From positions 76,188 through 140,187 of the forward strand of contig JBEKGJ010000001.1 in NCBI GenBank assembly GCA_050012855.1: a stretch of DNA of 64,000 bases. The letters run 5' to 3'. Position numbers and translations under genes: made by a program. The notes beneath the pieces are model-generated. The model made no database searches. It worked only from the letters and a program-made list of their open reading frames with translations, and had not been told where the DNA came from. This document shows positions 1 through 64,000 of this stretch, in pieces. Source of the stretch: Verrucomicrobiota bacterium (GTDB lineage: Bacteria; Verrucomicrobiota; Verrucomicrobiia; Limisphaerales; J093). The stretch's first letter is position 1; every line of letters starts with the position of its first letter.

Positions 1-302
1 GGGGCGCGTCTGGCCGCCGCTCGGGTACTCGCGGCTTCCTCCGGCCGCACGTCCACCGCCCGTACCGTCGCCGCCTTGCCTTCCACCTCGGCCACGGTGG
101 ATTTCAAGGCGTCGGTGCGGAGCGCGTAACGGTCGGGGTTGTAATGCCGGCCCTTCATCCAAATGGCGACACCGATGGCCCCGAGCAGGGCGACGATCGC
201 CACGCTGAGGACGCGCTCGGTCGCCGACACCCGGGTGCGCAGGAACGCCTTCCGATTGCGACCGGGAGCGGAACGGGGAGTGGCGACCGACGTTGGAGCC
301 AT
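1..302 (-). CDS. hypothetical membrane-anchored protein, N-terminal part (gene runs off the left edge)
   Basis: ATG at 302-300 (minus), 17 nt after the stop of the upstream AKR gene. Translation MAPTSVATPRSAPGRNRKAFLRTRVSATERVLSVAIVALLGAIGVAIWMKG... contains one hydrophobic helix. The frame stays open to position 1; it is absent from the ORF track because there is no stop in the window. Confidence 0.35.
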   Translation of the reverse strand, partial: MAPTSVATPRSAPGRNRKAFLRTRVSATERVLSVAIVALLGAIGVAIWMKGRHYNPDRYALRTDALKSTVAEVEGKAATVRAVDVRPEEAASTRAAARRA

Positions 303-319
303 GCAGGGCAGGCGCAGGC

Positions 320-1555
320 TCAGGCGAAGTAGCGCTGGGCGCGCCGGATGATGTCCGGATAATCGGTGTGGAAGGCACAGGCGTCGCGCAGGGCCGCCAG
401 GTCCACCTGGCTGGCGTCGCGCGCCGTTGCCGGCAGCGCGTGGTAAAGGTCGCGCGCGCCGGTGTGGCCGTCCTGTTCGTAGTAGGTGACGAACCGCGAG
501 ATGTCCAGCATCGCGAAGGCGGACGCGGCGGCGAACGTGTTGCAGGAAGGGCAACCCGGGCACATCGTGCGGCGGTGCGCGAGGATGGTTTCCTTCAGCA
601 CGTCGAGATGCGCGGTCTTGAGCGGCGTCTTATACGAGCGGGCGGCGGTGCTGCTGGCCTGCATCTGCTCCACGTTGTCAATCATGTTGCAGACGACGGC
701 AATGCGCGGATCGCTCCACACGGCGTGCAGCACGGCCTGATGTGTGGTGAGTCCCAGTTTGTCGAACTCCGGCAGGCGCTTGGGAACATCATGCGTGTTG
801 CGCATGGTCTTCATCGCGACCAGCGCAATGCCCTTGTCGTGGCAGGCGTCCAGCGCCCGGTCGAACGCGTCGCCCTTGGTGAAAAACGGCGTGTATTTGA
901 GCATGATGATGTCCACAAACCCGCCCTCCGCCGCGGCGCTGAGATAATCGTTCAGCCGCGCGTCGTGGCAGGAGAAACCCACCATCTTCACCTTGCCCGA
1001 GCTTTTCAGTTTCTCGGCAACCCGCTTGAATTCGTCGCTCTTGGGCCATTCGAGGGAAGCCTCGCCGTATTCGCCTGGACCGATGCCATGAATGTAGAAG
1101 GCGTCGAGATACTTCGTGCCGCATCGTTCCAGGCGGCGGTCAACCATTTCCAGGAGCTGCTCCGGTCCTTTGTGGGGATGATCCTTCGAGACGAGGAAAA
1201 TCTCCTTGCGGCGCTCCGGATACTTTTCCAGCCAGCCGCCGAAAAACGTCTCCGACTTGCCGTTCACATAACAGTCCGCCGTGTCGAAATAGCGGATGCC
1301 CATGGACCAGGCGATGTCGATGTACTGCGGGCTGAGGGCGCTCATCATGCCGCCCATGCAGAGGATGGTGACCTTGGGGCCGTTCTTGCCCAACTGCCGC
1401 AGCGGCAGGGGGCCGGTGTTTTCGGCGGCACTGGCCGGCGCCGCCGGGGCGGCGTCCTGGGCCATGACTGCCGGTGCGGCCGCCAGGGCCACGGGCACGG
1501 TCATGGCATTCCGGAGGAACTGGCGGCGGGAGGAGGAACCAACTATTTTTTGCAT
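320..1555 (-). CDS. aldo/keto reductase with Tat signal and C-terminal Cys-rich (Fe-S-like) extension
   Basis: ORF 320..1645 trimmed to the ATG at 1555 (MQKIVGSSSRRQFLRNAMTVPVALAAAPAVMA is a twin-arginine signal). AKR core (GIRYFDTADCY, LVSKDHPHKG). C-terminal MCPGCPSCN cluster. Confidence 0.85.
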   Translation of the reverse strand: MQKIVGSSSRRQFLRNAMTVPVALAAAPAVMAQDAAPAAPASAAENTGPLPLRQLGKNGPKVTILCMGGMMSALSPQYIDIAWSMGIRYFDTADCYVNGKSETFFGGWLEKYPERRKEIFLVSKDHPHKGPEQLLEMVDRRLERCGTKYLDAFYIHGIGPGEYGEASLEWPKSDEFKRVAEKLKSSGKVKMVGFSCHDARLNDYLSAAAEGGFVDIIMLKYTPFFTKGDAFDRALDACHDKGIALVAMKTMRNTHDVPKRLPEFDKLGLTTHQAVLHAVWSDPRIAVVCNMIDNVEQMQASSTAARSYKTPLKTAHLDVLKETILAHRRTMCPGCPSCNTFAAASAFAMLDISRFVTYYEQDGHTGARDLYHALPATARDASQVDLAALRDACAFHTDYPDIIRRAQRYFA

Positions 1556-1704
1556 AAACACAACAAATTTTGCCCATAAGCTACCACTTGCCCAAGACCT
1601 TGCAAGGGGTAAAGCGGCAGGACGCGTTTTTCTCGTTGCGGCCACGCTGCCCCTTGCCGCTGAAAACCCTCGCAGCCTCCGACCGCGAGCGCTATCCTCT
1701 TGGC

Positions 1705-3255
1705 ATGCGCCGTCCCGCCCTGGTGTTGATTGCCGTCGTCATCCTGGCCTGCGCCGCACGCGCCGGTGACTGGCCCCAATGGGCTGGTTCCGATGCCAAG
1801 AACATGGTCTCGCCCGAAGTGGGCCTGCCCGATTCGTTTGTGCCGGGAGAAAAGCAATCCGACGGCACGATCGACCTGGCGACCGCCCGGAACGTCAGGT
1901 GGGGAGTCAGGGTCGGCAACGCCATTTATGCCACGCCGTCCATCGCCAACGGAAGGATCTTCGTGGGCGGCATGGACCAGGCGAACGGCATCTTCGTTTG
2001 CCTGGAGGCGGCCACCGGAAAGGTCCTCTGGAAATGGCAGGCTCCCGCGAAGCAATTCCCGAAGGACATCGCCGGCTTTCACCTCGGCATCTACGAGATC
2101 CCGGCCCAGATGGGGGTGTGTTCCACGGCCGCGATCACTGGCGGCCGCGTTTACTTCGTAAGCCACCGCTTTGAGGTCGTGTGTTTGGACGTCAACGGAC
2201 TGGCCGGAACGGAGGCCGGCAATGCGCGCGTCATCTGGACCTTCGACATGCAGACGAACGCCGGCGTCTTTCCCTGTGATGCGTCGAACGGCTCGCCACT
2301 GATTGACGGCGAGCTGCTTTACGTGCCGACGTCCAACGGCGTGGATCGAAATTCGTTCAGCGATCCACGAAAGGAAAAAAACCGCAAATTCCCAGCCCCG
2401 GATGCGCCCAACATTATCGCCCTCGACAAGCGCACCGGCCGGCAGGTGGCCAGCGATGACACCCACATCACCGACAACCTGCTGCATGGACAATGGTCGT
2501 CGCTCTCCTTGGGCAAGGTGGGCGGGCGGAAATTGCTGTTTTTCGGCGGCGGTGACGGCTGTTGCTACGCCTTCGCGGCGCTGGCGTCGGTGCCGGAGAA
2601 ACCAGTCAAGCTAAAGACGGTGTGGTCGTACAACTGCATTCCGCCGGAATACAAGGCGGCGGCGAGTAACGACCGGATCACCCACTATTGCCTGGGCGAC
2701 AAGCGGGTCAGCGGCACGCTCAACAAGGATGACGGGACGTTCATGGGCGAGAGCGAGATCATCGGCACGCCGGTCTTTTATCACAATCGCATCTACGTGG
2801 CCATTGGCCGCGATCCTGAGCATGGCCGGGGACGCGGCGCATTGCACTGCATTGACGCGACCGGGACGGGGGACATTACCCAGACGGGCCGGGTGTGGAC
2901 GTACCAAGGCCTGGACCGGACCCTCTCGACGGTTTCCATCGCGGATGGCCTGCTCTATATCTGTGATGTCGGCGGGCGTCTGCACTGTGTGGATGCAGAA
3001 TCGGGACAGTGCTACTGGGTTCACGAGAGTAACTCGACCGTTTGGGGATCAACGCTTGTGGCGGACGGGAAGGTTTATATGCCCTCGCCGAAGGGCTTGA
3101 TCGTGCTGGCTTCTGGCAAGGAGAAAAAGATCCTCAGCCAGATCAATGTTGGGGCGACGATTGATTCCACGCCGGTCGTGTCCAACGGCACGCTCTACAT
3201 CGCATCGCGCGCCGGCTGGCTTTGGGCGGTCAGTCACGGCCTGCCGCTGAATTAG
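1705..3255 (+). CDS. PQQ-like / BamB-like beta-propeller repeat protein, secreted
   Basis: ORF 1570..3255 trimmed to the ATG at 1705 (MRRPALVLIAVVILACAARA signal). Recurring blade motifs: ANGRIFVGG, TGGRVYFVS, DGELLYVP, HNRIYVAIG, DGLLYICD, DGKVYMPS, NGTLYIAS. Confidence 0.75.
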   Translation: MRRPALVLIAVVILACAARAGDWPQWAGSDAKNMVSPEVGLPDSFVPGEKQSDGTIDLATARNVRWGVRVGNAIYATPSIANGRIFVGGMDQANGIFVCLEAATGKVLWKWQAPAKQFPKDIAGFHLGIYEIPAQMGVCSTAAITGGRVYFVSHRFEVVCLDVNGLAGTEAGNARVIWTFDMQTNAGVFPCDASNGSPLIDGELLYVPTSNGVDRNSFSDPRKEKNRKFPAPDAPNIIALDKRTGRQVASDDTHITDNLLHGQWSSLSLGKVGGRKLLFFGGGDGCCYAFAALASVPEKPVKLKTVWSYNCIPPEYKAAASNDRITHYCLGDKRVSGTLNKDDGTFMGESEIIGTPVFYHNRIYVAIGRDPEHGRGRGALHCIDATGTGDITQTGRVWTYQGLDRTLSTVSIADGLLYICDVGGRLHCVDAESGQCYWVHESNSTVWGSTLVADGKVYMPSPKGLIVLASGKEKKILSQINVGATIDSTPVVSNGTLYIASRAGWLWAVSHGLPLN

Positions 3256-3662
3256 AGCGGTGAGCGCCGCTGGACGACTCAGGGATGGTCACCGTGATGG
3301 CGGGGTCAGTTCCTTGGGCTGAACTCTCGTTAATGGCGGCCCCGGAATATTGTGCTCCGCGATGCCGGGGAGTTTTAGCTGCCGTAGTTGCACGAGAACG
3401 CGTGTTCTCCCCGGTCTTTTCCAATGCCCGGCCATCTCGACCTTTTCACCCCTCGCCAGGTGTACCGCCAAACGCTCCAGGATCGAATTTCGGTGAATAG
3501 TAAGAACCCTGATGCCCCTAGCGTAAGTGGGCTGCCAAGGAATTGATCCAGCGAGTACTTTTTCCGACTTTTAAACATCCTCGGGTATTTGGCCCCCAGC
3601 CATCAGCGGAAACATCAGCGGAAGCATTGCCAGGAGCGAAGTCTGTGGGCATACTGGCAGCG

Positions 3663-6008
3663 ATGATGACGATCCGATTGAGACTGGTTCTCCTCGTCTT
3701 TGTGATCGCGGCCTGCGCTCCCAGCCTCCATTGTCAGCCCGTTCGCGCTGGCGCCGGGGGCGACCGCAGCGCCGAAGGCCCGAGACCGACCGGCGTCTCG
3801 CCTTTCCTGGACCCTCCCTATCCTCCCAGTCCCGTGATCGAGAACATCGTATGGCACTGGGGAACGCACGCGACCGCGGCGCAAGGGAGTGATTTGTGGC
3901 CGGTCGCGTGGGGGCCGGACAATCACCTCTATGCCGCGTGGGGCGATGGTGGCGGGTTCGGTGGCTCGGATTCCGATGGGCGCGTGGCAATGGGCTTTGC
4001 CCGCATCGAAGGCCGGCCGGAACACTGGCGTGGGGTCAATGTGAACGGCGGGAAAAGTCCGGAGCATCCGGCGTCTTTCCCTCAGAAAGGCAAGACTGCT
4101 GGAGTCGCTTTTGTTGATGGCGTTTTCTACGCCATGATCAATTTGCAGGACGGGACCTGGCCCAAGGTTGACCATGTACTGGCCTGGTCCACCAATAAGG
4201 GAGCCACCTGGACCAAGGCCGACTGGGTTTTTGCCAAGGGCGCAGGGACATTCCAGCCGGCGAAGTTTCTCACCTTCGGGAAAGATTACACCGGGGTGCC
4301 CGAGCCGCTTGCCGGATACGTCTATCTCTACGGGCCCAAGCAATCGGCCGACCAGGGAAGCGGCAATCGGCTCTACCTGGCCCGGGCACCCAAGAACAGA
4401 CTGCGCGAACAGGCTGCCTACGAGTTTTTTCAAAAACCCGATGCGGCTGGAAAACCAGTGTGGGTGGTGGAGAGCGCCCAGGCGCAGCCGGTGTTCAGCG
4501 ACCCCAATGGGGTGACGCCGGGTTCGGTCGGCTACAATCCCGGGTTGAAGCGTTTTGTGCTCACCTGCTTTCACGTCGGACCCGGTCAACTTGGCGTATT
4601 CGACGCGCCGAGTCCCTGGGGGCCTTGGACGACGGTGGCGTATTACGAGGACTGGGGCGGGATGGGCAGGGAGGGGGAGGGCCTGACCTGCGGGTTTCCA
4701 GAAAAATGGATGAGCGCCGATGGCCGGACGCTGTGGAGCATTTTCAGCGTCTATGGCGCGGGCGCGAAAAGGGGCATCAACGCCCACGACCGATTCAACC
4801 TGGTCGAAGCCACGCTTCAGCTTCGCGGGCAGGAGTCGCATGAACTCTCGGACGCCGCCATCGAGCAATACCGCAAGGGCCGGTTGGTCATCGAGGCGGC
4901 ACCGGGGACGGAAGTCATGGTCGAACAGCAGCGGCATGAGTTTTGGTTTGGCGCGGCCCTGGCCAGCCAGGCATTCAACGGCAGCATGGGGCCCGAACAA
5001 AGGGAAAAGTATCTCAGCGTGTTTCTGACCAATTTCAACGCTGCGGTCACGGAGAACGCCCTGAAGTGGCACAGCATGGAATCACGCCGCGGAAACATCA
5101 ATTACCGCACTGTGGAGGCCATCCTTGCCTGGACCGATCAGCATCAGATGCCATTGCGAGGGCACAACGTCTTTTGGGGTGTGCCCGACATGGTGCAGGG
5201 CTGGCTCAAACAACTCTCCGACGAAGAACTCCGGCAAACGCTCCAGGCACGAGCTCAGGATGTGGCGAAACGGTTTCGCGGCCGGTTTGCGGAATACGAT
5301 CTGAACAATGAAATGTTACACGGAAATTACTACGAGCAGCGCCTGGGTCCAAACATCACGCGGGACATGGCTGCGTGGATGCGGCAGGAGGATCCAAAGG
5401 CCGTCCTCTTTTTGAATGACTACGATATTCTGACCGGCAAAATGGTTGGCGCCTATGTCTCCCAGATTCGTCAATTCCTGGATCAAGGCATTCCCGTGGG
5501 CGGCATCGGAGTGCAGGGCCACCTGCATGGAGATTCGTTCGATCCCGTCGCGCTCAAGGACGCGTTGGACCGGCTGGCCGTGTTCCATCTTCCCATCCGC
5601 GTCACTGAATTCAACTTCCCTGGACAGCGCTCAAAATACGGTCAGAGACCGGCGCAATTATCGGAGGAAGAGGAACAGGCCAAAGCCAGGGCACTCGTTG
5701 ATTATTACCGGATCTGCTTCGCCCATCCGGCGGTTGAGGGGATCATGATGTGGGGTTTCTGGGAAGGTGCCAACTGGATTCCAGTCTCCTCGCTGTATCG
5801 GAGGGACTGGACACCGCTGCCTGCTGCCGAGGCCTACCGGGATTTGGTTTTCAACCAATGGTGGACTCGCTGGCAGGGCCGCACGGATGCCCACGGCCAC
5901 TGCGAAGTGCGGGCGTTCTACGGCCGATACCTTATCAGCGTGCAAGGCCAGGATCGGGTGGTCAACCTGCGCAAATCCGATGGCATATTGCGGGTTTCTT
6001 TCCCGTGA
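3663..6008 (+). CDS. secreted two-domain glycoside hydrolase: N-terminal DUF4185/BNR-like propeller plus C-terminal GH10 endo-beta-1,4-xylanase
   Basis: ATG at 3663 with signal MMTIRLRLVLLVFVIAACAPSLHC. C-terminal half carries GH10 hallmarks (TENALKWHSME, YDLNNEMLHG acid/base, IRVTEFNF nucleophile). Confidence 0.85.
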   Translation: MMTIRLRLVLLVFVIAACAPSLHCQPVRAGAGGDRSAEGPRPTGVSPFLDPPYPPSPVIENIVWHWGTHATAAQGSDLWPVAWGPDNHLYAAWGDGGGFGGSDSDGRVAMGFARIEGRPEHWRGVNVNGGKSPEHPASFPQKGKTAGVAFVDGVFYAMINLQDGTWPKVDHVLAWSTNKGATWTKADWVFAKGAGTFQPAKFLTFGKDYTGVPEPLAGYVYLYGPKQSADQGSGNRLYLARAPKNRLREQAAYEFFQKPDAAGKPVWVVESAQAQPVFSDPNGVTPGSVGYNPGLKRFVLTCFHVGPGQLGVFDAPSPWGPWTTVAYYEDWGGMGREGEGLTCGFPEKWMSADGRTLWSIFSVYGAGAKRGINAHDRFNLVEATLQLRGQESHELSDAAIEQYRKGRLVIEAAPGTEVMVEQQRHEFWFGAALASQAFNGSMGPEQREKYLSVFLTNFNAAVTENALKWHSMESRRGNINYRTVEAILAWTDQHQMPLRGHNVFWGVPDMVQGWLKQLSDEELRQTLQARAQDVAKRFRGRFAEYDLNNEMLHGNYYEQRLGPNITRDMAAWMRQEDPKAVLFLNDYDILTGKMVGAYVSQIRQFLDQGIPVGGIGVQGHLHGDSFDPVALKDALDRLAVFHLPIRVTEFNFPGQRSKYGQRPAQLSEEEEQAKARALVDYYRICFAHPAVEGIMMWGFWEGANWIPVSSLYRRDWTPLPAAEAYRDLVFNQWWTRWQGRTDAHGHCEVRAFYGRYLISVQGQDRVVNLRKSDGILRVSFP

Positions 6009-6137
6009 CGGCGGGCTGGTCGCAGAGGGCTCGCTCGTGCGTTCGCATGCATTCCCCGTTTGACTCGCCTCTCCTCGACATGCGACGCTTGCGAAGCTGA
6101 TCGGTCATGAAGACGAAGGCGCTTTTGATCCGCCCAA

Positions 6138-6875
6138 ATGTCAAAAACGAGCATGAAAATGAACAGACGCGAATTGTTAGCCGCCCTCGCCGCGAGCGGT
6201 TCCGGTCTGCTGGCCCAGGAGCCGGCTGGAGTCGAGCCATCCTTATACACTCCCAAGGCGCACCGGGTCGAGGATCGCGCGTTCCTGCACGACTTCATGG
6301 ACGAGTATCCGTTCGTGGATCTGATTACGGGTTCACCGACGCTGCGGGTCACGCATATCCCGGTGATTCTGGACCGCACGGCGGGCGCTTACGGGAAGAT
6401 TTGCGGGCATGTCGCGCGGCAGAATCCGCAGAGTCAGACGCTCGACGGGCGCCAGGCGGGCGTGATCGTCTTCCGCGGCCCGCATGGATACATCTCGCCG
6501 ACCTGGTTTGCCGACAGGAACGTCGTGCCGACCTGGAACTTCGCCGTCGTTCACGCCACGGGCCGGCCGCGGGCGATCACCGACAAAACCAGCCTGCACG
6601 CCATGCTGGCCAGGTTGATTGCCAAATTCGAAAGCTATCAGGCCTCCGGCTACGACTTTTCGAAGCTGCCGGACAGCTATGTGGCTTCGTTGATGAGTGG
6701 CATCGTCGGATTCGAGATGGAGATCGAGTCGCTCGAAGGCAAGTTTAAGCTCGGCCAGGAACACAGCGAAGGCGACAAGCAAAGCGTGCTGGAGCATCTG
6801 CGCCAGGCGGCGCAGCGGCAGCGATCGCTCGCCGATCTCTCCGCGAGCTTTTACCAGCGCTCATCACCGAAATAA
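6138..6875 (+). CDS. PaiB-family FMN-binding split-barrel protein with Tat-type signal
   Basis: N-terminus MSKTSMKMNRRELLAALAASGSGLLAQ. Body matches the PaiB/FMN_bind_2 style (HIPVILDR, GHVARQNPQ, YISPTWF, VPTWNFAVVHATG, KFKLGQ). Confidence 0.75.
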   Translation: MSKTSMKMNRRELLAALAASGSGLLAQEPAGVEPSLYTPKAHRVEDRAFLHDFMDEYPFVDLITGSPTLRVTHIPVILDRTAGAYGKICGHVARQNPQSQTLDGRQAGVIVFRGPHGYISPTWFADRNVVPTWNFAVVHATGRPRAITDKTSLHAMLARLIAKFESYQASGYDFSKLPDSYVASLMSGIVGFEMEIESLEGKFKLGQEHSEGDKQSVLEHLRQAAQRQRSLADLSASFYQRSSPK

Positions 6876-7286
6876 GACGAATGCGGACGAGGCGACCTGG
6901 ACCAGTTTGAACCCCGGGCGCTGGGAGCGACCCGATGCTGGGCGCAAGCGGGAGTGACCGGGCACGTGTGGCCCGGCCGTCCACCACCCGCCAATAGCCC
7001 AATCCGGCAGGCACATGCTGCATCGTCCCCATTTTCTCTTTGAACATGAACGCGGAACGAGAAATTGGGGCTGCGGAGCACCGCCGGCCCTACCAGGTTG
7101 GGCCAGCGGCCGGTTGACGTCGTGGCCCGCTGGTCCACGACCGGCTTCACTGTCTTGGGTAAGCTTTTACCTCGTTTTCTGTAAACTGTTGATAAGCAAT
7201 ATCATTGATTTCAAGGCATGCACTTGCAAAGGCGGGACCGAATTTGATCTTGACGCCAGCTTGCCCCGGAGCATACGCTGGTATTC

Positions 7287-7580
7287 ATGGACACCAGCAC
7301 CCACAGCATTATCCGGGGTTACATCGACAAGCTTTACGCCTTTAAAGACAGCCGTGATGCCGACAGCCATCAGAGGCCGTTGATGGCGGAGATTCAGGTT
7401 GCGATTGCCATAGAGCAGTCGCAGACAGCGGAAAAAATGAAGGAGCAGATCAATACGCTCGTGACTGAGACAGTCAAGCTTACTGGACTAACGAAACACC
7501 TCCGTTGCTTCACCATCGTTCTTGTTGTGTTTGCCCTTATACAGATCGTTATAGCGGTTTTGCCGTACTGCCATTTATGA
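7287..7580 (+). CDS. hypothetical small protein with C-terminal TM helix (lower-GC islet)
   Basis: 97-aa ORF. C-terminal FTIVLVVFALIQIVIAVLPY. Its stop overlaps the next ATG (ATGA at 7577-7580). Confidence 0.4.
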   Translation: MDTSTHSIIRGYIDKLYAFKDSRDADSHQRPLMAEIQVAIAIEQSQTAEKMKEQINTLVTETVKLTGLTKHLRCFTIVLVVFALIQIVIAVLPYCHL

Positions 7581-8029
7581 AATACACTGTATTATTGATT
7601 GTACTCCTGATTGCGGTCACGGGATGCGGAAAGCCCAAACCAAAGAGTACCAGACTACAGCCATATATTGATTTGTGCCAGAATATCCTACTCAGCTTGC
7701 CGCTTCCGCAAGATGCCGAGGTAGATGGAATGCAGAAGACATTTAGCAATTGGTATGAGGCCGTTTCGGCTGCATTTCCAAAAGGCAGTAAGGAATATAA
7801 CACTATTTACCCTGTTGTTGAACAATATATGTCGTACATAGCCTGTGTTAAAATCGGTCGGGAGTCTTTAGCGGATACTGTGCGGATACTGGGTCCCACT
7901 ATGACGGCCGAGGAGTTAAAGCAGAAGAGGGACGAAAGCTACGCCTCAATGTTGCAGCAGTATAATCTAACAAGGGAAAAAGCGAGGGACGCTGCGACGA
8001 TTTTGGAGAAGATTCAATCCGAGGATTAG
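7577..8029 (+). CDS. hypothetical lipoprotein (lower-GC islet)
   Basis: ATG at 7577. Lipobox MKYTVLLIVLLIAVTGC. Translationally coupled to 7287..7580. Confidence 0.55.
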   Translation: MKYTVLLIVLLIAVTGCGKPKPKSTRLQPYIDLCQNILLSLPLPQDAEVDGMQKTFSNWYEAVSAAFPKGSKEYNTIYPVVEQYMSYIACVKIGRESLADTVRILGPTMTAEELKQKRDESYASMLQQYNLTREKARDAATILEKIQSED

Positions 8030-8138
8030 CATTCACGACCAAGCTCAGGCACGCGGGAGGAAAAACCATGAACAACCTGAATCTCAGCGACAAACCCGGA
8101 TCAGCCGTCCCGCGTTGGTTAGGCGACTTACGCGGGAT

Positions 8139-8426
8139 TTAAACGCCATCCTGATCTCCAAGGGGGTCTGCACGCCGGCCTGAAATAGATGGTCTTAGTG
8201 GTGCCTGCTTCAATCTCGCAAGCTCGGCATCAACCGTGTTCTTTTCCGTGCGGAGTCTGGCTACCACTGCCGCATGGTCAGCATCGTTCTTGGCTATGCG
8301 GTCGAGGAGGGAATCATCCGCCTCCAAATGCTGCTGCAAAATGACGAGGTGCGTCCTAATTTCATGCGGTGGTTTGTGGTCAAGAACAAACTGTTCGATT
8401 GCTTTAAGGTGTTCAGTAAGCTTCAT
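8139..8426 (-). CDS. hypothetical small helical protein (lower-GC islet)
   Basis: 95-aa ORF with ATG at 8426, convergent with the lipoprotein gene. No recognisable motif. Confidence 0.4.
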   Translation of the reverse strand: MKLTEHLKAIEQFVLDHKPPHEIRTHLVILQQHLEADDSLLDRIAKNDADHAAVVARLRTEKNTVDAELARLKQAPLRPSISGRRADPLGDQDGV

Positions 8427-8852
8427 AGTTTTGTGTGGGCTAACAGGTCAAGTTCGCTTTCTGCTGTTGTCATATCCGCTCCACCTTGCCGCCCCCCTGA
8501 CACGGTGGCGAGCCTTTTCTGCCCGGGCAGGCACCAACCCAGCCAGACGCCTTTGCGCCGCCTTGACGCCCCCGGACGGGCACAAGAACACGCTTTCCGC
8601 CCAAGGCCAGCAAAGGGGGCAATTTTGCAGGAAATCCGCCCGTGTTATTATTTTTGTTCTTGTTCCGTCTCTATATTCTCGCCGTTTAAGTTGCTGCTTT
8701 TGAATGGGTTAAACATGCTTTAATAATGTAAGTGATTGATTATCAATACTTAATGAGAATAGAAATTCGTTTTTGCTGGTGTTTTTGAGGCAATTCCAAC
8801 TACGGTTGGTAACTGGCAGCCGTAGTCCGGGAACAGTGTCCGGATGGGTCCA

Positions 8853-10367
8853 TCACGAACGCCCCGGCGGGCGCGCGCCTTTCCCGGCACGCTGGGTCAA
8901 CGCGTCGCCCAGTTCGCCGCGCGCCTGTTCCGCCTCGGCCTCGAGGCGGGCAACGACGTCAGCGTGTCCGGCCGCCACATCCGTCGCCTCGGAAATGTCG
9001 CTTTCGAGGTCGTAAAGCTCGGCCCGTTCCAGTTTGCGCTGCTCATAAGGCACGGGCGTTCCACCGCGACCGCCGGGCCGGCCGCCGAGCGTGCTGTAGG
9101 TGTGCGGCAGTTGCAGCTTCCACCGGCCGTCCCCCGTGACCACGGCCTGAAGCTGGTTGTTTTCGTAGTAAAACCAATAGGCGGTGTGCGGGTTCTTCGC
9201 TCCGCGTTGGCCGGAGATGATCGGCCAGACGTCGAGCCCGTCAATCGGGTGGTCGGGCAGCTTCGCCCCGATGAGCTTCGCGATGGTCGGGAACAGGTCA
9301 ATGGTCATGAGCATCTGCCGGGACTCGGTGCCGGCGGGGATTTGGCCCGGCCAGCGCATGATGCACGGCTCGCGCGTGCCGCCCTCCCAGTTGGTGCCCT
9401 TGCCCTCGCGCAACGGATACGCCGACCCCGCGTGCTCGCCGTAGCTCAGCCACGGGCCGTTGTCCGACGTGAAGATGACCCAGGTGTCCTTTTCCACACC
9501 GGCCTTCCGTAACGCTTCGAGGATCTGCCCCACCGACCAGTCAATCTCCTCAATCACGTCGCCGTAAAGGCCGCGCGCCGTTTTGCCGCGGAACTTGTCG
9601 CTCACGTGGAGCGGGACATGCGGCATGTTGTGCGCCACGTACAGGAAAAACGGATGGTCCTTGTTTTGCTCAATGAAGCGGACCGCGCGCTCGGTGTACC
9701 AGGTCGTGAGCTGGTTCTGATCTTCGTGGGTGATTTGCGGGATCACGACCTTCTCGCCCTCGAACATGGTCAGTTCCGGATAGCGTTTGCGCTGCTCGGA
9801 ATCGGGCGGGAGCTTGACCAGGTCCGGATGCAGCGGCCACATGTCGTTGGAGTACGGCAGGCCGAAATACGCATCGAAGCCGTGGCGCGTGGGCAGAAAC
9901 TGCGGCGCGTCGCCGAGGTGCCATTTGCCGAAGATGCCGGTGGCATAGCCACGCTGCTTCACCAACTGCGCCAGGGTCATCTCGCCATCGCCGAGGCCGG
10001 TCCGGGACCGCGGGCTGAGCGCGCCGTGGATGCCGATGCGGTTCGGATAGCAACCCGTCAACAGCCCTGCGCGGGAAGCGGAGCACACCGGTTGGGCCAC
10101 GTGGAAATTGCGGAAGATGCACCCCTCGGCCGCCATGCGGTCGAGGTTCGGCGTAGTGAAACCTTTCGCGCCGAACACGCCCACATCGGCATAGCCCTGG
10201 TCATCGGTGAAAACGATGACGACGTTGGGCCGATGCGCGTCGCGGGCCACGGCGGGGGCGACTGCCGCCCAGGCAACGAGGAGCGCCAGAATGCCACGTC
10301 CCACTGCCCGCAACGTGGCGGGCCGGGCAGACGGGTGCCGTCCACCGACATGATGGCACTTGTTCAT
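8853..10367 (-). CDS. arylsulfatase (type I sulfatase family)
   Basis: ORF 8853..10631 trimmed to the ATG at 10367 (signal ...[16 protein letters not shown]). [15 protein letters not shown], active-site box [17 protein letters not shown]. Confidence 0.9.
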
Positions 10368-10491
10368 GGACAGACATAGTGTCCACGAAAACCGCCCTGG
10401 CAAGTCAAAGCTGTCCGGCTCCATTGGTTCACCACGCGCAGGTCCTCCGACCTGAATTCGCCGCGGTGCGCCGCGCCGCCGGCACCCGGCG

Positions 10492-11538
10492 TCATTTGTC
10501 CATCTCGTACACCAGCACCTTGAAACTGCCCGGCACGATCCTCCCACGTCCACGGCCGCCGCCCGTCGCTCCCTCCGCCGGGGCTTCGTATTTGGCCGCG
10601 GCCAGGTAAATCTTGTGCGTCCGCGGATCAAGCGTCATCGTCCGGGCGCCCCGTTCGGTCTTCAGAGTCTGCACGACCGTCAGCTTGTCCGGTGTTTCTT
10701 CCTTCGCGATGGTGACGGTGCCGTCGCCGCAAGAGGCGAAGGCCAGTTGGGTGCCGGGGTCAAACGCATTGGCATCCACGCCCTGGCCGATGGGCACGGT
10801 GGCCACCACCTTGCCGCTGGTGCTGTCCATCATCGCCATCAGCTTGTTGCCGCACCCCAGGAACAGCCGATGGTGCGCCACGTCAATCGCCATGCCCGAA
10901 GCCTCTTCGCCCGGCGCGATTGGCCAACGATTCACCACTTGATGCGTCCGGGCATCAATCGCCACGACCTCGCTCTTGTCTTCGAGATTGTCATAGACCC
11001 GCCCGGCCTTGGGATCGGCGACCGCAAATTCCGGCTTGCCACCCAGCGGAATGGTGGCAACGACCTTGCCGGCCCGGGCATCAATCACCGTCGCCGATTG
11101 GCCGCGACCGTTGAACAGATAAACCTCCTGCTGTCCTGGTTCATAGAGCATCCCGTCCGGGTTCGGACCGGTGTCCACCTTCGACAGCGTTTGGAGCGTC
11201 TTGAGATCAATGATTCCCGCCTTGTTCTCCTGGCCGTTGCTGCTGAAACCCCGCTGGAGATCGGAGGCGACCGCCAGCCCGTGAACCCCCGGAGTGTCGA
11301 GGATTTGCCCGACGACCGATTCCTTGTCGAGATCAATGACGACCACCCTCGTCTGGTGGCTGACGTAAAGACGGCGACCCGCCTCGTCCACCGACAGATA
11401 ATCCCAGCCGCCCTCGCCGCCCACGGGAATTTCCTTCACGAAATGGTAGGAACCATCGGCACCCTTGGTCGGCACGGTTACAATGCTCAAAAGGCCGAAG
11501 GCGATCACGCCGAGGAGGTGACGATGGCTTATTTTCAT
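10492..11538 (-). CDS. YVTN/YncE-like beta-propeller repeat protein, secreted
   Basis: ATG at 11538 ([20 protein letters not shown] signal). Repeated ~40-aa units ([37 protein letters not shown]). Confidence 0.8.
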
Positions 11539-11750
11539 ACGCGCGACAGGAATTTCATTTATTGATACCACTCAAGCTAGGTCTCCGGCGGCAGTCGCAC
11601 AACGCGAAAAACAACCAAAAAAACGAAGCCGCACGGAACACGAACTGGATGGCGGCCATCATCTGTCAAGTCGAACGCCACATCGGCCATGCCCGCCCCG
11701 ACATTCCGGTCACCGTTGCCAGAGCAATCGCCATAATGCTTGGCCGATTC

Positions 11751-12017
11751 TCACGTAGCCGCACTCTGGCGAACGCCGCCTACCAATTTCGCTGGCAAAG
11801 TGGTGATGGCGGCGGACGCCAGTTCGCCGCTACGGCCGACAAATGGGATTCGGCCCAGTTCGTGGCGGAGGTTGACGGTGGAACGCTCGCGGAACTGCGG
11901 GTGATGCAGCACGGCATAAGCGTAGTGGAAAATCTCCCGCTTTGACGAGGCGCGACCGGGCCCGGGGGTGTTGAGGCGGTCGCGTCCATCGGCCGGCGGG
12001 CCGGCGGGTGGATTGTG
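11751..12017 (-). pseudogene. start-less remnant of the C-terminal region of a type ISP / type IIG-like restriction-modification enzyme
   Basis: 88-codon open frame between stops at 12018-12020 and 11751-11753, with no start. It encodes ...SSKREIFHYAYAVLHHPQFRERSTVNLRHELGRIPFV..., which resembles the (D/E)IFxYxYAVLHSPxYRxxYxxxLKxxxPRIP signature of those enzymes (recalled, not searched). Confidence 0.45.
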
Positions 12018-12211
12018 TCAGGCGGCGCCCCGCGCTCTGGGTTGGGAGTTGACGTGACCCGACCCCAGATCGTGGTGCCGGCTGCACGTGGACTTGGTGC
12101 GTTCAGAATGCCACACGGACGTCACGCGGGAGCGTCACGCATTTGATTTCACAGAGTGGAAGCCGGGCCAAGAAAAGCCGCTCAAGTTCTTGCTGGAGAA
12201 TGTATTCCAAT

Positions 12212-12262
12212 TGGAGCCAGTTGTCGGATTTGAACCGACGACCGACGGTTTACAAATCCGTT
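12212..12262 (-). repeat. orphan 3' half of tRNA-Thr (CCA end to anticodon loop); distal att repeat of the integrase island
   Basis: 12212-12256 is 45/45 identical to 19789-19833 of the intact tRNA. Similarity continues to 12262 with 1 mismatch. Confidence 0.85.
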
Positions 12263-12948
12263 TTTGGCATTTCGCGACGATGACATAAACATGCGTTACA
12301 ACCCTGTATTTACGGCACTAAAACGCACTTTTGGCTCTTGACCCGTTTTGCCCGAAAAGCGCACCGAAACGCACTTTCGATGTTGCAATCTGTTGCAACC
12401 TGCTTCCCGGAAGTTCGCCCTTTCCGCGGCCATTTCCGCCACGGCTCCCAGCATCCGCCAACGCGCTAAATGCCCCCCAGACGCAACGGTGACAAAAACC
12501 GCTGGTGCAACCCTCGCTCGTCTCGAATCGTCGCTCTCCGCCCGCGCCCGTGCGCAGACACCCCCGAGAATTTCACGCCCCCGCCCCGGTGCGGGCGTTT
12601 TCGCTTTCCTTGGGGCACCGTGACGCCGCCCGGCAGGGCTGGGGCTTTTGTGTGTGGTGTCGAGGCGCTTCCTGTTACCCCCGCACATGGGGCAAGGTTG
12701 CCAGGCCACGCTGGCTCACCGACTTGACCCAGTCGGCCACGAACGAGGTTGCCGACGCCGGTTCGCCGTATCCAGTATCCGAGGCAATCGCCGCGGGGCA
12801 TCCGTTGCCGGCGAGCCGAGCAGGGGGCAAAGGTGCCAGGTGTGCGCCAGGAATTATTCGCTCGCAGTCGCCGGCCATTATGCGCTCGACCACTCCACCA
12901 CGCCTCGTTGAGCCGGCGGATGACCATCAGGCCGTTGCCTGCTACCGC

Positions 12949-13749
12949 TCACGGTTCAACTCCTGGTGAATCATCTGGTTTGTCAGAAGATTGCGGAAGA
13001 GTTTCCGAAGCAGCGGTGGAGTCGCCAGCGTCAGCCGGTTGAACCTCGGTTTGTTTAACGGCGCGTTTGTTGTAGTGGATTTTTAGCGGCCCGATTAGCT
13101 CCCTTGCGTCAGGGGTGAACAAATCGTGGATCGCTTGGCCCAAGTCTTCAACATCAATCAGAATTCCCTGTCGCCGCCGAATCTCTTTCCTAATCAAACG
13201 AAGAACATCTTCCGTGAAAACCGCCTTTCCGATGGAGTCCGCGCTCAACGCCGACTGGTGTTCCCAAAATTTCTCAAGCGCTCCGACCTTCACAGAATTG
13301 CGGTGAAGGTAAGCGAGCATCTCAGCAGATTTCTCGATTGTCTCTGGCGCGAGAGACTCGGAAAAGACGGGCACGAAATCAACCCCCTCGTCAACGTCAA
13401 ATGTAAGGTGGTATAATTTCCACTCGACACCGTTTGTCACCAAGACCCACCTCATATTTCCCAACGCTGCGTAAAACTCACCCTGAGCAACATGGCGCTC
13501 GCGCAACTTCTTGCCAGCGGCTTTCACCTCGACGAAGAACTTGATTATTCCGTCAATCTTGATCGCGAGATCAACGTAGTTACACTTCACCTCGAACTCG
13601 CGGGAAATTTCTCCGAGGTCATAACCGAGTACATTCTCGAAAACCTTGACGATACGTTGGAGCGTGTCCGCTTCGCTCAGGTTATTTTGTTGAGCCTCCA
13701 ACAGAAGCGGCCAGTATTTTTTTAACTCGTGGGCGATGTTGATTTTCAT
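12949..13749 (-). CDS. HsdR_N-like PD-(D/E)xK nuclease-fold protein (standalone)
   Basis: ATG at 13749 (alternative at 13758). N-terminal half looks like a type I restriction enzyme R N-terminal domain: ...EADTLQRIVKVFENVLGY..., YVDLAIKIDGIIKFFVEVKA (D...E-x-K), WVLVTNGVEWKLY. GC is lower than its surroundings. Confidence 0.7.
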   Translation of the reverse strand: MKINIAHELKKYWPLLLEAQQNNLSEADTLQRIVKVFENVLGYDLGEISREFEVKCNYVDLAIKIDGIIKFFVEVKAAGKKLRERHVAQGEFYAALGNMRWVLVTNGVEWKLYHLTFDVDEGVDFVPVFSESLAPETIEKSAEMLAYLHRNSVKVGALEKFWEHQSALSADSIGKAVFTEDVLRLIRKEIRRRQGILIDVEDLGQAIHDLFTPDARELIGPLKIHYNKRAVKQTEVQPADAGDSTAASETLPQSSDKPDDSPGVEP

Positions 13750-14071
13750 AAATGCCATCCTACCGGCGGCGCACAGGTGGAGCAATCCCAAAAACGGACT
13801 CGGCTCTCCGGGGGCCGTCGGGGGCGGAGCTTCCGGGCCACGCTGGGGGCAAACTGGTGCGCGGAGTGGTGGCTAACGCGCCCTTGCTCCTTCCCGGCGC
13901 CGGGCCTGGCCATGTCCGCCGGCCGAATCGTGCGGCGTGGGCCGCGCCCGTGCGCAGAGACACCCAAAGGAAAGCCCGCTCGGCCGTGCCCTTGCCATTC
14001 TGAGGCACTGGCGCGGCGGCAAACTCGGGGAGTTCCTGGCGGACTGCGGCAGGATCAAATGTGGACACGCG

Positions 14072-15976
14072 TCACGGCGAGCGGAGGCGGTAGAAACGGG
14101 CGGGAATGTTCGTCCACCGGGGATCGCTGAAATAGGACGAACCGCCGGTCAGCGTGTTGGTTCCGACCGGAACCCATTTGGGATATTGCAGCGAAGTGTT
14201 GGCCTCCACGACGACGACCAGGTTAGTGGTTCCGGTGATGGTGAACCCGAACCGGTTCGTCCGCACGCCGAAACTGGCATCGTCGGTCGGCATCTGCGGG
14301 TTCCATAGCACCGTTGGAAGACCGCCAAACGTTGCGGCCCAGCCCGTGGTCCCCGGCGAATAATAGACGCTCGCGGGGTCACCTGAGAACACACCCGAAC
14401 CAAGGCTGGGGGGGGTTCCCTGGAAATAGACTCCCGTGAGGCTGGTGCACCGCTCGAACGCCTCGCCCCCGATGCTGGTGACGTTGTTGGGGATCGTGAC
14501 GCTGGTCAGGTTGGTGCAGTACCAGAACGCATAATTCCCGATGCTGGTGACGCTGCTGGGGATGATGACGCTGGTCAGGCTCCAGCAGGAGTAAAACGCA
14601 TAGTCCCCGATGGTGGTAACGCTGTTCGGGATCGTGACGCTGGTCAGGCTGGTGCAAGAGTAAAACGCGCTGTCCCCGATGCTAGTGACGCTGTCGGGGA
14701 TCGCGATCCCAGTCAGGCTGTTGCAGCCCTCGAACGCCCCTTCTCCGATGCTGGTGACGCTGTTGCCGAGCGTGATGGTGGTCAGCCTGGTGCAGCCAAG
14801 GAACGCCCAGGCCCCGATGCTGGTGACCGGTAGGCCATTGATCGTGGCAGGGATGGTCACTGCACCGCCGGGACCGGTGCATCCCGTGATGGTGACGGTG
14901 CCGTTCGTGGTCGTGAACTTGTACGGCACTTGCGCCGGCTGGTTCCACAAAACGGCTGGCCGCTCTGCAAAGAACGCCCCCCAGCCTGTCGTCCCCGGCG
15001 AGTAATAGACGGTCGCTTTGTTATCGTTGTAAAACACACCCAAACCAACGCCGGGGGCGTTTCCCTGAAAAAAGACTCCCGTCAGGCTGGCGCAGTTGTA
15101 GAACGCCCAGTCTTCAATGCTGGTGACGCCGTTGCCGATCATGACGCTGGTCAGGCTGGTGCAGCCTTGAAACGCCCCGTACCCGATGCTGGTGACGCCG
15201 TCTCCGATGGTGACGTTGGTCAGGCTGGTGCAGTCGCAAAACGCCTGGCTCCCGATATTGGTGACGCTGTTGGGGATCGTGTAACTTCCGGCTTTGCCTC
15301 CCGGATATTGGATGAGCGTTGTTTGGCTCTTGTCGAACAAGACCCCGTCCAAACTGCTGTAGGCGGAATTGAGCGCATCCACCGTTATCGCGGTCAGTCC
15401 GGTGCAGGAAGAAAACGCCAAATTCCCGATATTGGTGACGCTGATGGGGATCGTGACGTTGGTCAGGCTGATGCACCAGTGGAACGCCACGTCCCCAATG
15501 CTGGTGACGCTGTTCGGGATCGTGGCAACGGTCAGGCTGCGGCAGTCATCGAACGCACCCTCCCCGATGGTGGTGACGCTGTCGGGGATCGTGACGCTTG
15601 TAAGCCCGGCGCTAGCGAACACTTCGTCCCTGATGCTGGTGACGCCGTTGCCGATCGTGACGGTTGTCAGGCTGGTGCAGTCGCAAAACGCCTGGCTCCC
15701 GATATTGGTGACGCTGTTGGGAATCGTGACGCTGGTCACGCTCTGGCAGTAATAGAACGCCCCGCCCCCGATGCTGGTGACCGGCAGGCCATTGACCATG
15801 CTGGGAATGGTCACCGCCCCGCCGGGACCGGTGTATCCACTGATGCTGACCGTCCCGTTATTGACCGTGTAGCCGAACTGGGCTTGCACCGTGGCGGGCA
15901 GCATGAAAAGCAGCACCAGAGGCAGCAACTTCACGGCGCAGGCGGTTCTCAAACTCATGGGAATCTGGCTTTTCAT
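14072..15976 (-). CDS. secreted BspA-type leucine-rich repeat (LRR_5) protein with internal duplication
   Basis: ATG at 15976 with signal MKSQIPMSLRTACAVKLLPLVLLFMLPATVQA. Many ~23-aa LTSVTIPNSVTSIGxxAFxxC units in two blocks, each ending in VYYSPGTTGW. C-terminal ...ARFYRLRSP. Confidence 0.85.
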   Translation of the reverse strand: MKSQIPMSLRTACAVKLLPLVLLFMLPATVQAQFGYTVNNGTVSISGYTGPGGAVTIPSMVNGLPVTSIGGGAFYYCQSVTSVTIPNSVTNIGSQAFCDCTSLTTVTIGNGVTSIRDEVFASAGLTSVTIPDSVTTIGEGAFDDCRSLTVATIPNSVTSIGDVAFHWCISLTNVTIPISVTNIGNLAFSSCTGLTAITVDALNSAYSSLDGVLFDKSQTTLIQYPGGKAGSYTIPNSVTNIGSQAFCDCTSLTNVTIGDGVTSIGYGAFQGCTSLTSVMIGNGVTSIEDWAFYNCASLTGVFFQGNAPGVGLGVFYNDNKATVYYSPGTTGWGAFFAERPAVLWNQPAQVPYKFTTTNGTVTITGCTGPGGAVTIPATINGLPVTSIGAWAFLGCTRLTTITLGNSVTSIGEGAFEGCNSLTGIAIPDSVTSIGDSAFYSCTSLTSVTIPNSVTTIGDYAFYSCWSLTSVIIPSSVTSIGNYAFWYCTNLTSVTIPNNVTSIGGEAFERCTSLTGVYFQGTPPSLGSGVFSGDPASVYYSPGTTGWAATFGGLPTVLWNPQMPTDDASFGVRTNRFGFTITGTTNLVVVVEANTSLQYPKWVPVGTNTLTGGSSYFSDPRWTNIPARFYRLRSP

Positions 15977-16180
15977 ACTTTTGGCAGGGTAGTGACAGGG
16001 TGGCAGTGGAACAAGGAAAAACCAGGCTCGAAACACCGTGCCGCGACGTGTGTGCGACCGCACTCGTCCGCTCAACCGTCCATTGTGTCACGCCAACCGT
16101 GCCATAAACTGCGATGCTGGCCGGGGACGCCAGGAAAGCCGTCTGTTGCCCCGGCTGGGCTTCGATGGTGACGGCCCGGC

Positions 16181-16726
16181 TCACGGCGCCGGCCTGTTCC
16201 GGGCGGTTTCGAGCAGCCGTTCCATGCTGTGCAGTTCGTCAAGTGTCATTCGCTTGAGGACCTCCTCGTCGCTGACCGTCACGTCGAATTGCAGCACCTC
16301 GGATCGAATGGGGCCGCCGTTCGCGCCTTCAATGGCCATGCGGTTCGGCTCTTCCAGACCAAGCAAGCGGTCTTTGTATTTGCAGGCCGTCATTTTCTCG
16401 GATGCGGTGGATCTCGGGTCGTTGATGATGCGCTCATAGGTGGCGAGTGAGTCACACCGGAAGTCTTCCTTTGAACGGCGCAAGCGTTCAAACATGACGG
16501 CTCTCGCGCGAGCCACAATTCTGTCAACGGTGCGCCAGTGGCAGTGCCATTTCGCGGTCAACATGCGGCGCAGTTCGCACTTGTGAAGGTTCTGACGGGC
16601 GGACAGGACGCGCACACACTCGGCAACCCGCTGGTCCACGAGCCAGTCCGGCGAGCGCCGGCCGCGGCCGACCTTGGGCTTGGCCGGGTCACGGGTAGGG
16701 ATGCCCTTTATGCGCGGGGGTTTCAT
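16181..16726 (-). CDS. hypothetical phage/island protein
   Basis: 181-aa ORF with ATG at 16726 overlapping the upstream stop (ATGA). No motif recognised. Confidence 0.5.
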   Translation of the reverse strand: MKPPRIKGIPTRDPAKPKVGRGRRSPDWLVDQRVAECVRVLSARQNLHKCELRRMLTAKWHCHWRTVDRIVARARAVMFERLRRSKEDFRCDSLATYERIINDPRSTASEKMTACKYKDRLLGLEEPNRMAIEGANGGPIRSEVLQFDVTVSDEEVLKRMTLDELHSMERLLETARNRPAP

Positions 16727-17268
16727 TGCACGTGACCACGGGATTGACGAGGATCCTTCCCGTCACGCTTGATCGTGCGGGCACTCACCCCGGTTTCCTT
16801 CGCCACCTGCTCGGCCGTGGATATTGGCTCATGTTGACCCAATTTCGTTCCAGCAGGTTTTCCCACCGCCTTCTTCCGCCGGTTGTATATCCGGCCGCGC
16901 AAGACGCTTGCCTGATCAGACGTCAGGTTGCGCCGGCCAAGCTGGTTCGCGTCAACCCAGTCCATCGCCGCGTCTTCGTCCGGCAGCTTGATCGCCACCG
17001 CACTCACGCCGGTTTTCCACGCCACAATCCCAGTTGTGGCCCGCAGAGCGCGATTGCTCGGCGGTAGGACAACGGCTGGAAACGACACCACTCCCTGATT
17101 CCAAGGAGTGGCACGCTTCTGCGAACGCGGTTGCCCGTCGTTCAGGAATCCGTTTGGTTTCCGCATACCATTTTCTTGCCCTGCCGCTGCTGGCGAGTTG
17201 CGGTCATCCTGTAAACTCAACAGGCAAGATTCTCCGGGCTTTCGCCCAATGACGGTCGTGGCTATCAA
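16723..17268 (-). CDS. DNA-binding protein with ParB/KorB-like C-terminal HTH (start uncertain)
   Basis: NQLGRRNLTSDQASVLRGRIYN ... STAEQVAKETGVSARTIKRDGK. This pattern is common in phage/plasmid HTH proteins. Confidence 0.55.
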   Translation of the reverse strand: MIATTVIGRKPGESCLLSLQDDRNSPAAAGQENGMRKPNGFLNDGQPRSQKRATPWNQGVVSFPAVVLPPSNRALRATTGIVAWKTGVSAVAIKLPDEDAAMDWVDANQLGRRNLTSDQASVLRGRIYNRRKKAVGKPAGTKLGQHEPISTAEQVAKETGVSARTIKRDGKDPRQSRGHVQ

Positions 17269-17452
17269 TTACGATATACACCTACGCCACCCCGGCTACT
17301 GGGCGGACTCTCCAGTGGAGTTCATCCTTGCCCAAGTTCCGCTGAAGTTTCCTCCAGTCGCTGTGTTTTTTGCGAGTTCGGCACGCCCTTTTTCAGGAAC
17401 GTCATGTCGGCCTTTCGGCCACTTGTTTCCGTCTAACTCGGCGCCGTTTGCA

Positions 17453-17818
17453 TCAGCTTTCGGCGCTATTATCCGTGCTCTCCATCCCCACGGCGGGGCC
17501 GTTACGACGCGTGCCGTAACGTTGCTTTACCCAAGCCCTGACCTCCGCCAAATCGAACCGAACCGCACGCTTCGAGAGCGCGCAGTAGGGCATTCCGGCC
17601 GCCATGAAATTGTCAACGCTGCGCCGGCTCATTCCAAGTAGCTCGGCAACGTCGTTTTTGTTCCCAAAGGGCGGTAGGGCACCCGATGCCTGTTGCCTGA
17701 CTGGTGCTGAGGCGAGCAGTTGCGTGTCGTTTGCGGTCTCTTTCACGCGGTCACAATGCACCAATGACCAGTCTGATTCTGCGACAAAAAGCGGCGGGGG
17801 TCGGTGTCGCAAAATCAC
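17453..17818 (-). CDS. excisionase/AlpA-type HTH_17 DNA-binding protein
   Basis: NDVAELLGMSRRSVDNFMAAGMPYCALSKRAVRFDLAEVRAWV. GTG start at 17818 overlaps the upstream stop (GTGA). Confidence 0.65.
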   Translation of the reverse strand: MILRHRPPPLFVAESDWSLVHCDRVKETANDTQLLASAPVRQQASGALPPFGNKNDVAELLGMSRRSVDNFMAAGMPYCALSKRAVRFDLAEVRAWVKQRYGTRRNGPAVGMESTDNSAES

Positions 17819-18438
17819 GCGAAGAGAAGTCTTCCAAACCTCTTCTCCACGAACTTCAGGCGGCCTGTCGGGATTCTGACCAACCCGTGTCGCTCAATCG
17901 CTTTTTCAAGCGTGCGGCTGTCTTTGCCTGGTTCTGAGTTCACGTTCCCTGTCTTGGTCCATTTGAAGAGCTTCACCAGCACCGGGGTCGTTAGGCAGCA
18001 CAGTGGCGGCCAGCATTCGCCGTTAATGCAGAGGCTCCTGCACCATCCATCCACAATGCACGGAACAGTGTGGTCCATGTGTTTCCAATCGGGAAGAACA
18101 GTGCGTTTGTCTGGGGACGCGAGCGCTCTGCCAAGTCTGATCAGGAACTGGTTTAGCCGCCGTTCTGATTCGGAGTCTTCCGCCATCCAAAGGGCACGGA
18201 GGAAGCCCTGTAAGCCCCGCACACCACGGGCACTACCCGCAGCTTCCACTTGAACCAGTAACATTCGCTCAACGTCGATCTCAATGTCCCCAAGCCTCGC
18301 TCCGCCATGCGCCTTTGTTGGTCTCCATCGTCTGCCCTTGACGATCAGCAGTCGCATTGCGTGCTTCTGGCTTTCGATGCACTCCATCGGAATGTCGAAG
18401 GGCGGCAACTCATTAAGGGGCAATGGCTTCTTCTTCAT
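17815..18438 (-). CDS. hypothetical island protein
   Basis: ORF 17815..18651 trimmed to the ATG at 18438 (MKKKPLPLNELPP...), which overlaps the integrase stop (ATGA). Confidence 0.5.
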   Translation of the reverse strand: MKKKPLPLNELPPFDIPMECIESQKHAMRLLIVKGRRWRPTKAHGGARLGDIEIDVERMLLVQVEAAGSARGVRGLQGFLRALWMAEDSESERRLNQFLIRLGRALASPDKRTVLPDWKHMDHTVPCIVDGWCRSLCINGECWPPLCCLTTPVLVKLFKWTKTGNVNSEPGKDSRTLEKAIERHGLVRIPTGRLKFVEKRFGRLLFA

Positions 18439-19700
18439 ACAGCCTCCTCGGCCGGCAATGTCACGACGTTGGTCGCGGTTGCGGGTGTGATGGCGAACCA
18501 CCGTTCCGCCGCGGCGGGCTTCACAAGCTCGCGGTAGTGGCGATGCACTACGGCGGCGCTGTTGCCCAGTTCGCCCGCCACGCGCCCGGCGTCGCCCGTC
18601 ACTGCAAAGCGATAGCTGGCGTAGGAGTGTCGCAAGGCGTTCGGCTTCCACGCCACCCCCGCCGCGCTCCCGGTCGTTTGCTGGGCGTCGTAAAACTCAT
18701 CATGCGTGCCCGGCCACACCTTGCCCCGTTGCGCGGCGTAGGGTGCCAGCCATGCGGCCAGATTGTCCGCAATGGGCACCACGCGCCGGCTGGCCGTCTT
18801 GGCCTTGTCCGCCCCGATGGTGATGTTACGGCCGGCCAGGTCCACGTCTTCCCAGTCCACCCGCTCGATTTCGGCGGAGCGGAGTCCGGCAAACGCGCCC
18901 AGTGCCACACAGGGCAGAAACTCCGGGTCCGCGGCGGCCAGGAGCTTGGCGATTTCCGCGGGCGTATAGATCGCCACGTCGTGGTCCGGCACTTTGAGGT
19001 TCTCCACTCCTTCAACCGGGTTGTCCACGGCATAGCCACGCGCCACCGCGAACGCAAAGAAGGCGTGCAACACCCGGCGGAAGTTCGTGTAGCTCTGCGG
19101 GGCCAACTTCTGGACATCGAGCCAGGCTTGGATCTCCGCCGTGGTGACGTTCACCGTGTCCTTGTGGAAGGCGTCGGCGAACCGGCCCAACCGGAAACGG
19201 AGGTCTTGCAGGTAGCGGGCTGAGGCGCGGCGGTGCTCCTTGATCGCCAGAAACTCAGTCACGGCGTCGGCCACGGGCTGGCGCGTGGTCTGCTTGTGGC
19301 GGTCGGCGTAGAACTTGGCGGCGGCGTGGAGATTCGGGAGGTCACCGACCAGCTTCAAACACTCCGCCACCGTGCCGGCAGTCGCGGGCAGGGAAAGGTC
19401 GAACGGGGCCAGCGTTTGGACCGCGGAGGCATAGTCGGCCGCCTGCTCGTTGGTCATGGAAGCAGCCACGACTTCGCGCTCGCTCAACTGCCGGGCGAGC
19501 CGCTGGGCGGCTTCCAACGCTTCGGCTTCGTCGGCGTAGGAGTCAAACCGGCGCTTGCCTTGGGCGTAGTTCGCCACCATGAAGGCATGATTGCCGAGGG
19601 GCGTCCGGCGGCGATAGACAGTGACGGTGACGCGGCCGAGGCTGATTTTACGGGGCCAGTGGGCCGCTGCGGCGGGTTTTCGTGATGCGTGCAACACCAT
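18435..19700 (-). CDS. int: tyrosine-type site-specific integrase
   Basis: 421 aa. C-terminal catalytic signature ...GLRSAEI..., LRHSYASYRF, VHRHYRELV (R..HxxR..Y). Starts 88 nt from the tRNA 3' end. Confidence 0.9.
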   Translation of the reverse strand: MVLHASRKPAAAAHWPRKISLGRVTVTVYRRRTPLGNHAFMVANYAQGKRRFDSYADEAEALEAAQRLARQLSEREVVAASMTNEQAADYASAVQTLAPFDLSLPATAGTVAECLKLVGDLPNLHAAAKFYADRHKQTTRQPVADAVTEFLAIKEHRRASARYLQDLRFRLGRFADAFHKDTVNVTTAEIQAWLDVQKLAPQSYTNFRRVLHAFFAFAVARGYAVDNPVEGVENLKVPDHDVAIYTPAEIAKLLAAADPEFLPCVALGAFAGLRSAEIERVDWEDVDLAGRNITIGADKAKTASRRVVPIADNLAAWLAPYAAQRGKVWPGTHDEFYDAQQTTGSAAGVAWKPNALRHSYASYRFAVTGDAGRVAGELGNSAAVVHRHYRELVKPAAAERWFAITPATATNVVTLPAEEAV

Positions 19701-19788
19701 GCGTGAACTGTTGCACTATCGTTGCAACTTTGCAAGTAAAATTGATTTCCGCAGCGTGGGTTTTGTGTGTAAGTCGTTGGTGGTAAAC

Positions 19789-19863
19789 TGGAGCCAGTTG
19801 TCGGATTTGAACCGACGACCGACGGTTTACAAAACCGTTGCTCTACCACTGAGCTAAACTGGC
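19789..19863 (-). tRNA. tRNA-Thr (anticodon UGU), 75 nt with encoded CCA
   Basis: Manual cloverleaf: acceptor GCCAGTT/AACTGGC, D arm GCTC-AGTGGTA-GAGC, anticodon arm ACGGT-TTTGTAA-ACCGT, T arm GTCGG-TTCAAAT-CCGAC, then T-CCA. Confidence 0.95.
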
Positions 19864-19890
19864 TGCCATCCGACCCGGCGGACCGGCCCA

Positions 19891-20103
19891 CTATGCGGCC
19901 GCCATCACCGCAACGCAATTTCTTTCCGGGTTGCAAAGAGTTCGGAAACCCAGAGGCAGGCCAGCCAGCCGTCGGACGAGTTCCTGGACCGCCACGGCCC
20001 CCTTGCGGTAGAGGACCACCGCCAGCAGCTTGCCGTCGGTCTTGACGTTCCAGAAACGGCCTTCCTTTTTGATCGCAACTTCCGTGATGACAGGTTGTTG
20101 CAT
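19891..20103 (-). CDS. hypothetical small protein
   Basis: 70-aa ORF (EVAIKKEGRFWNVKTDGKLLAVVLYRKGAVAVQELVRRL). Its last ~19 codons lie inside the duplicated tRNA-upstream segment, so the real extent is uncertain. Confidence 0.3.
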   Translation of the reverse strand: MQQPVITEVAIKKEGRFWNVKTDGKLLAVVLYRKGAVAVQELVRRLAGLPLGFRTLCNPERNCVAVMAAA

Positions 20104-20281
20104 GACCCGCTGTTATATCAACGGAAGGGGACTTGAACACAAAAATGTTTACAGAGCCAAAACGCGACTTGCTCGCGGAGTACACGCGGGAGCAGGCTGC
20201 CCTTAAACGCCGGCGAGCGCTGTTGTCGAGACCGCTATTTCCTTGTTCCACTTGTACTCCCTCACTACACTGCCCAACAGT

Positions 20282-20590
20282 ATGAAAAGCCAGATTCCCA
20301 CCAGTTTAAAGGCCGCCTGGACCGCAAGAATCCTGCCGCTGCTGCTGTTGTTGGCAGTGCCCGCCGCGGTACAAGCCCAGTTTCTCTACACAACCAACAA
20401 CGGAACGGTCACGATCAGTCAGTACACCGGGTCTGGCGGGACGGTGATCATCCCGGACATGATCGAGGGCCTACCGGTCACCAGCATCGGGACCTTTGCG
20501 TTCGGGAACTGCGCAGGCCTGACCAGCGTCACAATTCCCAACAGCGTTGTCACTATCGCCGACAGCGCCGACTTGCGAGCGGGTCGGTGA
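20282..20590 (+). pseudogene. truncated N-terminal fragment of a BspA-type LRR gene (paralog of 14072..15976)
   Basis: MKSQIPTSLKAAWTARILPLLLLLAVPAAVQAQFLYTTNNGTVTISQYTGSGGTVIIPDMIEGLPVTSIG... parallels the full-length protein, then leaves the repeat frame and stops after ~100 aa. About 50 nt of 5' leader is also conserved between the two copies. Confidence 0.7.
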
Positions 20591-20609
20591 TTGATCGCCC
20601 CCAAAAGCT

Positions 20610-21734
20610 ATGGAACGTATCGCCCCCAGCAGTTCGCTCGGAAAACTCCTCGACTGGTGCCGGCAGCAGGCGGCGACCGATCTGCACGCCCAAGCGGACC
20701 GGCGTTACGCCTTCCGGATGGACGGCAAGCTCCAGCGCATCCCGCCCGAACAATTCGCGGTGCCCACGAACGACGACATAGTGAAAATGCTGCGAGAGGC
20801 GTTCTCCAGCTCCATTTGTGACCGCATCGAAAAGCAACACGAGATGGACCTGAGCTTCTTATGCGACCGGTTGCGCTATCGCGCCAATTTCAGCAAGCAA
20901 CAGGGCGCCCAGTCTTTCTCCTTCCGCGTGGTGCCGCAACGCATCCCCAAACTGGACGATCTCCAGTTGCCGGCGACGGTGGCGGACTTGGTCAACGAAC
21001 CGCGCGGGCTGTTGCTGGTCACCGGCGCGGCCGGCCAAGGCAAGAGCACGACGGCCTGCGCGCTGCTCCAACGGCTCAACGAGGCGCTGGCCCTGCGCAT
21101 CATCACCATCGAAGATCCCATCGAATACCTCTTCATCGAAGATCAATGCCAGTTCGAGCAACGGGAGGTGGGCGTGGACACGGCCAGCTTCGCCGAGGCC
21201 ATTCGCAATGCGGTGAGGCAGGACCCCGAAGTCATCTTCATCGGAGAGATCCGGGATCGGGATACCGTCCAGACGGCCATGCTGGCCGCCGAGACCGGGC
21301 ATCTGGTGCTGGCCACGCTCCACGCCGATTCCGTGCCGCAGACCCTCGATCGCATCCGCGAGCTTCATCCCGCTTCGGAGCAGGCCAACGCCAGCACGCT
21401 GCTGGCCCGGAGCGTGAACGCCATCATCTGCCAGCGGTTGGTCCCGAGCACACTTGACAAGCGAATTCCCTGTCTGGAGATTATGCGGCGCACCACCGCC
21501 ACCCAGGAGGCCATCGCCCGGAACGATCTGCATCTGCTGAGCGGCATCATCGAGGCCTCCGTGAATGAAGGAATGCAAAGCTTCGATCAGCACCTGATGC
21601 AACTCTTCAAGCAGGGATCCGTGACCTTGGAAACCGCCCGGTATTACGCGAGCAACTGGAACCGGCTGGAGATGGAAATGCACGGCTACACGTCTTCCGT
21701 GCCTGGCATCCTCAAGCCTGACCGCGAACGATAA
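20610..21734 (+). CDS. pilT: PilT/PilU-family type IV pilus retraction-type ATPase (orphan)
   Basis: Walker A TGAAGQGKST, Asp box IITIEDPIEY, Walker B VIFIGEIRD, His box TGHLVLATLHA. Confidence 0.85.
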   Translation: MERIAPSSSLGKLLDWCRQQAATDLHAQADRRYAFRMDGKLQRIPPEQFAVPTNDDIVKMLREAFSSSICDRIEKQHEMDLSFLCDRLRYRANFSKQQGAQSFSFRVVPQRIPKLDDLQLPATVADLVNEPRGLLLVTGAAGQGKSTTACALLQRLNEALALRIITIEDPIEYLFIEDQCQFEQREVGVDTASFAEAIRNAVRQDPEVIFIGEIRDRDTVQTAMLAAETGHLVLATLHADSVPQTLDRIRELHPASEQANASTLLARSVNAIICQRLVPSTLDKRIPCLEIMRRTTATQEAIARNDLHLLSGIIEASVNEGMQSFDQHLMQLFKQGSVTLETARYYASNWNRLEMEMHGYTSSVPGILKPDRER

Positions 21735-22111
21735 GGTTGCCAGCAACGCAGCCTTCCCCTAAACAAGGGCGCCGAAGGGGGCCGCTACTCGTCGCACGCC
21801 GGGCCGGCCGCGTCAAAGTAGATTCCTTGCCCCGGGCCACCGGCCCCGCCCGGAGGGACACCGTCACGCGCGGGGCAACGCTGCCACGGTTGTCGCGGTG
21901 CTGTTGGTTTTACCAGCCCTTGGACGGGGCAATCCCAAACCGCGGCGTCGCCAACCCCCCTTTATCGCCCGATTTTGTCACCCGGTCGCCCACGGTGGGA
22001 CTTTTCGGGACGTTTCCTGACGGCATTCACCGAGGCGAAACTTGAGGGGAGCCCTATACGGGACGGTTGCAGGCGACTGGCGACGGTCCAAGGCGAAAGC
22101 CTGTCCCAAGC

Positions 22112-22231
22112 TTACAAAACCGTTGCTCTACCACTGAGCTAAATTGGCTGCCATCCGACCCGGCGGACCCGCCCACTATGCGGCCGCCGTCACCGCAGCG
22201 CAATTTTTTTCCGGGTTCCGAAGAGTTCGGA
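22112..22231 (-). repeat. orphan 5' half of tRNA-Thr plus ~84 nt of its upstream flank (duplicate of 19827-19946)
   Basis: 120-nt ungapped manual alignment to 19827-19946 with 7 mismatches. It starts in the anticodon loop (TTACAAA). Confidence 0.85.
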
Positions 22232-22870
22232 CCAGACGTGGTCACGATCCCGGGGGGAAATCGTCGGAGAGCTACAGGCCGAGGGGCGTCCAGCGCTGAC
22301 CGACACGCTGGCGCAGTGGGTGGCGGGGCGTTATGCCTTGGCGACGCGGCAGGTGGTCCAGGCCCGGGAAACGGAAGGCTGGCAGGTGTTGCGCGAATTG
22401 TGCGCGGACATCGTCGAGTTGCGCCGGGGCGGTCACTACGCGGAGCGGTTGCGACTGGAGCGCGACTAGTTGGACTTCAAGCGGCAACGGGAGGGCCATA
22501 AGACGGTGGAGGTGCTGCCATCGGTGGAAATGGTCTGAGTGGAACCGAGCTTTTTGCCAAACGAACCCAAGTTGGGGCCGGCCGCGGAGCCACCCGAATG
22601 TTCGTTCCATCATCGGAGGCGGGAGTTTCGGCGGGCTGCCGAAATCGGGATGCGGGACGCGGGCGCTCCGCCCCCCATCCGACCACCCGCATTAAAAAGT
22701 AGTCATTGTTATTATTTCTATCAATGCTGCGAATGTTGAAACAAATTTGGCCCCCGCCGGGTATGAAGGTTGTCGCGGGGGCCAGGACGGTTCCGCCGCG
22801 ACCCCGGTGGCGGGAGCGCCCCGGGCGATCAGGCAAGGTCGCGGACGACCCGGGACCGGCCAGGACAACG

Positions 22871-23152
22871 ATGAAATTGATTATGAAGCACCGACTCCCG
22901 ATTTTTTCTGCGCGGCAGACCGAACGGTTTGACACCTTGATCCACCTGGCGCTGGGCTTCAGCACCGCGCTGGCGGTGGTCCTGCTGGCCCGGGAAACCA
23001 TCCGGCTCGAAAACCAGGCGCCGCGCATTGCGGCCGTGCTCGACGGTACCCGGCAGGATTCGCCGACCGCCACGCCGGGGTTGGTCGTGAACACCAATCG
23101 GCCGGCCGGCGGGGCGGCACAACCCGCCGCCACCGTGCCGACATCGTCGTGA
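22871..23152 (+). CDS. hypothetical small membrane-anchored protein
   Basis: ATG at 22871 inside ORF 22706..23152. MKLIMKHRLPIFSARQTERFDTLIHLALGFSTALAVVLLA... has one TM helix. Lies upstream of the TolC gene. Confidence 0.35.
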   Translation: MKLIMKHRLPIFSARQTERFDTLIHLALGFSTALAVVLLARETIRLENQAPRIAAVLDGTRQDSPTATPGLVVNTNRPAGGAAQPAATVPTSS

Positions 23153-23446
23153 GGTCGGCGTGCTGCCGTCACGCAGGCGCCGGACGACCGGTCCGCCGAC
23201 CGCAAGACCCTCCGCAACAGAATTTCAAAATCGTCGAAACCCGGCGGTGGGTTCGTGTGTCATGTTGGGAAAACTCGTTGCGGCCCGCCACCGCGGTTGA
23301 ATGAGGTGGCTCAGGTGGACGTCCACAGCTTGAACGCACCGGCTGGCGCAACCGCCATCCGAGTAGCTGCGGGCGCGGACACCGACCGATGTCGTAAGCA
23401 ACGATGATTTGACGAACTCGAACAATTGACGCAGTCTCACCCGCTC

Positions 23447-24973
23447 ATGCAAGTGACCCGACTTTTCTGCACCCTGTTGGCGGCCGGCCTGGCCCCGGCG
23501 CTGCTGGCGGCCCCGGCCGCCAAACCACAGGAACTCTCGCTGGACGAATGCATTCAGATCGCGCTGCAACACAATCTGGATGTCCAGATCCAGCGGATCA
23601 ACCCGGAGATTGGACGTTTCACCCTGAGCGGGGCTTATGGGGCTTACGATCCGTCCTTCACCGCCGGTTACACGCACGGTTACAACCTCTCAACCCCCTC
23701 CTTCAGTTCCGTCATCAACGCCAATGTGCCCGGTTCGCAGACCGACGGCGACAACTACAGTCTGGGCCTGGGCGGCCTGCTCCCGACCGGGACAACCTAC
23801 AGCTTCAGCGGCACGGCGACCGACGCCAACGGCAACAGTTACTATACCACCGCGACGAATATTTTCGGGGTGCCGATCGCCTACGCCTCCAGCAGCGCGA
23901 GCGTCAACCTGAAACAGCCGCTGCTGAAAAATTTCTGGACGGACGGCTCGCGGCTCAACATCCAGCTCAGCAAACGCAACCTCAAGATCAACGAACTGGC
24001 GTTGCGGCTGCAGATCATGACCACGGTGACTTCCGTCGAGCAGGCCTATTACGAGCTCATCGCGGCGCAGGAAACGGTCATCGCGCAGCAGATCGGCCTG
24101 GACCTGGCCGAGCAGCTCTTGCGCGAGAACAAACGCCGGGTCGAAGTCGGCACGCTGGCGCCGCTGGACGAGAAGCAGGCCGAATCCCAGGCCGCCACCA
24201 GCCGCGCCGCGTTGATCGCCGCCAGGAATGCGGTCGTGCTCCGGCAGAATGCCCTCAAAAACCTCCTCTCGGACCGGTACGGCGACTGGAAGGATGTTGA
24301 CCTGGAACCCGGCGACAAACTCAGCGAGGTGCCGCCGGTGCTCGACCGGCAGGACAGTTGGTCCAAGGGGCTGACCCTGCGGCCGGACCTGCTGCAGGCC
24401 AAACTGAGTGTGGAAAAGAATAACATCACGCTGCGGTACAACAAAAACCAGTTGTATCCGGAACTCGATGTGGTGGGCAGCTACGGACGCAACGGCACCG
24501 GCGGTCTTAACGGCAGCCTGTGGGGTTCGCTGGGGGGCATACGCGATGCCGCGGGCGAACAGTATTCCTACGGCTTCGCCCTGACCATCCCGCTGAGCAA
24601 CCGGACGGCGAAGAACAACTACCGGACCGCCAAGGCCCAGGTCGAGCAGAGCTTGCTCCAACTCAAGCAACTCGAACAGACCATCATGGTGAACATCGAG
24701 AACGACATCGCCCAGGCCCGCAGCAGTTACGAACAGGTCCAGGCCACCAAGGAGGCCGTGGAATTCGCCATTGCCGCCCTCGACGCCGAGAAGAAGAAGC
24801 TCGACAACGGCAAGAGCACGAGCTTCCAGGTGTTGTCCCTGCAGAGCACGTTGACCACCTCCCGCTACAACGCCATCCGCGCTCTGGCGGACTATAACGA
24901 GGCGCTGTCCCAACTCGCGCTGGCCGAAGGCACGACCCTCGAGCGCAGTCACATCAGCCTCGAGGTCAAGTAG
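23447..24973 (+). CDS. TolC-family outer-membrane efflux protein
   Basis: ATG at 23447 (the ORF track start at 23426 is TTG). Signal peptide, then the typical LSLDECIQIALQHNLDVQIQR start and two long coiled repeats. Confidence 0.85.
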   Translation: MQVTRLFCTLLAAGLAPALLAAPAAKPQELSLDECIQIALQHNLDVQIQRINPEIGRFTLSGAYGAYDPSFTAGYTHGYNLSTPSFSSVINANVPGSQTDGDNYSLGLGGLLPTGTTYSFSGTATDANGNSYYTTATNIFGVPIAYASSSASVNLKQPLLKNFWTDGSRLNIQLSKRNLKINELALRLQIMTTVTSVEQAYYELIAAQETVIAQQIGLDLAEQLLRENKRRVEVGTLAPLDEKQAESQAATSRAALIAARNAVVLRQNALKNLLSDRYGDWKDVDLEPGDKLSEVPPVLDRQDSWSKGLTLRPDLLQAKLSVEKNNITLRYNKNQLYPELDVVGSYGRNGTGGLNGSLWGSLGGIRDAAGEQYSYGFALTIPLSNRTAKNNYRTAKAQVEQSLLQLKQLEQTIMVNIENDIAQARSSYEQVQATKEAVEFAIAALDAEKKKLDNGKSTSFQVLSLQSTLTTSRYNAIRALADYNEALSQLALAEGTTLERSHISLEVK

Positions 24974-25445
24974 CGTTCCCGCCGCCGGCCAGCACCGGCC
25001 GTGGGTCCTGCACGAAATCGCCGAACATTCCTGCGAGCAGGCGGGTCGCGATGGGAAGATACTTCCCGCTGGCCGTCGCATGCACCACCTCCGCCCCGCT
25101 GCGCAGTTCGCCCCGCGCCGCGAACAGCCGGCCCCGCCGGTTCGCGATCAGTTCGCCCGTGGCCACGACTTCGCCCCCTGGGCGGACCGGCTGAAGAAAC
25201 CGCACGTTCAACTCCGCGCAATAAGCGAATCGCCCGGTCCGCACGCCGCACACCCAGACCATCACTTCGTCCAGCACGGTGGAAATCAGCCCCCCGTGAA
25301 CCGTCGCGGCGAACCCGACGTGCTGGGGCCGGAAGGCGAACCGCGCCGTGACCAGCCGCCCGTCGTCGTGGAAGCGCAACGCGAGCCCGCTAGGATTGCT
25401 TACGCCGCAAACGAAGCACGATTTGGATTGAGGCAGCTCGCGCAT
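24966..25445 (-). CDS. PaaI/4HBT-family hotdog thioesterase
   Basis: CFVCGVSNPSGLALRF...ATVHGGLISTVLDEVM. The ATG at 25445 gives ~159 aa; a longer alternative start lies at 25538. Confidence 0.8.
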   Translation of the reverse strand: MRELPQSKSCFVCGVSNPSGLALRFHDDGRLVTARFAFRPQHVGFAATVHGGLISTVLDEVMVWVCGVRTGRFAYCAELNVRFLQPVRPGGEVVATGELIANRRGRLFAARGELRSGAEVVHATASGKYLPIATRLLAGMFGDFVQDPRPVLAGGGNAT

Positions 25446-25536
25446 GGCGGCAGCATAACCCTGCACGGCATGAATGGGGAACCGATTTTGCCAGGAAGAC
25501 TGATGGAAACTCCCCGGGCCGCCGTCTAACGATTCC

Positions 25537-28101
25537 ATGTCCGCATCGCCCGCGAGCGTTTCGCGCATCCAGATTGACGGCAAGTTTTTCCGGCTGGGGA
25601 CGGTGAAATTCTTCCCCAAGGGGGTCACCTACGGCCCCTTCCCGCCGAACTCGCTGGGCGAACCCTTTCCCGCGCCCCCACAGGCGAACCGCGATTTCGA
25701 CCAGATCCGCGAACTGGGCGCGAACGTGATTCGCGTTTATGACGTGCCGCCGCGCTGGTTGCTGGACCTGGCGGCCCGGCATGGCCTCCACCTGATGGTG
25801 GATGTGCCCTGGAACCAGCAGGCCTGCTTCCTGGAATCCCCGCCGCTTCGCGAGGCGGCCCGGCAGGCCGTCCGCTCGGCCGTCCGGCAGTGCCGCGGTC
25901 ACGCCGCGGTGTTCGCGTTCTGCGTCGCCAACGAAATCCCGGCGAACATCGTGCGCTGGAGCGGCGCCACGGCGGTCGCGGACTTCCTCGACGACCTGGT
26001 GGTGGTGGCGAAAGCGGCGGATCCCGAGTGCCTGTGCACCTACGGCAATTTTCCGCCCACGGAGTACCTCCAGCCGCACGCCGTGGACTTCGTTTGCTTC
26101 AACGTCTATCTCCACCAGGCAACAGCATTCAAGAACCACCTCGCCCGCCTGCAAATGCTGGCGGACACGAAACCGCTCCTGCTGGGCGAGTTTGGCATGG
26201 ACTCCCGGCGCGAAGGCGAAGCGAGCCAGGCCGGGCTCCTGAGCTGGAACATCGAACTCGCCTTCCGCGGCGGGCTGGCCGGGACAATCGTGTACAGTTT
26301 CACCGATGAGTGGTTCAAGGACGGCCGGTTGGTGGAGGATTGGTGCTTCGGATTGACCACGCGCGAACGCGTGCCCAAAACGGCGTTCGCGGCCGTCCAG
26401 CAGGCTTACGCCACCGCCCCTTATTTTCCGCTGCCGCGCGCGCCCATGGTTTCCGTGGTCGTCGCCTGCTACAACGCCGAACGCACCCTGCGACCCTGCC
26501 TGGAGGCGTTGGGCCGGCTGCATTACCCACACTACGAGGTCATTTTCGTGGACGATGGTTCGACGGACCTTTCGCCGAACATCGCGGCGGAATTCCCTTC
26601 CATCCGGAGCGTGCGCCATCCTCGCAACCTGGGTCTCTCGGCGGCGCGCAACACCGGCATCGCCACCGCGCGCGGAGAAATCGTCGCCTTCACCGACGCC
26701 GATTGCCGGCCCGACGAAGACTGGCTTCTCCATCTGGTCGCCACGCTGCTGGATTCACGGTTCGCCGGCGTGGGCGGGCACAACCTGCTGCCCCCGGATG
26801 ATTCCACCGTGGCGGCGGTCGTGCTCGTGTCCCCGGGCGGCCCGGCGCATGTCATGCTCGACGACCGCGTGGCGGAACACATTCCCGGTTGCAACATGGC
26901 CTTCTGGAAATGGGCGCTGGCGGAGATCGGCGGCTTCGATCCGTCGTTCCGCCTGGCCGGCGATGATGTGGATGTCTGCTGGCGGTTGCAGCAGCACGGC
27001 CACCACCTCGGGTTCAGTCCGGCGGGTTTCGTCTGGCATTACCGACGTTCCACGTTGCGGGACTATCTGCGGCAACAGCACGGCTACGGTGAAGCCGAGG
27101 CCCAGCTCGAGCGCAAACACCCGGAGTACTTCAATCCGTTGGGCAGCAGTATATGGCGGGGTCGTATCTACGCTCCGCACGCGGGCCTCGTCACCCGGCG
27201 GCCGATGATCTACCACGGTTTCTTCGGCACCAGCGGCTTCCAGTCCCTTTACACGGCCTCGCCGTCGTTCGCCCTGATGCTGCTGACCAGCCTTGAATAC
27301 TACGTGCTCGTCGTGCTGCCGCTGCTGGTCCTGGCGACCGTGGTCCCGGAACTCTTGCCGGTGGGTCTGTCGGCATTGGGGGTTTCGCTGGGCATCTGTG
27401 TGCTGGCCGCCGGGCAGGCTCCCCTGCCCCGGGCGAAACAGCGCTGGTGGTCGCGCCCGCTGGTGGCCCTGCTCTTCGCGCTGCAGCCGATCGTTCGCGG
27501 CTGGGCGAGGTATCAGGGACGGCTGCGGTGGCGGCAACCGCCCCTCGCGGTGCATGAGACGCTGGACTCGATCAGCCGGGCGCAACGAGGCGAGCTCCGC
27601 GGTGAAATTCGGTATTGGGCGCCGGCCGACGTTCATCGGCGCCATTTCCTGACCCGCCTGCTGGCCCGCTTGGACGAAGAAAGCTGGCCCCACCGCGCCG
27701 ATACGGGGTGGAACGCGTTTGACCTGGAAATCTACGGCAGCCGCTGGTGCAAACTCCAGGTGGTCACCGTGAGTGAATACACTGCCACCGGCGACCATGT
27801 GCTCCGCTGCCGGTTGCATCCCGCCTGGCCATTGCCCGCCCGACTGTCCATCGCGGCCCTCTCGGCCGCATCCCTCCTGCTGATCGGTCTGCTCGGTCGC
27901 GGCTGTTCCTGGCGGTGGTTGGTGCTGCTGTCGCTGCCACTGCTGGTGTGGTGGCTCCATCGCCAGCAACAACATCTCCAGCGCATCGTCGGGACCTTGC
28001 TCGACCAGCTTGCCGAAGCCTGCGGCTTGCGAATCCTGCCGGGACGCGACGACGGGCCGTCCGCCCCAGCGGACACGCGCGCAGACAGCCAGGCGGGCTA
28101 G
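25537..28101 (+). CDS. three-part fusion: N-terminal glycoside-hydrolase-like TIM barrel, central family-2 glycosyltransferase, C-terminal polytopic membrane domain
   Basis: N-terminus: GANVIRVYD..., FCVANEIP (NE acid/base-like). GT2: VSVVVACYNAERTL...VIFVDDGSTD...NLGLSAARNTG...FTDADCRPDEDWL, then LAGDDVDVCWRL and RQQHGYGE. Several hydrophobic helices after residue ~560. Confidence 0.8.
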   Translation: MSASPASVSRIQIDGKFFRLGTVKFFPKGVTYGPFPPNSLGEPFPAPPQANRDFDQIRELGANVIRVYDVPPRWLLDLAARHGLHLMVDVPWNQQACFLESPPLREAARQAVRSAVRQCRGHAAVFAFCVANEIPANIVRWSGATAVADFLDDLVVVAKAADPECLCTYGNFPPTEYLQPHAVDFVCFNVYLHQATAFKNHLARLQMLADTKPLLLGEFGMDSRREGEASQAGLLSWNIELAFRGGLAGTIVYSFTDEWFKDGRLVEDWCFGLTTRERVPKTAFAAVQQAYATAPYFPLPRAPMVSVVVACYNAERTLRPCLEALGRLHYPHYEVIFVDDGSTDLSPNIAAEFPSIRSVRHPRNLGLSAARNTGIATARGEIVAFTDADCRPDEDWLLHLVATLLDSRFAGVGGHNLLPPDDSTVAAVVLVSPGGPAHVMLDDRVAEHIPGCNMAFWKWALAEIGGFDPSFRLAGDDVDVCWRLQQHGHHLGFSPAGFVWHYRRSTLRDYLRQQHGYGEAEAQLERKHPEYFNPLGSSIWRGRIYAPHAGLVTRRPMIYHGFFGTSGFQSLYTASPSFALMLLTSLEYYVLVVLPLLVLATVVPELLPVGLSALGVSLGICVLAAGQAPLPRAKQRWWSRPLVALLFALQPIVRGWARYQGRLRWRQPPLAVHETLDSISRAQRGELRGEIRYWAPADVHRRHFLTRLLARLDEESWPHRADTGWNAFDLEIYGSRWCKLQVVTVSEYTATGDHVLRCRLHPAWPLPARLSIAALSAASLLLIGLLGRGCSWRWLVLLSLPLLVWWLHRQQQHLQRIVGTLLDQLAEACGLRILPGRDDGPSAPADTRADSQAG

Positions 28102-28495
28102 GATCGCAAGGGCAACCGGCTGGGACGACTATCCTTCCGGGTCCACCGCGCAGGGCAGCTATGATGGCCACACCGGCTTCGGCGGCAGATTGGCTGCCGC
28201 ACCGCCCTCCACGCAATTTCCCATAGGCTCGGCGTCGGCACTGCTTGGAATTGGTCGAATTCCATCCAGAACGAGGTGTGGACCGGGGCCGACGCCGGAT
28301 GACAACTACGGGAGTTTGATGGTCCCACGACGGATGTTTGTTCGGACGGCACGCATTTCCGGCCCTATGGCTTGAACTATGAAGGTGAAGGCAGCATGGA
28401 AAACCACCGTGCCACATGCTCATGGTTGTCGCCTTCCGCCGTGATCTCGGCATCCAATGAAGAGCGCGGCTGCCAGCCAGGATTCCGTGGTGCCC

Positions 28496-29962
28496 TCAGT
28501 TTCGGGTTCGTTTGATCTTCAATGCGATGTCAATCCGGTAGGCCGGAGTGGTCAAGGTGCGGCGGCCGCCCTTATGGATCAGGTCCAGCCTGCCTAGAAT
28601 CGAGCCGGTTTCGGGAGCGACCCAGTCGGCCCGGTAGTGGCCGGCAGGAAGATTGAGCACCAGCTCCTCGTGATAATCGCCCGGCACCACGGTGTAGGAA
28701 CCGCCGACCTTTTCGCTGCTGTGGTGGAGGTAGAGCGCATACTGTTTCCCCGGCTCGCTGAGGGCGCGATGGTACTGCGGTGCGCTGACCCCGCTCACCA
28801 GGAAACCCTTGTCCGGGGCCATCCGGACGAAGTTGAAGCCGTCCATGAAGTGCTTCAGGTTCCCCAGCGCGCGCAGCACACGTTCGTTTTGCGGCGTTTT
28901 GCCTGCCGGGTTGGCGACGGTGAACAGCCCGTTCAGGTGGTTGAACCCGGCGCCGCCACCGACGATGAATTCCCAGGCCTCGACCCGCGAATCGGCGACT
29001 TTGTCGCCCGCATACCAGAGGGGAAAATAGCCGGTCTCGTTCAGTTCGACGGGCTTGTTGTCCTTGTACTTGAAGTCGAGCCCCTTCATCCCACCCATTT
29101 CCCCTTGGTCGTCTCCCCAAATATACTGTCCCACAATGACCGTGAAACGCGGGTCCTCAGAAAAATCGACCGGGCCGCCCAGGGGGCCGTCAACCTCCTG
29201 CGCGAGGAGGTGCTTCTTGGGAAGGCCCCGTTCGGTGCTCAAGACGACGTCAGCGAGGTGCGCAACCCAGGGGCCCGACAGGTCGAACCCGGTGCCGATG
29301 TGGCCCGGCTCATCGCAAATTTCAAGGATGACGTTGTCGAAGGAATTGGCCTCCTGCGTGAGCTTGCGGACATAGTCATCGTGGCGTGCGACGAGGCCGG
29401 CGTCCTTCAATGTCTGGGCGGCGCGCCAGTCGCAGCGGCCCGCCCCCTGAATGTTGTTATCGGCCGACAAAGGCGAGAGCGGCCAGGTATCCTCATATTG
29501 GGAGTTGAAGAAGCAGATTTCGACGATGATGCCACGGCGCCTCGCCTGGGCCAGGAAATCCTTGAACCGGGTGAAGTAGGCCGGGTCCCAGCGGTTAAGG
29601 TCGAACCGGTTGCCGCCGAGGAGATAACCGGGCGTGTCACTCCTGGCCCAGGGCACCACCAGGCTACCCGGCTTGGGGCCAAGCGTGTTGCCCGCCATGA
29701 ACTTGCCCGCCGGCTCGAACATCGCGCCGGGATAGATGCGCGTGTAGTTCAGCCCGTGCGCCTGGAGGGCGTCAAAATAAGCCGCATAATCGAAATCCTT
29801 GTTGATCACCGCGCCATAATGCTCGGCGGACGTAATCAGGATGATCGGCTTGCCCCGGTAAAAGTAATAGTGGGGGTTGGCGGGGGCCACCTTGATGGGC
29901 TCCGCGACGACGGCCGTCGCGAGCAATGCGGAACATAACGGGAAGAACAGTTTGTTTGTCAT
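28496..29962 (-). CDS. secreted putative glycoside hydrolase, GH5-like (beta/alpha)8 barrel
   Basis: Signal MTNKLFFPLCSALLATAVVA. ...GLNYTRIYPG..., NVILEICDEPG (NEP-like acid/base). Family assignment is tentative. Confidence 0.6.
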   Translation of the reverse strand: MTNKLFFPLCSALLATAVVAEPIKVAPANPHYYFYRGKPIILITSAEHYGAVINKDFDYAAYFDALQAHGLNYTRIYPGAMFEPAGKFMAGNTLGPKPGSLVVPWARSDTPGYLLGGNRFDLNRWDPAYFTRFKDFLAQARRRGIIVEICFFNSQYEDTWPLSPLSADNNIQGAGRCDWRAAQTLKDAGLVARHDDYVRKLTQEANSFDNVILEICDEPGHIGTGFDLSGPWVAHLADVVLSTERGLPKKHLLAQEVDGPLGGPVDFSEDPRFTVIVGQYIWGDDQGEMGGMKGLDFKYKDNKPVELNETGYFPLWYAGDKVADSRVEAWEFIVGGGAGFNHLNGLFTVANPAGKTPQNERVLRALGNLKHFMDGFNFVRMAPDKGFLVSGVSAPQYHRALSEPGKQYALYLHHSSEKVGGSYTVVPGDYHEELVLNLPAGHYRADWVAPETGSILGRLDLIHKGGRRTLTTPAYRIDIALKIKRTRN

Positions 29963-29990
29963 AATTCGAGCCTTTCGGGATTGTTTCAGC

Positions 29991-32363
29991 TCAGCGGTAC
30001 GTGATTTGCAGCACGGTCAGGGAAAGCCCCGGGAAACGGTGGTTAAACCGGGGAGAAGCAAGATGCAGTTTGGATTCGCGGGCCGTGATTCGTTCGGGCT
30101 CATCAAAGCTGTTCGCGGCATCCGGTTCACCGGCCCTCTGGCTGTCGGCCAGCGTCCAGACCGAGGCGGTTTTCAGGCTTGAGCCAAAAGCGGAAAAGTC
30201 CAAAGTTCGGGTTATATCTTGCAGTGTATCATTGACGGCAAAGAGGGTGACGCTATGCGAGTCGGCATTGAGGGTCGCGCTGAAGTCAGGTCCCAAGTCT
30301 GGCGGCAACCCGCCTTCAATTCGCAGCGGCTGTCTTCCTCCCCGGGTGGCGTACAACTGTTGGGCATAATAAGTAGGCGTCTTGAACAAACGATGATTGT
30401 CCGTTTGAATGATGCCGGAGCAAAAACTGTTGGCGAGGTTCGAGCGGTTGGCGATCTCGACGAAGTCGCAGTGGCGGTGCAGGAGGTTGTGGTAACGGGA
30501 ACAAGCCAGGGCGTTCACCAGCGACCATAACATCGCGCGCCGCGGGCCGGCGTCGCCGGCGGTGGTGTTCCATTCGGTGACGCCGATGCGGAGGCGGCCT
30601 TCCGCGGCGTTAGCGCGGATCATCTCCGCGATGGCCGTCAGGTCGCTGTTCATCCATGCGAGATCGTGGCTGTAATGGTGCGGACAGACGAAAGCGAGAA
30701 ACCCGCCGGCCGCCTTGATAACGCCGGGAGTGGGATACGAGGACATGAGGGCGATGTCGGGATCAACCGCTTTCATGGTCTGGCAAAATGCCGGCAGACG
30801 TTGCTCGTATTCCCGGCCGCCTTGTTCGTTGCCGATCTGCCAGTACTTGATTCGATAGGGCTCGGCATGGCCGTTGCGCGCCCGCCAGGCTCCCATCGGC
30901 GTGTTCGTCGCGCCGTTGAAGTACTCAACTTCCCCGGCGGCGTCCGTGGGCTGGCGACCGTTGATCCGCACACAAATCAGCGGCTCCGCTCCCACAGCGC
31001 GGCAAAACTGCACGATTTCCTCCAGCCCGGGTCCGACCGGCTGCAGCCCGCCCCAGGCGCGAAAGGGCCGGCGCCGGTCGGGATCGCCAACGGTGTCGCG
31101 CCACTCAAACTGGCCCAGACCCGGATCGTCCAGCGCGCTGCCACCAAACCGGATAATGCCCGGTTTCAGCGCGCGCACCGCCGCCACAACCTCGGGCCGC
31201 CAGCCACCGACCGTCTCGACCGGCATGAGTGACACGTTGTCCAGCCACAGAGTTCCGGGGCCGGAGAACTCGATCGTGAGCGTGGCATTCTCATCGCGCG
31301 CCTTTGGAACCAGGCGGCAACCGAACTTGTTCCAACCGCCGCCCGGCACGAATTCGCAAGCTGCATAAATGCGTGCGCCGTGGTGGAGGCGGACACGCAC
31401 CGGTTGGCGCAATCCCTCCGCCTTGAACCAGCATTGAAAATCGCAGGGCTGCGTTGGGCTGACGAAAATGCCGTCCTGGGACAGGCCCGCCGTGCCGGGC
31501 GTGCCGTCCGCGACGCTGATCTTGCGGGAAACCTCCCCGCTTACCTTCGTGGTGTGGTCAAGCGAGTATTCCGCCCGGTTGACTTCGCCGCTCGGATACC
31601 ACGGCTTCTCTTTGAAATCCGTTTCCTTGATGAACTCGAACTTGTAAGGGGTGAGTCCCTCGAAACTGCCGTCGTAGAGCTTTTCCGCCCACATTCCGGG
31701 GACGAGATTGCAGAGGTACTCGATGAACTGGCCATATTGCAGCGGGCTGATGCGGGCGGGAACCGCGGGCGCCCGCGTGATCCGAACCGGCCAGTCCTCC
31801 AACCGGACTTCCTGCAGCTTGAGATCGGCGAACCAGGCGGCGCCCGTGCCGGTGCCAAATCCGGCAAAAAACAAACAGAGACGGACACGGCCATCCACCG
31901 GGGCTTTGAAGAACACGCTGACCTCGGTCCAGTCCGTGTCACCCTTGAGATTCGGGCCCGTGGCAATAATGCCGCGGCCGGCGGGCTGCTGGACCTGCAA
32001 CGTGCCCAGGACGCGCGCGGTGTCCGGCTGCAAGGCGCGGGTCCGCACCCAGCCGCTGAAGCGATAGGCGCGGTTGGGGGCCACGAGGATTTCCTGGCCC
32101 AACGCCGTGTCGGAGGGCGCCGTGGTTTTGATGCACAGCGAGTACCCCGTGTCGGGCGACCGGCCGGCGTCCCGGAGAACTTCCGGCTGCGCCCCGTACA
32201 CCGTGAGTTCCCAACCATCCAACAACCGCTCCGAAGCAAAACGGGGGTTCGCGAGGGTCCCGCCCTCGGCGGCTTGCGAACAGACATTGCCCAAGAGACA
32301 TACGCTGGCAAGCTGGGCCGCGAAGACGGGCAACCAGCCGCGGCGTTTTCCAGGCTCGATCAT
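29991..32363 (-). CDS. alpha-L-arabinofuranosidase (GH51-like) with N-terminal CBM4/9-like module
   Basis: ORF 29991..32690 trimmed to the ATG at 32363 (MIEPGKRRGWLPVFAAQLASVCLLG signal). IRFGGSALDD, YWQIGNEQGG (GH51 acid/base box). C-terminal beta-sandwich. Confidence 0.85.
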   Translation of the reverse strand: MIEPGKRRGWLPVFAAQLASVCLLGNVCSQAAEGGTLANPRFASERLLDGWELTVYGAQPEVLRDAGRSPDTGYSLCIKTTAPSDTALGQEILVAPNRAYRFSGWVRTRALQPDTARVLGTLQVQQPAGRGIIATGPNLKGDTDWTEVSVFFKAPVDGRVRLCLFFAGFGTGTGAAWFADLKLQEVRLEDWPVRITRAPAVPARISPLQYGQFIEYLCNLVPGMWAEKLYDGSFEGLTPYKFEFIKETDFKEKPWYPSGEVNRAEYSLDHTTKVSGEVSRKISVADGTPGTAGLSQDGIFVSPTQPCDFQCWFKAEGLRQPVRVRLHHGARIYAACEFVPGGGWNKFGCRLVPKARDENATLTIEFSGPGTLWLDNVSLMPVETVGGWRPEVVAAVRALKPGIIRFGGSALDDPGLGQFEWRDTVGDPDRRRPFRAWGGLQPVGPGLEEIVQFCRAVGAEPLICVRINGRQPTDAAGEVEYFNGATNTPMGAWRARNGHAEPYRIKYWQIGNEQGGREYEQRLPAFCQTMKAVDPDIALMSSYPTPGVIKAAGGFLAFVCPHHYSHDLAWMNSDLTAIAEMIRANAAEGRLRIGVTEWNTTAGDAGPRRAMLWSLVNALACSRYHNLLHRHCDFVEIANRSNLANSFCSGIIQTDNHRLFKTPTYYAQQLYATRGGRQPLRIEGGLPPDLGPDFSATLNADSHSVTLFAVNDTLQDITRTLDFSAFGSSLKTASVWTLADSQRAGEPDAANSFDEPERITARESKLHLASPRFNHRFPGLSLTVLQITYR

Positions 32364-33072
32364 GCTCGATTGATCCCAGGCTCGCTCACGAAAGCAACGC
32401 TTTTTGCGCGTGTTTCTTGCGCGCGCCCATGAGCCTTTGGCAGCAAAAGAAGCCTCCCGTTCCTTTCGGACCTGATCACGGACTATGAACCGATGCAAAA
32501 GCGCGGGCTTCTCCCTCTCCGCCTTGGGGAGAGGGCCAGGGTGAGGTGCTTCTGCCCGTCGCCCCCCAGACAGCGCGGACGCAAACATCGGCAAGCACAA
32601 ACAGAACATCGTCTTTACAAACTGCTTGAGCGGTTCTCGCTGCGGCCCACTGCATTTCACCATTCCTCGCTGGCGACCGGGACACTCCATGCGCGCGCCG
32701 CGTGCCAGTGAAGCCGCGTGAGCGGTGAGCGGTGGACAGTCGTTCCGTCATCCGGCAATCCGGCGTGTCGCCACGGGACGCTGGGGGCTGAATCCAGAAT
32801 CGAGCCGCCACAAGCCGCCACAGAAAGCACAATGGGTTTCAGGCGACGGGTGCCAGTGAGCACAGACCGCGAGAGGCTGGTTACTGCGGTCGGCAGGCCG
32901 GGCGCCACCGTTTCGCCTGGGGCACGGCCCCATGAACTGCGTCCCCTGCGGGCGAGCGTGGCCTGTCCGTGAACACAGCCCGGCGACGGCAACATGCCAA
33001 AATCAAGAGCTCCGTCGTAAAAAGCACCATACTACGGACCGCCCCTTCATGCACCAAAAGTCAGGCCGATAA

Positions 33073-33681
33073 TCAGCAAACAGAACAAGAAGCCACTGAA
33101 CTCAGCGATGACATAAGGAAGAGGCCGGAACGCCGTAACGAACTCTCGCGCTGTGTAGCGTGCCCGCTGCATAGAAAAGCGGACTTCGCGTCCGGAGGGT
33201 TCGATGGCTGAAGACCGGCACCTGCCACCCACCTCGTCAGGAGAATGTAGATGTCGAGAAGTGAAACGACCCCGGAAGCATAAACCGAAAAGCGACCACA
33301 CATCTTGTCCAGAACAACGGCATTAAAACCAACGACCGCTGCAGTGAACCAAAACTGCTCGTCTCGGTAGTTTGAATGGGTTTCGCTCACGATGTGGGTC
33401 GAGTATGGCTAACTCCAACGCTGAGGCGCAGCCGCCAGAACAACCGAAAGGACAACCATAAAACAAAACCAAACGAATGCGGACAGGCTGGCGGCTGTTG
33501 CCTCCAGAACCTTGTTAGCCATCAACATACCACCCAGAACAAATACGACTTGGGTTGAGGACTTGTTGTGGCGGGAAGAAAACACCGTAAACGCAACTTT
33601 GCCCCTCTCATGTAGAGAATTTTTGCTTTTACTAGATCGTCCGGCGATAATGGTTCTGGCGGCCAGAACTCCCCAGCGCAT
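33073..33681 (-). pseudogene. cassette-3 membrane-protein ORF interrupted by a single in-frame TAG
   Basis: ORFs 33409..33681 and 33073..33390 are in the same frame, separated only by the TAG at 33409-33411 plus 6 codons. Both parts are rich in hydrophobic helices (SAFVWFCFMVVLSVVLAAA; FWFTAAVVGFNAVVL; VVSLLDIYILL). Confidence 0.4.
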
Positions 33682-33837
33682 CGCTCGCTATCATACGATG
33701 CTGGTCCGATGGAAAGACAGTGGTGCTCGTGATCCAGAATCATTACTTCTTCCGTGGTATCCTGAGATTTGGAAGCGGTCCTATCTGGCAACTCTTGATT
33801 GTCTGTGTGCATATTTTGAAGTGGATGCGGCGTTAAA

Positions 33838-33939
33838 GTCTAACGCAAAGGTCAGCGACGGGAGCCGGCCGCCGATGATTTTCGATTTGTCCTGCAAGCT
33901 GAGCGGCTGGCTCCCGTTCGCTGGACCGAATTGTTGAAC
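33838..33939 (-). repeat. attC site 2 (102 nt)
   Basis: Read on the minus strand: R'' GTTCAAC (fits RYYYAAC), 8 nt after the cassette stop. Arms ACGGGAGCCAGCCGC / GCGGCCGGCTCCCGT, with unpaired extra bases in the outer stem. R' GTTAGAC (fits GTTRRRY). Confidence 0.75.
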
Positions 33940-33946
33940 GCATTCT

Positions 33947-35614
33947 TCAAATCCTTCCATACTTGTAACGCCCGATTATCTGAGCGTTGAGGTAACGTCC
34001 CTTCGACGGAGCACTGAGCAAGGCTGTATAGACCGGTTCTGGCACTGATTGATAGAAATATCGAGATCCACTCTTGAATGCCACGTAGAGGGTCTGCGCG
34101 TTGCTGTCGTAGCAGACACCGGCAATGTCCGATGACTCCACCGGCACGAAGGTGATGCCACCCGACACGATGGGAGCGTCCGGCACGGGAGGCCGTGCCT
34201 CGGTACGAGGCATGCTGCCCAACGCATCGGACGGCCTCGCGCCCGATAGGGCATTTACGGATACCCTACCAAGGTAGTCAGTGAGAACATTCTCGAAGGA
34301 CCGAGTACAGTCTGCCGCGCCGGAGACGGTGTGTGCGCACTCGTGCAGCAGCGTTCCCGCAAATGTTGAAAGCAAGCGCAGTTGCGTCCGCTTCACAATC
34401 ACCGCCTTGAGATTGCTGTCCCATGCTCCTTTGGTGTCGTCTTCTGACGTGCGCATGGTTTGGGAAACCAAAATCCGTGGTATATCTCTCTGGCGGAGAC
34501 CAACCAGGCCGAGTATCTGATATCGACTTTGCCATACCACGCGCTCATTCTCTGTAAACTCATTCTCTTCCACAAACTCGTACTGGAAACTTTCATTGAC
34601 CGACTGAATCCACGTACGCAAAGTCTGAAACGGCGCTGCGCCTTGCTCGGCCTGTTGGTCTGCGCGCTGTTTTTCTCGGTCTGTGACCAAAACAATGTTA
34701 CGGCCGTCACTCTTGATGTCCTCAACAAGTTCTGGCCGTGCCTTGATCTCTGTCTGCGAAATCACAACCACATTTAGCTTCTTGGCCAACTCGTTCAACG
34801 CTTTGTGTGAGATGTCGACCCATGTCAGTTCCTCCGGTAGCTCGCCTTCGTCCCTGCGTGCGTACGCTGAGGCAAGCGGTTCCAGAACAGGAGGCGCGTT
34901 CGAGGATTTCAGTATCTGGCGTATGCGATCCGCATACACCGACCTGCCGACATTAACCCGTTCACGATTGAGGGCTTTTCGCATGGGCTCGGTGAGACTC
35001 GTGACGTTGTACGAAAACAGGAAGGTGGGTTCGGCGTTAACCCACACACCATTGACGAACACCTCCGACCCTGCTGATGGGGCCGCAATTACCTGGCCAA
35101 AGGGTGTGGCGTCAAGAACGCGGTGTTCCCTGAAGCGGAGAAACATTCCTCTCGCCTTTTCGATGGCGGCGTCGGGTACGCCGGTAAGAATGAAGTCAGT
35201 ACCGCGCGACGACTGACCTGTGGGCTCGTGCGAGATGTGAAGCGTGGTTATTCCATCGAAATTGTGCTTTGCCGCCTTGGTCAGAGTGAAGGTGCCATGT
35301 TGAGACCGGATGGCAACGCTCACGTGATGCCGATCAAGGGCGGCAAGGGCGTCTTTCAGGCCGACCCCAAACTTGCCGATCACGCCGTCTGCCCCCATCT
35401 TCTCCCGGTTTTCGTTGAGTGTGAAGTGTTCAATCCTGATGCCGCGGCCATAGTCCTGGATATGCCAGCGTCCGGCATTGTCCTTGGCGATAGTGATGGG
35501 CTCCGTCCCGCTCAGCATACACTCATCGAGGGCATTGGCTATGATCTCACGGAGTCCGTGTTCAACTTCCCAATGCTCAAGAACCGTCTCGATATTGAGG
35601 TCAAATAGAGGCAT
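33947..35614 (-). CDS. integron-cassette protein: GHKL (Bergerat-fold, MORC/HATPase_c_3-like) ATPase, then unknown middle region, HExxH metallopeptidase-like motif and C-terminal KTSC domain
   Basis: N box E23-IIAN27-ALD30, G1 box D54-Y-G-R-G58, G2 box G80-KFGVG. H424-ECA-H428 is encoded at 34331-34345. The C-terminal ~65 aa carry the YxY motif (GSRYFYQSVPEPVYTALLSAPSKGRYLN), typical of KTSC. Confidence 0.85.
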   Translation of the reverse strand: MPLFDLNIETVLEHWEVEHGLREIIANALDECMLSGTEPITIAKDNAGRWHIQDYGRGIRIEHFTLNENREKMGADGVIGKFGVGLKDALAALDRHHVSVAIRSQHGTFTLTKAAKHNFDGITTLHISHEPTGQSSRGTDFILTGVPDAAIEKARGMFLRFREHRVLDATPFGQVIAAPSAGSEVFVNGVWVNAEPTFLFSYNVTSLTEPMRKALNRERVNVGRSVYADRIRQILKSSNAPPVLEPLASAYARRDEGELPEELTWVDISHKALNELAKKLNVVVISQTEIKARPELVEDIKSDGRNIVLVTDREKQRADQQAEQGAAPFQTLRTWIQSVNESFQYEFVEENEFTENERVVWQSRYQILGLVGLRQRDIPRILVSQTMRTSEDDTKGAWDSNLKAVIVKRTQLRLLSTFAGTLLHECAHTVSGAADCTRSFENVLTDYLGRVSVNALSGARPSDALGSMPRTEARPPVPDAPIVSGGITFVPVESSDIAGVCYDSNAQTLYVAFKSGSRYFYQSVPEPVYTALLSAPSKGRYLNAQIIGRYKYGRI

Positions 35615-35640
35615 GACGCGCGAAACTCTCTGTTCTTATC

Positions 35641-35742
35641 GTCCGACGTTCAGCATCAGCGGCGGGAGCCAGCCGCCACTGACGCACGGATCGGGATTGA
35701 CCTGAACGGCTGGCGCCCATCCGCTGAATGCTGTGGTTGGAG
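35641..35742 (-). repeat. attC site 1 (102 nt, core degenerate)
   Basis: Same length as attC2, with homologous arms (CAGCGGATGGGCGCCAGCCG / CGGCTGGCTCCCGCCGCTG). R'' is CTCCAAC. R' is GTCGGAC (T-to-C change in the GTT core). Confidence 0.6.
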
Positions 35743-35775
35743 CTCATGATGGAGGCGTCCCTTCTTCGGCGCCTG

Positions 35776-36114
35776 CTAGGGTCCGTCGAGGACGAAGTCG
35801 CAGCCCGAGACAGCATCGCTCGCCTCGGCCTTGCGGATTAGCTCCACCTGGCCCTGATCCAGCGAATCGACACCTTGGGCCAATAACACCCTCTCGGCTG
35901 ACGTCTGGCCCAAGCCGCCGAGATTCTCCGCCGGCGCCACTGGCACCCTGGGATCGTAAACGAGCTTGAGGACATAACGCCCGTCTTGGCGGGGCAGCGA
36001 GGCTTCCATATATCCGGCTGAGATGTCACCCTCGTCGTTCTTGACGGCTAGCCGTTTGTGGTGAAGGCCCTCGCGTTGGAGGGTCGGATGTTTCACGTAA
36101 TGGAGCGTGTTCAT
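35776..36114 (-). CDS. hypothetical protein, first integron cassette
   Basis: 112-aa ORF with ATG at 36114, 23 nt after the candidate attI crossover. No motif recognised. Confidence 0.5.
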   Translation of the reverse strand: MNTLHYVKHPTLQREGLHHKRLAVKNDEGDISAGYMEASLPRQDGRYVLKLVYDPRVPVAPAENLGGLGQTSAERVLLAQGVDSLDQGQVELIRKAEASDAVSGCDFVLDGP

Positions 36115-36131
36115 ATTGGTTCTAGCCTATG

Positions 36132-36138
36132 ATCCAAC
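36132..36138 (-). other. candidate attI recombination core (GTTGGAT on minus strand)
   Basis: Fits GTTRRRY. Lies between intI (start 36257) and the first cassette ORF, at the same ~22-nt distance to the ATG as in cassette 2. Confidence 0.35.
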
Positions 36139-36256
36139 CGTTGATTAACATGTCATTTTGACGTGATAATATGATATTGGCGGGGTTTTACCGCCCCCCC
36201 TTCTTGACCGGCGGTAATGTCCGGGTCATCATGGAATAAACACTCGTTGGAACCGG

Positions 36257-36981
36257 ATGGACAGTCAAGCCAGAACGCCGAAGCTTTTGGATCGGGTGCG
36301 CCAGGTGATGCGGTTGCACCACTACTCCCTGCACACCGAACGGGCCGACGTGGACTGGATCAGACGCTATGTCCATTTCCATCGGATGCAACGGCGCGAA
36401 GACCTGGACGGCGGGGAGGCCAAGATCGAGGCGTTTCTGAGCGACCTGGCGGTGAACGGGCGGGTGGTCCCGGCGACTCAGAACCAAGCAATGAACGCGC
36501 TGGTCTTCCTGTACAAACACATGCTGAACGTGCCGCTGGATCAAGCGATTCAGGCGGTGCGGGCGGAGCGCGAGACGAACGTGCCGGTGGTGCTGACGCG
36601 CGGCGAGGTGGCCCAAGTCCTTCCGTTGGTCGAAGGGGTGTCGCACCTGGTGGTGAAGTTGCTGGATGACTTGGCGGGGTGAGGCCCGCGGGTCGTTGAC
36701 GGAACAGAAGCGAGTCGGCGGCTCGTGCGTAGGGTGGATTTATGACAGAAGCGGTCGGAAATGGGACCGAGAAAAGTTGGAATTGGGAAGGCCAGAGGAT
36801 GTCGCGGCCCAGCGGTCCGCGAGCCACCTGGCGAACAAGCAGGTACGGACGCGCTGCGCGTGAAGGGGTCTTTGTATTGGTAAGTGCCGTCAGCCCAGAA
36901 CTCCGGGCCGTTCCTCTCCCCCACCAGGGCCTCGCGGTCGCGGGGGTAGCGGGCGGCTTGAGTTCCTGGCCTTGTGGATAA
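36257..36981 (+). pseudogene. intI: integron integrase (IntI-like tyrosine recombinase), frameshifted and truncated
   Basis: ORF 36257..36682 matches the IntI N-terminal pattern (YSLHTERADVDWIRRYVHFH, IEAFLSDLAVNGRVVPATQNQAMNALVFLYKHML, NVPVVLTRGEV) but stops at ...KLLDDLAG where LLYGxGxR is expected. Weak IntI-like traces continue in other frames (WIYDRSGRKWDRE; VPLPHQGLAVAGVAGGLSSWP). No catalytic C-terminus remains. Confidence 0.8.
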
Positions 36982-37047
36982 CGCCGCGAGCGGTGCAGTT
37001 GACTTTCGGCAACCCGACGGGAATGACACCGCGCCAGCAAGGAGCAT

Positions 37048-37482
37048 TCATGGTTTCACCTTCAACCCCGCCGCTTTCGCCAAAGCCGTCTGCCGCGTGT
37101 CGCAGGTCAGAAACTCGGTGGCCTTTAACGCCAGCGCCAGCCCGACGTGCAGCAGGTCAATGCTGCGCATGCCGAGCCTCTCCGTGTGGGTTCCCGCCAG
37201 TTCCTCGGAATGCCGGAACGTGTCGGTCCACGGGATGGGCACATGCGCCAGGATGTTGTCGGCGAGGTCGGACTCGATTCCTTGAAACGCCAGGTTGCGT
37301 TGCGCCGGCGTGATTTCGCCGCGAAAGACGCGCCGGCGAATCGCGTGCCGCAGTTCGTGGCGATGCAGGGGGGTGAACGGGAGCGGTTCCCGGGCCTTCT
37401 GGAGCCACAGCAACACCTTCGGGGAATCGGCATGTGGGGTGTAAACCCGGGCCAGGAAACTCGTGTCGGCGTAGGCGGGCAT
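37048..37482 (-). CDS. vapC: PIN-domain toxin VapC
   Basis: MPAYADTSFL (N-terminal Asp), ...HRHELRHA..., SIDLLHV, LTCD. 144 aa. Confidence 0.85.
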   Translation of the reverse strand: MPAYADTSFLARVYTPHADSPKVLLWLQKAREPLPFTPLHRHELRHAIRRRVFRGEITPAQRNLAFQGIESDLADNILAHVPIPWTDTFRHSEELAGTHTERLGMRSIDLLHVGLALALKATEFLTCDTRQTALAKAAGLKVKP

Positions 37483-37484
37483 AC

Positions 37485-37525
37485 TGGAAGGTTGAAGGTT
37501 GAGAGTTGAGGGTTGAGGGAATTGC
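37485..37525. repeat. heptamer tandem repeat inserted between vapB and vapC
   Basis: Plus strand: CTGGAAG GTTGAAG GTTGAGA GTTGAGG GTTGAGG GAATTGC. Confidence 0.8.
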
Positions 37526-37578
37526 GCGCCCCCGATTCTCTCCCTCGTAGCCAGGGCGGCGGGTGGGCAGGCGCGGCA

Positions 37579-37827
37579 TCAGTACGGCCGGGATTCACGT
37601 TCTTCCACGACCACATCGCCCGGCAACACGACGTCGCCGTAGATGCGTTGGAGCCGCGCGGCGAAGTCGGGACGCTGCTTCGGTCGGGGGGACTTCGAGG
37701 CCGGTGGCGGAGCGAGCAGCGCGATGATTCTGCCACGTTTGCTGATGGCCACCGGCTCGCCCTGTTCCACCCAGGCAAAGACACTGCCAAAATCGTGCCG
37801 CAGTTTCCGCAAGGTCGCCGTCTTCAT
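37579..37827 (-). CDS. Phd/YefM-like antitoxin (VapB partner)
   Basis: ATG at 37827. MKTATLRKLRHDFGSVFAWVEQGEPVAISKRGRIIALL is a typical antitoxin N-terminus. Lies upstream of vapC. Confidence 0.7.
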   Translation of the reverse strand: MKTATLRKLRHDFGSVFAWVEQGEPVAISKRGRIIALLAPPPASKSPRPKQRPDFAARLQRIYGDVVLPGDVVVEERESRPY

Positions 37828-38184
37828 GTGCAACAAGTATGTTTAACTTCGTGCGGAAGTCAATCGGGCAAATCTCTCCCCCGCGCAGACATGCGTGGCG
37901 GGGTCGGTCCGTAGTATCGTGCTTTGACGACTCTGCACTTGATTCTGGCTTGGTACCATCGGCCGGGCTGCGTTCACGGATCGGCCACGCCATACGCGGG
38001 CTTTTTTTCGCGAATCTTTTTCGAGGCGGCTAGAGCAGCGGCAGCGCCGGCCACGGCAGAAATCTCCGGCAGTTGAGGGCCGCTGCTGGCCACTCAACTC
38101 TCATCCATCATCCGCCTCACGCCACCGCCACCACCGGTTGCGCCGGGAAATCCACCTGTGCCGCCGCCGCCGGTTCGACGCCGC

Positions 38185-39195
38185 TCAAGGACGACCGGAA
38201 CCACCGGGTTTGGGCGTGTTCCCGGAGCCAGCCGGCACGGCTGGACCCGCCCCGGCGGCCTGGGCGCGGATGAGGGCGTGCCAGCTTCGTTCGAACGCCG
38301 GCAAGCCACCGGGCCAGTGCCCGTTCAGGTAATCCGTAAAGGCCCGATCCAAGGCGTCTCCTTCCTCGGGGTGGTTGGTGTCGAGCCATGTCGTCACCAG
38401 CGTCATGGCGGCAGGCTGGACACACAGGAAGTAGAAGAGCGAATAGCTCATGGTATAGGCCACGGTGCGATCACCGCCGCCCAACTCGTCCCAGGCCGCG
38501 TAGCTCCCCGCGTCCAGGAGACGCTCGAGCGACGGCAGCTTCTGTTGGTCCAGCCAGCGCGCCAGCAGTCCCCAGCGCTGTCCCTCCTCCTGCCGTCTCA
38601 TTTTGAAGCGGCCCGCCGCCGGCGTGCCCAGCAATTCGGCGCTGCCCTCCTTGAACCAGAGCGGGCCCGCCCCCACGAATCCTGCGGTCACGGCATGCGC
38701 CGATTCGTGCAACACCACCGCCATGAAATCGTTTGTCCGCTGCTCCCGCCAGACTTCAACCACCGACTCCGCGGACAGCAGCTTGAACTCCGGGGTCTGC
38801 TGCCAGCGCTGTTGCGAACGCGTGTACCCGGCCATGCTGGCGTCCGACTGCCCAGCAAGCTTCGCCCGGGCCGCGTATTCCGCCCGCGTCCGGCTGATGT
38901 GATAGGTGATCTTGAAATCGGCGGGGAGTGACCGATGGAACAAGGTCTGGTGCGCCTTGATAAGCCGCCCCAGTTCGGCCCACACGATCTGGACTTCGTT
39001 GGTGGGGAGCGGACAGCCGGGTCCTTCGAACCGGATCTCAAACGCCTGGGTCGCGCAGGCCCAGGCGCTCGCCAGGCAGGCGAGCATCCACAGCACGCCG
39101 CGCCGCCAGCCGCGAATTCCACGCCGGCACCGGGGAACTGCCACGCCCGCGCAACCTTGGCCTTCCTTCGCTGTCATCCAGCCAATGTTTGTCAT
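38185..39195 (-). CDS. secreted MA-clan (DUF1570-like) zinc metallopeptidase
   Basis: Signal ...VLWMLACLASAWACATQA. HExxH in AVVLHESAHAVTAG, followed by FKEGSAELL. Confidence 0.65.
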   Translation of the reverse strand: MTNIGWMTAKEGQGCAGVAVPRCRRGIRGWRRGVLWMLACLASAWACATQAFEIRFEGPGCPLPTNEVQIVWAELGRLIKAHQTLFHRSLPADFKITYHISRTRAEYAARAKLAGQSDASMAGYTRSQQRWQQTPEFKLLSAESVVEVWREQRTNDFMAVVLHESAHAVTAGFVGAGPLWFKEGSAELLGTPAAGRFKMRRQEEGQRWGLLARWLDQQKLPSLERLLDAGSYAAWDELGGGDRTVAYTMSYSLFYFLCVQPAAMTLVTTWLDTNHPEEGDALDRAFTDYLNGHWPGGLPAFERSWHALIRAQAAGAGPAVPAGSGNTPKPGGSGRP

Positions 39196-39548
39196 CTGTG
39201 ATTTCGGTTAAGCCCACTCCACCCATCCCCGCGGAGCGCAAAATGAGGCCGGCCCAACTCCGGGGCAATGTCGCCCACTTATGGGAAGATGAACAGGGCT
39301 GGTTGGCCGGCTGGTTGCACTTCGGGCTCTGAGTCGGCACGCGGAAAGGGTCTCGTCTCCCGGTCGCGAGTTGCACCCGCGGCCAAACGTGGCTGTCGCC
39401 GGGCCAAGTGAACGCAAGGTGAAAGCCGGGGTGACGCGCATAGAGGCGGGATCGCACCGGCAACGCCGGTTTCGGCGGGACCGGCAAATCGTCCGCTCGC
39501 CGGCCAATTCGAGGCAGCGGGACCGGCCCCCCACCCAGGCGCGGGCCC

Positions 39549-40733
39549 TCATGCCGACGGCAAAGTAAAACGGAAGGTGGCGCCCTGCCCCGGCGCGCTT
39601 TCGACGCCCACTTCGCCCTCATGGGTCTGGACGATGTGCTTCACGATGGCCAGTCCAAGCCCCGTACCACCCTGCTCGCGCGAGCGCGCCTTGTCCGCGC
39701 GATAGAATCGCTCGAAGAGCCGCTCCTGCGCGGCGGGCGGAATGCCGGCCCCCTCGTTGTGGACCCACAGCGCCACCTGTCGCTCGGCGGCGGGCCCGCC
39801 ACCGATCGTCACCGGCGTGCCGGCGTTGCCGTATTTGATCGCGTTGTCCACCAGGTTGAACAACACCTGTTGCACGCGGTCGGCGTCGGCGCGGGCGACC
39901 AGGCCGGCGGGGATTTGGTTGTCCAGCCTGACCTGCCGGGCGGCGGCGCGCGAAGCGAGATCCTCGACCACCCGCGCGGCGACCGGGCGCAACTCGACCT
40001 CGTGGAGGTTCAACGCCAACTGGCCGGATTCGAGTTGCGAAATGGTCAGCAGGTCCTCGATCAGATAAGTCAGCCGGTCCGTGTGCTTGGCGATGGTCTG
40101 GAGGAAGCGCAGTGACACCGCCGGATCGTCCCGGGCGCCGTCAATCAGGGTTTCGACGTACCCCTTGATCATCGAAAGCGGCGTGCGGAGTTCGTGACTG
40201 ACATTGGCGACAAATTCCTGGCGGGTGTTTTCCAGTTGCTTGAGCCGGGTCAGGTCGTGAAAAACGAGAATCATCCCCTGCCCGCGGCCCTTCGCATCCA
40301 GAATGGCGGCCGCGTTCACCTGCAGGCAACGACGGTCGAGACCAGGCAGGTCGAGCTCATGACCGAGCACCTGGCCCAGGGCCCGGGCGCGACTGACCAG
40401 CTCGTGGAGTTCCTTGAGCCGGACCGCTTCGAGGATCGTGCGGCCGGTTACGTCTTGGTTGACGCCAAAGAGGTGTTCGAAGGTGCGGTTGACGAGCTGG
40501 ATGCGGCCGGTTTCATCGAGCAGGAGCACGCCCTCGACCATGCTGTTGAAGAGGGTTTCGCGCTGGGCGTTCGCCTCGGCATTGGTCCGCGTCAGTTGCT
40601 CACGCAGGGAATCATTTTCGGCGCGTTGGGTCTCGAGGGTGCGCACGGCCTCCCGGCGGCGGGAAGCCTCGCGCCGCCACAGGCCAAAGCCAAGGGCCGC
40701 CGCGGCGAGGGCGACGAACGCGAAGAGGGTCAT
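39549..40733 (-). CDS. sensor histidine kinase (PhoR-like: TM, PAS, HisKA, HATPase_c)
   Basis: H box VSHELRTPL. N/G boxes DNAIKYG, GTGLGLAIVKH. Confidence 0.9.
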   Translation of the reverse strand: MTLFAFVALAAAALGFGLWRREASRRREAVRTLETQRAENDSLREQLTRTNAEANAQRETLFNSMVEGVLLLDETGRIQLVNRTFEHLFGVNQDVTGRTILEAVRLKELHELVSRARALGQVLGHELDLPGLDRRCLQVNAAAILDAKGRGQGMILVFHDLTRLKQLENTRQEFVANVSHELRTPLSMIKGYVETLIDGARDDPAVSLRFLQTIAKHTDRLTYLIEDLLTISQLESGQLALNLHEVELRPVAARVVEDLASRAAARQVRLDNQIPAGLVARADADRVQQVLFNLVDNAIKYGNAGTPVTIGGGPAAERQVALWVHNEGAGIPPAAQERLFERFYRADKARSREQGGTGLGLAIVKHIVQTHEGEVGVESAPGQGATFRFTLPSA

Positions 40734-40756
40734 GAAGCGGGGGCCGGCCGGCGCAC

Positions 40757-41440
<684 letters not shown>

Positions 41441-41556
41441 CCGGGCTTTGGTTATCACGCCCGGATGATGAAGCAGCAACGCCCAAGTTACAAGCGCGTT
41501 ACATTTTGGGTAGTATCCTGATTTGGTGGGGCGAGGCTCCGACGAGCCGGAAGGAA

Positions 41557-41735
41557 GTTCAGAGTTTCAAGTTTCAAGTTTGAAGTGTTCAGCCCCACCA
41601 GAGAATTGCGAATTGCGAATTGCGAATTGCGAGCTTCGAGTGTCGAATTCGTGAGGGTTTGTGAGGTCGGGGGGGAGGTTTGCCGCGACCCTGCTCCGGC
41701 CCCTCAACTCTCAACTCACCACCCTCTCAACCTTC
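41557..41735. repeat. intergenic block with 7-nt periodicity (several heptamer families)
   Basis: AGTTTCA-type units at 41562-41590. (GAATTGC)x4 at 41603-41630, followed by GAGCTTC GAGTGTC GAATTCG. CTCAACT CTCAACT CACCACC CTCTCAA at 41703-41730. Confidence 0.8.
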
Positions 41736-41788
41736 CCGCCGGCTCGCGAGGACGCTCGCCCCACCGGGCAAGGCAAGTTCGGACGCTG

Positions 41789-43672
41789 CTACGTTTTGCC
41801 GGAGGCCGGGCCGACGGCGGACCGGGTCCGAAAACTGGCCCAATACGGGTCGGGCAAGAGGCCCAGGCCGATCAGCGCGAGCTGACTGGCAATGAAGATC
41901 ATCAGCCACACGAATGCCGATTGCATGAAGCCGTAGGAGTGGAGCCCCACGCCGAGCATGTTGACGCCGAACCAGGAGAAGGCGGTCACGATGTTGCCGA
42001 ACAGGGCGAGGTTCATCAGGCCCCGCTCGCGCACGAGCCCACCCCAGCGCGCGTGCAGGATCACCGCGTTCCAGAGCACGATCAGGAGCGCGCCGTTCTC
42101 CTTGGGATCCCAGCCCCAGAAGCGGCCCCAGGACTGGTCGGCCCAAATGCCGCCCAGAATCGTGCCGACAAAGCTGAACAGCGTCGCGAAACAGACAATG
42201 CCATAAACCATCCGCGCCAGTGAGCGCGCCGTCGTCGCGCTCAACGACCGCGTGAAGAAGCCACGCACGACGTAGAGCGCCGCGAGAAAGCCGGCGACGA
42301 ACATGGCCGAATAGCCCAGCGTTACGGTGAGCACGTGCGTGGTAAGCCAGAAGTTGCTGTCCAAGACGGCCCGCATCATCTCCATGGTGTCGCCGTCGAA
42401 GGCCAGGTTGTGCGCGATGATCTGCGTGACAAAACCGACCGCGGAAGCCATCACCAGGCCGATGCCGTCGCGGTAGAACCGCTCGAGCAACAACCCGAGG
42501 ATCACCGCGCCCCAGCCAACGAAGACCGCGGAAGAATAGAGGTTCGTCACCGGCGGGCGGCCCTGGAGGATCACGCGGAAGGCCAGGCCGGCGGTGTGCA
42601 GCAGAAACGCCAGGAACAGGAGCCAGAACGCAGTCCGGTTCAACAGCCGGAACGCGCCAAACCACGAGGCCCAGCCGAGCAGGAAGACCACGAGATACAG
42701 CGTCGTGCTCTTGATGAATGGCTGCCAGTAGTTGAAAACAAATTCGCAGCGACCCTGCCGCAGTTCGGTCCCGAACCCGCCAGCGAGCGAGCCTTGGTAC
42801 TCGGCCGCCGCCCGGTTGAATTCGGCCGGTTGGTTCTGCCGGTACGCAGTGACCATGGCCGCATAGCTCAGGGCGGCGGGTGGCACCTGGCCGGTCTGGA
42901 GCCCCGCGAGCAGGGCGGTTCCAATGTTCGACCAATCATCCCGGCGCATCTCCGGATGGGTGGGTGGAATGATGAGCGGATAGGCCTCCTCGGCCAGCGC
43001 CTGGAAGCGTTGGACCCACTCGGCCAGATGGCGCATGGCGGCTTCATCGAAGGGCTTGCCCTGTTCACGCGCGGTGGAGGCCGCCAAACCGGGTCCCAAC
43101 GCCTGCTGATAGGCCAGTAGTTCCGCGCGGAAATCATCCGTGCCCTCGGGACGGAAGCTGTTCTTGAGACGCTGGTAGATGATCAGCCCGCTGCCGAGCT
43201 TGAGCACCGCTTTCTCGAAGGTGCTCCGGTTAGGGGGCTCGATGTTTTCGGCGCGCCGGGCCTGCTTGTCAACCTCCGCCAGTTGCGGCTCGAGTTCGGC
43301 ATACGACATGTAGGGCGTGCCCTCCGGCGGCAGGCGCAGCAGCCCGCGCAGTTCCGGATGGTCCACCCGGAAGATGCGGAGCTGGTCGGCCTGCTCGGGC
43401 TTCATTGCGAGCGCCAGCAGCCAGTCGGTGGCGGACAGGCTGCCGCCGTTGGTTAGGGCGACCGACTGCCGGCCGCGGAGGACGAGCAGCGAATTGCGGG
43501 CCACGGAATCGATCGGCTGCACGCGCCCGTTCAAAAGCACCGGCAGGCGGCCGAAGGCGGCGGTGTCGAACGCGCTCCGGGCCGGCGGCGGCCGCAGTCC
43601 GGCCAGGACCCACGCCGCGGCGAGCGCCACCACCAGCCCGGCCACCCAGGGGGTCGTCAACAGTTTTTTCAT
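41789..43672 (-). CDS. ccsA: cytochrome c biogenesis protein CcsA/ResC (system II), long form
   Basis: C-terminal WGRFWGWDPKENGALL (WWD motif) and multiple TM helices. 627 aa with a large N-terminal extracytoplasmic region. Confidence 0.85.
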   Translation of the reverse strand: MKKLLTTPWVAGLVVALAAAWVLAGLRPPPARSAFDTAAFGRLPVLLNGRVQPIDSVARNSLLVLRGRQSVALTNGGSLSATDWLLALAMKPEQADQLRIFRVDHPELRGLLRLPPEGTPYMSYAELEPQLAEVDKQARRAENIEPPNRSTFEKAVLKLGSGLIIYQRLKNSFRPEGTDDFRAELLAYQQALGPGLAASTAREQGKPFDEAAMRHLAEWVQRFQALAEEAYPLIIPPTHPEMRRDDWSNIGTALLAGLQTGQVPPAALSYAAMVTAYRQNQPAEFNRAAAEYQGSLAGGFGTELRQGRCEFVFNYWQPFIKSTTLYLVVFLLGWASWFGAFRLLNRTAFWLLFLAFLLHTAGLAFRVILQGRPPVTNLYSSAVFVGWGAVILGLLLERFYRDGIGLVMASAVGFVTQIIAHNLAFDGDTMEMMRAVLDSNFWLTTHVLTVTLGYSAMFVAGFLAALYVVRGFFTRSLSATTARSLARMVYGIVCFATLFSFVGTILGGIWADQSWGRFWGWDPKENGALLIVLWNAVILHARWGGLVRERGLMNLALFGNIVTAFSWFGVNMLGVGLHSYGFMQSAFVWLMIFIASQLALIGLGLLPDPYWASFRTRSAVGPASGKT

Positions 43673-43732
43673 GGTCCAACGTGCCTGCGCCCGCAGTCTT
43701 TGGCAACAGGCGACCTCATAATCATCATCACG

Positions 43733-44890
43733 TTATGCAGCGGGTTTCCTGCGTTTCACAAAACCGACCAGATGGATGAGGAACTGGACCAGCAGCCCGG
43801 CAAAGATGAGGGCACAGGAAAAATACGGGGTCAGCCAGCCGGGGTTGCGGACGACCTGGAGCACGGAGGCGCGCTCCGGCGACTCGGCCATCATCTGGTA
43901 TTGGTAAAAAGTGAGGCCGCCGTAGCGGAGCGGATTGTTCATGCGGATCAAAACCTCGCGGTCCTCGCGGGTGTCGGGCCGCCGCAGTCGCACCCGGCTG
44001 GAGAAGTTTTTCGGAATGTCCGTCCCCGGATAAATGTCGTGTCGCGCTTCGAGGAGGGTCAGGCTGAAATTCTGTTCGTGACGCGCCGGTCGCAGGCCGA
44101 GGGTGTATTGGCGGTTGCCGGCGGTGAAGGATTGGGGCGCACCCAGCAGCGTCGAAACCAGCCAGGTGCCCAGCGAAGCCCCCGGACCGGTCAGCTCGAT
44201 GACCGCGCTGGGATGGTTCCGGTCATCCGTGCCGGTGGCCGGCGGCCGGGGCAAAAGATGCAGGCCATTGCCGAAACCCTGGTTGACCGAGATGGGCAGT
44301 GATCCCATGACTGCGTTGGTGAACAGGTTGCTGTTCGGCCAGGCGGCTTTCACCCGCAGCGTGAACGGCATCCCCGGCAACGGGACCTCCCGACCGGGAA
44401 CCAAAAACCTCTCGGGGATGGCAGTGACCTGGTCGCTGGCGGGATCGGTGGTGTCGGTGATCGCCAGCTCATTGAAGCGCATGTCCTCGGAGTAGTTCTT
44501 GGTTTCACCGGTGGCCAGGCGCATGGTGCTTTCGACTTGGAGGAGGTCGGTAGCAAGCTGACCGAGCAGGAGGAGGATCAGCCCCGAGTGGATCATCAAC
44601 AGGCCGCTCTTGTTCCAACGCAAGCCGAAGCGCTTGAAGTGAGCGATCAGCAGGTTGACCACCAGCACACCGCCGATGAGATAACCACCGGGCAGCACGG
44701 GCACACGCAGCCCGGTACCGGGCACGGTCCAGCGGACGAACAAGCTGCGAAAGTAATTCGCCTGGACGGCATAGATGCCCTGGTCCACCTGGGCCATGGT
44801 ACCGACGAACACCAGCAGGAGGGCGAAGACCAGGCAGACCACCGTCAGCCGCAGCGACGCGAGGAACCGGACGGTGCGATCAAGGAGCAT
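43733..44890 (-). CDS. resB: cytochrome c biogenesis protein ResB/Ccs1
   Basis: N-terminal FLASLRLTVVCLVFALLLVFVGTMAQ, a central soluble domain and a C-terminal TM helix. Adjacent to ccsA. Confidence 0.8.
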   Translation of the reverse strand: MLLDRTVRFLASLRLTVVCLVFALLLVFVGTMAQVDQGIYAVQANYFRSLFVRWTVPGTGLRVPVLPGGYLIGGVLVVNLLIAHFKRFGLRWNKSGLLMIHSGLILLLLGQLATDLLQVESTMRLATGETKNYSEDMRFNELAITDTTDPASDQVTAIPERFLVPGREVPLPGMPFTLRVKAAWPNSNLFTNAVMGSLPISVNQGFGNGLHLLPRPPATGTDDRNHPSAVIELTGPGASLGTWLVSTLLGAPQSFTAGNRQYTLGLRPARHEQNFSLTLLEARHDIYPGTDIPKNFSSRVRLRRPDTREDREVLIRMNNPLRYGGLTFYQYQMMAESPERASVLQVVRNPGWLTPYFSCALIFAGLLVQFLIHLVGFVKRRKPAA

Positions 44891-45962
44891 ATTTCACGCT
44901 TTGAACGAACTGGACGAAGGCCTCTTTCGCACGGCCCACCGCCGCCTCGCCGCCGGTGAGCTTGTAGAACCAGGTGCCGCCGCCGCGCCCGACAAAGGCC
45001 GCCACCAGCCGGTTTTCTTTCTCCGGGTTGGCCACGTCCACGAGGAAGGAGCCGGCGTCCGCGCCGGGCAGCGGGGTGAGCAGTTTCGCCAGCTCGGCCT
45101 CCGTCACCGGGGGTAGCCCGATCTGGCCACGCCAGCGGTTCACATTGGGCAGCGGCCCGCCCCCGGTCCCCGGCAGCGTGACCACGGTGATTTCCGCGGG
45201 TCCGTCCGCGCCCGCGGCGAGGAACTTGGCCAGTTGCATCGGGCCGGGTGTCGTCTCCTGCCATCCCGCCGGCACGGTCCAGGATGGTCTGGCCGCCGAG
45301 GTGGCCGGACTCATCACCGGACCGGGAACTGCCGGGACCGGACCAGCGACCGCCGGCGCGGCCGGGGCCGCCGCCGCTGCGAAGACGATGTCCTTCAGGA
45401 AGGCAACGAAAGCCGGTTTTTGGGCGGCCACGAGCTTGTCGTCCCCGGTCATCTTGAAAAACCAGGCGGTGTCGCCGCGATGCAAGATGGCCGCGAGCAG
45501 GCGCGTCGGCTTGCCCGCACCAGGCGATGTGCCAACGAAATCAAAAAGCCGGGCGGGGCTGCCGGCAATCGCCACCGCCTCGGCAATCTTGTCCATCGGC
45601 TCGTGATCCAGCGGCGGGAGACCGACCTGGCCGCGCCAGCGGTTGGCGTTCTCGAAGTCGCCCCCGCCGGTGCCGGCCAGGGGAATGATGCTGACCTCGG
45701 CGCGTTCGCCGGCATCGCCGGCGATTGCGAAGGAGCCGACGCGCATGGATCCCGGTGGCAGTTCCTGCCAGCCGGCGGGCAGCCGCCAATGCGGGGTGCC
45801 CGGGCCAGCGGCATCCTCGGGCGCCATCACCGGCGCGTCACCCGCGTTCTTCGCGGCACGGTAAGAGCGGACCTCGCTGCGGTCGCACCCGGTCCATGCC
45901 AGCAGCGCAACCACCGCGGCCAGGGACGCCGCCGGAAGCCGTCTATGTTGATAAGAAAACAC
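44880..45962 (-). CDS. lipoprotein with two tandem homologous domains (unknown function)
   Basis: GTG start. Lipobox LLAWTGC. Repeats PHWRLPAGWQELPPGSMRVGSF...NANRWRGQVGLPPL and PSWTVPAGWQETTPGPMQLAKF...NVNRWRGQIGLPPV. Confidence 0.6.
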   Translation of the reverse strand: MFSYQHRRLPAASLAAVVALLAWTGCDRSEVRSYRAAKNAGDAPVMAPEDAAGPGTPHWRLPAGWQELPPGSMRVGSFAIAGDAGERAEVSIIPLAGTGGGDFENANRWRGQVGLPPLDHEPMDKIAEAVAIAGSPARLFDFVGTSPGAGKPTRLLAAILHRGDTAWFFKMTGDDKLVAAQKPAFVAFLKDIVFAAAAAPAAPAVAGPVPAVPGPVMSPATSAARPSWTVPAGWQETTPGPMQLAKFLAAGADGPAEITVVTLPGTGGGPLPNVNRWRGQIGLPPVTEAELAKLLTPLPGADAGSFLVDVANPEKENRLVAAFVGRGGGTWFYKLTGGEAAVGRAKEAFVQFVQSVKYAP

Positions 45963-46101
45963 CGCTTACGATTAGGTCATCAACCGGATTTTGGCAACTC
46001 ATTGTGCAAGCGCGGTGGGGAGGAGTTCCGCCGCGGGGCATCACGCGGATGCCCTTTCCGTTTGCTAAAAGGGGCGTTCTTTGGCAATTACTTCCGCCGA
46101 T

Positions 46102-47775
46102 ATGAGATTATTGGTCCCCGTCGGTCTGGTCGCCGCCCTTGTCGTGGGCAGCCAGGTCTGGCAGTCCGCTGCGGCTCCGACGACCGCGTCTGCCCCGGTG
46201 CCGTTGTTGTCCTGGCACTTCGCCGGCACACAAGCGCTGGAAGGAGGTACGAACGGCCTGGCGCTGCGGGAAATCCTGGCCCAGACCTCAACCCGGCAGG
46301 TGATTGAAGCAAGTGTGGAGCGCCTGGCGAGGACGCCAGACCGGCTGTTTGCCGCCGAACTGCGGACCAGCCATCCCGTCCCCGCCACCCTGATTCGCCC
46401 GCTGCTCGACGATGCGATGCGCAGCGAATCGTGGGGGGCATTGCGCGGCGCGGGCAATCGGGTGACGGAACTGACGCTGGCGGCGCGGCTGGATGAGACG
46501 GCTTCGGCTCGCTGGGAGAAGAACTGGCAGGCGGCGGTGGCTGCCTTTGGCGCCCCCAAACCCGTCGCCCTCCGCGGCAAGCCGGGCACCGGCTGGGAAG
46601 CGCGATGGGCCGGCGGTTCCACAGTGTCCCGCTTTTTCCGCGATGGCAAGGAGAGCTTCATCAGCCTGGGCCGGGCACCGCTGCAAACGGACACGGCGGT
46701 CGTCAATCGAGTCCGATCAGAAGCCCGTGGGGGCAAGGACTGGCTGACGGTCGAAGCGAACCTGGCGGGACTGGCGGGCCTCTTGAACGTGGCCGCAACA
46801 CCCGACTGGCCGCAGGTTCGGCTGAGTGTCGCCGGCAAGGGACCGCATCTGCGTTCGCAGGCACAGTTTACATTCCCGGCACCGCTGAATCTGAAGCTCG
46901 ATCCGTGGCGGGTGCCGACGAACACGATTTCGGACCCGATTGTCAGCTTCACGGCGGCGCGCGGATTGCAGGGCTGGCTGGCGGCGAGGCCCGAGATCCA
47001 GCGGCTGGGTGCACCGGCACCGAACCAGGCCTTCGGCTGGGCCCTGGCCCAAATCCCATTTGCCACGTTCTTCGCCTGGCCCTGGCCCGGGGCAAGCAAC
47101 CAGCTCCCAGCCCTGGCCACCCATCTGCCGGCGGTGGCCACGAACTGGTTCCCGCATGCCAACGCCGGTCAGATCACCTACGAAACGAATCTCCACCGCG
47201 CCGCGTGGCTAAGGCTGCCGATCATCGTGCCGTTTATCACCCCGGCCGACCCGCCCGAGGAGGATTTTGTGCTGGCGGGGGTGTTTCCGATCGCAGCACG
47301 TCACCGGCCGGTGCCGCCGGAACTGATCACCCAACTGGCGGCGCCCGCCAGTCTGGTTTACTACGACTGGGAGATCACCGAGGAGCGATTGGCTGGCTGG
47401 CGAAATCTGGCGGCGATCTACGGGATGTTGTCAGGCTATGAACCGCCGCCAACCAACAGTCCGGCGCTGCTCTGGCTGGCGGACACGAATGTGACCCGTT
47501 TTCTGGGCAACTCGGTCACCACGGTGTCCGTGGTTTCGCCCAAGGAGTTGCTCGCGACCCGCACGTCCTCCGCCGGTCTGACCGGCTTCGAGCTCACGCT
47601 GCTCCGCCGGTGGCTGGACGATCCGGAGTTTCCGAAGTTGAGCGAACCGCCTTCGGTCTTTGCCCGTCACCGTCGGAGCCGTCCGCCGGGCGCGACTCCG
47701 CCCGCGGTGCAAGCTCCCCCAGCAGCGATCCGGGCGGCCCCGCCGCGAGTGACTCCCAAACCGACCGCCCCGTAA
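46102..47775 (+). CDS. hypothetical secreted protein
   Basis: ATG at 46102 ([25 protein letters not shown] signal). Long ORF with coding-like composition and no motif recognised. Confidence 0.6.
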
Positions 47776-47782
47776 TCCGCTT

Positions 47783-48532
47783 ATGCTGAAACTGGGTGTG
47801 AACATTGACCACGTGGCCACGCTCCGTGAGGCCCGCTACCGCGGCCGCGGCTTCGGTGAACCGGACCCGGTTGAAGCGGCCCGGATTTGCGAGGCGGCCG
47901 GCGCGCACGGCATCACCGCGCACCTCCGTGAGGACCGTCGCCACATTCAGGACCGCGACATCCACAAGCTGCGGGAGATCGTCACCACCCGCCTCAATTT
48001 GGAGATGGCGAACGTGCCTGAAATTGTGGCCATGGCGCTGGCGCTCAAGCCGGACATCGTCTGCATGGTGCCGGAACGACGGCAGGAGGTGACGACCGAA
48101 GGCGGCCTCGAGGTGGCCGCCAGCCTGGCGGCGCTCACCGCCACCCGCCAGCGGCTCAACGACGCCGGCATCGAGGTCAGTTTCTTCATCGCGCCGGACG
48201 CGGCCCAGGTGGCGGCGGCTGCGAAAGCCGGCCCGCAGTTCATCGAATTGCATACCGGGGCGTTCGCGGAGCACTTTTCCGAGCCCGCCCAGCGCGAGGC
48301 CGAGCTGCGACGGTTGGCGGCCGCCGCGCGCCAGGCCCATGATCTGGGGTTGCGCGTCAACGCCGGGCACGGGCTCAATTACACGAACCTGACGTTTCTC
48401 CGGCGCGTGCCGCATCTGGTCGAGTTGAACATCGGCCACAGCATCATCAGCCGCGCGGTAAGCGCCGGTCTGCCCGCCGCCGTCCGCGAGATGCTCGCCC
48501 TGCTGCAGCAATATCCCGCAGGAGACTCGTGA
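47783..48532 (+). CDS. pdxJ: pyridoxine 5'-phosphate synthase
   Basis: [18 protein letters not shown]...[16 protein letters not shown]...HAGHGLNY. Confidence 0.95.
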
Positions 48533-48912
48533 TTCTGGGCCTCGGCATTGACCTGATCGAAGTCGAACGGATCCGCGCTTCGCACGAACGGTTTGGGGAA
48601 CGTTTCCTGAACCGGATTCTGCGGCCGGATGAAATCGCCTACTGCCTTGCCTTCAACCAGCCGGCCCCGCACCTGGCGGCACGGTTTGCGGCCAAGGAGG
48701 CGATCTCGAAAGCGTTTGGCACCGGGATTGGCGCCGAAATTGGCTGGCTCGACCTGGAAGTGGGCCGGCATGAGTCAGGTCAGCCGTATGTGATCCTCCA
48801 TGACCGGGGGCGGGATCTGCTGGCGCAGCGTGGCGGCGGGCAAATCCACCTCAGCCTCAGCCACACGCTCCAGCACGCCTGCGCGGTGGCCGTGATCGAA
48901 GCCGGCGGCTGA
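48529..48912 (+). CDS. acpS: holo-[acyl-carrier-protein] synthase
   Basis: GTG start overlapping the pdxJ stop. [14 protein letters not shown]...[10 protein letters not shown]...SLSH. Confidence 0.9.
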
Positions 48913-48935
48913 GCCCTCCGCGAAGGTGCGGCCGC

Positions 48936-50033
48936 TCAATTCCCCGAGGTCCACGTCAGCTCGAGGACGCCGCTGGAAAGCCCGGCGCCCGATATGCCCA
49001 GCAGGTTGACACAGCCGTTGAGGCGGTAGAACTGCGGTGTGGCGGGCGCCTGCAACGTAATCGTCTTCGCCGATGAATCCACCGTTGCATTGGTCACCAC
49101 CATGAACGGTCCGTTCACGGCATCCGCCGCCTCCAATATCGGCACCGCCTCCCGGCCGTCGTACTGGGTGATGATGTTCTTTATCCAGCTCAGGCGACTG
49201 GCGACGCGCGTAGCGTAAAAAGCCGACGGCCCGTTGCCAGCCACCAGCCAATCCGTCCCGGATTCCTCGTAGAAACCGCTCTGCTCGAACAAGGCGGCAT
49301 AAAAACCGGGGCCGCTTGCGACATAGTTGAACGGGCCGTCCACGGCGAAGTTGATTCCGGCGAGAGCCCAACCAGACGAACCCTGCATAAAAACGGCTCC
49401 GCCCGAATCCCCGGTCGCCAACGCCGCCACGTTCGCGCCGCCGTTCGGATCGAACAGCACCTTGAGCAAATCCGACCCGTTCCCCGAGTCCTTGATGAAG
49501 CCGCCAACCGTGTTGTATCCCCACCGCAACCGCTTGTCGGTCTCGCCCCACGCCCAACCCCGCAGCGTCACCTGGCCGTTGTTCGTAACCGTGACTTCGC
49601 CCCCCCGGGTCCGGCCGCGACCGAACACGACACACGGACGGTAAATCTCGAGCGGAACCCCCGTATAGAGCGGCGCAAAGCGCGGGAACGTGCCGCACAC
49701 CTGCCAGATCATCAGGTCGCTGATCGGGTCCGGGAACGCCGCCACCGCGCGATGGTCCGTGCCGTTGTAGGAGAAAACGTCGCCGACGCTTCCGCCGACA
49801 TGCTGGGCGGTAAGAAACAGGTTGGTGCCAATGGGCGTGCCGCCGAACCCATGCCAGTTGCCCTGCCATTGCCAGCCACTGTTGGTCAGGCTGCCGGTGG
49901 GTGGCGTCGCGTTGTAGTTCGTGTCGCCGCTCGCATAGAAGATCATCGCCGCCGCCCGCGGGGCGGAGAACCCCAGCAGCACGGCCAGCACCCATCTGCA
50001 GAACTTCGCCTGGACCCTTCCCATGTCCGCCAT
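48936..50033 (-). CDS. secreted trypsin-like (S1) serine peptidase
   Basis: ATG at 50033 with a signal peptide. LTAQHVGG (His), ATGDSGGAVF (Ser). C-terminal ...PQFYRLNG... Confidence 0.75.
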   Translation of the reverse strand: MADMGRVQAKFCRWVLAVLLGFSAPRAAAMIFYASGDTNYNATPPTGSLTNSGWQWQGNWHGFGGTPIGTNLFLTAQHVGGSVGDVFSYNGTDHRAVAAFPDPISDLMIWQVCGTFPRFAPLYTGVPLEIYRPCVVFGRGRTRGGEVTVTNNGQVTLRGWAWGETDKRLRWGYNTVGGFIKDSGNGSDLLKVLFDPNGGANVAALATGDSGGAVFMQGSSGWALAGINFAVDGPFNYVASGPGFYAALFEQSGFYEESGTDWLVAGNGPSAFYATRVASRLSWIKNIITQYDGREAVPILEAADAVNGPFMVVTNATVDSSAKTITLQAPATPQFYRLNGCVNLLGISGAGLSSGVLELTWTSGN

Positions 50034-50056
50034 GATGCGCCGTAGGCCGGGCCGAT

Positions 50057-51253
50057 TCAAGCGCGGCCGGCGCCCCGGTGGCGCGGAGCCGCGCCGTGAA
50101 ACTCCAGGAAGCTCAGATCGCGCAGCGCCGCCACGCACCGGGCATTCTCCGCCGGCGTCCCCACCGAAATCCGGATCCACTCCGGCAACTGGTATCCGGC
50201 CATCGGTCGGACGATGATGCCCCGCTTTTGCAGCTCGCTGAAGACCTGTTGGCCGTCGCCGACGCGAACCAGGATGAAATTGGCGGCGGAGGGAATGAAC
50301 TCAAGCTGCAGGTCGCGGAAGGCGCGTTCGAAAAACCGCAACCCGGCGCCGTTGTTGGCCTTCGTCCGTCGCCGATGGGAATCGTCGTCGAGCGCCGCGA
50401 GGGCCGCTGCTTGGGCCAGCGAATTGATGTTGAACGGCTGGCGGACCTTTTCCAACGCACCGATGAACCCGGGGTGGCCGACGCCATAACCGAGTCGGAG
50501 TCCGGCCAGACCGTAGATTTTCGAGAAGGTGCGGGCGAGCAGCAGATTCGGGCGCGCCCCCGATCGCACCAGGGGCAGGAGGTCGAGCGGTTCGTCGAGG
50601 AAATCCAGATACGCCTCGTCCACGACGAGCAACGTGTGGGGTGGCGCCTCCCGGACCAACCGTCGCAGCGCGGCGGCGGGGGCGAGGGTGCCGGTCGGGT
50701 TGTTCGGATTGGCCACAAACATGATCCGCGTCCGCGGGGTCACCGCCGCCCGCATCGCCGGCAGGTCATGGCCGTGGGCTTTGGCCGGGACCACCACGAG
50801 TTTGCCGCCGAACAGGGCGGTGACGATCGGATAGACCGCGAAGCAGTATTGCGAGACGACCACCTCGTCACCGGGCTGGATCAACGCGTGGGCCACCAGT
50901 TCGAGCACTTCGTTCGAACCGTTGCCGAGGATCAGATGCTGCGGGGTGACCGACAGCTTCGCGGCCAGGCGGCGCTTGAGGTAAAACGCGTTGCCATCAG
51001 GGTAGAGATGCAACTGCGGGAGCGCGGCCTGCATCGCGGCGAGGGCCTTCGGCGAGGGCCCAAGCGGGTTCTCATTCGAAGCCAGCTTGATGACCTCGGC
51101 CGCCGGCAGCCCGAGTTCCCGGGCCACTTCCTCGATCGGCCGGCCCGGCTGGTAAACCGGCAGGCCCGCGAGAAAAGGACTGAGGGAAAGGGCGGCGGGC
51201 GCCGGAAGGCGGGAGGGGCGCTGTTTTTTTTTCACAACGGTTCGAGATTTCAT
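50057..51253 (-). CDS. hisC: histidinol-phosphate aminotransferase
   Basis: LASNENPLGPSP..., TFSKIYGLAGLRLGYG (PLP Lys). The ATG overlaps the upstream stop. Confidence 0.9.
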   Translation of the reverse strand: MKSRTVVKKKQRPSRLPAPAALSLSPFLAGLPVYQPGRPIEEVARELGLPAAEVIKLASNENPLGPSPKALAAMQAALPQLHLYPDGNAFYLKRRLAAKLSVTPQHLILGNGSNEVLELVAHALIQPGDEVVVSQYCFAVYPIVTALFGGKLVVVPAKAHGHDLPAMRAAVTPRTRIMFVANPNNPTGTLAPAAALRRLVREAPPHTLLVVDEAYLDFLDEPLDLLPLVRSGARPNLLLARTFSKIYGLAGLRLGYGVGHPGFIGALEKVRQPFNINSLAQAAALAALDDDSHRRRTKANNGAGLRFFERAFRDLQLEFIPSAANFILVRVGDGQQVFSELQKRGIIVRPMAGYQLPEWIRISVGTPAENARCVAALRDLSFLEFHGAAPRHRGAGRA

Positions 51254-52413
51254 GTTGAGATCAGGAAAGGCGGTGGTGACGATGGCTGTGCGCCGGCGGC
51301 CGGAACCTCCCGGGGGATTTCCACCGCCTGGATGATGGCCCGCACATCCACGTGCTCGGCAATCAGATCGCGGATGACTTCAATTTTGCGCGTATCGCTG
51401 GGACGGGTCTTGATGGTCACGTCATGCACTTTCGAGGCGACGCGGTACGTCTCCGCCTTGGAAAGCAGCACCGGGAACGGCAGGGCTTCCACCACGCGCA
51501 TGACGCTCGGCGAGGGGCGCTGGCCGCCGGTCAGGAGGATGCCCGCGAGGCCCTCGGTGCCCTGGCCGAAGAGCGTGGTGGCCGCCGCCAGCACGATGTC
51601 CTCCCGGTCCCCCGGAGTGATGACGAGGACGCCTTTCTTGAAATAACAGAGCGCCTGCGGCACGCTCATGGCGCCGACGACGACCTCTTCAACCAGGTTC
51701 ATCATCTGCGTGCTCCGGTTCAGCAACTCGGCCCGCAGCTCCTCCTGGATGAGTTCCATGGTGGGATGCGACAGGAGGTCGAGCAGCGGCAGCACGCCGA
51801 GCAGTTCGAGGCCTTTGCGCTTCAAACCCTGGCGGGCGAACTTGGCGATGTAATCCAGTTTTTCCGGCAGCACCTTGTTCAGAATGACGCCGATGACTTC
51901 GACGCCTTCCTTCTCGAAGAGCGCCTGGTTCACGCAGACCTCGTCAATGGGCCGGCCAATGCCGCCCTGCGAGACGATGATCACTTTGGCGTTCAGCAGC
52001 TTCGCCACCCGCGCATTCGAAAGATCGAACACCGCGCCCACGCCGGCGTGGCCGGAACCTTCGACCAGCACGAACTCCTTCTCCCAGGCCACGCGATCAA
52101 AGGCCTGCTGGATTTTGCCGACCAGAATGTCGTAATTGGCGGACTCGAGGTATTTCCGCGTGAACTCCGGATCGATGGCGATCGGGCTCATGTCCACCAG
52201 CGGGCAGCGGAGCTGATAGACCTTGTCCATCAGGATGGTGTCCTCGTCGATCTTCTGCTCGTCCACGTTGACGAACCGCTGGCCTACCGGCTTGATGTAA
52301 CCGATGCGGCGGAAATGCGCGCGGAGGGCGGAGGCGAGGCCGAGGGACGTGGTGGTCTTGCCCTCGTTTTGCCGCGTGGCTGCGATAAAAACACGCGGAG
52401 TCGTGGTGTTCAT
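51250..52413 (-). CDS. BioD-like P-loop plus DRTGG protein (equivalent to the N-terminal regulatory half of long Pta)
   Basis: VFIAATRQNEGKTTTSLGL...IGYIKPVGQ (BioD-like). VLVITPGDREDIVLAAA (DRTGG). Confidence 0.8.
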   Translation of the reverse strand: MNTTTPRVFIAATRQNEGKTTTSLGLASALRAHFRRIGYIKPVGQRFVNVDEQKIDEDTILMDKVYQLRCPLVDMSPIAIDPEFTRKYLESANYDILVGKIQQAFDRVAWEKEFVLVEGSGHAGVGAVFDLSNARVAKLLNAKVIIVSQGGIGRPIDEVCVNQALFEKEGVEVIGVILNKVLPEKLDYIAKFARQGLKRKGLELLGVLPLLDLLSHPTMELIQEELRAELLNRSTQMMNLVEEVVVGAMSVPQALCYFKKGVLVITPGDREDIVLAAATTLFGQGTEGLAGILLTGGQRPSPSVMRVVEALPFPVLLSKAETYRVASKVHDVTIKTRPSDTRKIEVIRDLIAEHVDVRAIIQAVEIPREVPAAGAQPSSPPPFLIST

Positions 52414-52418
52414 GGAGC

Positions 52419-53471
52419 TTATTCGCCGGGAAGCTTCTGGCCGGCGCCCGGATAAAGCACGGGGTAATCAATCGCCTGAACGCCGACGATGGCGGCGACG
52501 CCGAGGATGTCATGGGCGTTCGAGCCGCGGGAGACGTCGGCCGCGGGGCGGTCGAGGCCAAGGAGGATCTGTCCGTACGCGTTGGCGCGCCCCACCAGCC
52601 GCACCAGTTTGCTGCCGATGTTGCCGGAGTTCAGGTCAGGGAAGATGAGCACGTTCGCCCGCCCCGCCACCTGGCTTTCCGGGACCTTGCGCTGGGCGAT
52701 TTCCGGCACCAGCGCCGCGTCAATCTGGAGTTCACCGTCGAAATCGGCCTCCAACCCCTTCTGCGCCGCCTTCTGCTCCGCCAGCGCCGTCGCGGCCTGC
52801 ACCTTTCCGATGGACGGATGGGTGGCGCTGCCCTTGGTGGAGTAGGACAACAGCCCGACGCGCGGACGCACATTCAACAGATGCCGCGCCAGATCAGCCG
52901 TGGCCACGGCAATGTCGGCAAGCTGATCCACGGTCGGCTCCGGGATCACTCCGCAGTCGGCCATGAACAACACGCCGTTCTCGCCCAGGCGCGAGTCTTC
53001 CACTTCCATGACCATGCAACTCGAGGCGGTGGACGTGTGCGGCGCCACCTTGATGATCTGGAACAACGGACGCAGGACGCTCCCGGTAATCTCGTTCGTG
53101 CCGGAGACCAGGCCATCCGCCTGGTGCATGGCCACCATCATCGCCCCGAAGTAATTCGGCTTGAGCATCGCTTCGCGCGCCTCCTTTTCCTTCACGCCCT
53201 TGGCCCGACGAAGCATCAGGAAACGCTCGACGAACGGCTCGAGCTCCTCGCTCGCGGCGGGGTTGATCACCCGCACCCCTTCAAGCGAGACGTTCAGACT
53301 GGCAGCCATCCGTTTCACCTGGGTCCGGTCGCCCAGCAGGATCGGCGCCCCGAGGCGCAGGGAGTGGAACTGCCGCGCCGCCTGGAGCACGCGGGGTTCG
53401 GTCCCTTCCGGGAACACCACCCGCTTCGGGTGCCGCTGCAGTTTCTCAATGATACTGCCGATGAAACGCAT
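52419..53471 (-). CDS. pta: phosphate acetyltransferase (catalytic PTA_PTB domain only)
   Basis: RVVFPEGTEPRVLQAA..., ADGLVSG, NVLIFPDLNSGNI. Confidence 0.9.
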   Translation of the reverse strand: MRFIGSIIEKLQRHPKRVVFPEGTEPRVLQAARQFHSLRLGAPILLGDRTQVKRMAASLNVSLEGVRVINPAASEELEPFVERFLMLRRAKGVKEKEAREAMLKPNYFGAMMVAMHQADGLVSGTNEITGSVLRPLFQIIKVAPHTSTASSCMVMEVEDSRLGENGVLFMADCGVIPEPTVDQLADIAVATADLARHLLNVRPRVGLLSYSTKGSATHPSIGKVQAATALAEQKAAQKGLEADFDGELQIDAALVPEIAQRKVPESQVAGRANVLIFPDLNSGNIGSKLVRLVGRANAYGQILLGLDRPAADVSRGSNAHDILGVAAIVGVQAIDYPVLYPGAGQKLPGE

Positions 53472-53538
53472 GGAGGGAGCTTAGCGGTGGTGGCCCGATC
53501 TGCAACCCGGATTCGGCGAACCCTTGCGGACCCGCAAT

Positions 53539-54867
53539 TCAGTTCAGCGCCACGCCGCGCCGGATGTATGTGGGGGTGTCGAGATCCTCGCCGCGGTGGA
53601 TGGTGGGCTCGCTCTGGGCGAACCGTCCCTTGGACACCACCTCGAGTGGCAGCACGCCCTGGTGCAACCCCACCGCCTTCTTCCGACGGCCGGCGGTGCC
53701 TGGTGCTTGCCGGTTCAGGAGACGTTCGGCCATCTCCGGCGTCAATTCCGGCGGCGGCGCGACGTACCGCTGCGCCGGCCGCGACTCGGTGGTGGTCCCC
53801 TCGCGCGGCTCCATCCCGCTCACCGGAAACTCCGCCGCCGGGGGAGCCGCCTCGACGCCCACGACGGAAAGGCCCGGGCTCGCCGCCTCCGCAGGACTGC
53901 GCCGCGCCGCCACCACGGTCAGCGACAAGCGGCCCTCGAACTCGGCGTCCACGGCGGCGCCAACGATCACCTCGGCGTTTTCGCACAGCCGGTTGATCTG
54001 GTCCATCATCTGGTTGACCTCGCGCTGCTTGAGATCCGTGCCACTGGCGATGCTGACCAGCACGGCATCGGCCTCCGCCAACAGCCGGCCGTTGTCGAGC
54101 ATCGGGCTTGTCTGGAGTTGCTCGACCACCTCGCGGGCCCGGTTCTCGCCCCGGGCCTCGGCTGTGGCAAAGCAGCTCTCGGCCTGCCGGCCGCGGACAA
54201 CCCGGCAGAGGTCGGCGAAATCGGCCTTCACGAGGCCGTCGCGCGCAATCATCCGCCACAGCCCGCGCACGCCCTGGACCAGCATCTCGTTGGTGATCCG
54301 GAACGTCTCGAGCAACGTCGTGTTCTCGTCCATCAGCCGCGTCACCTTCTGGTTCGGCAGGCAGATCACCGCATCCGCGGCTTTCTTGAGCTGCTGGAGG
54401 GCCTGTTGGGCCTGCTGTTGCCGGCGGGCGCCTTCGAAGTCGAACGGCAGGGCCGCCAGGGCGAGGACCAGGGCGCCGCTTTCGCGGGCCAGGCGCGCCA
54501 GCACCGGCGCCGAACCGGAACCCGTCCCTTTTCCCAGTCCGGTGACGATCAAGAGCAGGTCCACACCAGCACAAAGCTCGCGCAGCGCCGCGGTGCCGGC
54601 TTCGGCCGCCGCGCGGCCGATCTCAGGATCGCCTCCGGCGCCCAACCCGCGGGTCAGCGTGGCCCCGAGGAGGAGTTTTCGCTCCAGGGGCGAGGCGCTC
54701 AGCAGGCGGGCATCCGTATGCACGGCGGCATAGGCAAGCTCGCTCAGCCCGGCCGCAGCCATCGCGGCGGCAGCCTGCAGGCCCGCGCCACCCACACCAA
54801 CAACCAGAACCGTGGGGGTGTGCTTGGCGCCGGACATGGGTGCGGCAGATGAAGTTTCGGTATTCAT
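53539..54867 (-). CDS. ftsZ: cell division protein FtsZ (divergent)
   Basis: VVGVGGAG..., tubulin signature LLIVTGLGKGTGSGSAPV, long Pro/Ala-rich linker and conserved C-terminal peptide DLDTPTYIRR. Confidence 0.9.
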   Translation of the reverse strand: MNTETSSAAPMSGAKHTPTVLVVGVGGAGLQAAAAMAAAGLSELAYAAVHTDARLLSASPLERKLLLGATLTRGLGAGGDPEIGRAAAEAGTAALRELCAGVDLLLIVTGLGKGTGSGSAPVLARLARESGALVLALAALPFDFEGARRQQQAQQALQQLKKAADAVICLPNQKVTRLMDENTTLLETFRITNEMLVQGVRGLWRMIARDGLVKADFADLCRVVRGRQAESCFATAEARGENRAREVVEQLQTSPMLDNGRLLAEADAVLVSIASGTDLKQREVNQMMDQINRLCENAEVIVGAAVDAEFEGRLSLTVVAARRSPAEAASPGLSVVGVEAAPPAAEFPVSGMEPREGTTTESRPAQRYVAPPPELTPEMAERLLNRQAPGTAGRRKKAVGLHQGVLPLEVVSKGRFAQSEPTIHRGEDLDTPTYIRRGVALN

Positions 54868-54885
54868 GGGACCTCTGGAAATGCT

Positions 54886-56112
54886 TCAGTCGCGCTGGAG
54901 AATCTGGGTGAGGGTGGACTTCACCCGGTTCAGCCAGGGACCGCGGCGGCGATGCCGGCCCTGCTGGAAGGAACCGAACTTGACCAGGCCGATGGCCGCG
55001 GCGAATTCCGGCTGATCCAGGGTGGCGACGAGTCCGCTGATGGTCTTGGTGCGGCCCAGGTAAACCGGCAGCCCGAAGACGCGTCCGCCCAAAAGCTGGA
55101 TTTCCGGGATACGCGCCCCGCCCCCACAGAGAAACACACCGGCCCGCAGATAGTCGAGCAGACCGGCGTTCTCGACCTCGTCGGCGATGATTTCAAAAAT
55201 CTCCTCGACCCGCAGCGACATGATCCGTCGCAGGTGCTCGAGGTTGAGCGAGCGCTCCGGCAGGCCGTGGTCATTGGCGAGCCCCACGGTCTGCCCCTTC
55301 ACCGCCGGGTCCACGATGGCGCTGCCATGCTCGATCTTCAACGCCTCCGCGCGGCTCATCGAAAGCTTCAACCCGTAGGCCAGGTCATTCGAAACGTGGT
55401 CGCCGCCGACCGCCAGGACGCCGGTATGCTTGATGATGCCGTTGGCGTAAACGACGTACTCGGTCACCCCGGCGCCCAGATCAATGACCAGCGCGCCCAA
55501 CTCCTTTTCCTGCGCGTCGAGCACCGCCAGCGAGGAGGCCAGGCCGTTGAAGACGATGTCTTCGACCTCGAGCTGCAGGCCCTTCACGACCCGGATCGGG
55601 TTCTGCAGCCGGTTGGTGACGCCGTGGACGACATGAACGTCCACCTCCAGGTGCGCCCCCAACATGCCGACGGGGTTGACGATGCCCTCCTGGCCATCCA
55701 CAATGAAGTGTTGGCGGACGACGTGGCCCACATGATTCTCGGCCGGCAGGTTGATCGCCTTGGCATTTTTCACCACGTCCTGCACGTCTTCCTCGGTGAT
55801 GTCGCGGTCAACGGAGGGAATGTTGTGCCGCCCCCGGTTGTTGAAGCCGCGGATGTGCGCGCCGGTGACCCCCAGATAGACGCTCCGCACCTCGACATCC
55901 GCCATCTGCTCCGCCTCGGCGATGGCATTGCGGATGTCCTCGGCGGCGGAGGTCGCGTCCACGATCTCGCCCTTGCGGACGCCGCGCGAGCGCGCCTGGC
56001 CCACGCCGATGATGGTGAGCGTGCCTTCCGGGCTGACGTCGCCGACGACGGCACAGACCTTGGACGTGCCGACTTCCAGACCGACGATCAGGTTGGAACT
56101 GGAGTTAAACAT
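54886..56112 (-). CDS. ftsA: cell division protein FtsA
   Basis: ATG at 56112. LIVGLEVGTSKVCAVVG, actin-fold motifs VIDLGAGVTE, LCGGGARIP. Confidence 0.9.
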   Translation of the reverse strand: MFNSSSNLIVGLEVGTSKVCAVVGDVSPEGTLTIIGVGQARSRGVRKGEIVDATSAAEDIRNAIAEAEQMADVEVRSVYLGVTGAHIRGFNNRGRHNIPSVDRDITEEDVQDVVKNAKAINLPAENHVGHVVRQHFIVDGQEGIVNPVGMLGAHLEVDVHVVHGVTNRLQNPIRVVKGLQLEVEDIVFNGLASSLAVLDAQEKELGALVIDLGAGVTEYVVYANGIIKHTGVLAVGGDHVSNDLAYGLKLSMSRAEALKIEHGSAIVDPAVKGQTVGLANDHGLPERSLNLEHLRRIMSLRVEEIFEIIADEVENAGLLDYLRAGVFLCGGGARIPEIQLLGGRVFGLPVYLGRTKTISGLVATLDQPEFAAAIGLVKFGSFQQGRHRRRGPWLNRVKSTLTQILQRD

Positions 56113-57085
56113 GCTTTTCACGCGGTTTCCGGTTGAGGGTGGGTTTGACGGCTTTGCCCGGCCCCGGCGGGGCGGCGAGATCCTCCACCCACAGCACCGG
56201 GCAGTTGTTGGTGACCGACAGGTCAAGCGAGGCGATGGTCCGGGACAGTTTCTGCGCCGCATCGCACACGACCGACCACCGGCGGAGTGGCAGGGCAAAA
56301 TCGCCGACACCCAGCGTAACCATGCTGCCCTCGGTCGTCGTCAGTTCGACAATCCCCGGCTCCGCCACATTGACTGACTCCAATTTCACCCGCTCCGCCA
56401 TGGGCGACTGGGCGAAGGCGCCGATTAACTTGAGCGCATTCCGGCTCGGGCTGGCCGCCGGCAGCAGCCGGCCGTCCGCGAGGTCCCCGTTGGCCGCGCC
56501 CCGGATGACTGGCAAGGCGGCCAGCGCCTGGCGTTTCGCATCGGACACGGCGCGGTCCGGCAGTTGGGGCATCACCATTCCCTGCGCGTCCAGATAGTGG
56601 ACCGCGGGCAACAGCGTGCCGTCATCGGCGCTGAACAGGCCTTCCACCTGCGCCACCGGCCTGCGTTCGTGAATGCGCAGCCGCAACAGGTGGGGCCAGA
56701 CGCGCTCGACAGACACCGTTTCAATCTGGGGCACGACCGACAAATCTCCCCGCAGTCGCGCCGGATCAACCCGCAAAAGATTCTCCCCCTCCGCCAGACC
56801 GGTCCATTTCCGCACCTGCTCCCGCGTCACCCAGTCGCCGTCCGTGATGATCTCGATGGTCTTCAGGGCGAACCACGGACTGTCCAGGATGAACCGCGCG
56901 CGCGCCTGGTTCCAGAGGCCGCCCGCCACCAGCGCGACCACGGTCATCACCACCGCCCACAGAAGAGCCCGGACCAACAGGCGCCGCTGCGACCGCTTCA
57001 GCGGCTCTGCCCGCAGGCGCACGTCGAGCACTTCCGTGCGCTCGAACCGCCGGTTCCTGGATTTGCGTCGCCAAAAAAACGTCAT
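56105..57085 (-). CDS. ftsQ: cell division protein FtsQ (POTRA)
   Basis: ATG at 57085. N-terminal TM helix, then POTRA-like FALKTIEIITDGDWVTREQV. Position between ddl and ftsA. Confidence 0.8.
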   Translation of the reverse strand: MTFFWRRKSRNRRFERTEVLDVRLRAEPLKRSQRRLLVRALLWAVVMTVVALVAGGLWNQARARFILDSPWFALKTIEIITDGDWVTREQVRKWTGLAEGENLLRVDPARLRGDLSVVPQIETVSVERVWPHLLRLRIHERRPVAQVEGLFSADDGTLLPAVHYLDAQGMVMPQLPDRAVSDAKRQALAALPVIRGAANGDLADGRLLPAASPSRNALKLIGAFAQSPMAERVKLESVNVAEPGIVELTTTEGSMVTLGVGDFALPLRRWSVVCDAAQKLSRTIASLDLSVTNNCPVLWVEDLAAPPGPGKAVKPTLNRKPREKHV

Positions 57086-57089
57086 GTTC

Positions 57090-58013
57090 TCAGCCACCGT
57101 TCGTGGCCCGCGGATGCTTCAACGCCAGCTCAACCATCCTCCCGCACAGAGCCGGAAAGTCCAGGCCGACCGCACCGGCCGCCTTCGGAAACAGGCTCAA
57201 CTCGGTCATCCCCGGCAGGGTGTTCACTTCGAGCACGACCGGCGACCCGTCCGGCCGCACCATCACGTCCACCCGTCCGTAATCGCGGCCGCCGACCGCC
57301 CGGAACGCCCCCAGCGCCGCGGCCTGGATGGCGGCGGTCGTGGTTGCATCGAACGGCGCCGGCACCAGGTACTCGGTGGCGCCGCTCGTGTATTTGCTGT
57401 GATAATCGTAGCCGCCGCGCTTCGGCCGCACTTCGACCACCGGCAGGGCGCGGTCCTCGAGGATGCCCACGGTCGCCTCGCGGCCGAGAATGCGCTCCTC
57501 CATCAGCACGTCCGAATCGAACCGCAGCGCCTCGCGCAAAGCCGGCGCGAACGCCCCCGGTTCGTCCACGAATTGCAGGCCGACGCTGGAGCCCTGGCGG
57601 ACGGGCTTCAACACCACCGGGGGCTGCCAGCCCGCCGGCCACGCGGCCATGGGCGCGCCGAAAACCACGAAGCGCCCCGTGGGCACTCCGGCGGCTACGC
57701 ACCGATCCTTGGTCGCCACCTTGTCGAAGGCGAGCCGGCTCGCCGCCGCGTCGCAGCCGGTGTAGGGCACTCCGAGTTCGTCAAGCTGACCCTGCACCGT
57801 GCCATCTTCGCCGTAGGTCCCGTGGAGCGCCAGAAACACAGCCTCGGTGCCCGCGGGCAGGACCCATCCCCGGCCGTCGCCCGGATCCAGGGTGGACACC
57901 GCATGTCCAAGGCTGGTGAGCGCCCGGGCCACCGCCGCGCCGGAACGCAGGGACACCTCGCGCTCGGCCGACGGGCCTCCCGCCATGACGGTGATTCTCC
58001 AGGTCCGCGTCAT
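57090..58013 (-). CDS. ddl: D-alanine--D-alanine ligase
   Basis: GGPSAEREVSLRSG..., LHGTYGEDGTVQG, ATP-grasp VEVNTLPGMT. Confidence 0.9.
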   Translation of the reverse strand: MTRTWRITVMAGGPSAEREVSLRSGAAVARALTSLGHAVSTLDPGDGRGWVLPAGTEAVFLALHGTYGEDGTVQGQLDELGVPYTGCDAAASRLAFDKVATKDRCVAAGVPTGRFVVFGAPMAAWPAGWQPPVVLKPVRQGSSVGLQFVDEPGAFAPALREALRFDSDVLMEERILGREATVGILEDRALPVVEVRPKRGGYDYHSKYTSGATEYLVPAPFDATTTAAIQAAALGAFRAVGGRDYGRVDVMVRPDGSPVVLEVNTLPGMTELSLFPKAAGAVGLDFPALCGRMVELALKHPRATNGG

Positions 58014-58978
58014 CCGATGGGGCCCTTTCCGCTGGCGCCGGGCTCGTCCGCGCCAATGATTTCCACCTCGGTTTCGAGTTCGATCCCCCGCTCCGACCGT
58101 GCCCGGTCCTGCACCTGCGCAATCAGCGCCAGCACGTCCCGCGCCGTGGCGTTGCCCGTGTTGACGATGAAATTCGCGTGGACGTCCGAAACCACGGCGC
58201 CGCCCACACGCAGGCCCTTGAGACCCAGCTCGTCAACGAGACGGCCGGCGGGAATGGTCGCAGGATTCTTGAAAATACAGCCTGCGCTTGGCTGGGGCGG
58301 CTGACTCTCCCAGCGCTTGCGGTTGAAGGTCTCCCTTCGCTGCCGGATGAGCTCAGCGTCCGCCGGCTCGCCCCGGAACCAGGCCATGAGGGCAATGTGG
58401 TCAGCCAACCAGGGACAGCCGCGGTACCGCACGGGCACATCGGCGGCGGGACGTTCCCCCACGGTACCGTCTGGCGCCATGAACCGCACGCGCTCCACAA
58501 CATCGAATGTCCCGGCGTTCATCGCCCCGGCGTTCATCCGCAACGCGCCGCCCACACTGCCGGGAATGCCCTCCAGAAACTCCAGCCCGCCCAAGCCCAG
58601 ACGCCGCGCCTCGATGGCCACGGTCTTCAACTTCGCGCCGCCGCCCGCCCGCAAAATCCGTCCCTGCGCCACGACCTGCGTGAAGCTCGGGTGCGCCAGA
58701 CAAATGACCACGCCACGGATCCCGCCATCGCGCACGAGGAGGTTGGAACCGCGGCCCAGCAGGACGCGGGACAAACCGTGCTCGCGGCAGAACCCGAGCA
58801 CGGCGGCCAGGTCCTCCTCCGAACCCGGCTCGACGTAAAGGTCCGCCGGACCGCCCACGCGCAAGGTGGTGCGATTCGCCAGGAGTTCGGCCGGACGGAC
58901 GATCGCCCCGGCCGAAAGCCGCGCCGCGAGGGCGCCAGCCAGGTTGGCGGTCTCGATCGGGGAGGCGGAAGCAATCAT
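58010..58978 (-). CDS. murB: UDP-N-acetylenolpyruvoylglucosamine reductase
   Basis: ORF 58010..59968 trimmed to the ATG at 58978 (overlaps the murG stop, ATGA). TTLRVGGPADLYVEP, LLGRGSNLLV. Confidence 0.9.
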   Translation of the reverse strand: MIASASPIETANLAGALAARLSAGAIVRPAELLANRTTLRVGGPADLYVEPGSEEDLAAVLGFCREHGLSRVLLGRGSNLLVRDGGIRGVVICLAHPSFTQVVAQGRILRAGGGAKLKTVAIEARRLGLGGLEFLEGIPGSVGGALRMNAGAMNAGTFDVVERVRFMAPDGTVGERPAADVPVRYRGCPWLADHIALMAWFRGEPADAELIRQRRETFNRKRWESQPPQPSAGCIFKNPATIPAGRLVDELGLKGLRVGGAVVSDVHANFIVNTGNATARDVLALIAQVQDRARSERGIELETEVEIIGADEPGASGKGPIG

Positions 58979-60168
58979 GGCTGACCTGCCTTTGCCGTCG
59001 TTTTCACCTCGCCCAAGGCCAGCGCCGGTGCGGCCCCCTTCGCCGGCCCGGCCGCCGGGACCGGGCGGGCAGGCAACGCGCGCAGAATGAACTCGGCCAC
59101 CGCCGCCGCCGCGTCGGCCGCGTGCCAGGGTCGCAGGGCCACGCGCATGGCCTGGCGCAACGGCTCGTCGTGGAGCAGGGGTCGGATTTCCGCGCACAGC
59201 CTGGCCGGCACGGCTTCCGCCTCCGGCAGCAGGCGGGCGGCGCCGCTCGCGACGAAAGCACGCGCGTTGAGCCACTGATGGTTGTCCGCCGCGGCCGGAT
59301 ACGGGACGAGAACGGCCGGGACCCGCATGGCGGCCTGCTCGGCCAGCGAGGACGCGCCCGCACGGCTGATGGCCAGAGTGGCCGCGCCCAGGGCCAGTTC
59401 CATTTCCGTCAGGAACGGACGCACCAGCGCCCGGCTGCCGGCCGCGGCATAGGCCGCCTGCACGGTGGTCGCGTCCTGACCGCCGGTGAGGTGAATAAAC
59501 TGCAAGTCCGGCTCGGCGGCGGCCAGCGCCGGCAACGCCGCCAGCATCGCCTGATTGAGGCCATGCGCGCCCTGGCTGCCGCCGGTGACCAGCACGACCG
59601 GACGATCCGGATGCAGCCCCAAAGCGGTCCGGCACGGACCGGGTTCGAGCGGTTTGAATTGCGGACGCACGGGCATGCCGGTCACCCGCACATTCGCCTG
59701 CCAGAGACGGGCGGCGGCTTCCGGGAAATAGACGAATGCCTTGTCCACCCAGGGGGCCAGCCACCGGTTGGCGCGCCCCGGAAACGCGTTGGCCTCGTGC
59801 AGGCAACGCATGGCCCGGAAACGCCGCGCGGCCAGCACCGGGGCGACACTGGAAAAGCCGCCCATGCCGAGCACCGCCGCGGGCGGACGGGGACGGAACA
59901 GCGCCGTGGCCGCACGGTGGGAATCCCGCAGCCCGCGCAGAAAACGCAGCCAACCGCCGCGCTGCCATGCCACGGCCGGGAGGGTGGCGGCGCTCATCCC
60001 GGTGGCGGACTTGACCGCCTGTTGATCAACTTCCTTGGGCGACACCAGCAGGAGCAGGTCGCATCCGCGTTCCGCGAGTTCCTCCGCCACCGCCAGGCCC
60101 GGAAACAGATGCCCCCCCGTGCCACCGCACGCGATGGCCACCAAAGGCGATGAAGATGAACCGGACAT
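58975..60168 (-). CDS. murG: undecaprenyldiphospho-muramoylpentapeptide beta-N-acetylglucosaminyltransferase
   Basis: ORF 58975..60774 trimmed to the ATG at 60168 (1-nt overlap with the ftsW stop). ACGGTGGHLFPGLAVAEEL, VTGGSQGA. Confidence 0.9.
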   Translation of the reverse strand: MSGSSSSPLVAIACGGTGGHLFPGLAVAEELAERGCDLLLLVSPKEVDQQAVKSATGMSAATLPAVAWQRGGWLRFLRGLRDSHRAATALFRPRPPAAVLGMGGFSSVAPVLAARRFRAMRCLHEANAFPGRANRWLAPWVDKAFVYFPEAAARLWQANVRVTGMPVRPQFKPLEPGPCRTALGLHPDRPVVLVTGGSQGAHGLNQAMLAALPALAAAEPDLQFIHLTGGQDATTVQAAYAAAGSRALVRPFLTEMELALGAATLAISRAGASSLAEQAAMRVPAVLVPYPAAADNHQWLNARAFVASGAARLLPEAEAVPARLCAEIRPLLHDEPLRQAMRVALRPWHAADAAAAVAEFILRALPARPVPAAGPAKGAAPALALGEVKTTAKAGQP

Positions 60169-61319
60169 CACGCCAGCCGCGTTACGGCCACATTCTCGAG
60201 GGACACGGGCTCGCCCGCCGCCTCCGCGGAGTCCGGCCCGGATCGCGCCACGCTGACCACCAACCCGGCACAAGCCAGCATCATCATCAAATTCGAGCCA
60301 CCATAGCTGATGAACGGCAGCGCGATCCCCTTGTTCGGCACGGCACTCGAAACCACGGCGAGGTTGAGCAAGGCCTGCAAACCGATGAGGAATGTAATAC
60401 CGGCCGCCAGCAGCCGTCCGAAGGGATCGGGCACCCACCAGGCGATGACCAGGCCACACAGGAACAGCACGGCGAACGTGGCGATGACCAGCACCGACCC
60501 CGCAAATCCGAATTCCTCGCCGATGATCGCAAAGATGAAATCGGTCTGCCGCTCCGGCACCAGCCGCTTTTGGCTGCTCTGATTCAACCCCTTTCCGGTC
60601 AGCCCGCCGGAGCCCAGCGCAATCCTTGCCTGCCAGGCCTGATACCCAACCGCGTCCTTGGTTTCCTCGAGGTGCCGCCAACTGTAATAACGGTCGAACC
60701 GCACCGGGTCGCGCCAGAGCAGCACGGCCACCGCAGCGCCGCCGAGCACCACGGGCACGGCCAGATAGTACCAACGAACACCGGCCAGGAGAAGCATGAC
60801 GCCGGTCACGGCGGCGAGCAGGAGCGCCGTGCCCCAGTCCGGCTCAAGAAAAATCAAACCAATGATGCCCCCGACCACCAGCCCTGGCGTCACCAGACCC
60901 TGTCGGAAGGACGCCATCACCCGCTGGTAATGACTCCCGTAGTGCGCGATGAACACGATGAGCGCCAGCTTCGCAAAATCCGAGGGCTGGAACTGGAAAC
61001 CGCCGAAGCGAAACCAGCGTCGGGCGCCGTTGATGCGCACGCCAAGTCCCGGAATGAGCACGAGAATGAGCATCAGCGCCGCGCCGGCCAGCAGCCAGAG
61101 CGACACCCGTTTGAGGAGGCGATAGTCGGAAAAGGCCAGCGCGGTGGCCATGGCCAGCCCGAGGATCGTGGCGATCAACTGCCGGTTCACCCAGCGGCTG
61201 CTGGCGTCCACGTCAGCGATGCTGTAGAGCATCACGATCCCCAGTGCCAGCAGCACCAGCACGCAAACCACAAGCAAAGTGGTGATCAGTTTCATGGCGG
61301 GGAGGTGGCCGGGAAGCAT
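60168..61319 (-). CDS. ftsW: SEDS-family peptidoglycan polymerase FtsW
   Basis: Polytopic. FQPSDFAKLALIV, LEPDWGTALL, PFISYGGSN. Alternative ATG at 61295. Confidence 0.9.
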   Translation of the reverse strand: MLPGHLPAMKLITTLLVVCVLVLLALGIVMLYSIADVDASSRWVNRQLIATILGLAMATALAFSDYRLLKRVSLWLLAGAALMLILVLIPGLGVRINGARRWFRFGGFQFQPSDFAKLALIVFIAHYGSHYQRVMASFRQGLVTPGLVVGGIIGLIFLEPDWGTALLLAAVTGVMLLLAGVRWYYLAVPVVLGGAAVAVLLWRDPVRFDRYYSWRHLEETKDAVGYQAWQARIALGSGGLTGKGLNQSSQKRLVPERQTDFIFAIIGEEFGFAGSVLVIATFAVLFLCGLVIAWWVPDPFGRLLAAGITFLIGLQALLNLAVVSSAVPNKGIALPFISYGGSNLMMMLACAGLVVSVARSGPDSAEAAGEPVSLENVAVTRLA

Positions 61320-61394
61320 CGGCGACCACCCGGACGGGGTACTGGATTGAGGATCTCCAGCGCCGGCCCGCCGGGCGGCGGCCCATGCCGATGA

Positions 61395-62192
61395 TCAACG
61401 CGGGATCGGCTGGTTCGTGTTCGGGGCCGGCGCAACGGGCGGCACCGGCGCCGGAGTTTCAACGGTTCGGGCCGCCAGCTTCGCCGCCGGAATCTTCAGT
61501 TTCTGCCCCACGTTGATCCGGTCGCTCTTCAGGTCATTGGCCTGCCGAATGGCCTTGACACTGACGCCGTGCTTCTTCGCGATCCGCGTCAGGTTCTCAC
61601 CCGCCTTGACCTCATGAACCGAGGTCATCTCGCCCGCCTCCGCGCCCGTTCCGGTCGCGGTTGCCGTTGCCCCGGTGCTGCGGGTGCTGCCGGGGATGTG
61701 AATCGTCTGATTGACCTGCAGCTTGCGCGGCTCGAGCCCCGGGTTGGCCTGCAACAGCGCGTCCAGCGACACCCCGTGAGCCTTGGCGATCCGGGCCGGA
61801 GTGTCGCCGGCTTTGACCTTGTAATCCCCGCCGGCCGTCGCGGCCACGACGGGTTCGACCGGTTGCGCCGCCGGCTCGACGTTGGTGGCCGGGGCCGACC
61901 AGTTTGTGGGCTGCCCGGTCCAGGCGTTCGACGCCGCCGGCAGGTTGGTGGCCGCAGTGATCCCGGCATACGGCGAACCGGTGAGCGAGGCCAGGTCGTT
62001 GGTTGGGACCGTGTTGGTGGCGCCTCCGGTGAGGGCGGTGTCGGTGCTCTTTTTGCAGCCGAGCAGCAGCAGACCGCCAAAGAAGACCACGTGCAGGGCG
62101 ATGATGGAGATGACGGCGATGCGCACGTTTGATTTGCCGTGCTGGGCCTGGGCAAGCGGGCTCAACGGCGACAGTGGACTGGGAGTATTCAT
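61395..62192 (-). CDS. membrane-anchored protein with two LysM domains
   Basis: TM helix IAVISIIALHVVFFGGLLLLGC. LysM 1: YKVKAGDTPARIAKAHGVSLDALLQANP...IHIP. LysM 2: HEVKAGENLTRIAKKHGVSVKAIRQAN...KLKIP. Confidence 0.8.
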   Translation of the reverse strand: MNTPSPLSPLSPLAQAQHGKSNVRIAVISIIALHVVFFGGLLLLGCKKSTDTALTGGATNTVPTNDLASLTGSPYAGITAATNLPAASNAWTGQPTNWSAPATNVEPAAQPVEPVVAATAGGDYKVKAGDTPARIAKAHGVSLDALLQANPGLEPRKLQVNQTIHIPGSTRSTGATATATGTGAEAGEMTSVHEVKAGENLTRIAKKHGVSVKAIRQANDLKSDRINVGQKLKIPAAKLAARTVETPAPVPPVAPAPNTNQPIPR

Positions 62193-62626
62193 GGTGTCAG
62201 GTGAGTTGGTTCAATGAGGTGGGGTTGTTCGGTTCTTTCGCCCCGGCGTTTTCCCTCAAAAAACGCCGAGGCAAATCATCATGCCAGCATTGGTGCCTCC
62301 GGCCGCGCGCGCGCCGGGAGAAGCCGCGGCCCCCGGACCGGGGACCTGAATCATCAAAACCGCCGGTGAAGGTCGGCGTCCGGCCAACTCCGGTGCGGCG
62401 ACAACCGTCGCCTGATGACCCGAAATCAGGAAGCATCTCCCGACACGCCGCCACCGGTCGCGCCGAGGTTTCCGCGCCGACGACCCAGGTGGCCGCTGCC
62501 ACTGGGCTCGCTTCTAACAACGAACCCTGGCCGCTGCAAGGAGGAAAAGACCACGCCGGCCGGCGGCACCCGCCGTCACGGCAAATCCGGTTGGAGCAGC
62601 AGTTCATCAGCACCAGTTTCACAAGC

Positions 62627-63775
62627 TCAGCGCAGCTTCAGTGTCGCGAACGCCAGCACGGCGCACAGCACGCCCAGAATGTAAAAGCGCGTCACGACCT
62701 TCGACTCATACCATCCCTTCAATTCGAAATGCAGGTGCAGCGGTGTCCGCAGAAACACCCGCTTCTCGAGGTGATGGAACCTTTTGTAATATTTGAAAAA
62801 AGCTACTTGAATGATAACCGAAACGGCTTCGGCGACGAAGACGCCCCCGGCAATGAACAGAATGAACGGCTGGTGGATCAGCACCGCCATGATTCCCAGC
62901 ACCCCGCCCAACGCCAGCGAACCGGTGTCGCCCATGAACACCTCGGCCGGATGACAGTTGAACCACAGGAAACCCAGGGACGCGCCGGTGATGGCCGCGC
63001 ACACCACCGTCAACTCCCCCGCCCCGGGCACATACGGGACCTGCAGGTAGACGGCCAGCCGCACGTTGCCGGCGATGTAGGTGAACACCACAAACACCAA
63101 AGTCACAATCAACGTGCATCCGATGGCCAGGCCGTCCAGACCGTCGGTCAGGTTCACCGCGTTCGAGCTGCCGACAATCGTGAGCACCGTGAGGAGGAGG
63201 CCGCTCACCGTCGCCCCGCTGAGCACCGGATGTTTGTAAAAAGGAACCACAATCTCGGTGATGAGGCGGTTGGTTTCCGGCACCCACCAGAGATAAACGG
63301 CGATGAACAGCGCCAGCAGCGTCTGCACCACCAGCTTCAGCCGGCCGTGCAGCCCCTGGCCCGTCTGCAGCGTCAGCTTCGCGTAATCGTCGTAGAACCC
63401 CAGTCCGGCCAGACCCACGAGCGACACCAGTGTCAAAATCACCAGCGAAGTCCACGGTGCCCAGATCAGGGCGGTCGAATCAATCACCGCCACGATCAAC
63501 AAGCCGCCCATGATCGGCGTGCCGCGCTTGTCGAGGAGGCGGCTTTTCAGATCGCCGTTGGGGTCGGCCCGATCGCGATAATCCTGGCCAAACTTCAGCG
63601 CTTTCAACTTCCGGATGAAGCCCGGCCCCAGCCACAAACTCAGCAGTAGCGCCGTCACCGCCGCCCCGGCGGCGCGGAACGTGATGTAGCGGAACACGCG
63701 CAGGGGCGACAAAGCGCCCTCCCAGTCCGTGCCGACCGATTCCCGCATCAAATACTGGCTGAGATAATAAAACAT
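62627..63775 (-). CDS. mraY: phospho-N-acetylmuramoyl-pentapeptide transferase
   Basis: KRGTPIMGG, NAVNLTDGLDGLA, VFMGDTGSLALGG. Confidence 0.95.
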   Translation of the reverse strand: MFYYLSQYLMRESVGTDWEGALSPLRVFRYITFRAAGAAVTALLLSLWLGPGFIRKLKALKFGQDYRDRADPNGDLKSRLLDKRGTPIMGGLLIVAVIDSTALIWAPWTSLVILTLVSLVGLAGLGFYDDYAKLTLQTGQGLHGRLKLVVQTLLALFIAVYLWWVPETNRLITEIVVPFYKHPVLSGATVSGLLLTVLTIVGSSNAVNLTDGLDGLAIGCTLIVTLVFVVFTYIAGNVRLAVYLQVPYVPGAGELTVVCAAITGASLGFLWFNCHPAEVFMGDTGSLALGGVLGIMAVLIHQPFILFIAGGVFVAEAVSVIIQVAFFKYYKRFHHLEKRVFLRTPLHLHFELKGWYESKVVTRFYILGVLCAVLAFATLKLR

Positions 63776-63781
63776 GATCCC

Positions 63782-64000
63782 TCAATCCGTGCCCGCGCCG
63801 CCCGGCCGCAGAGCGTCCAATAATCGCTCCAACCGCGCCGCGCGCGACGCCTTGATCAACACCAGATCGCCGGGTCGCGCCGACCCGCGCAACGCGACCG
63901 CCACGGCCGGCACATCCGGGAAGGCCCCGGCCTCCCCCAGCCCGGTCCCGCGCGCCGCCGCCACCAGCACCTCCGCCATCGCCCCCACGGCGAAGAGTCC
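63782..64000 (-). CDS. murF: UDP-MurNAc-tripeptide--D-Ala-D-Ala ligase, C-terminal end (gene continues beyond the window)
   Basis: ...GDLVLIKASRAARLERLLDAL, immediately upstream of mraY. The frame is open to the window edge. Confidence 0.75.
   Translation of the reverse strand, partial: GLFAVGAMAEVLVAAARGTGLGEAGAFPDVPAVAVALRGSARPGDLVLIKASRAARLERLLDALRPGGAGTD

Follow-up and report, generated by a model that had tools for sequence, protein, structure and literature searches.

Organization of the tRNA-Thr locus

The window, a stretch of 64,000 nucleotides from a soil/peat Verrucomicrobium, holds a single tRNA gene according to ARAGORN and Rfam run over its whole length: tRNA-Thr(UGU), at 19789-19863 on the minus strand. 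It matches the Rfam tRNA model with 75.8 bits and folds into a cloverleaf (z = -4.0). The original prediction described three tRNA-Thr segments with TTACAAA in common, namely an exact copy of the 3' half (a), the complete gene (b) and a copy of the 5' half (c). Repeat finding and alignment bear out all three:

12212-12256, minus strand: copy (a), orphan 3' half of tRNA-Thr and attR of the island described below (exact 45-nt match to 19789-19833)
19789-19863, minus strand: working tRNA-Thr(UGU) gene and attL, with the core at 19827-19833 (ARAGORN, Rfam, cloverleaf fold)
19864-19946, minus strand: promoter-side copy (b), 84 nt, with an A-tract and TTGCGT-17 nt-CATAGT (94% identical to 22148-22231)
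22112-22147, minus strand: copy (c), orphan 5' half of tRNA-Thr, changed at G5>A, anticodon loop complete (22112-22118)
22148-22231, minus strand: copy (c), promoter-side part, retaining the A-tract and TTGCGC-17 nt-CATAGT

Copy (a) runs from the anticodon loop to CCA, with the core TTACAAA at 12250-12256 followed by the 3' half; a repeat finder extends the match to 12209-12262 against 19786-19839 (52 of 54 positions identical). Copy (c) as a whole, 22112-22231, is identical to 19827-19946 at 113 of 120 positions (94%). The sole sequence common to (a), (b) and (c) is the 7-nt anticodon loop TTTGTAA, read as TTACAAA on the plus strand. At 22112 the repeat ends on the loop/stem boundary to the base, so that (a) and (c) overlap by exactly this loop. 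They are, as had been proposed, exactly complementary halves that each retain the 7 nt. The G5>A change noticed earlier in (c) is also real (GCCAATT against GCCAGTT) and would mispair with C68.

Outside the two 120-nt repeat copies the sequences are unrelated to each other, and the segment between them (19947-22111, called X here) is not duplicated. Both copies contain the A-tract and the putative promoter TTGCGN-17-CATAGT, and the outgroup locus L007 has them with the same spacing. The promoter-side part of (c) now faces into X, antisense to the pilT gene that lies there. A start-less frame at 22143-22466 is indeed open, as reported before, but it runs through the repeat and matches no family, and we give it no weight.

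The stem-loop-stem motif ACGGTTTACAAAACCGT is present at (a) and (b) with at most one mismatch, against a mean of 0.03 matches in dinucleotide shuffles. It is not found at (c), even with three mismatches permitted. Written in tRNA orientation, the half-sites are ACGGT-TTTGTAA-ACCGT for attL and ACGGA-TTTGTAA-ACCGT for attR. The junction at (c) reads ACGGT-TTTGTAA-GCTTG, where attB has ACCGT on that side.

The integrase island

The region 12257-19826 is a canonical tyrosine-integrase island of 7.6 kb, with the following parts:

12257-12948, no strand: distal (P) arm, non-coding (no gene called on identical metagenome contigs)
12949-13791, minus strand: cargo, 280-aa HSDR_N_2 (restriction-enzyme N-terminal-like) protein (PF13588, E = 2e-8)
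14072-16075, minus strand: cargo, BspA-type leucine-rich-repeat (LRR) protein with 69-bp periodic repeats (LRR_5, E = 5e-139; repeat family D1)
16181-17025, minus strand: two small ORFs of 181 aa and 100 aa (genes called on identical contigs)
17453-17746, minus strand: 97-aa helix-turn-helix protein, candidate excisionase or regulator (weak HTH_17, 9e-5, and Phage_AlpA, 3.5e-4, both below the gathering cut-offs)
17815-18438, minus strand: 207-aa ORF overlapping the integrase stop (gene called on identical contigs)
18435-19700, minus strand: tyrosine integrase, 421 aa (Phage_integrase, PF00589, 30.1 bits against a cut-off of 27.1)
19701-19788, no strand: proximal (P') arm; arm-type repeats occupy 19709-19717 and 19720-19728, followed by a 47-nt spacer unique to this island

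The integrase also matches Xer and integron recombinase models, and its translation shows the motifs GLRSAE, NALRH and HRHY. The 280-aa protein has in addition a weak PADLOC type IIG match. Pfam, NCBIfam and PADLOC-type profile searches gave no significant family match for the 181-aa and 100-aa ORFs, and profile searches gave none for the 207-aa ORF. The distal arm carries the arm-type direct repeats TGTTGCAAT and TGTTGCAAC at 12381-12399. Exact TGTTGCAMY occurs four times in the 64 kb, and three of these matches lie within the two island arms.

An intact tDNA thus bounds the island on one side; downstream, at the far end, lies a 3' fragment that points the same way. The crossover is in the 7-nt anticodon loop, and both attL and attR have inverted core half-sites.

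Sibling islands in sister genomes (L178 and L181-L183) share the P and P' arms of this island, and their integrases are 88-93% identical to its own; they are inserted in the anticodon loop of tRNA-Ser(GCU), which has its anticodon stem in common with tRNA-Thr(UGU). They also carry homologous LRR genes and, at the same position, a 33% identical homologue of the helix-turn-helix protein. The distal arm is 82-86% identical to theirs (L181 20844-21154, L178 21038-21192) and the homology stops at the core; that of the P' arm, whose motif pair is also seen in L181 (9968-9995), reaches 19741 and then ends. The earlier description of (a), (b) and the integrase as a textbook island is supported by this sibling homology, which ends exactly at the crossover core.

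Segment X between the two promoter-side copies

The 2,165 bp between the two repeat copies contain:

19947-20103, minus strand: small ORF broken at junction J1 (19946/19947), leaving a 5' stump of about 51 codons (alignments with homologues cover residues 1-51 only)
20226-20566, plus strand: start of a BspA-LRR gene (5' UTR and about 95 codons) that breaks off at junction J2 (about 20560-20570)
20567-20609, plus strand: final 28 nt of grpE2, a paralogue of grpE, and a 15-nt spacer before pilT (grpE-pilT homology of sister-genome locus L091 begins here)
20610-21734, plus strand: intact PilT/PilU-family ATPase gene (TIGR01420, 340.4 bits against a cut-off of 319.1)
21735-22111, no strand: 377 nt of non-coding DNA adjoining the crossover at junction J4 (22111/22112) (no gene called on identical contigs)

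Full-length relatives of the small ORF measure 81-108 aa, and the family is rare (9 clusters in 5.8 billion proteins). The LRR stump lies inverted with respect to the island LRR gene, to whose start it is 75-77% identical in nucleotides (repeats I1 and I6); at the amino acid level it is 62-64% identical to the LRR N-termini of this and the sibling islands. A diverged variant, P0149, retains the same LRR-grpE2 fusion tail. At J1 and J2, genes are interrupted by illegitimate joins of an ordinary kind. The last 377 nt match no fetched locus and have no Rfam match; the idea that they are a decayed tRNA 3' half was rejected on sequence comparison.

The pilT gene (Pfam T2SSE, E = 1e-43) has more than 7,800 homologues, many at 70-91% identity. 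Its sister-genome counterpart is 99% identical in amino acids and about 95% in nucleotides, with homology stopping at the stop codon; dS is 0.21 and dN/dS 0.027, compared with a dS of 0.17-0.18 for flanking core genes. The sister genome keeps this gene at a grpE2-pilT locus (L091 1398-2565). These comparisons indicate that the pilT of X is the lineage's own orthologue. It also appears to be the strain's only copy: no other copy of pilT, grpE2 or the small ORF was found with the strain's signature of about 33-38 contigs.

Profile searches confirm that the LRR fragment, the PilT-like gene and the adjoining integrase proposed earlier are all real. The further suggestion of a second, tandem element is not borne out. 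No integrase ORF is present in X, its ORFs (small-ORF stump, LRR stump and pilT) match no recombinase, and a motif search found no arm-type repeats; the junction at (c) lacks the 3'-side half-site, and the contents are truncated genes and a host pilT. On sequence grounds X is an integrase-less patchwork and not a second element.

Ancestral position of the tRNA gene

The closest species representative is the outgroup L007 (77% amino acid identity in OEP). Its tRNA-Thr(UGU) is intact, has the same orientation and lies 816 bp upstream of OEP, with an integrase start on the other side of the tRNA and nothing X-like between tRNA-Thr and OEP. Relative to ORF93 and OEP, this complete gene occupies the position of copy (c). 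Since the intact tRNA-Thr adjoins the same OEP gene there, the comparison indicates that (c) marks the ancestral tRNA-Thr position, in agreement with the earlier view of (c) as the displaced 5' half of an ancestral gene. The OEP locus of the sister genome is without tRNA-Thr and carries transposases and a different gene. The interval 19864-22111 was also checked and is not ancestral syntenic chromosome, so the original prediction survives on this point. Among the relatives examined the left flank was never seen adjoining an unoccupied tRNA-Thr. Neither an empty site nor an excised circle or an intermediate turned up in our search, and the contigs of this strain are all identical.

A proposed pair of events at one crossover

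The explanation that we prefer, and to which we give about an even chance, is that tRNA-Thr(UGU) recombined twice at the same 7-bp anticodon-loop crossover, once by standard island integration and once by an aberrant insertion. The first event, which the locus displays directly, is the integration of the 7.6-kb island (12257-19826) in the standard way. Its attP brought the loop and the tRNA 3' half, and the original 3' half was displaced to 12212-12256; the working gene consequently has an island-supplied 3' half, and its 5' half is part of repeat copy (b).

In the second event, 2,285 bp would have been inserted on the promoter side, consisting of X and another copy of the promoter plus 5' half. 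This new copy would have restored a transcribed gene and displaced the original promoter and 5' half to 22112-22231, where they seem to be decaying; the promoter-side copy (c) is probably the original one. The 7 differences in 120 positions between (b) and (c) would fit either an old duplication in situ or import from a close relative. We consider the event aberrant because one end of the insert lies exactly at the integrase cleavage boundary of the loop, the partner DNA has no half-site and X has no arm sites. It may have been break repair, or an exchange that depended on the integrase, in either case with a partner other than an att site, and would not involve an autonomous second element. 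The outcome would be a chimeric working gene with both ancestral halves persisting as orphans at the outer borders. X would now be locked in, since its outer site lacks one half-site. This missing half-site at (c) is suggestive, not decisive, as integrase core sites can be degenerate. The lack of an empty site, circle or intermediate among the contigs searched, and of an unoccupied tRNA-Thr beside the left flank in the relatives, also counts against the two-event explanation.

Alternative explanations

X could also be what is left of a reverse-orientation (5'-type) integrative element whose attP carried the tRNA-Thr promoter and 5' half, and which later lost its integrase and most genes by deletion and picked up pilT as cargo. 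We regard this as unlikely. The geometry is the accepted one for the class, a 5' fragment lying upstream of an intact tDNA and pointing the same way. The identity block comprises just the 5' half and the conserved promoter-like motif. In addition, the left part of X has an ORF of the rare accessory family, and the LRR stump of X is nearest, among the sequences compared, to the LRR genes of this island family. These pieces resemble mobile-element remnants, which favours such a decayed element. Against it stand the missing integrase and arm-type repeats, GCTTG instead of ACCGT at the site adjoining the displaced 5' half, and a pilT with host-like synonymous divergence that is apparently single in the strain. 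Moreover, no fetched locus contains a related 5'-type element.

A single nested integration, as suggested in the original prediction, is a further alternative. A composite circle (12257-22111) of island, complete tRNA-Thr with promoter, and X would have formed in a close relative when the integrase recombined attR with a secondary site upstream of the tRNA; integration through the hybrid site into an intact tRNA-Thr would then have split that gene into (c) and (a). We consider this scenario improbable, and less likely than the two-event explanation. One crossover does predict that (a) and (c) are exactly complementary and both carry the 7-nt loop, and (b) and (c) differ by about 6%, as they could if the donor belonged to a related lineage. 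Furthermore, the siblings with near-identical integrases sit in another tRNA, which shows that the island family has captured host tRNA flanks before. The composite site, however, would read P-arm-loop-GCTTG with one half-site absent and the P' arm repeats 2.4 kb away, and two successive low-efficiency secondary-site reactions are required. The pilT gene looks vertical and single-copy, so a foreign donor would also demand loss of the native copy. Finally, the LRR-grpE2 fusion shared by the diverged P0149 means that the patchwork is older than a recent transfer.

An origin of the right-hand repeat independent of the integrase is very unlikely. A local duplication or illegitimate rearrangement (for example a tandem duplication and then replacement) would in that case have ended by chance at the loop. 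J1 and J2 are illegitimate joins, and the OEP-proximal region is a rearrangement hotspot in the clade; the sister genome has transposases and a different gene there. Yet the boundary matches to the base the loop/stem boundary that the resident island uses, which we estimate a random end in a region of about 150 nt would do in a few per cent of cases at most. Also, there is no duplicate of X, and past the two repeat copies the sequences are unrelated.

An assembly artefact, with contigs mis-joined at the repeated tRNA segments, might be suspected from metagenome-type assemblies of a repeat-containing locus, but can practically be discarded: three independent assemblies made with different assemblers (JGI 3300039307, ENA ERZ27250124 and JGI 3300017998) are 100% identical to the window where they cover the locus, two of the three span it entirely, all contigs read for four locus proteins have the same arrangement, and the final k-mer, 141 to judge from the names of the ENA contigs, exceeds the length of the repeats (45 nt exact; 120 nt at 94%).

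Comparison with known systems

The layout is unusual, yet made from known processes. For 12212-19863 the closest match is the Islander-type tRNA island with anticodon-loop ('A') sublocation (Williams 2002; Hudson et al. 2015, PMC4383910), of which it shows every hallmark: the integrase adjoins the regenerated tRNA, the displaced 3' fragment lies at the far end in the same orientation, the 7-nt loop forms the overlap, the stem provides the inverted core sites, and arm-type repeats are present. We see no essential difference; the cargo is small (LRR and HSDR_N proteins), and the host is a Verrucomicrobium.

A second comparison is with islands of the 5' ('reverse orientation') type in tRNA and tmRNA genes (Zhao and Williams 2002, J Bacteriol 184:859, as cited in PMC6563490). 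Descriptions of the type exist for archaeal elements like pTN3 (PMC8371274) and, 'seldom', for bacteria. In Islander, 159 of 3919 islands have a 5' tDNA fragment, so the 5' displacement at (c) is less exotic than the original prediction implied. The locus resembles these islands in that its displaced 5' fragment is found upstream of the intact tDNA and shares its orientation, the insert supplies the 5' half and promoter, and the identity block includes the promoter-like motif. It differs in that the interval has no integrase or arm sites, the junction of the displaced fragment lacks one core half-site, X consists of truncated genes and a host housekeeping gene, and the tRNA also hosts a conventional 3'-type island at the same crossover.

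CIME/ICE accretion is another parallel. Integrase-less, att-flanked elements can lie beside an ICE, as with ICESt1/ICESt3 in Streptococcus thermophilus; such CIMEs share one side with the ICE, where they lie between copies of the 3' att repeat, and keep functional att sites. X likewise is an integrase-less segment with att-related repeats beside an integrase-bearing element at the same target. Unlike a CIME, it is on the 5' side, and its outer site is defective, lacking one half-site, with no arm repeats in the segment.

In phage lambda, secondary att sites and aberrant excision yield the gal and bio specialised transducing genomes, and secondary-site recombination is the accepted route by which an attP gains new tRNA sequence. 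The locus is alike in that att-adjacent host DNA is joined to element-associated sequence via a non-canonical partner, and recombination of this kind would explain a crossover junction without a proper core site. Here, in contrast, no phage is involved, the product has become a fixed part of the chromosome, and the capture is on the promoter side with a 120-bp duplication. It is a speculative and rather doubtful proposition that the locus preserves, as a fossil, the step at which tRNA-targeting islands switch to another attachment sequence, the integrase having used a non-att partner and captured host DNA (the only pilT of the lineage) along with a tRNA promoter and 5' half. If true, every functional part of the tRNA-Thr gene would now be supplied by insertions. 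Within this one island family, integrases that are 88-93% identical have switched between tRNA-Ser(GCU) and tRNA-Thr(UGU).

The tRNA-Thr gene and its two orphan halves

The locus combines a 3'-type island with a 5'-side, integrase-less insertion at one shared crossover. Both halves of the ancestral tRNA gene persist as orphans, with a fully rebuilt gene between them, which makes the arrangement an unusual variant. Repeat comparison reproduced the three tRNA-Thr-derived segments of the original prediction.

Segments derived from tRNA-Thr
12212-12256: (a), orphan 3' half, exact 45-nt duplicate of the loop-to-CCA part
19789-19863, minus strand: (b), complete tRNA-Thr(UGU) gene
22112-22231: (c), loop, 5' half and 84 nt of upstream DNA repeated at 113/120 identity

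The gene is the sole tRNA gene in the 64-kb window, and Rfam gave no other match over 11.5-23.5 kb. The repeat at (a) extends to 12209-12262 with 52/54 identity. As predicted, all three segments have only TTACAAA (plus strand) in common, which is the anticodon loop and nothing more. Shuffled sequence gives an expectation of 0.03 matches for the stem-loop-stem motif, so that its occurrence is far above chance. The A at acceptor position 5 of (c), said to mispair with C68, is also present (G5>A).

Over whatever part of the locus each covers, contigs of three independent assemblies show 100% identity, and the same arrangement is found in a clonal population from about 60 samples. This shows the structure to be real and fixed in this population, and an assembly artefact is excluded for practical purposes. 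The organism, a Verrucomicrobium, is a near relative of metagenome-assembled genomes of Limisphaerales type. Exact-protein look-ups of window proteins returned the same clonal arrangement only, with no record for protein P0152.

A canonical island on the left

The left unit carries the following features.

Content of the left unit
12257-19826, adjoining the tRNA: tyrosine integrase, 421 aa
12257-19826: HTH/AlpA-like protein, 97 aa
12257-19826: small ORFs, no assigned family
12257-19826: BspA-type LRR protein
12257-19826: HSDR_N protein
12257-19826: non-coding distal arm, 690 nt

In tRNA orientation, attL at the working gene (core 19827-19833) reads ACGGT/TTTGTAA/ACCGT and attR at (a) reads ACGGA/TTTGTAA/ACCGT. 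TGTTGCAMY has four exact matches in the 64 kb, of which three fall, as pairs, in the two island arms. The integrase, att sites, arm repeats and sibling islands all agree with the textbook island proposed originally, and this unit is canonical, a further member of a well-known class. Pfam, NCBIfam and PADLOC found no convincing match for its small ORFs. The island LRR gene has 69-bp periodic repeats (14388-15891); on identical DNA its called length is 323 aa or 634 aa, depending on the gene caller (longest ORF 667 aa), and its annotations are therefore unreliable.

Sibling islands occur in the sister genome GCA_936414465.1 (L178, 9825-21258) and in other metagenome loci (L181-L183; L181, 9825-21220), and were compared with window positions 12245-12555 and 18512-19741. 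Their integrases are 88-93% identical to that of the window, and their P and P' arms are homologous to its arms, the same repeats included. The insertion point of these siblings is the tRNA-Ser(GCU) anticodon loop, and an 82-nt direct repeat accompanies the insertion. Homology ends at the loop (L181 ...GAAATGCCGGAAACGGA/TTGCTAA/ACCGTTG versus window ...GAAATGCCAAAAACGGA/TTTGTAA/ACCGTCG), which fixes the island boundary. The siblings are the strongest support for the canonical reading.

The tRNA-Ser(GCU) and tRNA-Thr(UGU) targets have the stem CGGT/ACCG in common and differ at two loop positions. This shows a switch of target within the island family, between two tRNAs with a common anticodon stem. 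What is swapped between the siblings and the window island is the core of attP together with the 3' half of the tRNA and a spacer of about 50 nt, a clean example of an att-specificity switch. The pair offers concrete material on how near-identical integrases change their target tRNA and is the most useful by-product of the locus. An integrase with 43% identity adjoins tRNA-Gly(UCC) in another Verrucomicrobial genome (L052, 1302-2104); the wider integrase family thus uses several tRNA targets. Scanning viral contigs with the integrase gave only relatives at 35% identity or less.

The ancestral tRNA position

In L007, the closest species representative (OEP 77% identical at the amino acid level), a complete tRNA-Thr(UGU) of the same orientation lies 816 bp upstream of the ORF93-OEP genes that the window has right of (c). 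Nothing X-like (X being 19947-22111) lies between them, and the start of an integrase is found beyond the tRNA on the other side. The stretch 19864-22111 is not ancestral synteny. Segment (c) marks the ancestral tRNA position. Scans with the OEP protein placed tRNA-Thr beside OEP in L007 only (genome collection), and returned distant relatives (53% identity or less), one partial identical match and no empty site (metagenomes).

In (b), (c) and L007 alike, an A-tract and TTGCGN-17 nt-CATAGT precede the tRNA start at equal distance and form a putative tRNA promoter. A strict sigma-70 scan found no promoter, and viral contigs contained no match to the promoter/tRNA pattern. The displaced copy at (c) (22148-22231, minus strand) retains the A-tract and TTGCGC-17-CATAGT; this putative promoter faces across 21735-22147 (minus strand), through the orphan 5' half and into X, antisense to pilT, and the stretch from it to pilT showed no terminator-like site.

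The sister genome aligns to the window at 92% nucleotide identity from 22662 onwards and has lost the tRNA-Thr arrangement, having a LAM55 gene and DDE transposases instead. In its locus L174 (5152-9229) a LAM55 pectate-lyase-like gene and two DDE transposase ORFs precede the OEP locus; cluster contig counts suggest that in the window strain the LAM55 orthologue lies in another place, on contigs about 61 kb long. This clade has a rearrangement hotspot upstream of OEP. Neither L007 nor the sister genome has an equivalent of the 430 bp between (c) and ORF93 (22232-22661), which gave no convincing Pfam, NCBIfam or PADLOC match; the open frame 22143-22469, ending ...ELRRGGHYAERLRLERD, likewise has no family match in these three.

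Content of the inserted segment

The original prediction placed an LRR fragment and a PilT-like ATPase in X; these proved to be an LRR 5' stump and an intact pilT.

Content of X, 19947-22111
minus strand: small ORF stump, codons 1-51, cut at 19946/19947 (relatives 81-108 aa)
inverted relative to the island copy: LRR gene, 5' UTR and about 95 codons
grpE paralogue (grpE2): last 28 nt, followed by a 15-nt spacer
pilT, intact; homology to the sister genome stops at its stop codon
right end: 377 nt

The LRR stump is 62-64% identical (amino acids) to the island and sibling LRR genes, its nearest relatives among the sequences compared. The 377 nt yielded no gene call, RNA family match or relative; aligned as a decayed tRNA 3' half, which would make (c) a full pseudogene, this end did not outscore shuffled sequence or other stretches of the genome, and it is not such a half. 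P0149, a diverged variant of the LRR-grpE2 fusion ORF, differs at 8 of 102 residues and has the same fusion tail, so the patchwork predates some strain divergence. X contains no integrase and no arm-type or shared repeats, and its junction with (c) reads ACGGT/TTTGTAA/GCTTG, the 3'-side half-site being absent. X is a patchwork, not an element.

In relatives, pilT has a chaperone-type context (grpE2-pilT or hsp20/DUF748-pilT-dnaJ). This PilT/PilU-family ATPase is 70-91% identical across many Verrucomicrobiota (loci L087, 9303-12176; L089, 8520-12174; L091, in the sister genome, 799-2565), with a grpE paralogue, hsp20 or DUF748 upstream and a DnaJ/CbpA-like gene downstream, rather than pilus genes. 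Compared with its sister-genome counterpart, the window's pilT has dS 0.21 and dN/dS 0.027 (dS 0.17-0.18 for neighbouring core genes), divergence like that of a vertically inherited, continuously functional gene; it looks like the lineage's own working gene. The strain's signature of about 33-38 contigs was not seen for any further pilT, nor for an intact copy of grpE2 or of the small ORF, and X probably holds the sole pilT of the strain.

Origin of the right unit

To the nucleotide, the repeat stops where the loop meets the stem. A tyrosine integrase that has the anticodon loop as its overlap should, by the general principle given in PMC8371274, cleave at two positions, and this is one of them. 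Since this boundary is exact and yet X lacks integrase, arms and half-site, we infer an integrase-dependent but aberrant event. Crossover, or break repair, with a non-att partner would have inserted X along with a second promoter and 5' half, restoring a transcribed gene and displacing the original 5' half. The 7 differences in 120 positions between (b) and (c) are compatible with an old event in this lineage and also with a copy acquired from a near relative; as outgroup, L007 offers too few informative sites to rank the copies by age.

It is possible, if unlikely, that X is a decayed 5'-type island. Such geometry is already known, a 5' fragment occurring in 159 of 3919 Islander islands, and the accessory-looking stumps would fit, but integrase, arms and half-site are missing and pilT is host-like. 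The 5'-type arrangement is also described for pTN3-like elements of archaea (PMC8371274), and seldom for bacteria. The original prediction had proposed tandem or nested integration. A second, tandem element finds no support, integrase, arm repeats and half-site being missing. Single nested integration of 12257-22111 would account for the exact complementarity of (a) and (c), which stands; we doubt it strongly, because it would take two reactions involving a defective site, and pilT, native as it looks, would have to be foreign. Integrase-independent duplication is very improbable, as it would make the end at the loop boundary a coincidence.

Implications and other features

The case suggests that crossover sites of integrases also gather non-mobile host DNA, here including a conserved pilT of which the strain probably has no other copy, and that a tRNA gene can become wholly rebuilt from inserted parts. 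Tools that map islands take tRNA genes as landmarks and expect a single regenerated gene with a single displaced fragment. Because the inner 5'-side interval has no integrase, software would miss it or call all 10 kb one island. The locus is a single clonal case made from known processes and does not amount to a new kind of system.

Elsewhere in the window, G+C falls to 0.50-0.59 at 33001-36000 and 7001-9000, against a background of about 0.63-0.67, and these regions may be further acquired segments. The former contains a 555-aa protein with HATPase_c and KTSC domains (33947-35614).

Follow-up and report, generated by a model that had tools for sequence, protein, structure and literature searches.

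Is the row of minus-strand genes beside the first part of an integrase gene, in the genome of an uncultured peatland Verrucomicrobiota bacterium, a former integron, and can its genes still move? The locus lies in a window of 64 kb, the window being the whole stretch of DNA that was analysed. It is read here, with a probability of about 0.9, as what is left of a small chromosomal integron whose integrase gene (intI) is cut and whose array is immobile. By class it is a remnant of CALIN type beside an intI pseudogene; the case is real, but it is an ordinary one of a kind already well known. CALIN are clusters of attC sites without an integron integrase (Cury et al. 2016, PMC4889954, the description of IntegronFinder). 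Set against the definition of at least two attC within 4 kb and no intI, the locus has three attC in 2.3 kb, as called with home-made models, and lacks any integrase domain of the catalytic or C-terminal part. Of the features of an integron platform, attI, attC and cassettes in one orientation are present; a complete RHRY integrase and the IntI-specific domain are absent. An array immobilised after integrase loss had been proposed in a sequence-only reading of the same DNA. That proposal is supported, and the errors of the reading are only of detail.

Integrase remnant

36257–36682, plus strand: intI pseudogene; 136 homologous codons (36257–36663), followed by an unrelated tail of 5 codons and a stop.

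The ORF encodes 141 aa and covers the first 40% of an integron integrase. Matched by NCBIfam TIGR02249 (E 2.4e-35, model positions 1–125 of 315; 122 bits, cut-off 265), NCBIfam NF011946 (E 1e-23) and Pfam Phage_int_SAM_4 (5.8e-21), it has the IntI-type N-terminus that had been read in the plus-strand ORF at 36257. Grouping with XerC/D had been named as a refuting outcome; at E ≤ 0.01 no Xer model of NCBIfam is reported, only TIGR02249 and NF011946. Protein homology breaks off exactly at KLL|YGSG, in the LLYGSG box where loss of frame had been noticed, and comparison with 13 relatives gives a sharp break of DNA homology at 36663/4. The catalytic and C-terminal part is absent throughout the 64 kb when a full-length relative is the query. 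The C-terminal fragment of another relative, 84% identical over the shared N-terminal part and with an IntI-specific segment of 20 letters in that fragment, also finds no match within the 64 kb. The earlier statement that no catalytic domain is left is therefore correct. Downstream of the break, a resemblance detected by tblastn only continues to ~36754. It had been described as weak out-of-frame traces; it is in frame and interrupted by stops, and since DNA homology is not continued past 36663/4 it is probably due to chance. The closest IntI relative (P0001, 90% identity) is known as a protein only.

attI and attC sites

36132–36256, minus strand: attI and divergent promoter region; core GTTGGAT at 36138–36132 on the cassette strand, crossover G|TT (36138|36137).
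35641–35742, minus strand: attC1; R'' CTCCAAC, R' GTCGGAC (core GTT changed to GTC); R2 43.1 bits, E 1.6e-8.
33838–33939, minus strand: attC2; R'' GTTCAAC-AATTC..., R' GTTAGAC; R2 60.3 bits, E 7e-13.
33407–33520, minus strand: attC3; R'' GGCTAAC, R' GTTAGCC; R2 48.6 bits, E 6.7e-10.

The block 36139–36256 is conserved among relatives. In an alignment of seven loci (the window and six related ones) the sequence is conserved from the start of intI down to GTT and no further; the RRRY bases and the first cassette are different at every locus. The alignment confirms the attI crossover at GTT, 36138–36136. Both cores named in the earlier reading, GTTGGAT at 36138–36132 and GTCGGAC at 35647–35641, are in their places. 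Promoter-like hexamers lie on both strands in 36129–36232, and the 5.2-kb region scanned has 5 of them against 1.5 expected; Pc and PintI are consensus matches only.

The attC sites were called with home-made covariance models that were seeded from the window and validated by genomic context. Model R1, seeded with the two window elements, gave 32 matches in loci fetched solely for intI. Model R2 was made from 14 of the non-window sites of R1 and contains no window sequence. In its alignment 90.7% of cells pair, 20 of 30 pairs have compensatory changes, and AAC/GTT are invariant. On 84 control loci (780 kb) R2 gives 83 matches, every one on the cassette strand, opposite to intI; 81 of the 83 lie upstream of intI. 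In the 64-kb window exactly three matches of R2 reach E<0.1, each of them on the minus strand within the integron region. The covariance search suggested earlier, run in this equivalent form, thus recovers both previously noticed elements (60 and 43 bits) and adds attC3 at 33407–33520, which had been overlooked: the sites are three, not two. The attC2 locus scores just 15.4 bits on the plus strand. No Rfam family was found for the attC sites at the gathering threshold over the whole window or at E-value thresholds over 32800–38100.

The two 102-nt elements, attC1 and attC2, were rightly described as homologues with shared arms: both arms are shared and are 84–85% identical, and the shared-arm pattern, searched with zero mismatch, occurs in the 64 kb only at 33838–33939 and 35641–35742. 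Each folds into an imperfect hairpin; the DNA z-scores are −2.5 to −5.0 by strand for 126-nt stretches, and −4.5 and −4.6 for the exact plus strands. For attC3 the z-score is −3.4 and the R-box helix has 7 bp. The folded bottom (plus) strands have the R''-L''/L'-R' form that had been predicted, with inverse cores of attC type and extra bases in one arm. Two extrahelical bases spaced 6 nt apart lie in the L'' arm, and the bulges are one-sided. In attC2 these bases are T33917 and G33923. In attC3 they are T33498 and C33504, two single-base bulges 6 nt apart in the 3' arm of the plus strand. In attC1 there are net extra bases (35719–20, A35727) in the 3' arm of the plus strand. Deviations of attC1 from RYYYAAC/GTTRRRY are C at position 1 of R'' and GTC in R'. 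Judged by model score, context and fold, the two 102-nt elements are true attC sites. No damage is apparent in attC2 and attC3, which could thus still serve an integrase supplied in trans.

Gene cassettes

35647–36137 (491 bp), minus strand: cassette 1; ORF 35776–36114, 112 aa, no family match.
33844–35646 (1803 bp), minus strand: cassette 2; ORF 33947–35614, 555 aa.
33413–33843 (431 bp), minus strand: cassette 3; ORF 33522–33812, 96 aa, intact, no family match.
33046–33412, minus strand: cassette 4 remnant; small membrane-protein gene, frameshifted near 33176, ending at 33047, without attC.

Each complete cassette has one minus-strand ORF with the stop 1–33 nt ahead of its own attC. In cassette 3 the stop ends one nt before R'' of attC3 and the ATG lies 25 nt past R' of attC2. 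With attC3 present, the array consists of three complete cassettes plus a fourth, damaged one. Cassettes 3 and 4 had been merged in the sequence-only reading. The in-frame stop assigned there to a third cassette is not in cassette 3, whose ORF is intact, and the statement that no attC closes the array applies only to cassette 4: attC3 closes cassette 3, and R2 finds no attC left of 33407. The cassette 4 gene is read in frame −1 from 33390 to 33178 and in frame −3 from ~33200 to 33050. Homologues of 124–142 aa align to the two frames and extend 7–14 residues beyond the stop in the window, so the gene is probably 3'-truncated.

The cargo is all on the minus strand, divergent from intI, and has a GC content of 0.50–0.58 versus 0.62–0.68, in agreement with the first description. 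As intI, the toxin–antitoxin pair described below and the flanks share the GC of the host, only the cassettes look foreign.

The cassette 2 protein has a GHKL-type ATPase N-terminus (Pfam MPN635_N, weak HATPase_c), an invariant HExxH and a C-terminal KTSC domain. A copy of the cassette, 92% identical, is present in another Verrucomicrobiota MAG (L089), preceded there by another cassette with another attC. Homology extends from 35648 to 33932 and thus starts at the attC crossover. This distribution across two genomes is counted as support for cassette mobility. The core at the junction in L089 is GTTGAAC, in which TTGAAC exactly complements the copy's own R'' GTTCAAC; the GTC core of attC1 is therefore a derived mutation, and the GTT-to-GTC decay noted earlier is real. 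PADLOC gave no defence-system match for the cassette proteins or the PIN protein. Proteins with this GHKL-ATPase/HExxH/KTSC build are widespread and uncharacterised; the one encoded in cassette 2 could be a new defence or toxin module of a single gene, spread by integrons, and is worth screening for function.

Conservation of the locus

The 141-aa ORF and the same neighbouring genes are found on 24 contigs read (of 55 index blocks), alike in gene order and orientation. Three of the 24 have 0–1 mismatch across 20 kb, so the truncation of intI is not an assembly artefact. A comparison for cassette turnover had been recommended; none was seen among the 24 contigs, in line with an immobilised array. 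Identity of the locus in independent metagenome assemblies indicates that the array is fixed and immobile. Orthologues of the neighbouring 336-aa gene are 54–59% identical and non-syntenic. Searched through them, no intact integron or empty site was found at the same chromosomal position, and the history given below is for that reason a reconstruction.

Proposed history

The account of the working integron is drawn from the anatomy of the locus and from what is established about integrons in general. The intI gene, transcribed to the right from 36257, would have supplied a tyrosine recombinase that acted on the folded bottom strands of the attC sites of circular cassettes and recombined attC with attI at G|TT (36138|36137). 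Promoterless cassettes would have been stacked on the opposite strand, with a promoter of the attI/intI region to transcribe them. In its present state intI is cut after codon 136, ahead of every catalytic residue, and the array is therefore unable to rearrange by itself. Decay has gone further: GTT has changed to GTC in the R' core of attC1, the gene of cassette 4 is frameshifted, and this cassette has lost its attC and probably its 3' end.

Flanking repeats and toxin–antitoxin genes

32956–33045, plus strand: left copy of a ~95-nt intergenic repeat, left arm of the inverted repeat; borders on the GC drop and on the truncated cassette 4.
37901–37990, minus strand: right copy of the ~95-nt repeat, right arm of the inverted repeat.
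37048–37482, minus strand: PIN-domain (VapC-like) toxin gene (PIN 8e-7), next to the intI remnant and inside the inverted repeats.
37579–37836, minus strand: Phd/YefM-like antitoxin gene; weak matches (1.4e-3 and 2.6e-4), both under curated cut-offs.

The whole locus, including the Phd/PIN pair, is bracketed by the inverted repeats from 32956 to 37990, a feature absent from the first reading. The arms are ~81% identical (blastn) and are the sole two copies in the window. Two more copies (~80% identity) occur on other peat-metagenome contigs. The element is not attC-like by R2 and has no Rfam match. A structured RNA was rejected: neither strand shows covariation, and the z-scores of folding lie close to 0. 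The tail '...DP..KIL.HLG', in frame in locus L087, was presumed to be a lead to the C-terminus of an IS91/Y2 transposase; NCBIfam has no match for the peptide, and a relic of such a transposase was dropped as unsupported. The IS91-family transposase adjoining intI in locus L095 resembles nothing in the window.

Alternative explanations

The inverted repeats raise the question of whether the 5-kb unit between them is a mobile or invertible module, either a non-autonomous composite element or a flipping segment, that arrived with its array already loaded instead of decaying in place. The repeats are unique in the window, GC falls and the truncated cassette 4 ends just where the left arm lies, and the element recurs at other loci of the same peat metagenomes. 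However, no transposase lies within the repeats, no target-site duplication is seen at their outer ends, and both other copies of the element are single rather than paired. Gene order and orientation are constant in all 24 contigs, the element adjoins none of the other intI loci, and only the cassettes, not intI, the toxin–antitoxin pair or the flanks, depart from host GC. Such a module is unlikely; if it were real, it would be a route for frozen cassette arrays to move without any integrase. Less likely still is that the 141-aa fragment is no pseudogene but a protein kept for its function, which might be to occupy attI/attC as a DNA-binding domain and so block a foreign integrase. The ORF is intact, its upstream region is conserved, and N-terminal-only IntI ORFs (~130–165 aa) are common among relatives, several of them stopping at the same KLL codon. 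The dN/dS of the fragment against relatives is 0.15–0.25; being still low, it means that the truncation may be recent or that the fragment could retain function. It is counted here as mostly reflecting the period before inactivation. Against retention, 58 of 81 genome relatives have full-length IntI, and the truncated ones break at many, varied positions, by frameshifts, internal deletions or insertions. A shared insertion hotspot at the KLL codon was dropped on the same comparison, as several relatives break there and others at many other places. The window copy also carries unique replacements at residues invariant among other IntI, e.g. Y31D, which are counted as support for relaxed constraint.

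That the palindromes of 102–114 nt are generic REP/BIME repeats or terminators, and the integrase fragment an unrelated phage or Xer relic, is already contradicted by the data and has next to no probability. The palindromes do directly follow stop codons as GC-rich hairpins, and one arm fits a simple terminator scan (33875–33852). Nevertheless, the generic repeat family that had been named as a refuting outcome was not seen: at E<0.1 the 64 kb hold no further copies, and in other genomes the sites found by the trained model are confined to the side of intI genes where the cassettes lie. The RYYYAAC/GTTRRRY ends and one-sided bulges are present, homology between genomes starts at the GTT crossover, and the recombinase fragment matches integron-integrase models only. 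A chromosomal integron that decayed in place remains the preferred reading.

Comparison with known systems

Class 1 integrons of Tn402 have 25-bp IRi/IRt, tni transposition genes and 5-bp target duplications. Similar to them, the present platform and array are enclosed by terminal inverted repeats; differs in the length of the repeats (~95 nt, ~81% alike, also found singly elsewhere) and in having neither transposition genes nor a duplication.

Sedentary chromosomal integrons, such as the superintegron of Vibrio cholerae, have similar attC sites within an array, cassettes mostly without known function, and an association with toxin–antitoxin genes. The present locus is likewise chromosomal, with intI and cassettes diverging around attI, attC sites that resemble each other (arms of attC1 and attC2 84–85%) and an associated toxin–antitoxin pair. 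It differs in having four cassettes only and a dead integrase, and its toxin–antitoxin pair lies beyond intI, not in a cassette and not flanked by attC.

In the chromosomal integrons of Xanthomonas the integrase is often inactivated, and the array is then frozen. These integrons are treated in a preprint (bioRxiv 10.1101/2025.06.18.660453). The present locus belongs to another phylum and could not be assigned to a conserved chromosomal insertion site; chromosomal fixation, an inactivated integrase and a frozen array are common to both.

The closest counterpart in class is the CALIN with an intI pseudogene. Integrons have been reported in Verrucomicrobia, intI pseudogenes lie near 15 of 279 CALIN, and loss of intI has been proposed as one origin of CALIN; the pseudogene screen of that survey used a C-terminal IntI profile (PMC4889954). 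Alike are at least two attC within 4 kb, the lack of a functional IntI and a recognisable intI remnant beside them. Unlike is the survival of the N-terminal part of intI only, for which reason a screen with a C-terminal profile would probably miss the remnant and report a plain CALIN. The locus leaves the understanding of integron function unchanged. It offers a well-delimited case of integron decay in an under-sampled phylum, with a mapped attI crossover, three attC and a core mutation dated by comparison, and it shows that an N-terminal-only intI remnant can tell where a CALIN came from when screens with C-terminal profiles would probably class it as an orphan.

attC sites and covariance models

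The two 102-nt elements, attC1 and attC2, have both arms in common (84-85% identity). Nowhere else in the window is the shared-arm pattern matched without a mismatch, and both elements fold clearly more stably than shuffled controls. Model R1, built from these two elements with a hand-drawn R''-L''/L'-R' structure, was searched against 81 loci fetched solely for encoding a relative of the integrase fragment. Of its 32 matches, 29 are on the opposite strand to intI. Model R2 was made from an alignment of the 14 best non-window R1 matches and holds no window sequence. In this alignment of 14 sites 90.7% of cells pair, compensatory changes occur in 20 of 30 pairs, and the AAC...GTT ends are invariant. 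At E<=0.01 R2 has 83 matches in 84 loci (780 kb searched on both strands). Every one of them is on the opposite strand to intI, 81 being upstream of the gene, and R2 therefore acts as a specific attC detector.

An unfiltered R2 search of the entire window has exactly three matches at E<0.1, each of them minus-strand and within the integron region:
33838-33939, minus strand: attC2, 60.3 bits, E 7e-13
33407-33520, minus strand: attC3, 48.6 bits, E 6.7e-10, boxes GGCTAAC / GTTAGCC perfectly complementary
35641-35742, minus strand: attC1, 43.1 bits, E 1.6e-8

By these scores both sites of the sequence-only reading are genuine; a third, attC3, had been overlooked. Canonical attC architecture comprises an R-box helix, unpaired spacers, a long stem and extra bases on one arm. 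In the plus strand, the bottom strand with respect to the cassettes, all three sites fold with unpaired spacers and a long stem, and two additional bases, about 6 nt apart, are found on the 3' (L'') arm and not on the other (T33917/G33923 in attC2, T33498/C33504 in attC3, 35719-20/A35727 in attC1). The R-box helix is predicted in attC1 and attC3. The boxes of attC2 match at 5 of 7 positions and are unpaired in the predicted fold. The predicted architecture of all three sites is the canonical one; bottom-strand folding, proposed earlier as a check, gives attC-type hairpins with one-sided extra bases in both 102-nt elements and in attC3.

Integrase remnant and its relatives

36257-36682, plus strand: intI fragment, ORF of 141 codons, Pfam Phage_int_SAM_4 5.8e-21

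In NCBIfam the fragment matches two integron-integrase models only, TIGR02249 (2.4e-35, model positions 1-125 of 315) and NF011946 (1e-23); no Xer model is reported. Lineage-specific replacements are present at otherwise invariant positions, e.g. Y31D. The break had been placed at the LLYGxG box, rightly: in the protein alignment with relatives, divergence from the family falls exactly between KLL and YGSGLR, and DNA homology with 13 related loci ends abruptly at 36663/4. Searches of the 64 kb with a full-length 336-aa relative (from locus L007) and with the C-terminal part of a relative that is 84% identical found no further integrase-like segment. The gene thus lacks box I and all that follows it. 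Of the weak out-of-frame traces described past the break, there remains a tblastn resemblance to about 36754, which is in frame, is without nucleotide support and is probably chance.

Full-length IntI (303-476 aa, mostly 326-340) is encoded in 58 of the 81 genome loci with relatives and truncated intI, with varied lesions, in 23, so that IntI inactivation is common in the clade. Relatives of 36257-36682 with altered ends include P0020, P0031, P0033, P0043, P0057 and P0062. In several independent relatives IntI homology ends, as in the window, at the KLL codon, and the tails read LPPR-stop and GPVLK-stop; two others have a clean in-frame deletion by which residue ~120 is joined to THILQQGG, the C-terminal tail. 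The break is at other places in the remaining truncated relatives. In L095:170-2397 (also L096, L097) the IntI product shares 84% identity with the window fragment, and an 86-aa ORF for a GIY-YIG endonuclease interrupts intI near residue 190; a homing endonuclease or an intron-like element may have been inserted here into an integron integrase gene. An IS91-family (Y2) transposase directly follows. In L004:10109-14074 the N- and C-terminal intI fragments are separated by 3.4 kb, and the intervening DNA includes a gene for a DUF642 protein and one attC match of R2 (13003-13097, minus strand); this suggests that cassette-like DNA was inserted into the integrase gene itself.

attI and the cassette array

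Cassette limits were set with crossovers between G and TT of the GTT triplet:
36138-36132, cassette strand: attI core GTTGGAT, from the seven-locus comparison
36137-35647, minus strand: cassette 1, 491 bp, 112-aa ORF
35646-33844, minus strand: cassette 2, 1803 bp, 555-aa ORF
33843-33413, minus strand: cassette 3, 431 bp, intact 96-aa ORF, its end one base before attC3
33412 (start), minus strand: cassette 4, small membrane-protein gene

The cargo had been described as minus-strand and GC-poor; between 33000 and 36250 ORFs lie on the minus strand only and G+C is 8-15 points below the surroundings. An alignment of seven loci with related intI genes holds from the start codon of intI as far as ...AAC, which on the cassette strand is GTT. 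Beyond this GTT similarity stops, and the RRRY bases and the first cassette are different in each locus. The comparison supports GTTGGAT as the attI core.

Homologues of the cassette-4 product (124-142 aa) match one frame (33390-33178), then another (about 33200-33050), and run 7-14 residues beyond the window stop at 33047; the gene is thus frameshifted and probably truncated. The in-frame stop assigned earlier to the third cassette is not found there, cassette 3 being intact and closed by attC3, and the damage lies in the fourth. The array, described earlier as closed by no attC, is unclosed at this damaged cassette only, R2 finding no attC after it in the whole window. Residues 36-67 of the cassette-4 product are matched in 25 separate stretches of protein P0256 (2100 aa; match of window 33073-33390), so that this protein contains many repeats of the short membrane segment.

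Cassette 2

The gene (33947-35614, minus strand) encodes a protein annotated in exact form in NCBI from a Verrucomicrobiota MAG; a 90%-identical protein occurs in another MAG (GCA_964625855.1, locus L089). L089 has 92% nucleotide homology to the window from 35648, at the R' crossover in attC1, to 33932, immediately past the R'' box in attC2. The cassette upstream of it in L089 is another one, which has a 135-aa ORF and an attC of its own (R2 32.7 bits); no intI was found near this copy. The L089 copy is evidence of past mobility. The junction reads GTTGAAC in L089 vs GTCGGAC in the window; TTGAAC is exactly complementary to the R'' box of cassette 2 itself, GTTCAAC, so that the GTC of the window is the derived state, mutated from the conserved triplet, as the decay reading had proposed. 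Homology stops right after the R'' box GTTCAAC(A) (L089:9676-9700 vs window 33939-33925), and the remainder of the attC is absent from L089. A breakpoint at AAC of R'' is unusual for bottom-strand crossover.

The family has >3000 uncharacterised homologues. GHKL ATPase motifs (N-box/G1/G2) and an HExxH motif are invariant; a C-terminal KTSC domain, which the cassette-2 protein has, is optional within the family. A HerA-domain protein chain (PDB 8wiv) also ends in KTSC. PADLOC does not recognise the cassette-2 protein, which is a candidate conflict-system gene.

Flanking repeat and neighbouring genes

32956-33045, plus strand: ~95-nt element, left copy, ~81% identity to the right copy
37901-37990, minus strand: ~95-nt element, right copy, inverse to the left
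37048-37836, minus strand: Phd-like/PIN (VapBC-type) pair, just beyond the integrase remnant

The element is conserved and intergenic, and has two copies only in the window. They enclose the cassettes, attI, the intI remnant and the adjacent Phd-like/PIN pair, and the truncated end of cassette 4 adjoins the left copy. Single copies of ~80% identity occur at two other loci from the same peat metagenomes (related copies at L087:100-200, L085:524-623, L088:317-414). The element is not attC-like (R2 on the window), has no Rfam match and no covariation or RNA-structure signal, and is absent near every other intI locus examined. It may have had a part in truncating the array.

A tyrosine recombinase of 421 aa (18435-19700, minus strand; Pfam Phage_integrase 4.8e-7) adjoins a tRNA gene (19792-19863, minus strand). 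Such a pairing typically marks the edge of an integrated island or prophage; this recombinase is unrelated to the integron.

Decay, fixation and classification

Truncated intI, the damaged fourth cassette and the derived GTC core together show progressive decay. All 24 contigs read (of 55 index blocks) carry this 141-aa ORF in the same gene neighbourhood, and three JGI contigs from different samples have 0-1 differences from the window in 20 kb; the structure is therefore real and fixed. No cassette turnover was seen on the 24 contigs. The observation is real and far beyond chance. The earlier identification as a decayed chromosomal integron stands, corrected to three attC sites, a closed cassette 3 and a damaged, unclosed fourth cassette.

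CALIN were defined by Cury et al. (2016), who detected intI pseudogenes beside 15 of 279 such elements, suggested loss of intI as one way in which CALIN arise, and counted Verrucomicrobia among the phyla that carry integrons. The locus fits this category and is supported as a CALIN with an N-terminal intI pseudogene. The Phd-like/PIN pair has host-like GC and is without attC, and is thus not a cassette-borne TA of the type described from large chromosomal integrons.

Follow-up and report, generated by a model that had tools for sequence, protein, structure and literature searches.

One minus-strand gene in the window (the whole 64,000-nt stretch of Verrucomicrobiota DNA analysed here) encodes a 555-aa protein in which a GHKL ATPase, a HExxH zincin-like domain and a KTSC domain are joined in a single polypeptide. 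Our preferred reading, to which we assign a probability of roughly 40 %, is that this self-contained gene specifies a putative ATP-gated metalloprotease that works as part of a conflict system. Members of the family occur on mobile DNA, within defence islands and next to nucleases that act on DNA ends, and for this reason the family is regarded as a credible but unproven immunity candidate.

The ORF (33947..35614, minus strand; ATG start, stop codon at 33947-33949) is an intact, genuine gene. The exact protein sequence was already present in NCBI, JGI and ENA, the identical protein is recorded on 32 contigs as 'KTSC domain-containing protein [Verrucomicrobiota]', and the homologue search returned more than 3,300 homologues. 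When the full-length protein was modelled (pLDDT 84), it was divided into the GHKL ATPase domain, a middle region, the zincin-like domain, a linker and the KTSC domain. An earlier note on this DNA had described a 555-aa ORF in a 1.8-kb cassette bounded by attC-type sites and a three-part architecture of GHKL ATPase, HExxH module and KTSC domain. The ORF was reproduced at the coordinates given above, and the architecture was borne out by motifs, Pfam and fold matches.

The cassette, 1.8 kb long and filled by the ORF, is closed by an attC site of 102 nt (33838..33939, minus strand; R'' GTTCAAC, R' GTTAGAC), an imperfect palindrome with a long bulged stem. It folds with a dG of -45 to -52 kcal/mol and carries its bulges on the R''-L'' arm, as expected for a minus-strand cassette. 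The upstream attC-type site, also of 102 nt (35641..35742, minus strand; R'' CTCCAAC, R' GTCGGAC), is visibly homologous to it (GGGAGCCAGCCG / CGGCTGGCTCCC core), and its crossover triplet is degenerate, with GTC in place of GTT. A third attC-type site (33407..33520, minus strand, 114 nt, GGCTAAC ... GTTAGCC) closes the next cassette, which carries a 90-aa ORF at 33409-33681. The first-cassette ORF (35776..36114, minus strand, 112 aa) has no family match and is not conserved beside homologues. The integron integrase, which lies 640 bp off in divergent orientation, is truncated to 141 aa (36257..36682, plus strand) and consists of the N-terminal SAM-like domain only (Phage_int_SAM_4, E-value 6e-21), with 51 % identity to an annotated integron integrase and 41 % to IntI1. 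All four sigma-70-like promoter matches of 33300-36800 fall in the spacer between this fragment and the cassettes (36129..36232, the putative attI/Pc region). The GC content is 52-59 % at 33-36 kb versus about 64 % in the surroundings. The claimed cassette context was thus upheld by the R''/R' boxes, the palindrome and the one-arm bulges of the attC site at 33838-33939; the integron itself is decayed and inactive, as intI lacks its catalytic domain.

We also looked for attC sites at the homologue loci. Neither a crude attC scan nor blastn searches with the three attC sites and the two flanks against all fetched loci gave any, and a general occurrence of the homologues as integron cassettes was thereby ruled out. 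The cassette context therefore appears to be specific to the Verrucomicrobiota genome under study. Defence systems have been reported in integron cassettes, with homologues outside integrons that carry no attC (10.1101/2024.07.02.601719).

The GHKL (Bergerat-fold) ATPase domain occupies residues 1-145 (35180..35614, minus strand) and contains motifs I-IV: E23/N27/D30, D54-x-G56-x-G58, G80-x-x-G83-x-G85 and G138-T139. Motif I, ExxxNxxD, provides the catalytic Glu and the Mg-binding Asn. When conservation was counted over 230 family members, the GHKL motifs were undamaged in 228; in motif I, E23 and D30 were kept in all 230 and N27 in 229, and the residues of motifs II-IV (D54/G56/G58, G80/G83/G85 and G138/T139) were kept in at least 228. 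Residues E23/N27/D30 align with motif I of GyrB/ParE, and the profile match covers GyrB/ParE motifs I-II. Foldseek matched the N-terminus to the ATPase domains of Hsp90, GyrB, ParE, MutL and Topo VI-B (probability 0.96-1.00), which confirmed the GHKL-type fold. The complete Bergerat-fold signature claimed before was found with all its motifs. At the sequence level the domain is divergent: Pfam HATPase_c stayed below threshold for the query (23.0 bits versus a cut-off of 26.4; E-value 1.1e-4). The earlier assignment to the MORC/HATPase_c_3 ATPases was not adopted, because the query had no match to HATPase_c_3 at E<=1 and no MORC structure was among the best 50 PDB fold matches, in which Hsp90/HtpG and GyrB/ParE were nearest and MutL appeared at rank 27; the fold matches Hsp90/HtpG, GyrB/ParE, MutL and phage RIIA proteins. 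When homologues were rescanned with HATPase_c_3, they scored 20.9-25.8 bits (cut-off 25), one of them above the cut-off.

Three parts make up the family-specific middle region (residues 146-345; 34580..35179, minus strand; pLDDT mostly >85): one rich in beta strands, one helical, and a small alpha/beta module around residues 280-345. In the helical part, the 230 members share a near-invariant N216-R217-E218-R219...G223-R224 motif. The fold alignment runs full length over the N and M domains of Hsp90, and the region may have a transducer-like role. These approximately 190 residues had been described as matching nothing recognised, which did not hold, as they belong to a conserved core of about 460 aa already listed in Pfam as PF25856 ('MPN635_N').

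The minimal zincin-like domain (residues 346-460; 34235..34579, minus strand) consists of three strands, the HExxH helix and a following helix with E441. The intact HECAH motif (H424-E425-x-x-H428, residues 424-428) was present at 34331..34345 on the minus strand as claimed; it is the putative zinc-binding and catalytic motif and sits within helix 415-431 of the model. HExxH is complete in 220 of the 230 members and incomplete in ten. E441, a candidate third zinc ligand in helix 438-457, is kept in 227/230 and D435 in 220/230. Overall, H424, E425, H428 and E441 are retained in 96-99 % of the members, from bacteria and archaea alike. Since at least 96 % of the 230 members retain both the GHKL and the HExxH active site, both appear to be under selection.

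When residues 346-460 were taken as a sub-model (pLDDT 90.7), the best 22 PDB fold matches were all metallopeptidases or IrrE-like proteins, including projannalysin, selecase, proabylysin, IrrE/PprI, ZMPSTE24 and lethal factor. Their probabilities reached 0.96 (0.91-0.96 for the minigluzincins) with weak E-values of 0.02-0.13. In addition, one homologue had a weak match to DUF6782 ('putative metallopeptidase'). The consistency of these hits, weak E-values included, points to a minigluzincin/IrrE-like zincin fold and a putative protease, in agreement with the peptidase-like module proposed in the earlier note. A DNA-protein-crosslink protease of the SprT/Wss1/Spartan type was an appealing candidate given the SbcCD neighbours (see below) and was rejected, as none of these structures was among the zincin fold matches.

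Following a Pro/Ala-rich flexible linker (residues 461-490; 34145..34234, minus strand; pLDDT <50 at 461-480), the protein ends in a KTSC domain (residues 491-555; 33950..34144, minus strand). Pfam PF13619 matched residues 493-550 over model positions 1-58 of 58 (E-value 3.5e-19; 68.7 bits versus a cut-off of 25). The best fold match was PDB 7x8c (39 % identity, target-normalised TM 0.94-0.95, rmsd 0.5-0.6 A), with further matches to 4rgi and to the C-terminus of Paenibacillus HerA (8wiv). The C-terminal KTSC domain of about 65 aa is thus well established here. As a component of the module, however, it is not family-defining, because most members lack it and carry other C-terminal domains instead. 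The C-terminal additions observed across the family are KTSC, Sel1, TPR, LRR_5, Bles03, FGE-sulfatase, GYF_2, RNA_pol_A_CTD and a PcrA/UvrD Tudor domain, and in a Nitrosopumilus MAG the core and KTSC are split into separate genes. Aravind's group has described KTSC as a domain that binds DNA or RNA (PMC9503650, PMC7824862).

The core was assigned to PF25856 (MPN635_N) by precomputed annotation of the exact protein and of all 120 homologues listed. A total of 459 clusters were obtained at E<=1e-30 from bacteria and archaea, and 293 loci were located among 185,579 species genomes, spread over many bacterial phyla and the archaea, with one genome carrying two copies. Ten plasmid records carry the family. 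Its distribution is accessory and mobile. The proteins are named 'ATP-binding protein' or 'KTSC domain-containing protein' in NCBI. When the literature was searched for PF25856, MPN635, KTSC, or GHKL with metallopeptidase, SbcC or anti-phage, no description of the family was found, and MPN635 is merely listed as a non-essential gene. The module had been proposed as undescribed; as its core is already catalogued in Pfam, the family is better called uncharacterised, although the absence of a reported function stands.

When the 4,407 ORFs of 80 loci were clustered all against all, no universal partner gene emerged. The largest non-self cluster, SbcD, was represented in only 13 of the 80 loci, in each within 10 kb, and about 11-16 % of the members adjoin or share operons with SbcD/SbcC-like nucleases. 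Same-strand, abutting SbcD -> SbcC-like -> core arrangements were observed in four archaeal loci (L058, L059, L064 and L084) and two from Acidobacteria (L033 and L038), the last with an AddB-like helicase-nuclease downstream. At L034 the gene order is core -> NurA -> HerA -> SbcD, and CoiA-like nucleases adjoin the family gene at L094 and on Croceicoccus p2. On pSR56 of S. ruber, the family gene sits between hsdS and hsdR inside a type I R-M operon; on a Natrinema plasmid it is flanked by SIR2/HerA/KTSC and pAgo/PLD; and at another locus it adjoins a GIY-YIG nuclease and a Wadjet-like DUF2220 block. Further neighbours include type I R-M, GmrSD, OLD and RmuC. Three contexts (L003, L105 and L111) were uninformative. 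Of the two contexts envisaged for homologues in the earlier note, defence islands were observed and integron cassettes were not; R-M operons, plasmids and other mobile contexts were observed as well.

Neighbour proteins were pooled as proximal and distal sets and scanned with PADLOC and Pfam. Among the immediate neighbours (n = 136), AAA_23 occurred nine times, AAA_15 and SMC_N six times each, RmuC four times and DUF2130 three times, and none of these was among the recurrent families in the 87 genes located 5.5-10 kb away. The enrichment of AAA_23 is modest (9/136 proximal versus at most 1/87 distal), with counts taken from the best 25 families listed, from crude ORF calling and from related, non-independent genomes. 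No conserved neighbour was found for the KTSC-fused subfamily, which fits a one-gene unit, as had been suggested for this cassette. A conserved two-gene module with the small upstream 112-aa ORF was also considered and ruled out, as that ORF showed no similarity to the ORFs flanking six homologues of the KTSC subfamily.

In the reading we prefer, the N-terminal Bergerat domain would bind ATP and dimerise, as is the habit of GHKL proteins, and so serve as a nucleotide-driven clamp or switch. Dimerisation is hinted at by three natural variants (P0027, P0032 and P0034) in which tandem copies of the GHKL and middle half precede the full core. The near-invariant NRER...GR motif of the middle region may read the nucleotide state, and the switch would govern the C-terminal HExxH...E zinc protease as the output. 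The exchangeable tail on its flexible linker (KTSC here; Tudor, alpha-CTD, TPR, Sel1 or LRR elsewhere) would tether a target, either nucleic acid or protein, or aid assembly. The protein would take part in genetic conflict, with phages or other foreign DNA as the most likely opponents, acting alone in this genome and elsewhere beside nucleases of the SbcD/SbcC, OLD, RmuC or restriction type.

The neighbourhoods also suggest an accessory factor of DNA-end repair or processing that works with Mre11/Rad50-type (SbcD/SbcC-like), HerA-NurA, AddB-like, RmuC or CoiA-like nucleases and has no immune role as such; for example, the GHKL part could clamp DNA while the protease removes proteins bound or cross-linked at ends, with KTSC as the nucleic-acid tether. 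The SbcD-like genes within 10 kb, the abutting operons and the NurA-HerA, AddB-like and CoiA-like neighbours described above agree with it, as do the nucleic-acid binding ascribed to KTSC and the fold matches to IrrE/PprI, a DNA-damage-activated protease. We nevertheless consider it rather unlikely, as most members, the 555-aa protein and its closest relatives included, lack such neighbours, and the family, which few species carry, occurs on plasmids and integrons. Moreover, the SbcCD-like pairs are themselves accessory (one is found on a conjugative plasmid), their ATPases resemble defence SMC/ABC ATPases such as LmuB, mad3 and Ppl, and the zincin matches do not include SprT, Wss1 or Spartan. 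A different function, an Hsp90-like chaperone-protease of quality control or stress in which the GHKL and middle parts clamp clients, the zincin degrades them and TPR or Sel1 recruits them, corresponds to the stress module named in the earlier note. It is suggested by the best full-length PDB fold matches (Hsc82, Hsp90 and HtpG, including Hsp90 middle domains), by a weak NCBIfam match to the sacsin N-terminal ATP-binding domain and by the TPR and Sel1 fusions. It is very unlikely given that Pfam gave no match to HSP90 or another chaperone family and that nucleases and DNA ATPases, not proteostasis genes, dominate the neighbours; the KTSC, Tudor and alpha-CTD tails suggest a setting that involves nucleic acid or RNA polymerase, and the sporadic, mobile spread fits a housekeeping chaperone badly.

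Family genes are embedded in an hsdMSR operon and in defence islands on the chromosome, as host defence genes typically are. This, together with the absence of the full zincin architecture from 50,697 phage records, leaves little probability for a counter-defence or element-benefit gene akin to the phage RIIA-type GHKL proteins, one that shields its carrier element and not the host. In favour of such a gene are the viral fold matches (phage proteins and RIIA), the phage profile matches over residues ~10-250, the occurrence on plasmids and in an integron, and the description of rIIA as a GHKL protein with a variable C-terminus in counter-defence (PMC7824862). Finally, the protein might be an ATP-driven DNA clamp of the MORC/MutL type, whose HExxH part would be no functional protease and would serve only as a zinc-stabilised structural or interaction module. 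The zincin E-values are weak, ten of the 230 members lack a complete HExxH, and GHKL proteins such as MORC function without a protease. We hold this to be improbable as well: 96-99 % of the members, bacterial and archaeal, preserve H424, E425, H428 and E441, the domain shows the full strand-helix-helix zincin layout, and conservation of the catalytic Glu E425 is more than a purely structural zinc site would need.

A more specific form of the ATP-gated protease reading would define a new immune class, which we put forward as a long shot. The zinc protease would be brought by its tails (KTSC, Tudor or alpha-CTD) to nucleic-acid ends or to replication or transcription complexes, where it would strip or cleave DNA-capping proteins such as terminal proteins and end-binding inhibitors (Gam- or Ku-like factors) on behalf of partner nucleases. 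SbcCD, OLD, RmuC or restriction nucleases would then destroy the uncapped invading DNA; a solitary member could instead cleave an essential host or phage protein and abort infection. If true, proteolysis combined with a GHKL clamp would constitute a new defence logic, to which phage RIIA-type proteins would be the evolutionary counterpart.

If the preferred reading of an ATP-gated protease in conflict holds, the gene is a compact, directly clonable one-gene system of 1.7 kb and represents hundreds of 50%-identity clusters from bacteria and archaea without an assigned function. It would also offer a handle on the role of KTSC, which likewise ends the HerA of SIR2-HerA, and on the RIIA-type GHKL module. 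That family members recur in operons with accessory Mre11/Rad50-like nucleases hints at a link between proteolysis and attack on DNA ends, and sedentary integrons in Verrucomicrobiota would stock the same type of cargo as defence islands do elsewhere.

When the protein was compared with known systems, PADLOC-DB v2.0.0 (including Shedu, Mza, Tiamat and the PDC candidates) gave no family at E<=1, so the view that its domain order matches no named defence system stood this check. A known defence system was accordingly rejected as an identity: CapK, an HTH-STAS-GHKL kinase (PMC13373217), differs in architecture, and the Shedu-type VcSduA is an analogue only.

The best solved-structure matches to the ATPase plus the following domain were Hsp90/HtpG and GyrB/ParE, with identities of only 10-15 % and TM of 0.23-0.29 (best Hsp90/HtpG match: E-value 1.5e-9, TM 0.27, 13 % identity). 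The similarity to Hsp90 is at the fold level only, with no HSP90 family match in Pfam or NCBIfam. In addition, the 555-aa protein has neither a Toprim nor an Hsp90 C-terminal domain; zincin and KTSC follow instead. A chaperone (Hsp90) as the top full-length fold match speaks against the preferred reading.

The viral fold search returned uncharacterised phage proteins (E-values 1e-20 to 1e-13) and dozens of RIIA proteins (1e-8 to 1e-6). T4-type RIIA and the phage 'histidine kinase-like ATPases' resemble the family at the fold level in the N-terminal GHKL and the next domain. Proteins of phages ABPH49 and H101 match residues ~10-250 at the profile level (hhalign probability 97-98 %), an alignment that is limited to this part and excludes the HExxH domain, and motif II is degenerate in at least the ABPH49 protein. 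No place in the 50,697 phage records covered at least 80 % of the query, and the full-length architecture was absent from them. rIIA consists of an N-terminal GHKL and a highly variable C-terminus and has a poorly understood counter-defence role (PMC7824862); RIIA serves the phage. The RIIA fold likeness and the N-terminal phage homologues equally fit a counter-defence role or one of benefit to a mobile element.

The closest folds to the zincin part, the minigluzincins and ImmA/IrrE (PprI), have in common with it a three-stranded sheet, the HExxH helix and the following helix, which could supply the third ligand. Their identity is 12-16 %, and they are stand-alone or linked to HTH/GAF and not fused to an ATPase. 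The KTSC structures of M. vulcani (7x8c), Y. pestis YPO2434 (4rgi) and Paenibacillus HerA (8wiv/8wld) share 35-39 % identity with the terminal domain (target-normalised TM 0.89-0.95). In Paenibacillus HerA, which belongs to the validated SIR2-HerA system, KTSC is likewise the terminal domain of a defence ATPase, where it is part of an 'arm' (aa 576-696) touching neighbouring subunits. Unlike in HerA, the KTSC domain here is tethered by a disordered linker to a different class of ATPase.

VcSduA of Vibrio cholerae (Shedu type I-D) is a validated single-protein anti-phage defence (PMC12137116). Compared by architecture, it is likewise a single polypeptide with N-terminal GHKL motifs I-IV, a clamp-like middle and a C-terminal effector (PMC12137116). 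The effectors differ, being a DUF4263 PD-(D/E)xK nuclease in VcSduA and a zincin-like HExxH domain here. If our reading holds, a protease output would join the GHKL-controlled immune proteins, which so far comprise nucleases (VcSduA/Shedu) and an Argonaute-Schlafen fusion.

The 555-aa ORF was found at 33947-35614 on the minus strand with an ATG start, and the motifs claimed for it in an earlier note could all be read in its translation: E23/N27/D30, D54-Y-G-R-G58 and G80-K-F-G-V-G85 of the ATPase, and HECAH at residues 424-428 (34331-34345). The C-terminal KTSC domain was matched by Pfam at residues 493-550 (E-value 3.5e-19). An identical protein is recorded on 32 contigs (as 'MAG: KTSC domain-containing protein [Verrucomicrobiota bacterium]') and more than 3,300 homologues were found at E≤1e-3. 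Therefore, the ORF is a genuine gene rather than a chance reading frame.

The ORF is flanked on both sides by attC-type sites, as had been proposed. The cassette is closed by a 102-nt imperfect palindrome directly 3' of the stop codon (33838-33939, minus strand), which reads R'' GTTCAAC ... R' GTTAGAC on the coding strand and has its bulged bases confined to one arm. The upstream site, also 102 nt (35641-35742, minus strand), lies 27 bases 5' of the ATG, with the same inner core and an R' of GTCGGAC, and a third attC-type site is located at 33407-33520 (minus strand). On the plus strand, opposite to the ORF, 36257-36682 encodes a 141-aa N-terminal fragment of an integron integrase with a SAM-like domain (Phage_int_SAM_4; E-value 6e-21), sharing 51 % identity with an annotated integron integrase and 41 % with IntI1. 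The fragment has no catalytic domain, and as the gap to the next gene is about 365 bp (36683-37047), this domain has been deleted. Thus, what remains is a chromosomal integron in decay that has at least three cassettes; in effect, the array is a CALIN-like remnant in which no fewer than three attC sites persist. All four sigma-70-like matches within 33300-36800 fall in the spacer between the integrase fragment and the first cassette. GC content is 52-59 % across 33-36 kb versus about 64 % around it. Beyond the far side of the fragment are genes for a PIN-domain toxin (37048-37482, minus strand) and a Phd/YefM-like antitoxin (37579-37836, minus strand), separated by an unusual 96-bp gap containing GGTTGAR repeats (at about 37487-37520).

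The three attC sites and the cassette flanks were not found at any homologue locus examined, and no mutual similarity was seen among the ORFs beside the KTSC-subfamily genes in the window and at six homologue loci. This fits an autonomous gene that reached the integron independently. Outside integrons, homologues of defence cassettes from mobile integrons are likewise reported to lack attC (10.1101/2024.07.02.601719). In the window (29991-32690, minus strand; 899 aa here, called as 790 aa in the public record) and in L003 (4458-6407), a MAG locus with a 90 %-identical homologue, the family gene has an alpha-L-arabinofuranosidase gene nearby; it is on opposite sides in the two loci, which have no flanks in common.

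The gene had been called undescribed. The family is in fact already catalogued, as every homologue listed (at least 120) carries the precomputed Pfam assignment PF25856 (named MPN635_N), but it is function-less in the databases. No paper mentioning PF25856 was found in the literature search, and the one paper found on MPN635 lists it only as a non-essential Mycoplasma gene. A profile search of 1.84 billion representatives gave 459 clusters at E≤1e-30 and 3,169 at E≤1e-3. The one-genome-per-species data contained 293 confirmed loci, distributed over Verrucomicrobiota, Planctomycetota, Acidobacteriota, Actinomycetota, Chloroflexota, Pseudomonadota, Bacteroidota, Bacillota, CPR and several archaeal phyla; one Nitrosopumilus MAG holds two copies.

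When 230 members covering the whole core (GHKL, middle region and zincin-like part) were compared, the GHKL motifs were intact in 228 and HExxH in 220, while E441 and D435 were present in 227 and 220, respectively. Such retention places both sites under strong purifying selection. A middle-region motif, N216-R217-E218-R219...G223-R224, is almost invariant. The typical member has about 461 aa and no KTSC, and 55 of the 230 carry at least 50 extra C-terminal residues. KTSC occurs in about 26 close clusters and in more distant ones; the alternative tails are Sel1, TPR, BspA-type LRR, Bles03, FGE-sulfatase, GYF_2, the RNA polymerase alpha C-terminal domain and the PcrA/UvrD Tudor domain. In three proteins of 772-860 aa (P0027, P0032 and P0034), the GHKL and middle half (about 290-350 aa) is tandem-duplicated before a full core. 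This would be expected if the ATPase halves normally pair, and these proteins look like a single-chain pseudo-dimer.

By motifs and fold the protein belongs to the GHKL superfamily, in addition to KTSC and PF25856. Pfam HATPase_c matched residues 18-108 below threshold (23 bits; cut-off 26.4), the NCBIfam scan gave marginal matches only (GyrB, ParE and sacsin-type ATP-binding), and motifs I-II of the family profile align to GyrB/ParE. The full-length AlphaFold model, built from 69 homologues, has a mean pLDDT of 84 and residues 461-480 as its sole disordered stretch. Its best PDB matches were full-length Hsp90, Hsc82 and HtpG (E-values 1.5e-9 to 1.7e-7), followed by the ATPase regions of GyrB, ParE, MutL and Topo VI-B. 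The MORC/HATPase_c_3 label of the earlier note was not supported, because no MORC structure was among the top matches. No PADLOC model matched the protein, and membership in MORC, Hsp90, Shedu or a PADLOC-listed system is not supported. The tail matched the KTSC proteins 7x8c and 4rgi (target-normalised TM 0.89-0.95) and the HerA C-terminus of the Paenibacillus SIR2-HerA antiphage complex.

Residues 326-462, modelled separately (pLDDT 90.7), form three strands, the HExxH helix and a long helix, a predicted zincin-like fold carrying HExxH...E. The 22 best PDB matches were all zinc metallopeptidases or IrrE-like proteins, including the minigluzincins projannalysin, selecase and proabylysin (probability 0.91-0.96), IrrE/PprI, an IrrE-type M. 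tuberculosis regulator, LTA4 hydrolase, ZMPSTE24, anthrax lethal factor and MATCAP. Although their E-values are weak (0.02-0.1), the matches are mutually consistent; one homologue also weakly matches DUF6782, a 'putative metallopeptidase'. Thus, the non-peptidase fold that would have spoken against the earlier proposal was not observed.

Neighbour clustering of 4,407 ORFs from 80 loci revealed no universal partner gene, as the sole cluster common to most loci was the family itself. The largest other cluster, an SbcD/Mre11-like phosphoesterase, was found in 13 of the 80. The order SbcD, SbcC/Rad50-like ATPase, core, on one strand and abutting or overlapping, recurs in archaeal MAGs (Nitrosopumilus L058, Aenigmarchaeota L059 and L084, Nanoarchaeota L064) and Pyrinomonadaceae (L033, L038); L034 has core, NurA, HerA, SbcD and SbcC-like. 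In L058 (CATOSM010000001.1; 6415-11874), five genes on one strand encode SbcD, an 809-aa SbcC-like ATPase, a 458-aa core, a separate 70-aa KTSC protein and an 80-aa ORF with a SWIM-like CxC...CxH motif. The separate core and KTSC genes are the fission counterpart of the fusion in the window. The second core and KTSC copy of that genome (L060) has different neighbours.

In L047 and L073 the gene immediately upstream encodes an OLD-family nuclease, and in L088 RmuC; CoiA-like nucleases adjoin in L094 and Croceicoccus plasmid p2, the latter followed by SbcD and an SMC ATPase. The commonest Pfam families among 136 immediate neighbours were AAA_23 (9), AAA_15 (6), SMC_N (6), RmuC (4), AAA_21 (4) and DUF2130 (3); in a control set of 87 genes 5.5-10 kb away, PAS, GGDEF, histidine-kinase and SNF2 recurred. 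PADLOC found LmuB-like ATPases in eight neighbours and single strong matches to a type IIG enzyme, RmuC and several PDC candidates.

Full cores occur in ten plasmid records. On Salinibacter ruber M8 pSR56 (NC_014028.1, L100), a type I R-M operon has the gene inserted between hsdS and hsdR and goes on to encode a SprT-family metalloprotease, another methyltransferase and a GIY-YIG nuclease. On a Natrinema zhouii plasmid (NZ_CP084884.1, L101), it is placed between a pAgo-PLD pair and a SIR2/HerA-like ATPase/stand-alone KTSC cluster about 5 kb away; KTSC is therefore seen repeatedly, as a fusion or as a free protein, with defence-linked ATPases of two unrelated classes. A Bacillus bombysepticus plasmid has the gene next to a GIY-YIG nuclease and a Wadjet-type DUF2220 block. 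A 63 %-identical KTSC-fused relative has a giant DUF4011/AAA_11/AAA_12/MTES_1575 helicase on one side and a type I R-M and GmrSD pair on the other, and others adjoin integrases, IS110, Prim-Pol and toxin-antitoxin genes. Giant AAA_11/AAA_12/MTES_1575 helicases are directly beside two unrelated members, one with KTSC and one without (L016 9936-14474, 1,512 aa; L107 487-5271, 1,594 aa, also with DUF4011 and DUF3320). The distribution is sporadic and mobile, and nucleases and defence genes are frequent among the neighbours. The literature searched appears to contain no report of the combination of GHKL with a zincin, of its occurrence in defence islands and SbcCD operons, or of its exchangeable C-termini.

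GHKL ATPases in general close their N-terminal domains into a dimer upon ATP binding. Here the ATP-binding site is complete and conserved, the modelled zincin-like fold holds a conserved HExxH...E site, and a flexible linker leads to KTSC among modular C-termini. By analogy, ATP binding would pair the N-terminal domains, the middle region would read the nucleotide state, and this switch would gate the predicted protease, with the appendage deciding where, or on what, it acts. KTSC has been termed DNA-binding or RNA-binding by Aravind's group (PMC9503650, PMC7824862), and the C-terminal 'arm' of Paenibacillus HerA (aa 576-696), inside which our KTSC match falls (residues 632-696), contacts neighbouring subunits and stabilises a split spiral (PMC11472057). 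KTSC may thus act as a nucleic-acid tether, as an assembly element, or as both. As with all our statements on function, it is by inference that we place the protein among GHKL-regulated single-protein conflict systems; a GHKL-switched zincin protease with a C-terminal targeting appendage in conflict or defence is given a probability of roughly 0.4.

The SbcD and SbcC-like operons would suit an accessory of SbcCD-type nucleases in DNA-end repair, which we consider unlikely; SbcD is found in a minority of loci. An Hsp90-like chaperone-protease, to which the best full-length fold matches point, is improbable; Hsp90 membership is not supported. Equally doubtful is a non-proteolytic clamp in which the zinc module is structural; the weak zincin E-values speak for it, and the retention of HExxH against it.

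A RIIA-like gene for element benefit or counter-defence is a similarly slim prospect. T4-type RIIA proteins, with an N-terminal GHKL and highly variable C-terminus, are described as having a poorly understood counter-defence role (PMC7824862); many matched at fold level (E-values 1e-8 to 1e-6), as did some uncharacterised phage proteins (down to 1e-20). None of 50,697 phage records carries the full architecture. The relatives in Acinetobacter phage ABPH49 (L104 2456-3652) and Pseudoalteromonas phage H101 (L103 2465-3583), of 372-398 aa, have only the first ~250 residues in common with the family (hhalign probability 97-98 %), and motif II is degenerate in ABPH49, with FGGS replacing DxGxG.

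This compact gene can be tested directly and bears on open questions of KTSC and RIIA-type modules, although candidate families of this sort are numerous. RIIA resembles the protein at fold level in the GHKL-containing N-terminal region, and both have variable C-termini. The closest validated analogue is the Shedu type I-D protein VcSduA, a one-protein defence with a GHKL domain, a clamp-like middle domain and a nuclease (PMC12137116), whereas the output here would be a protease.
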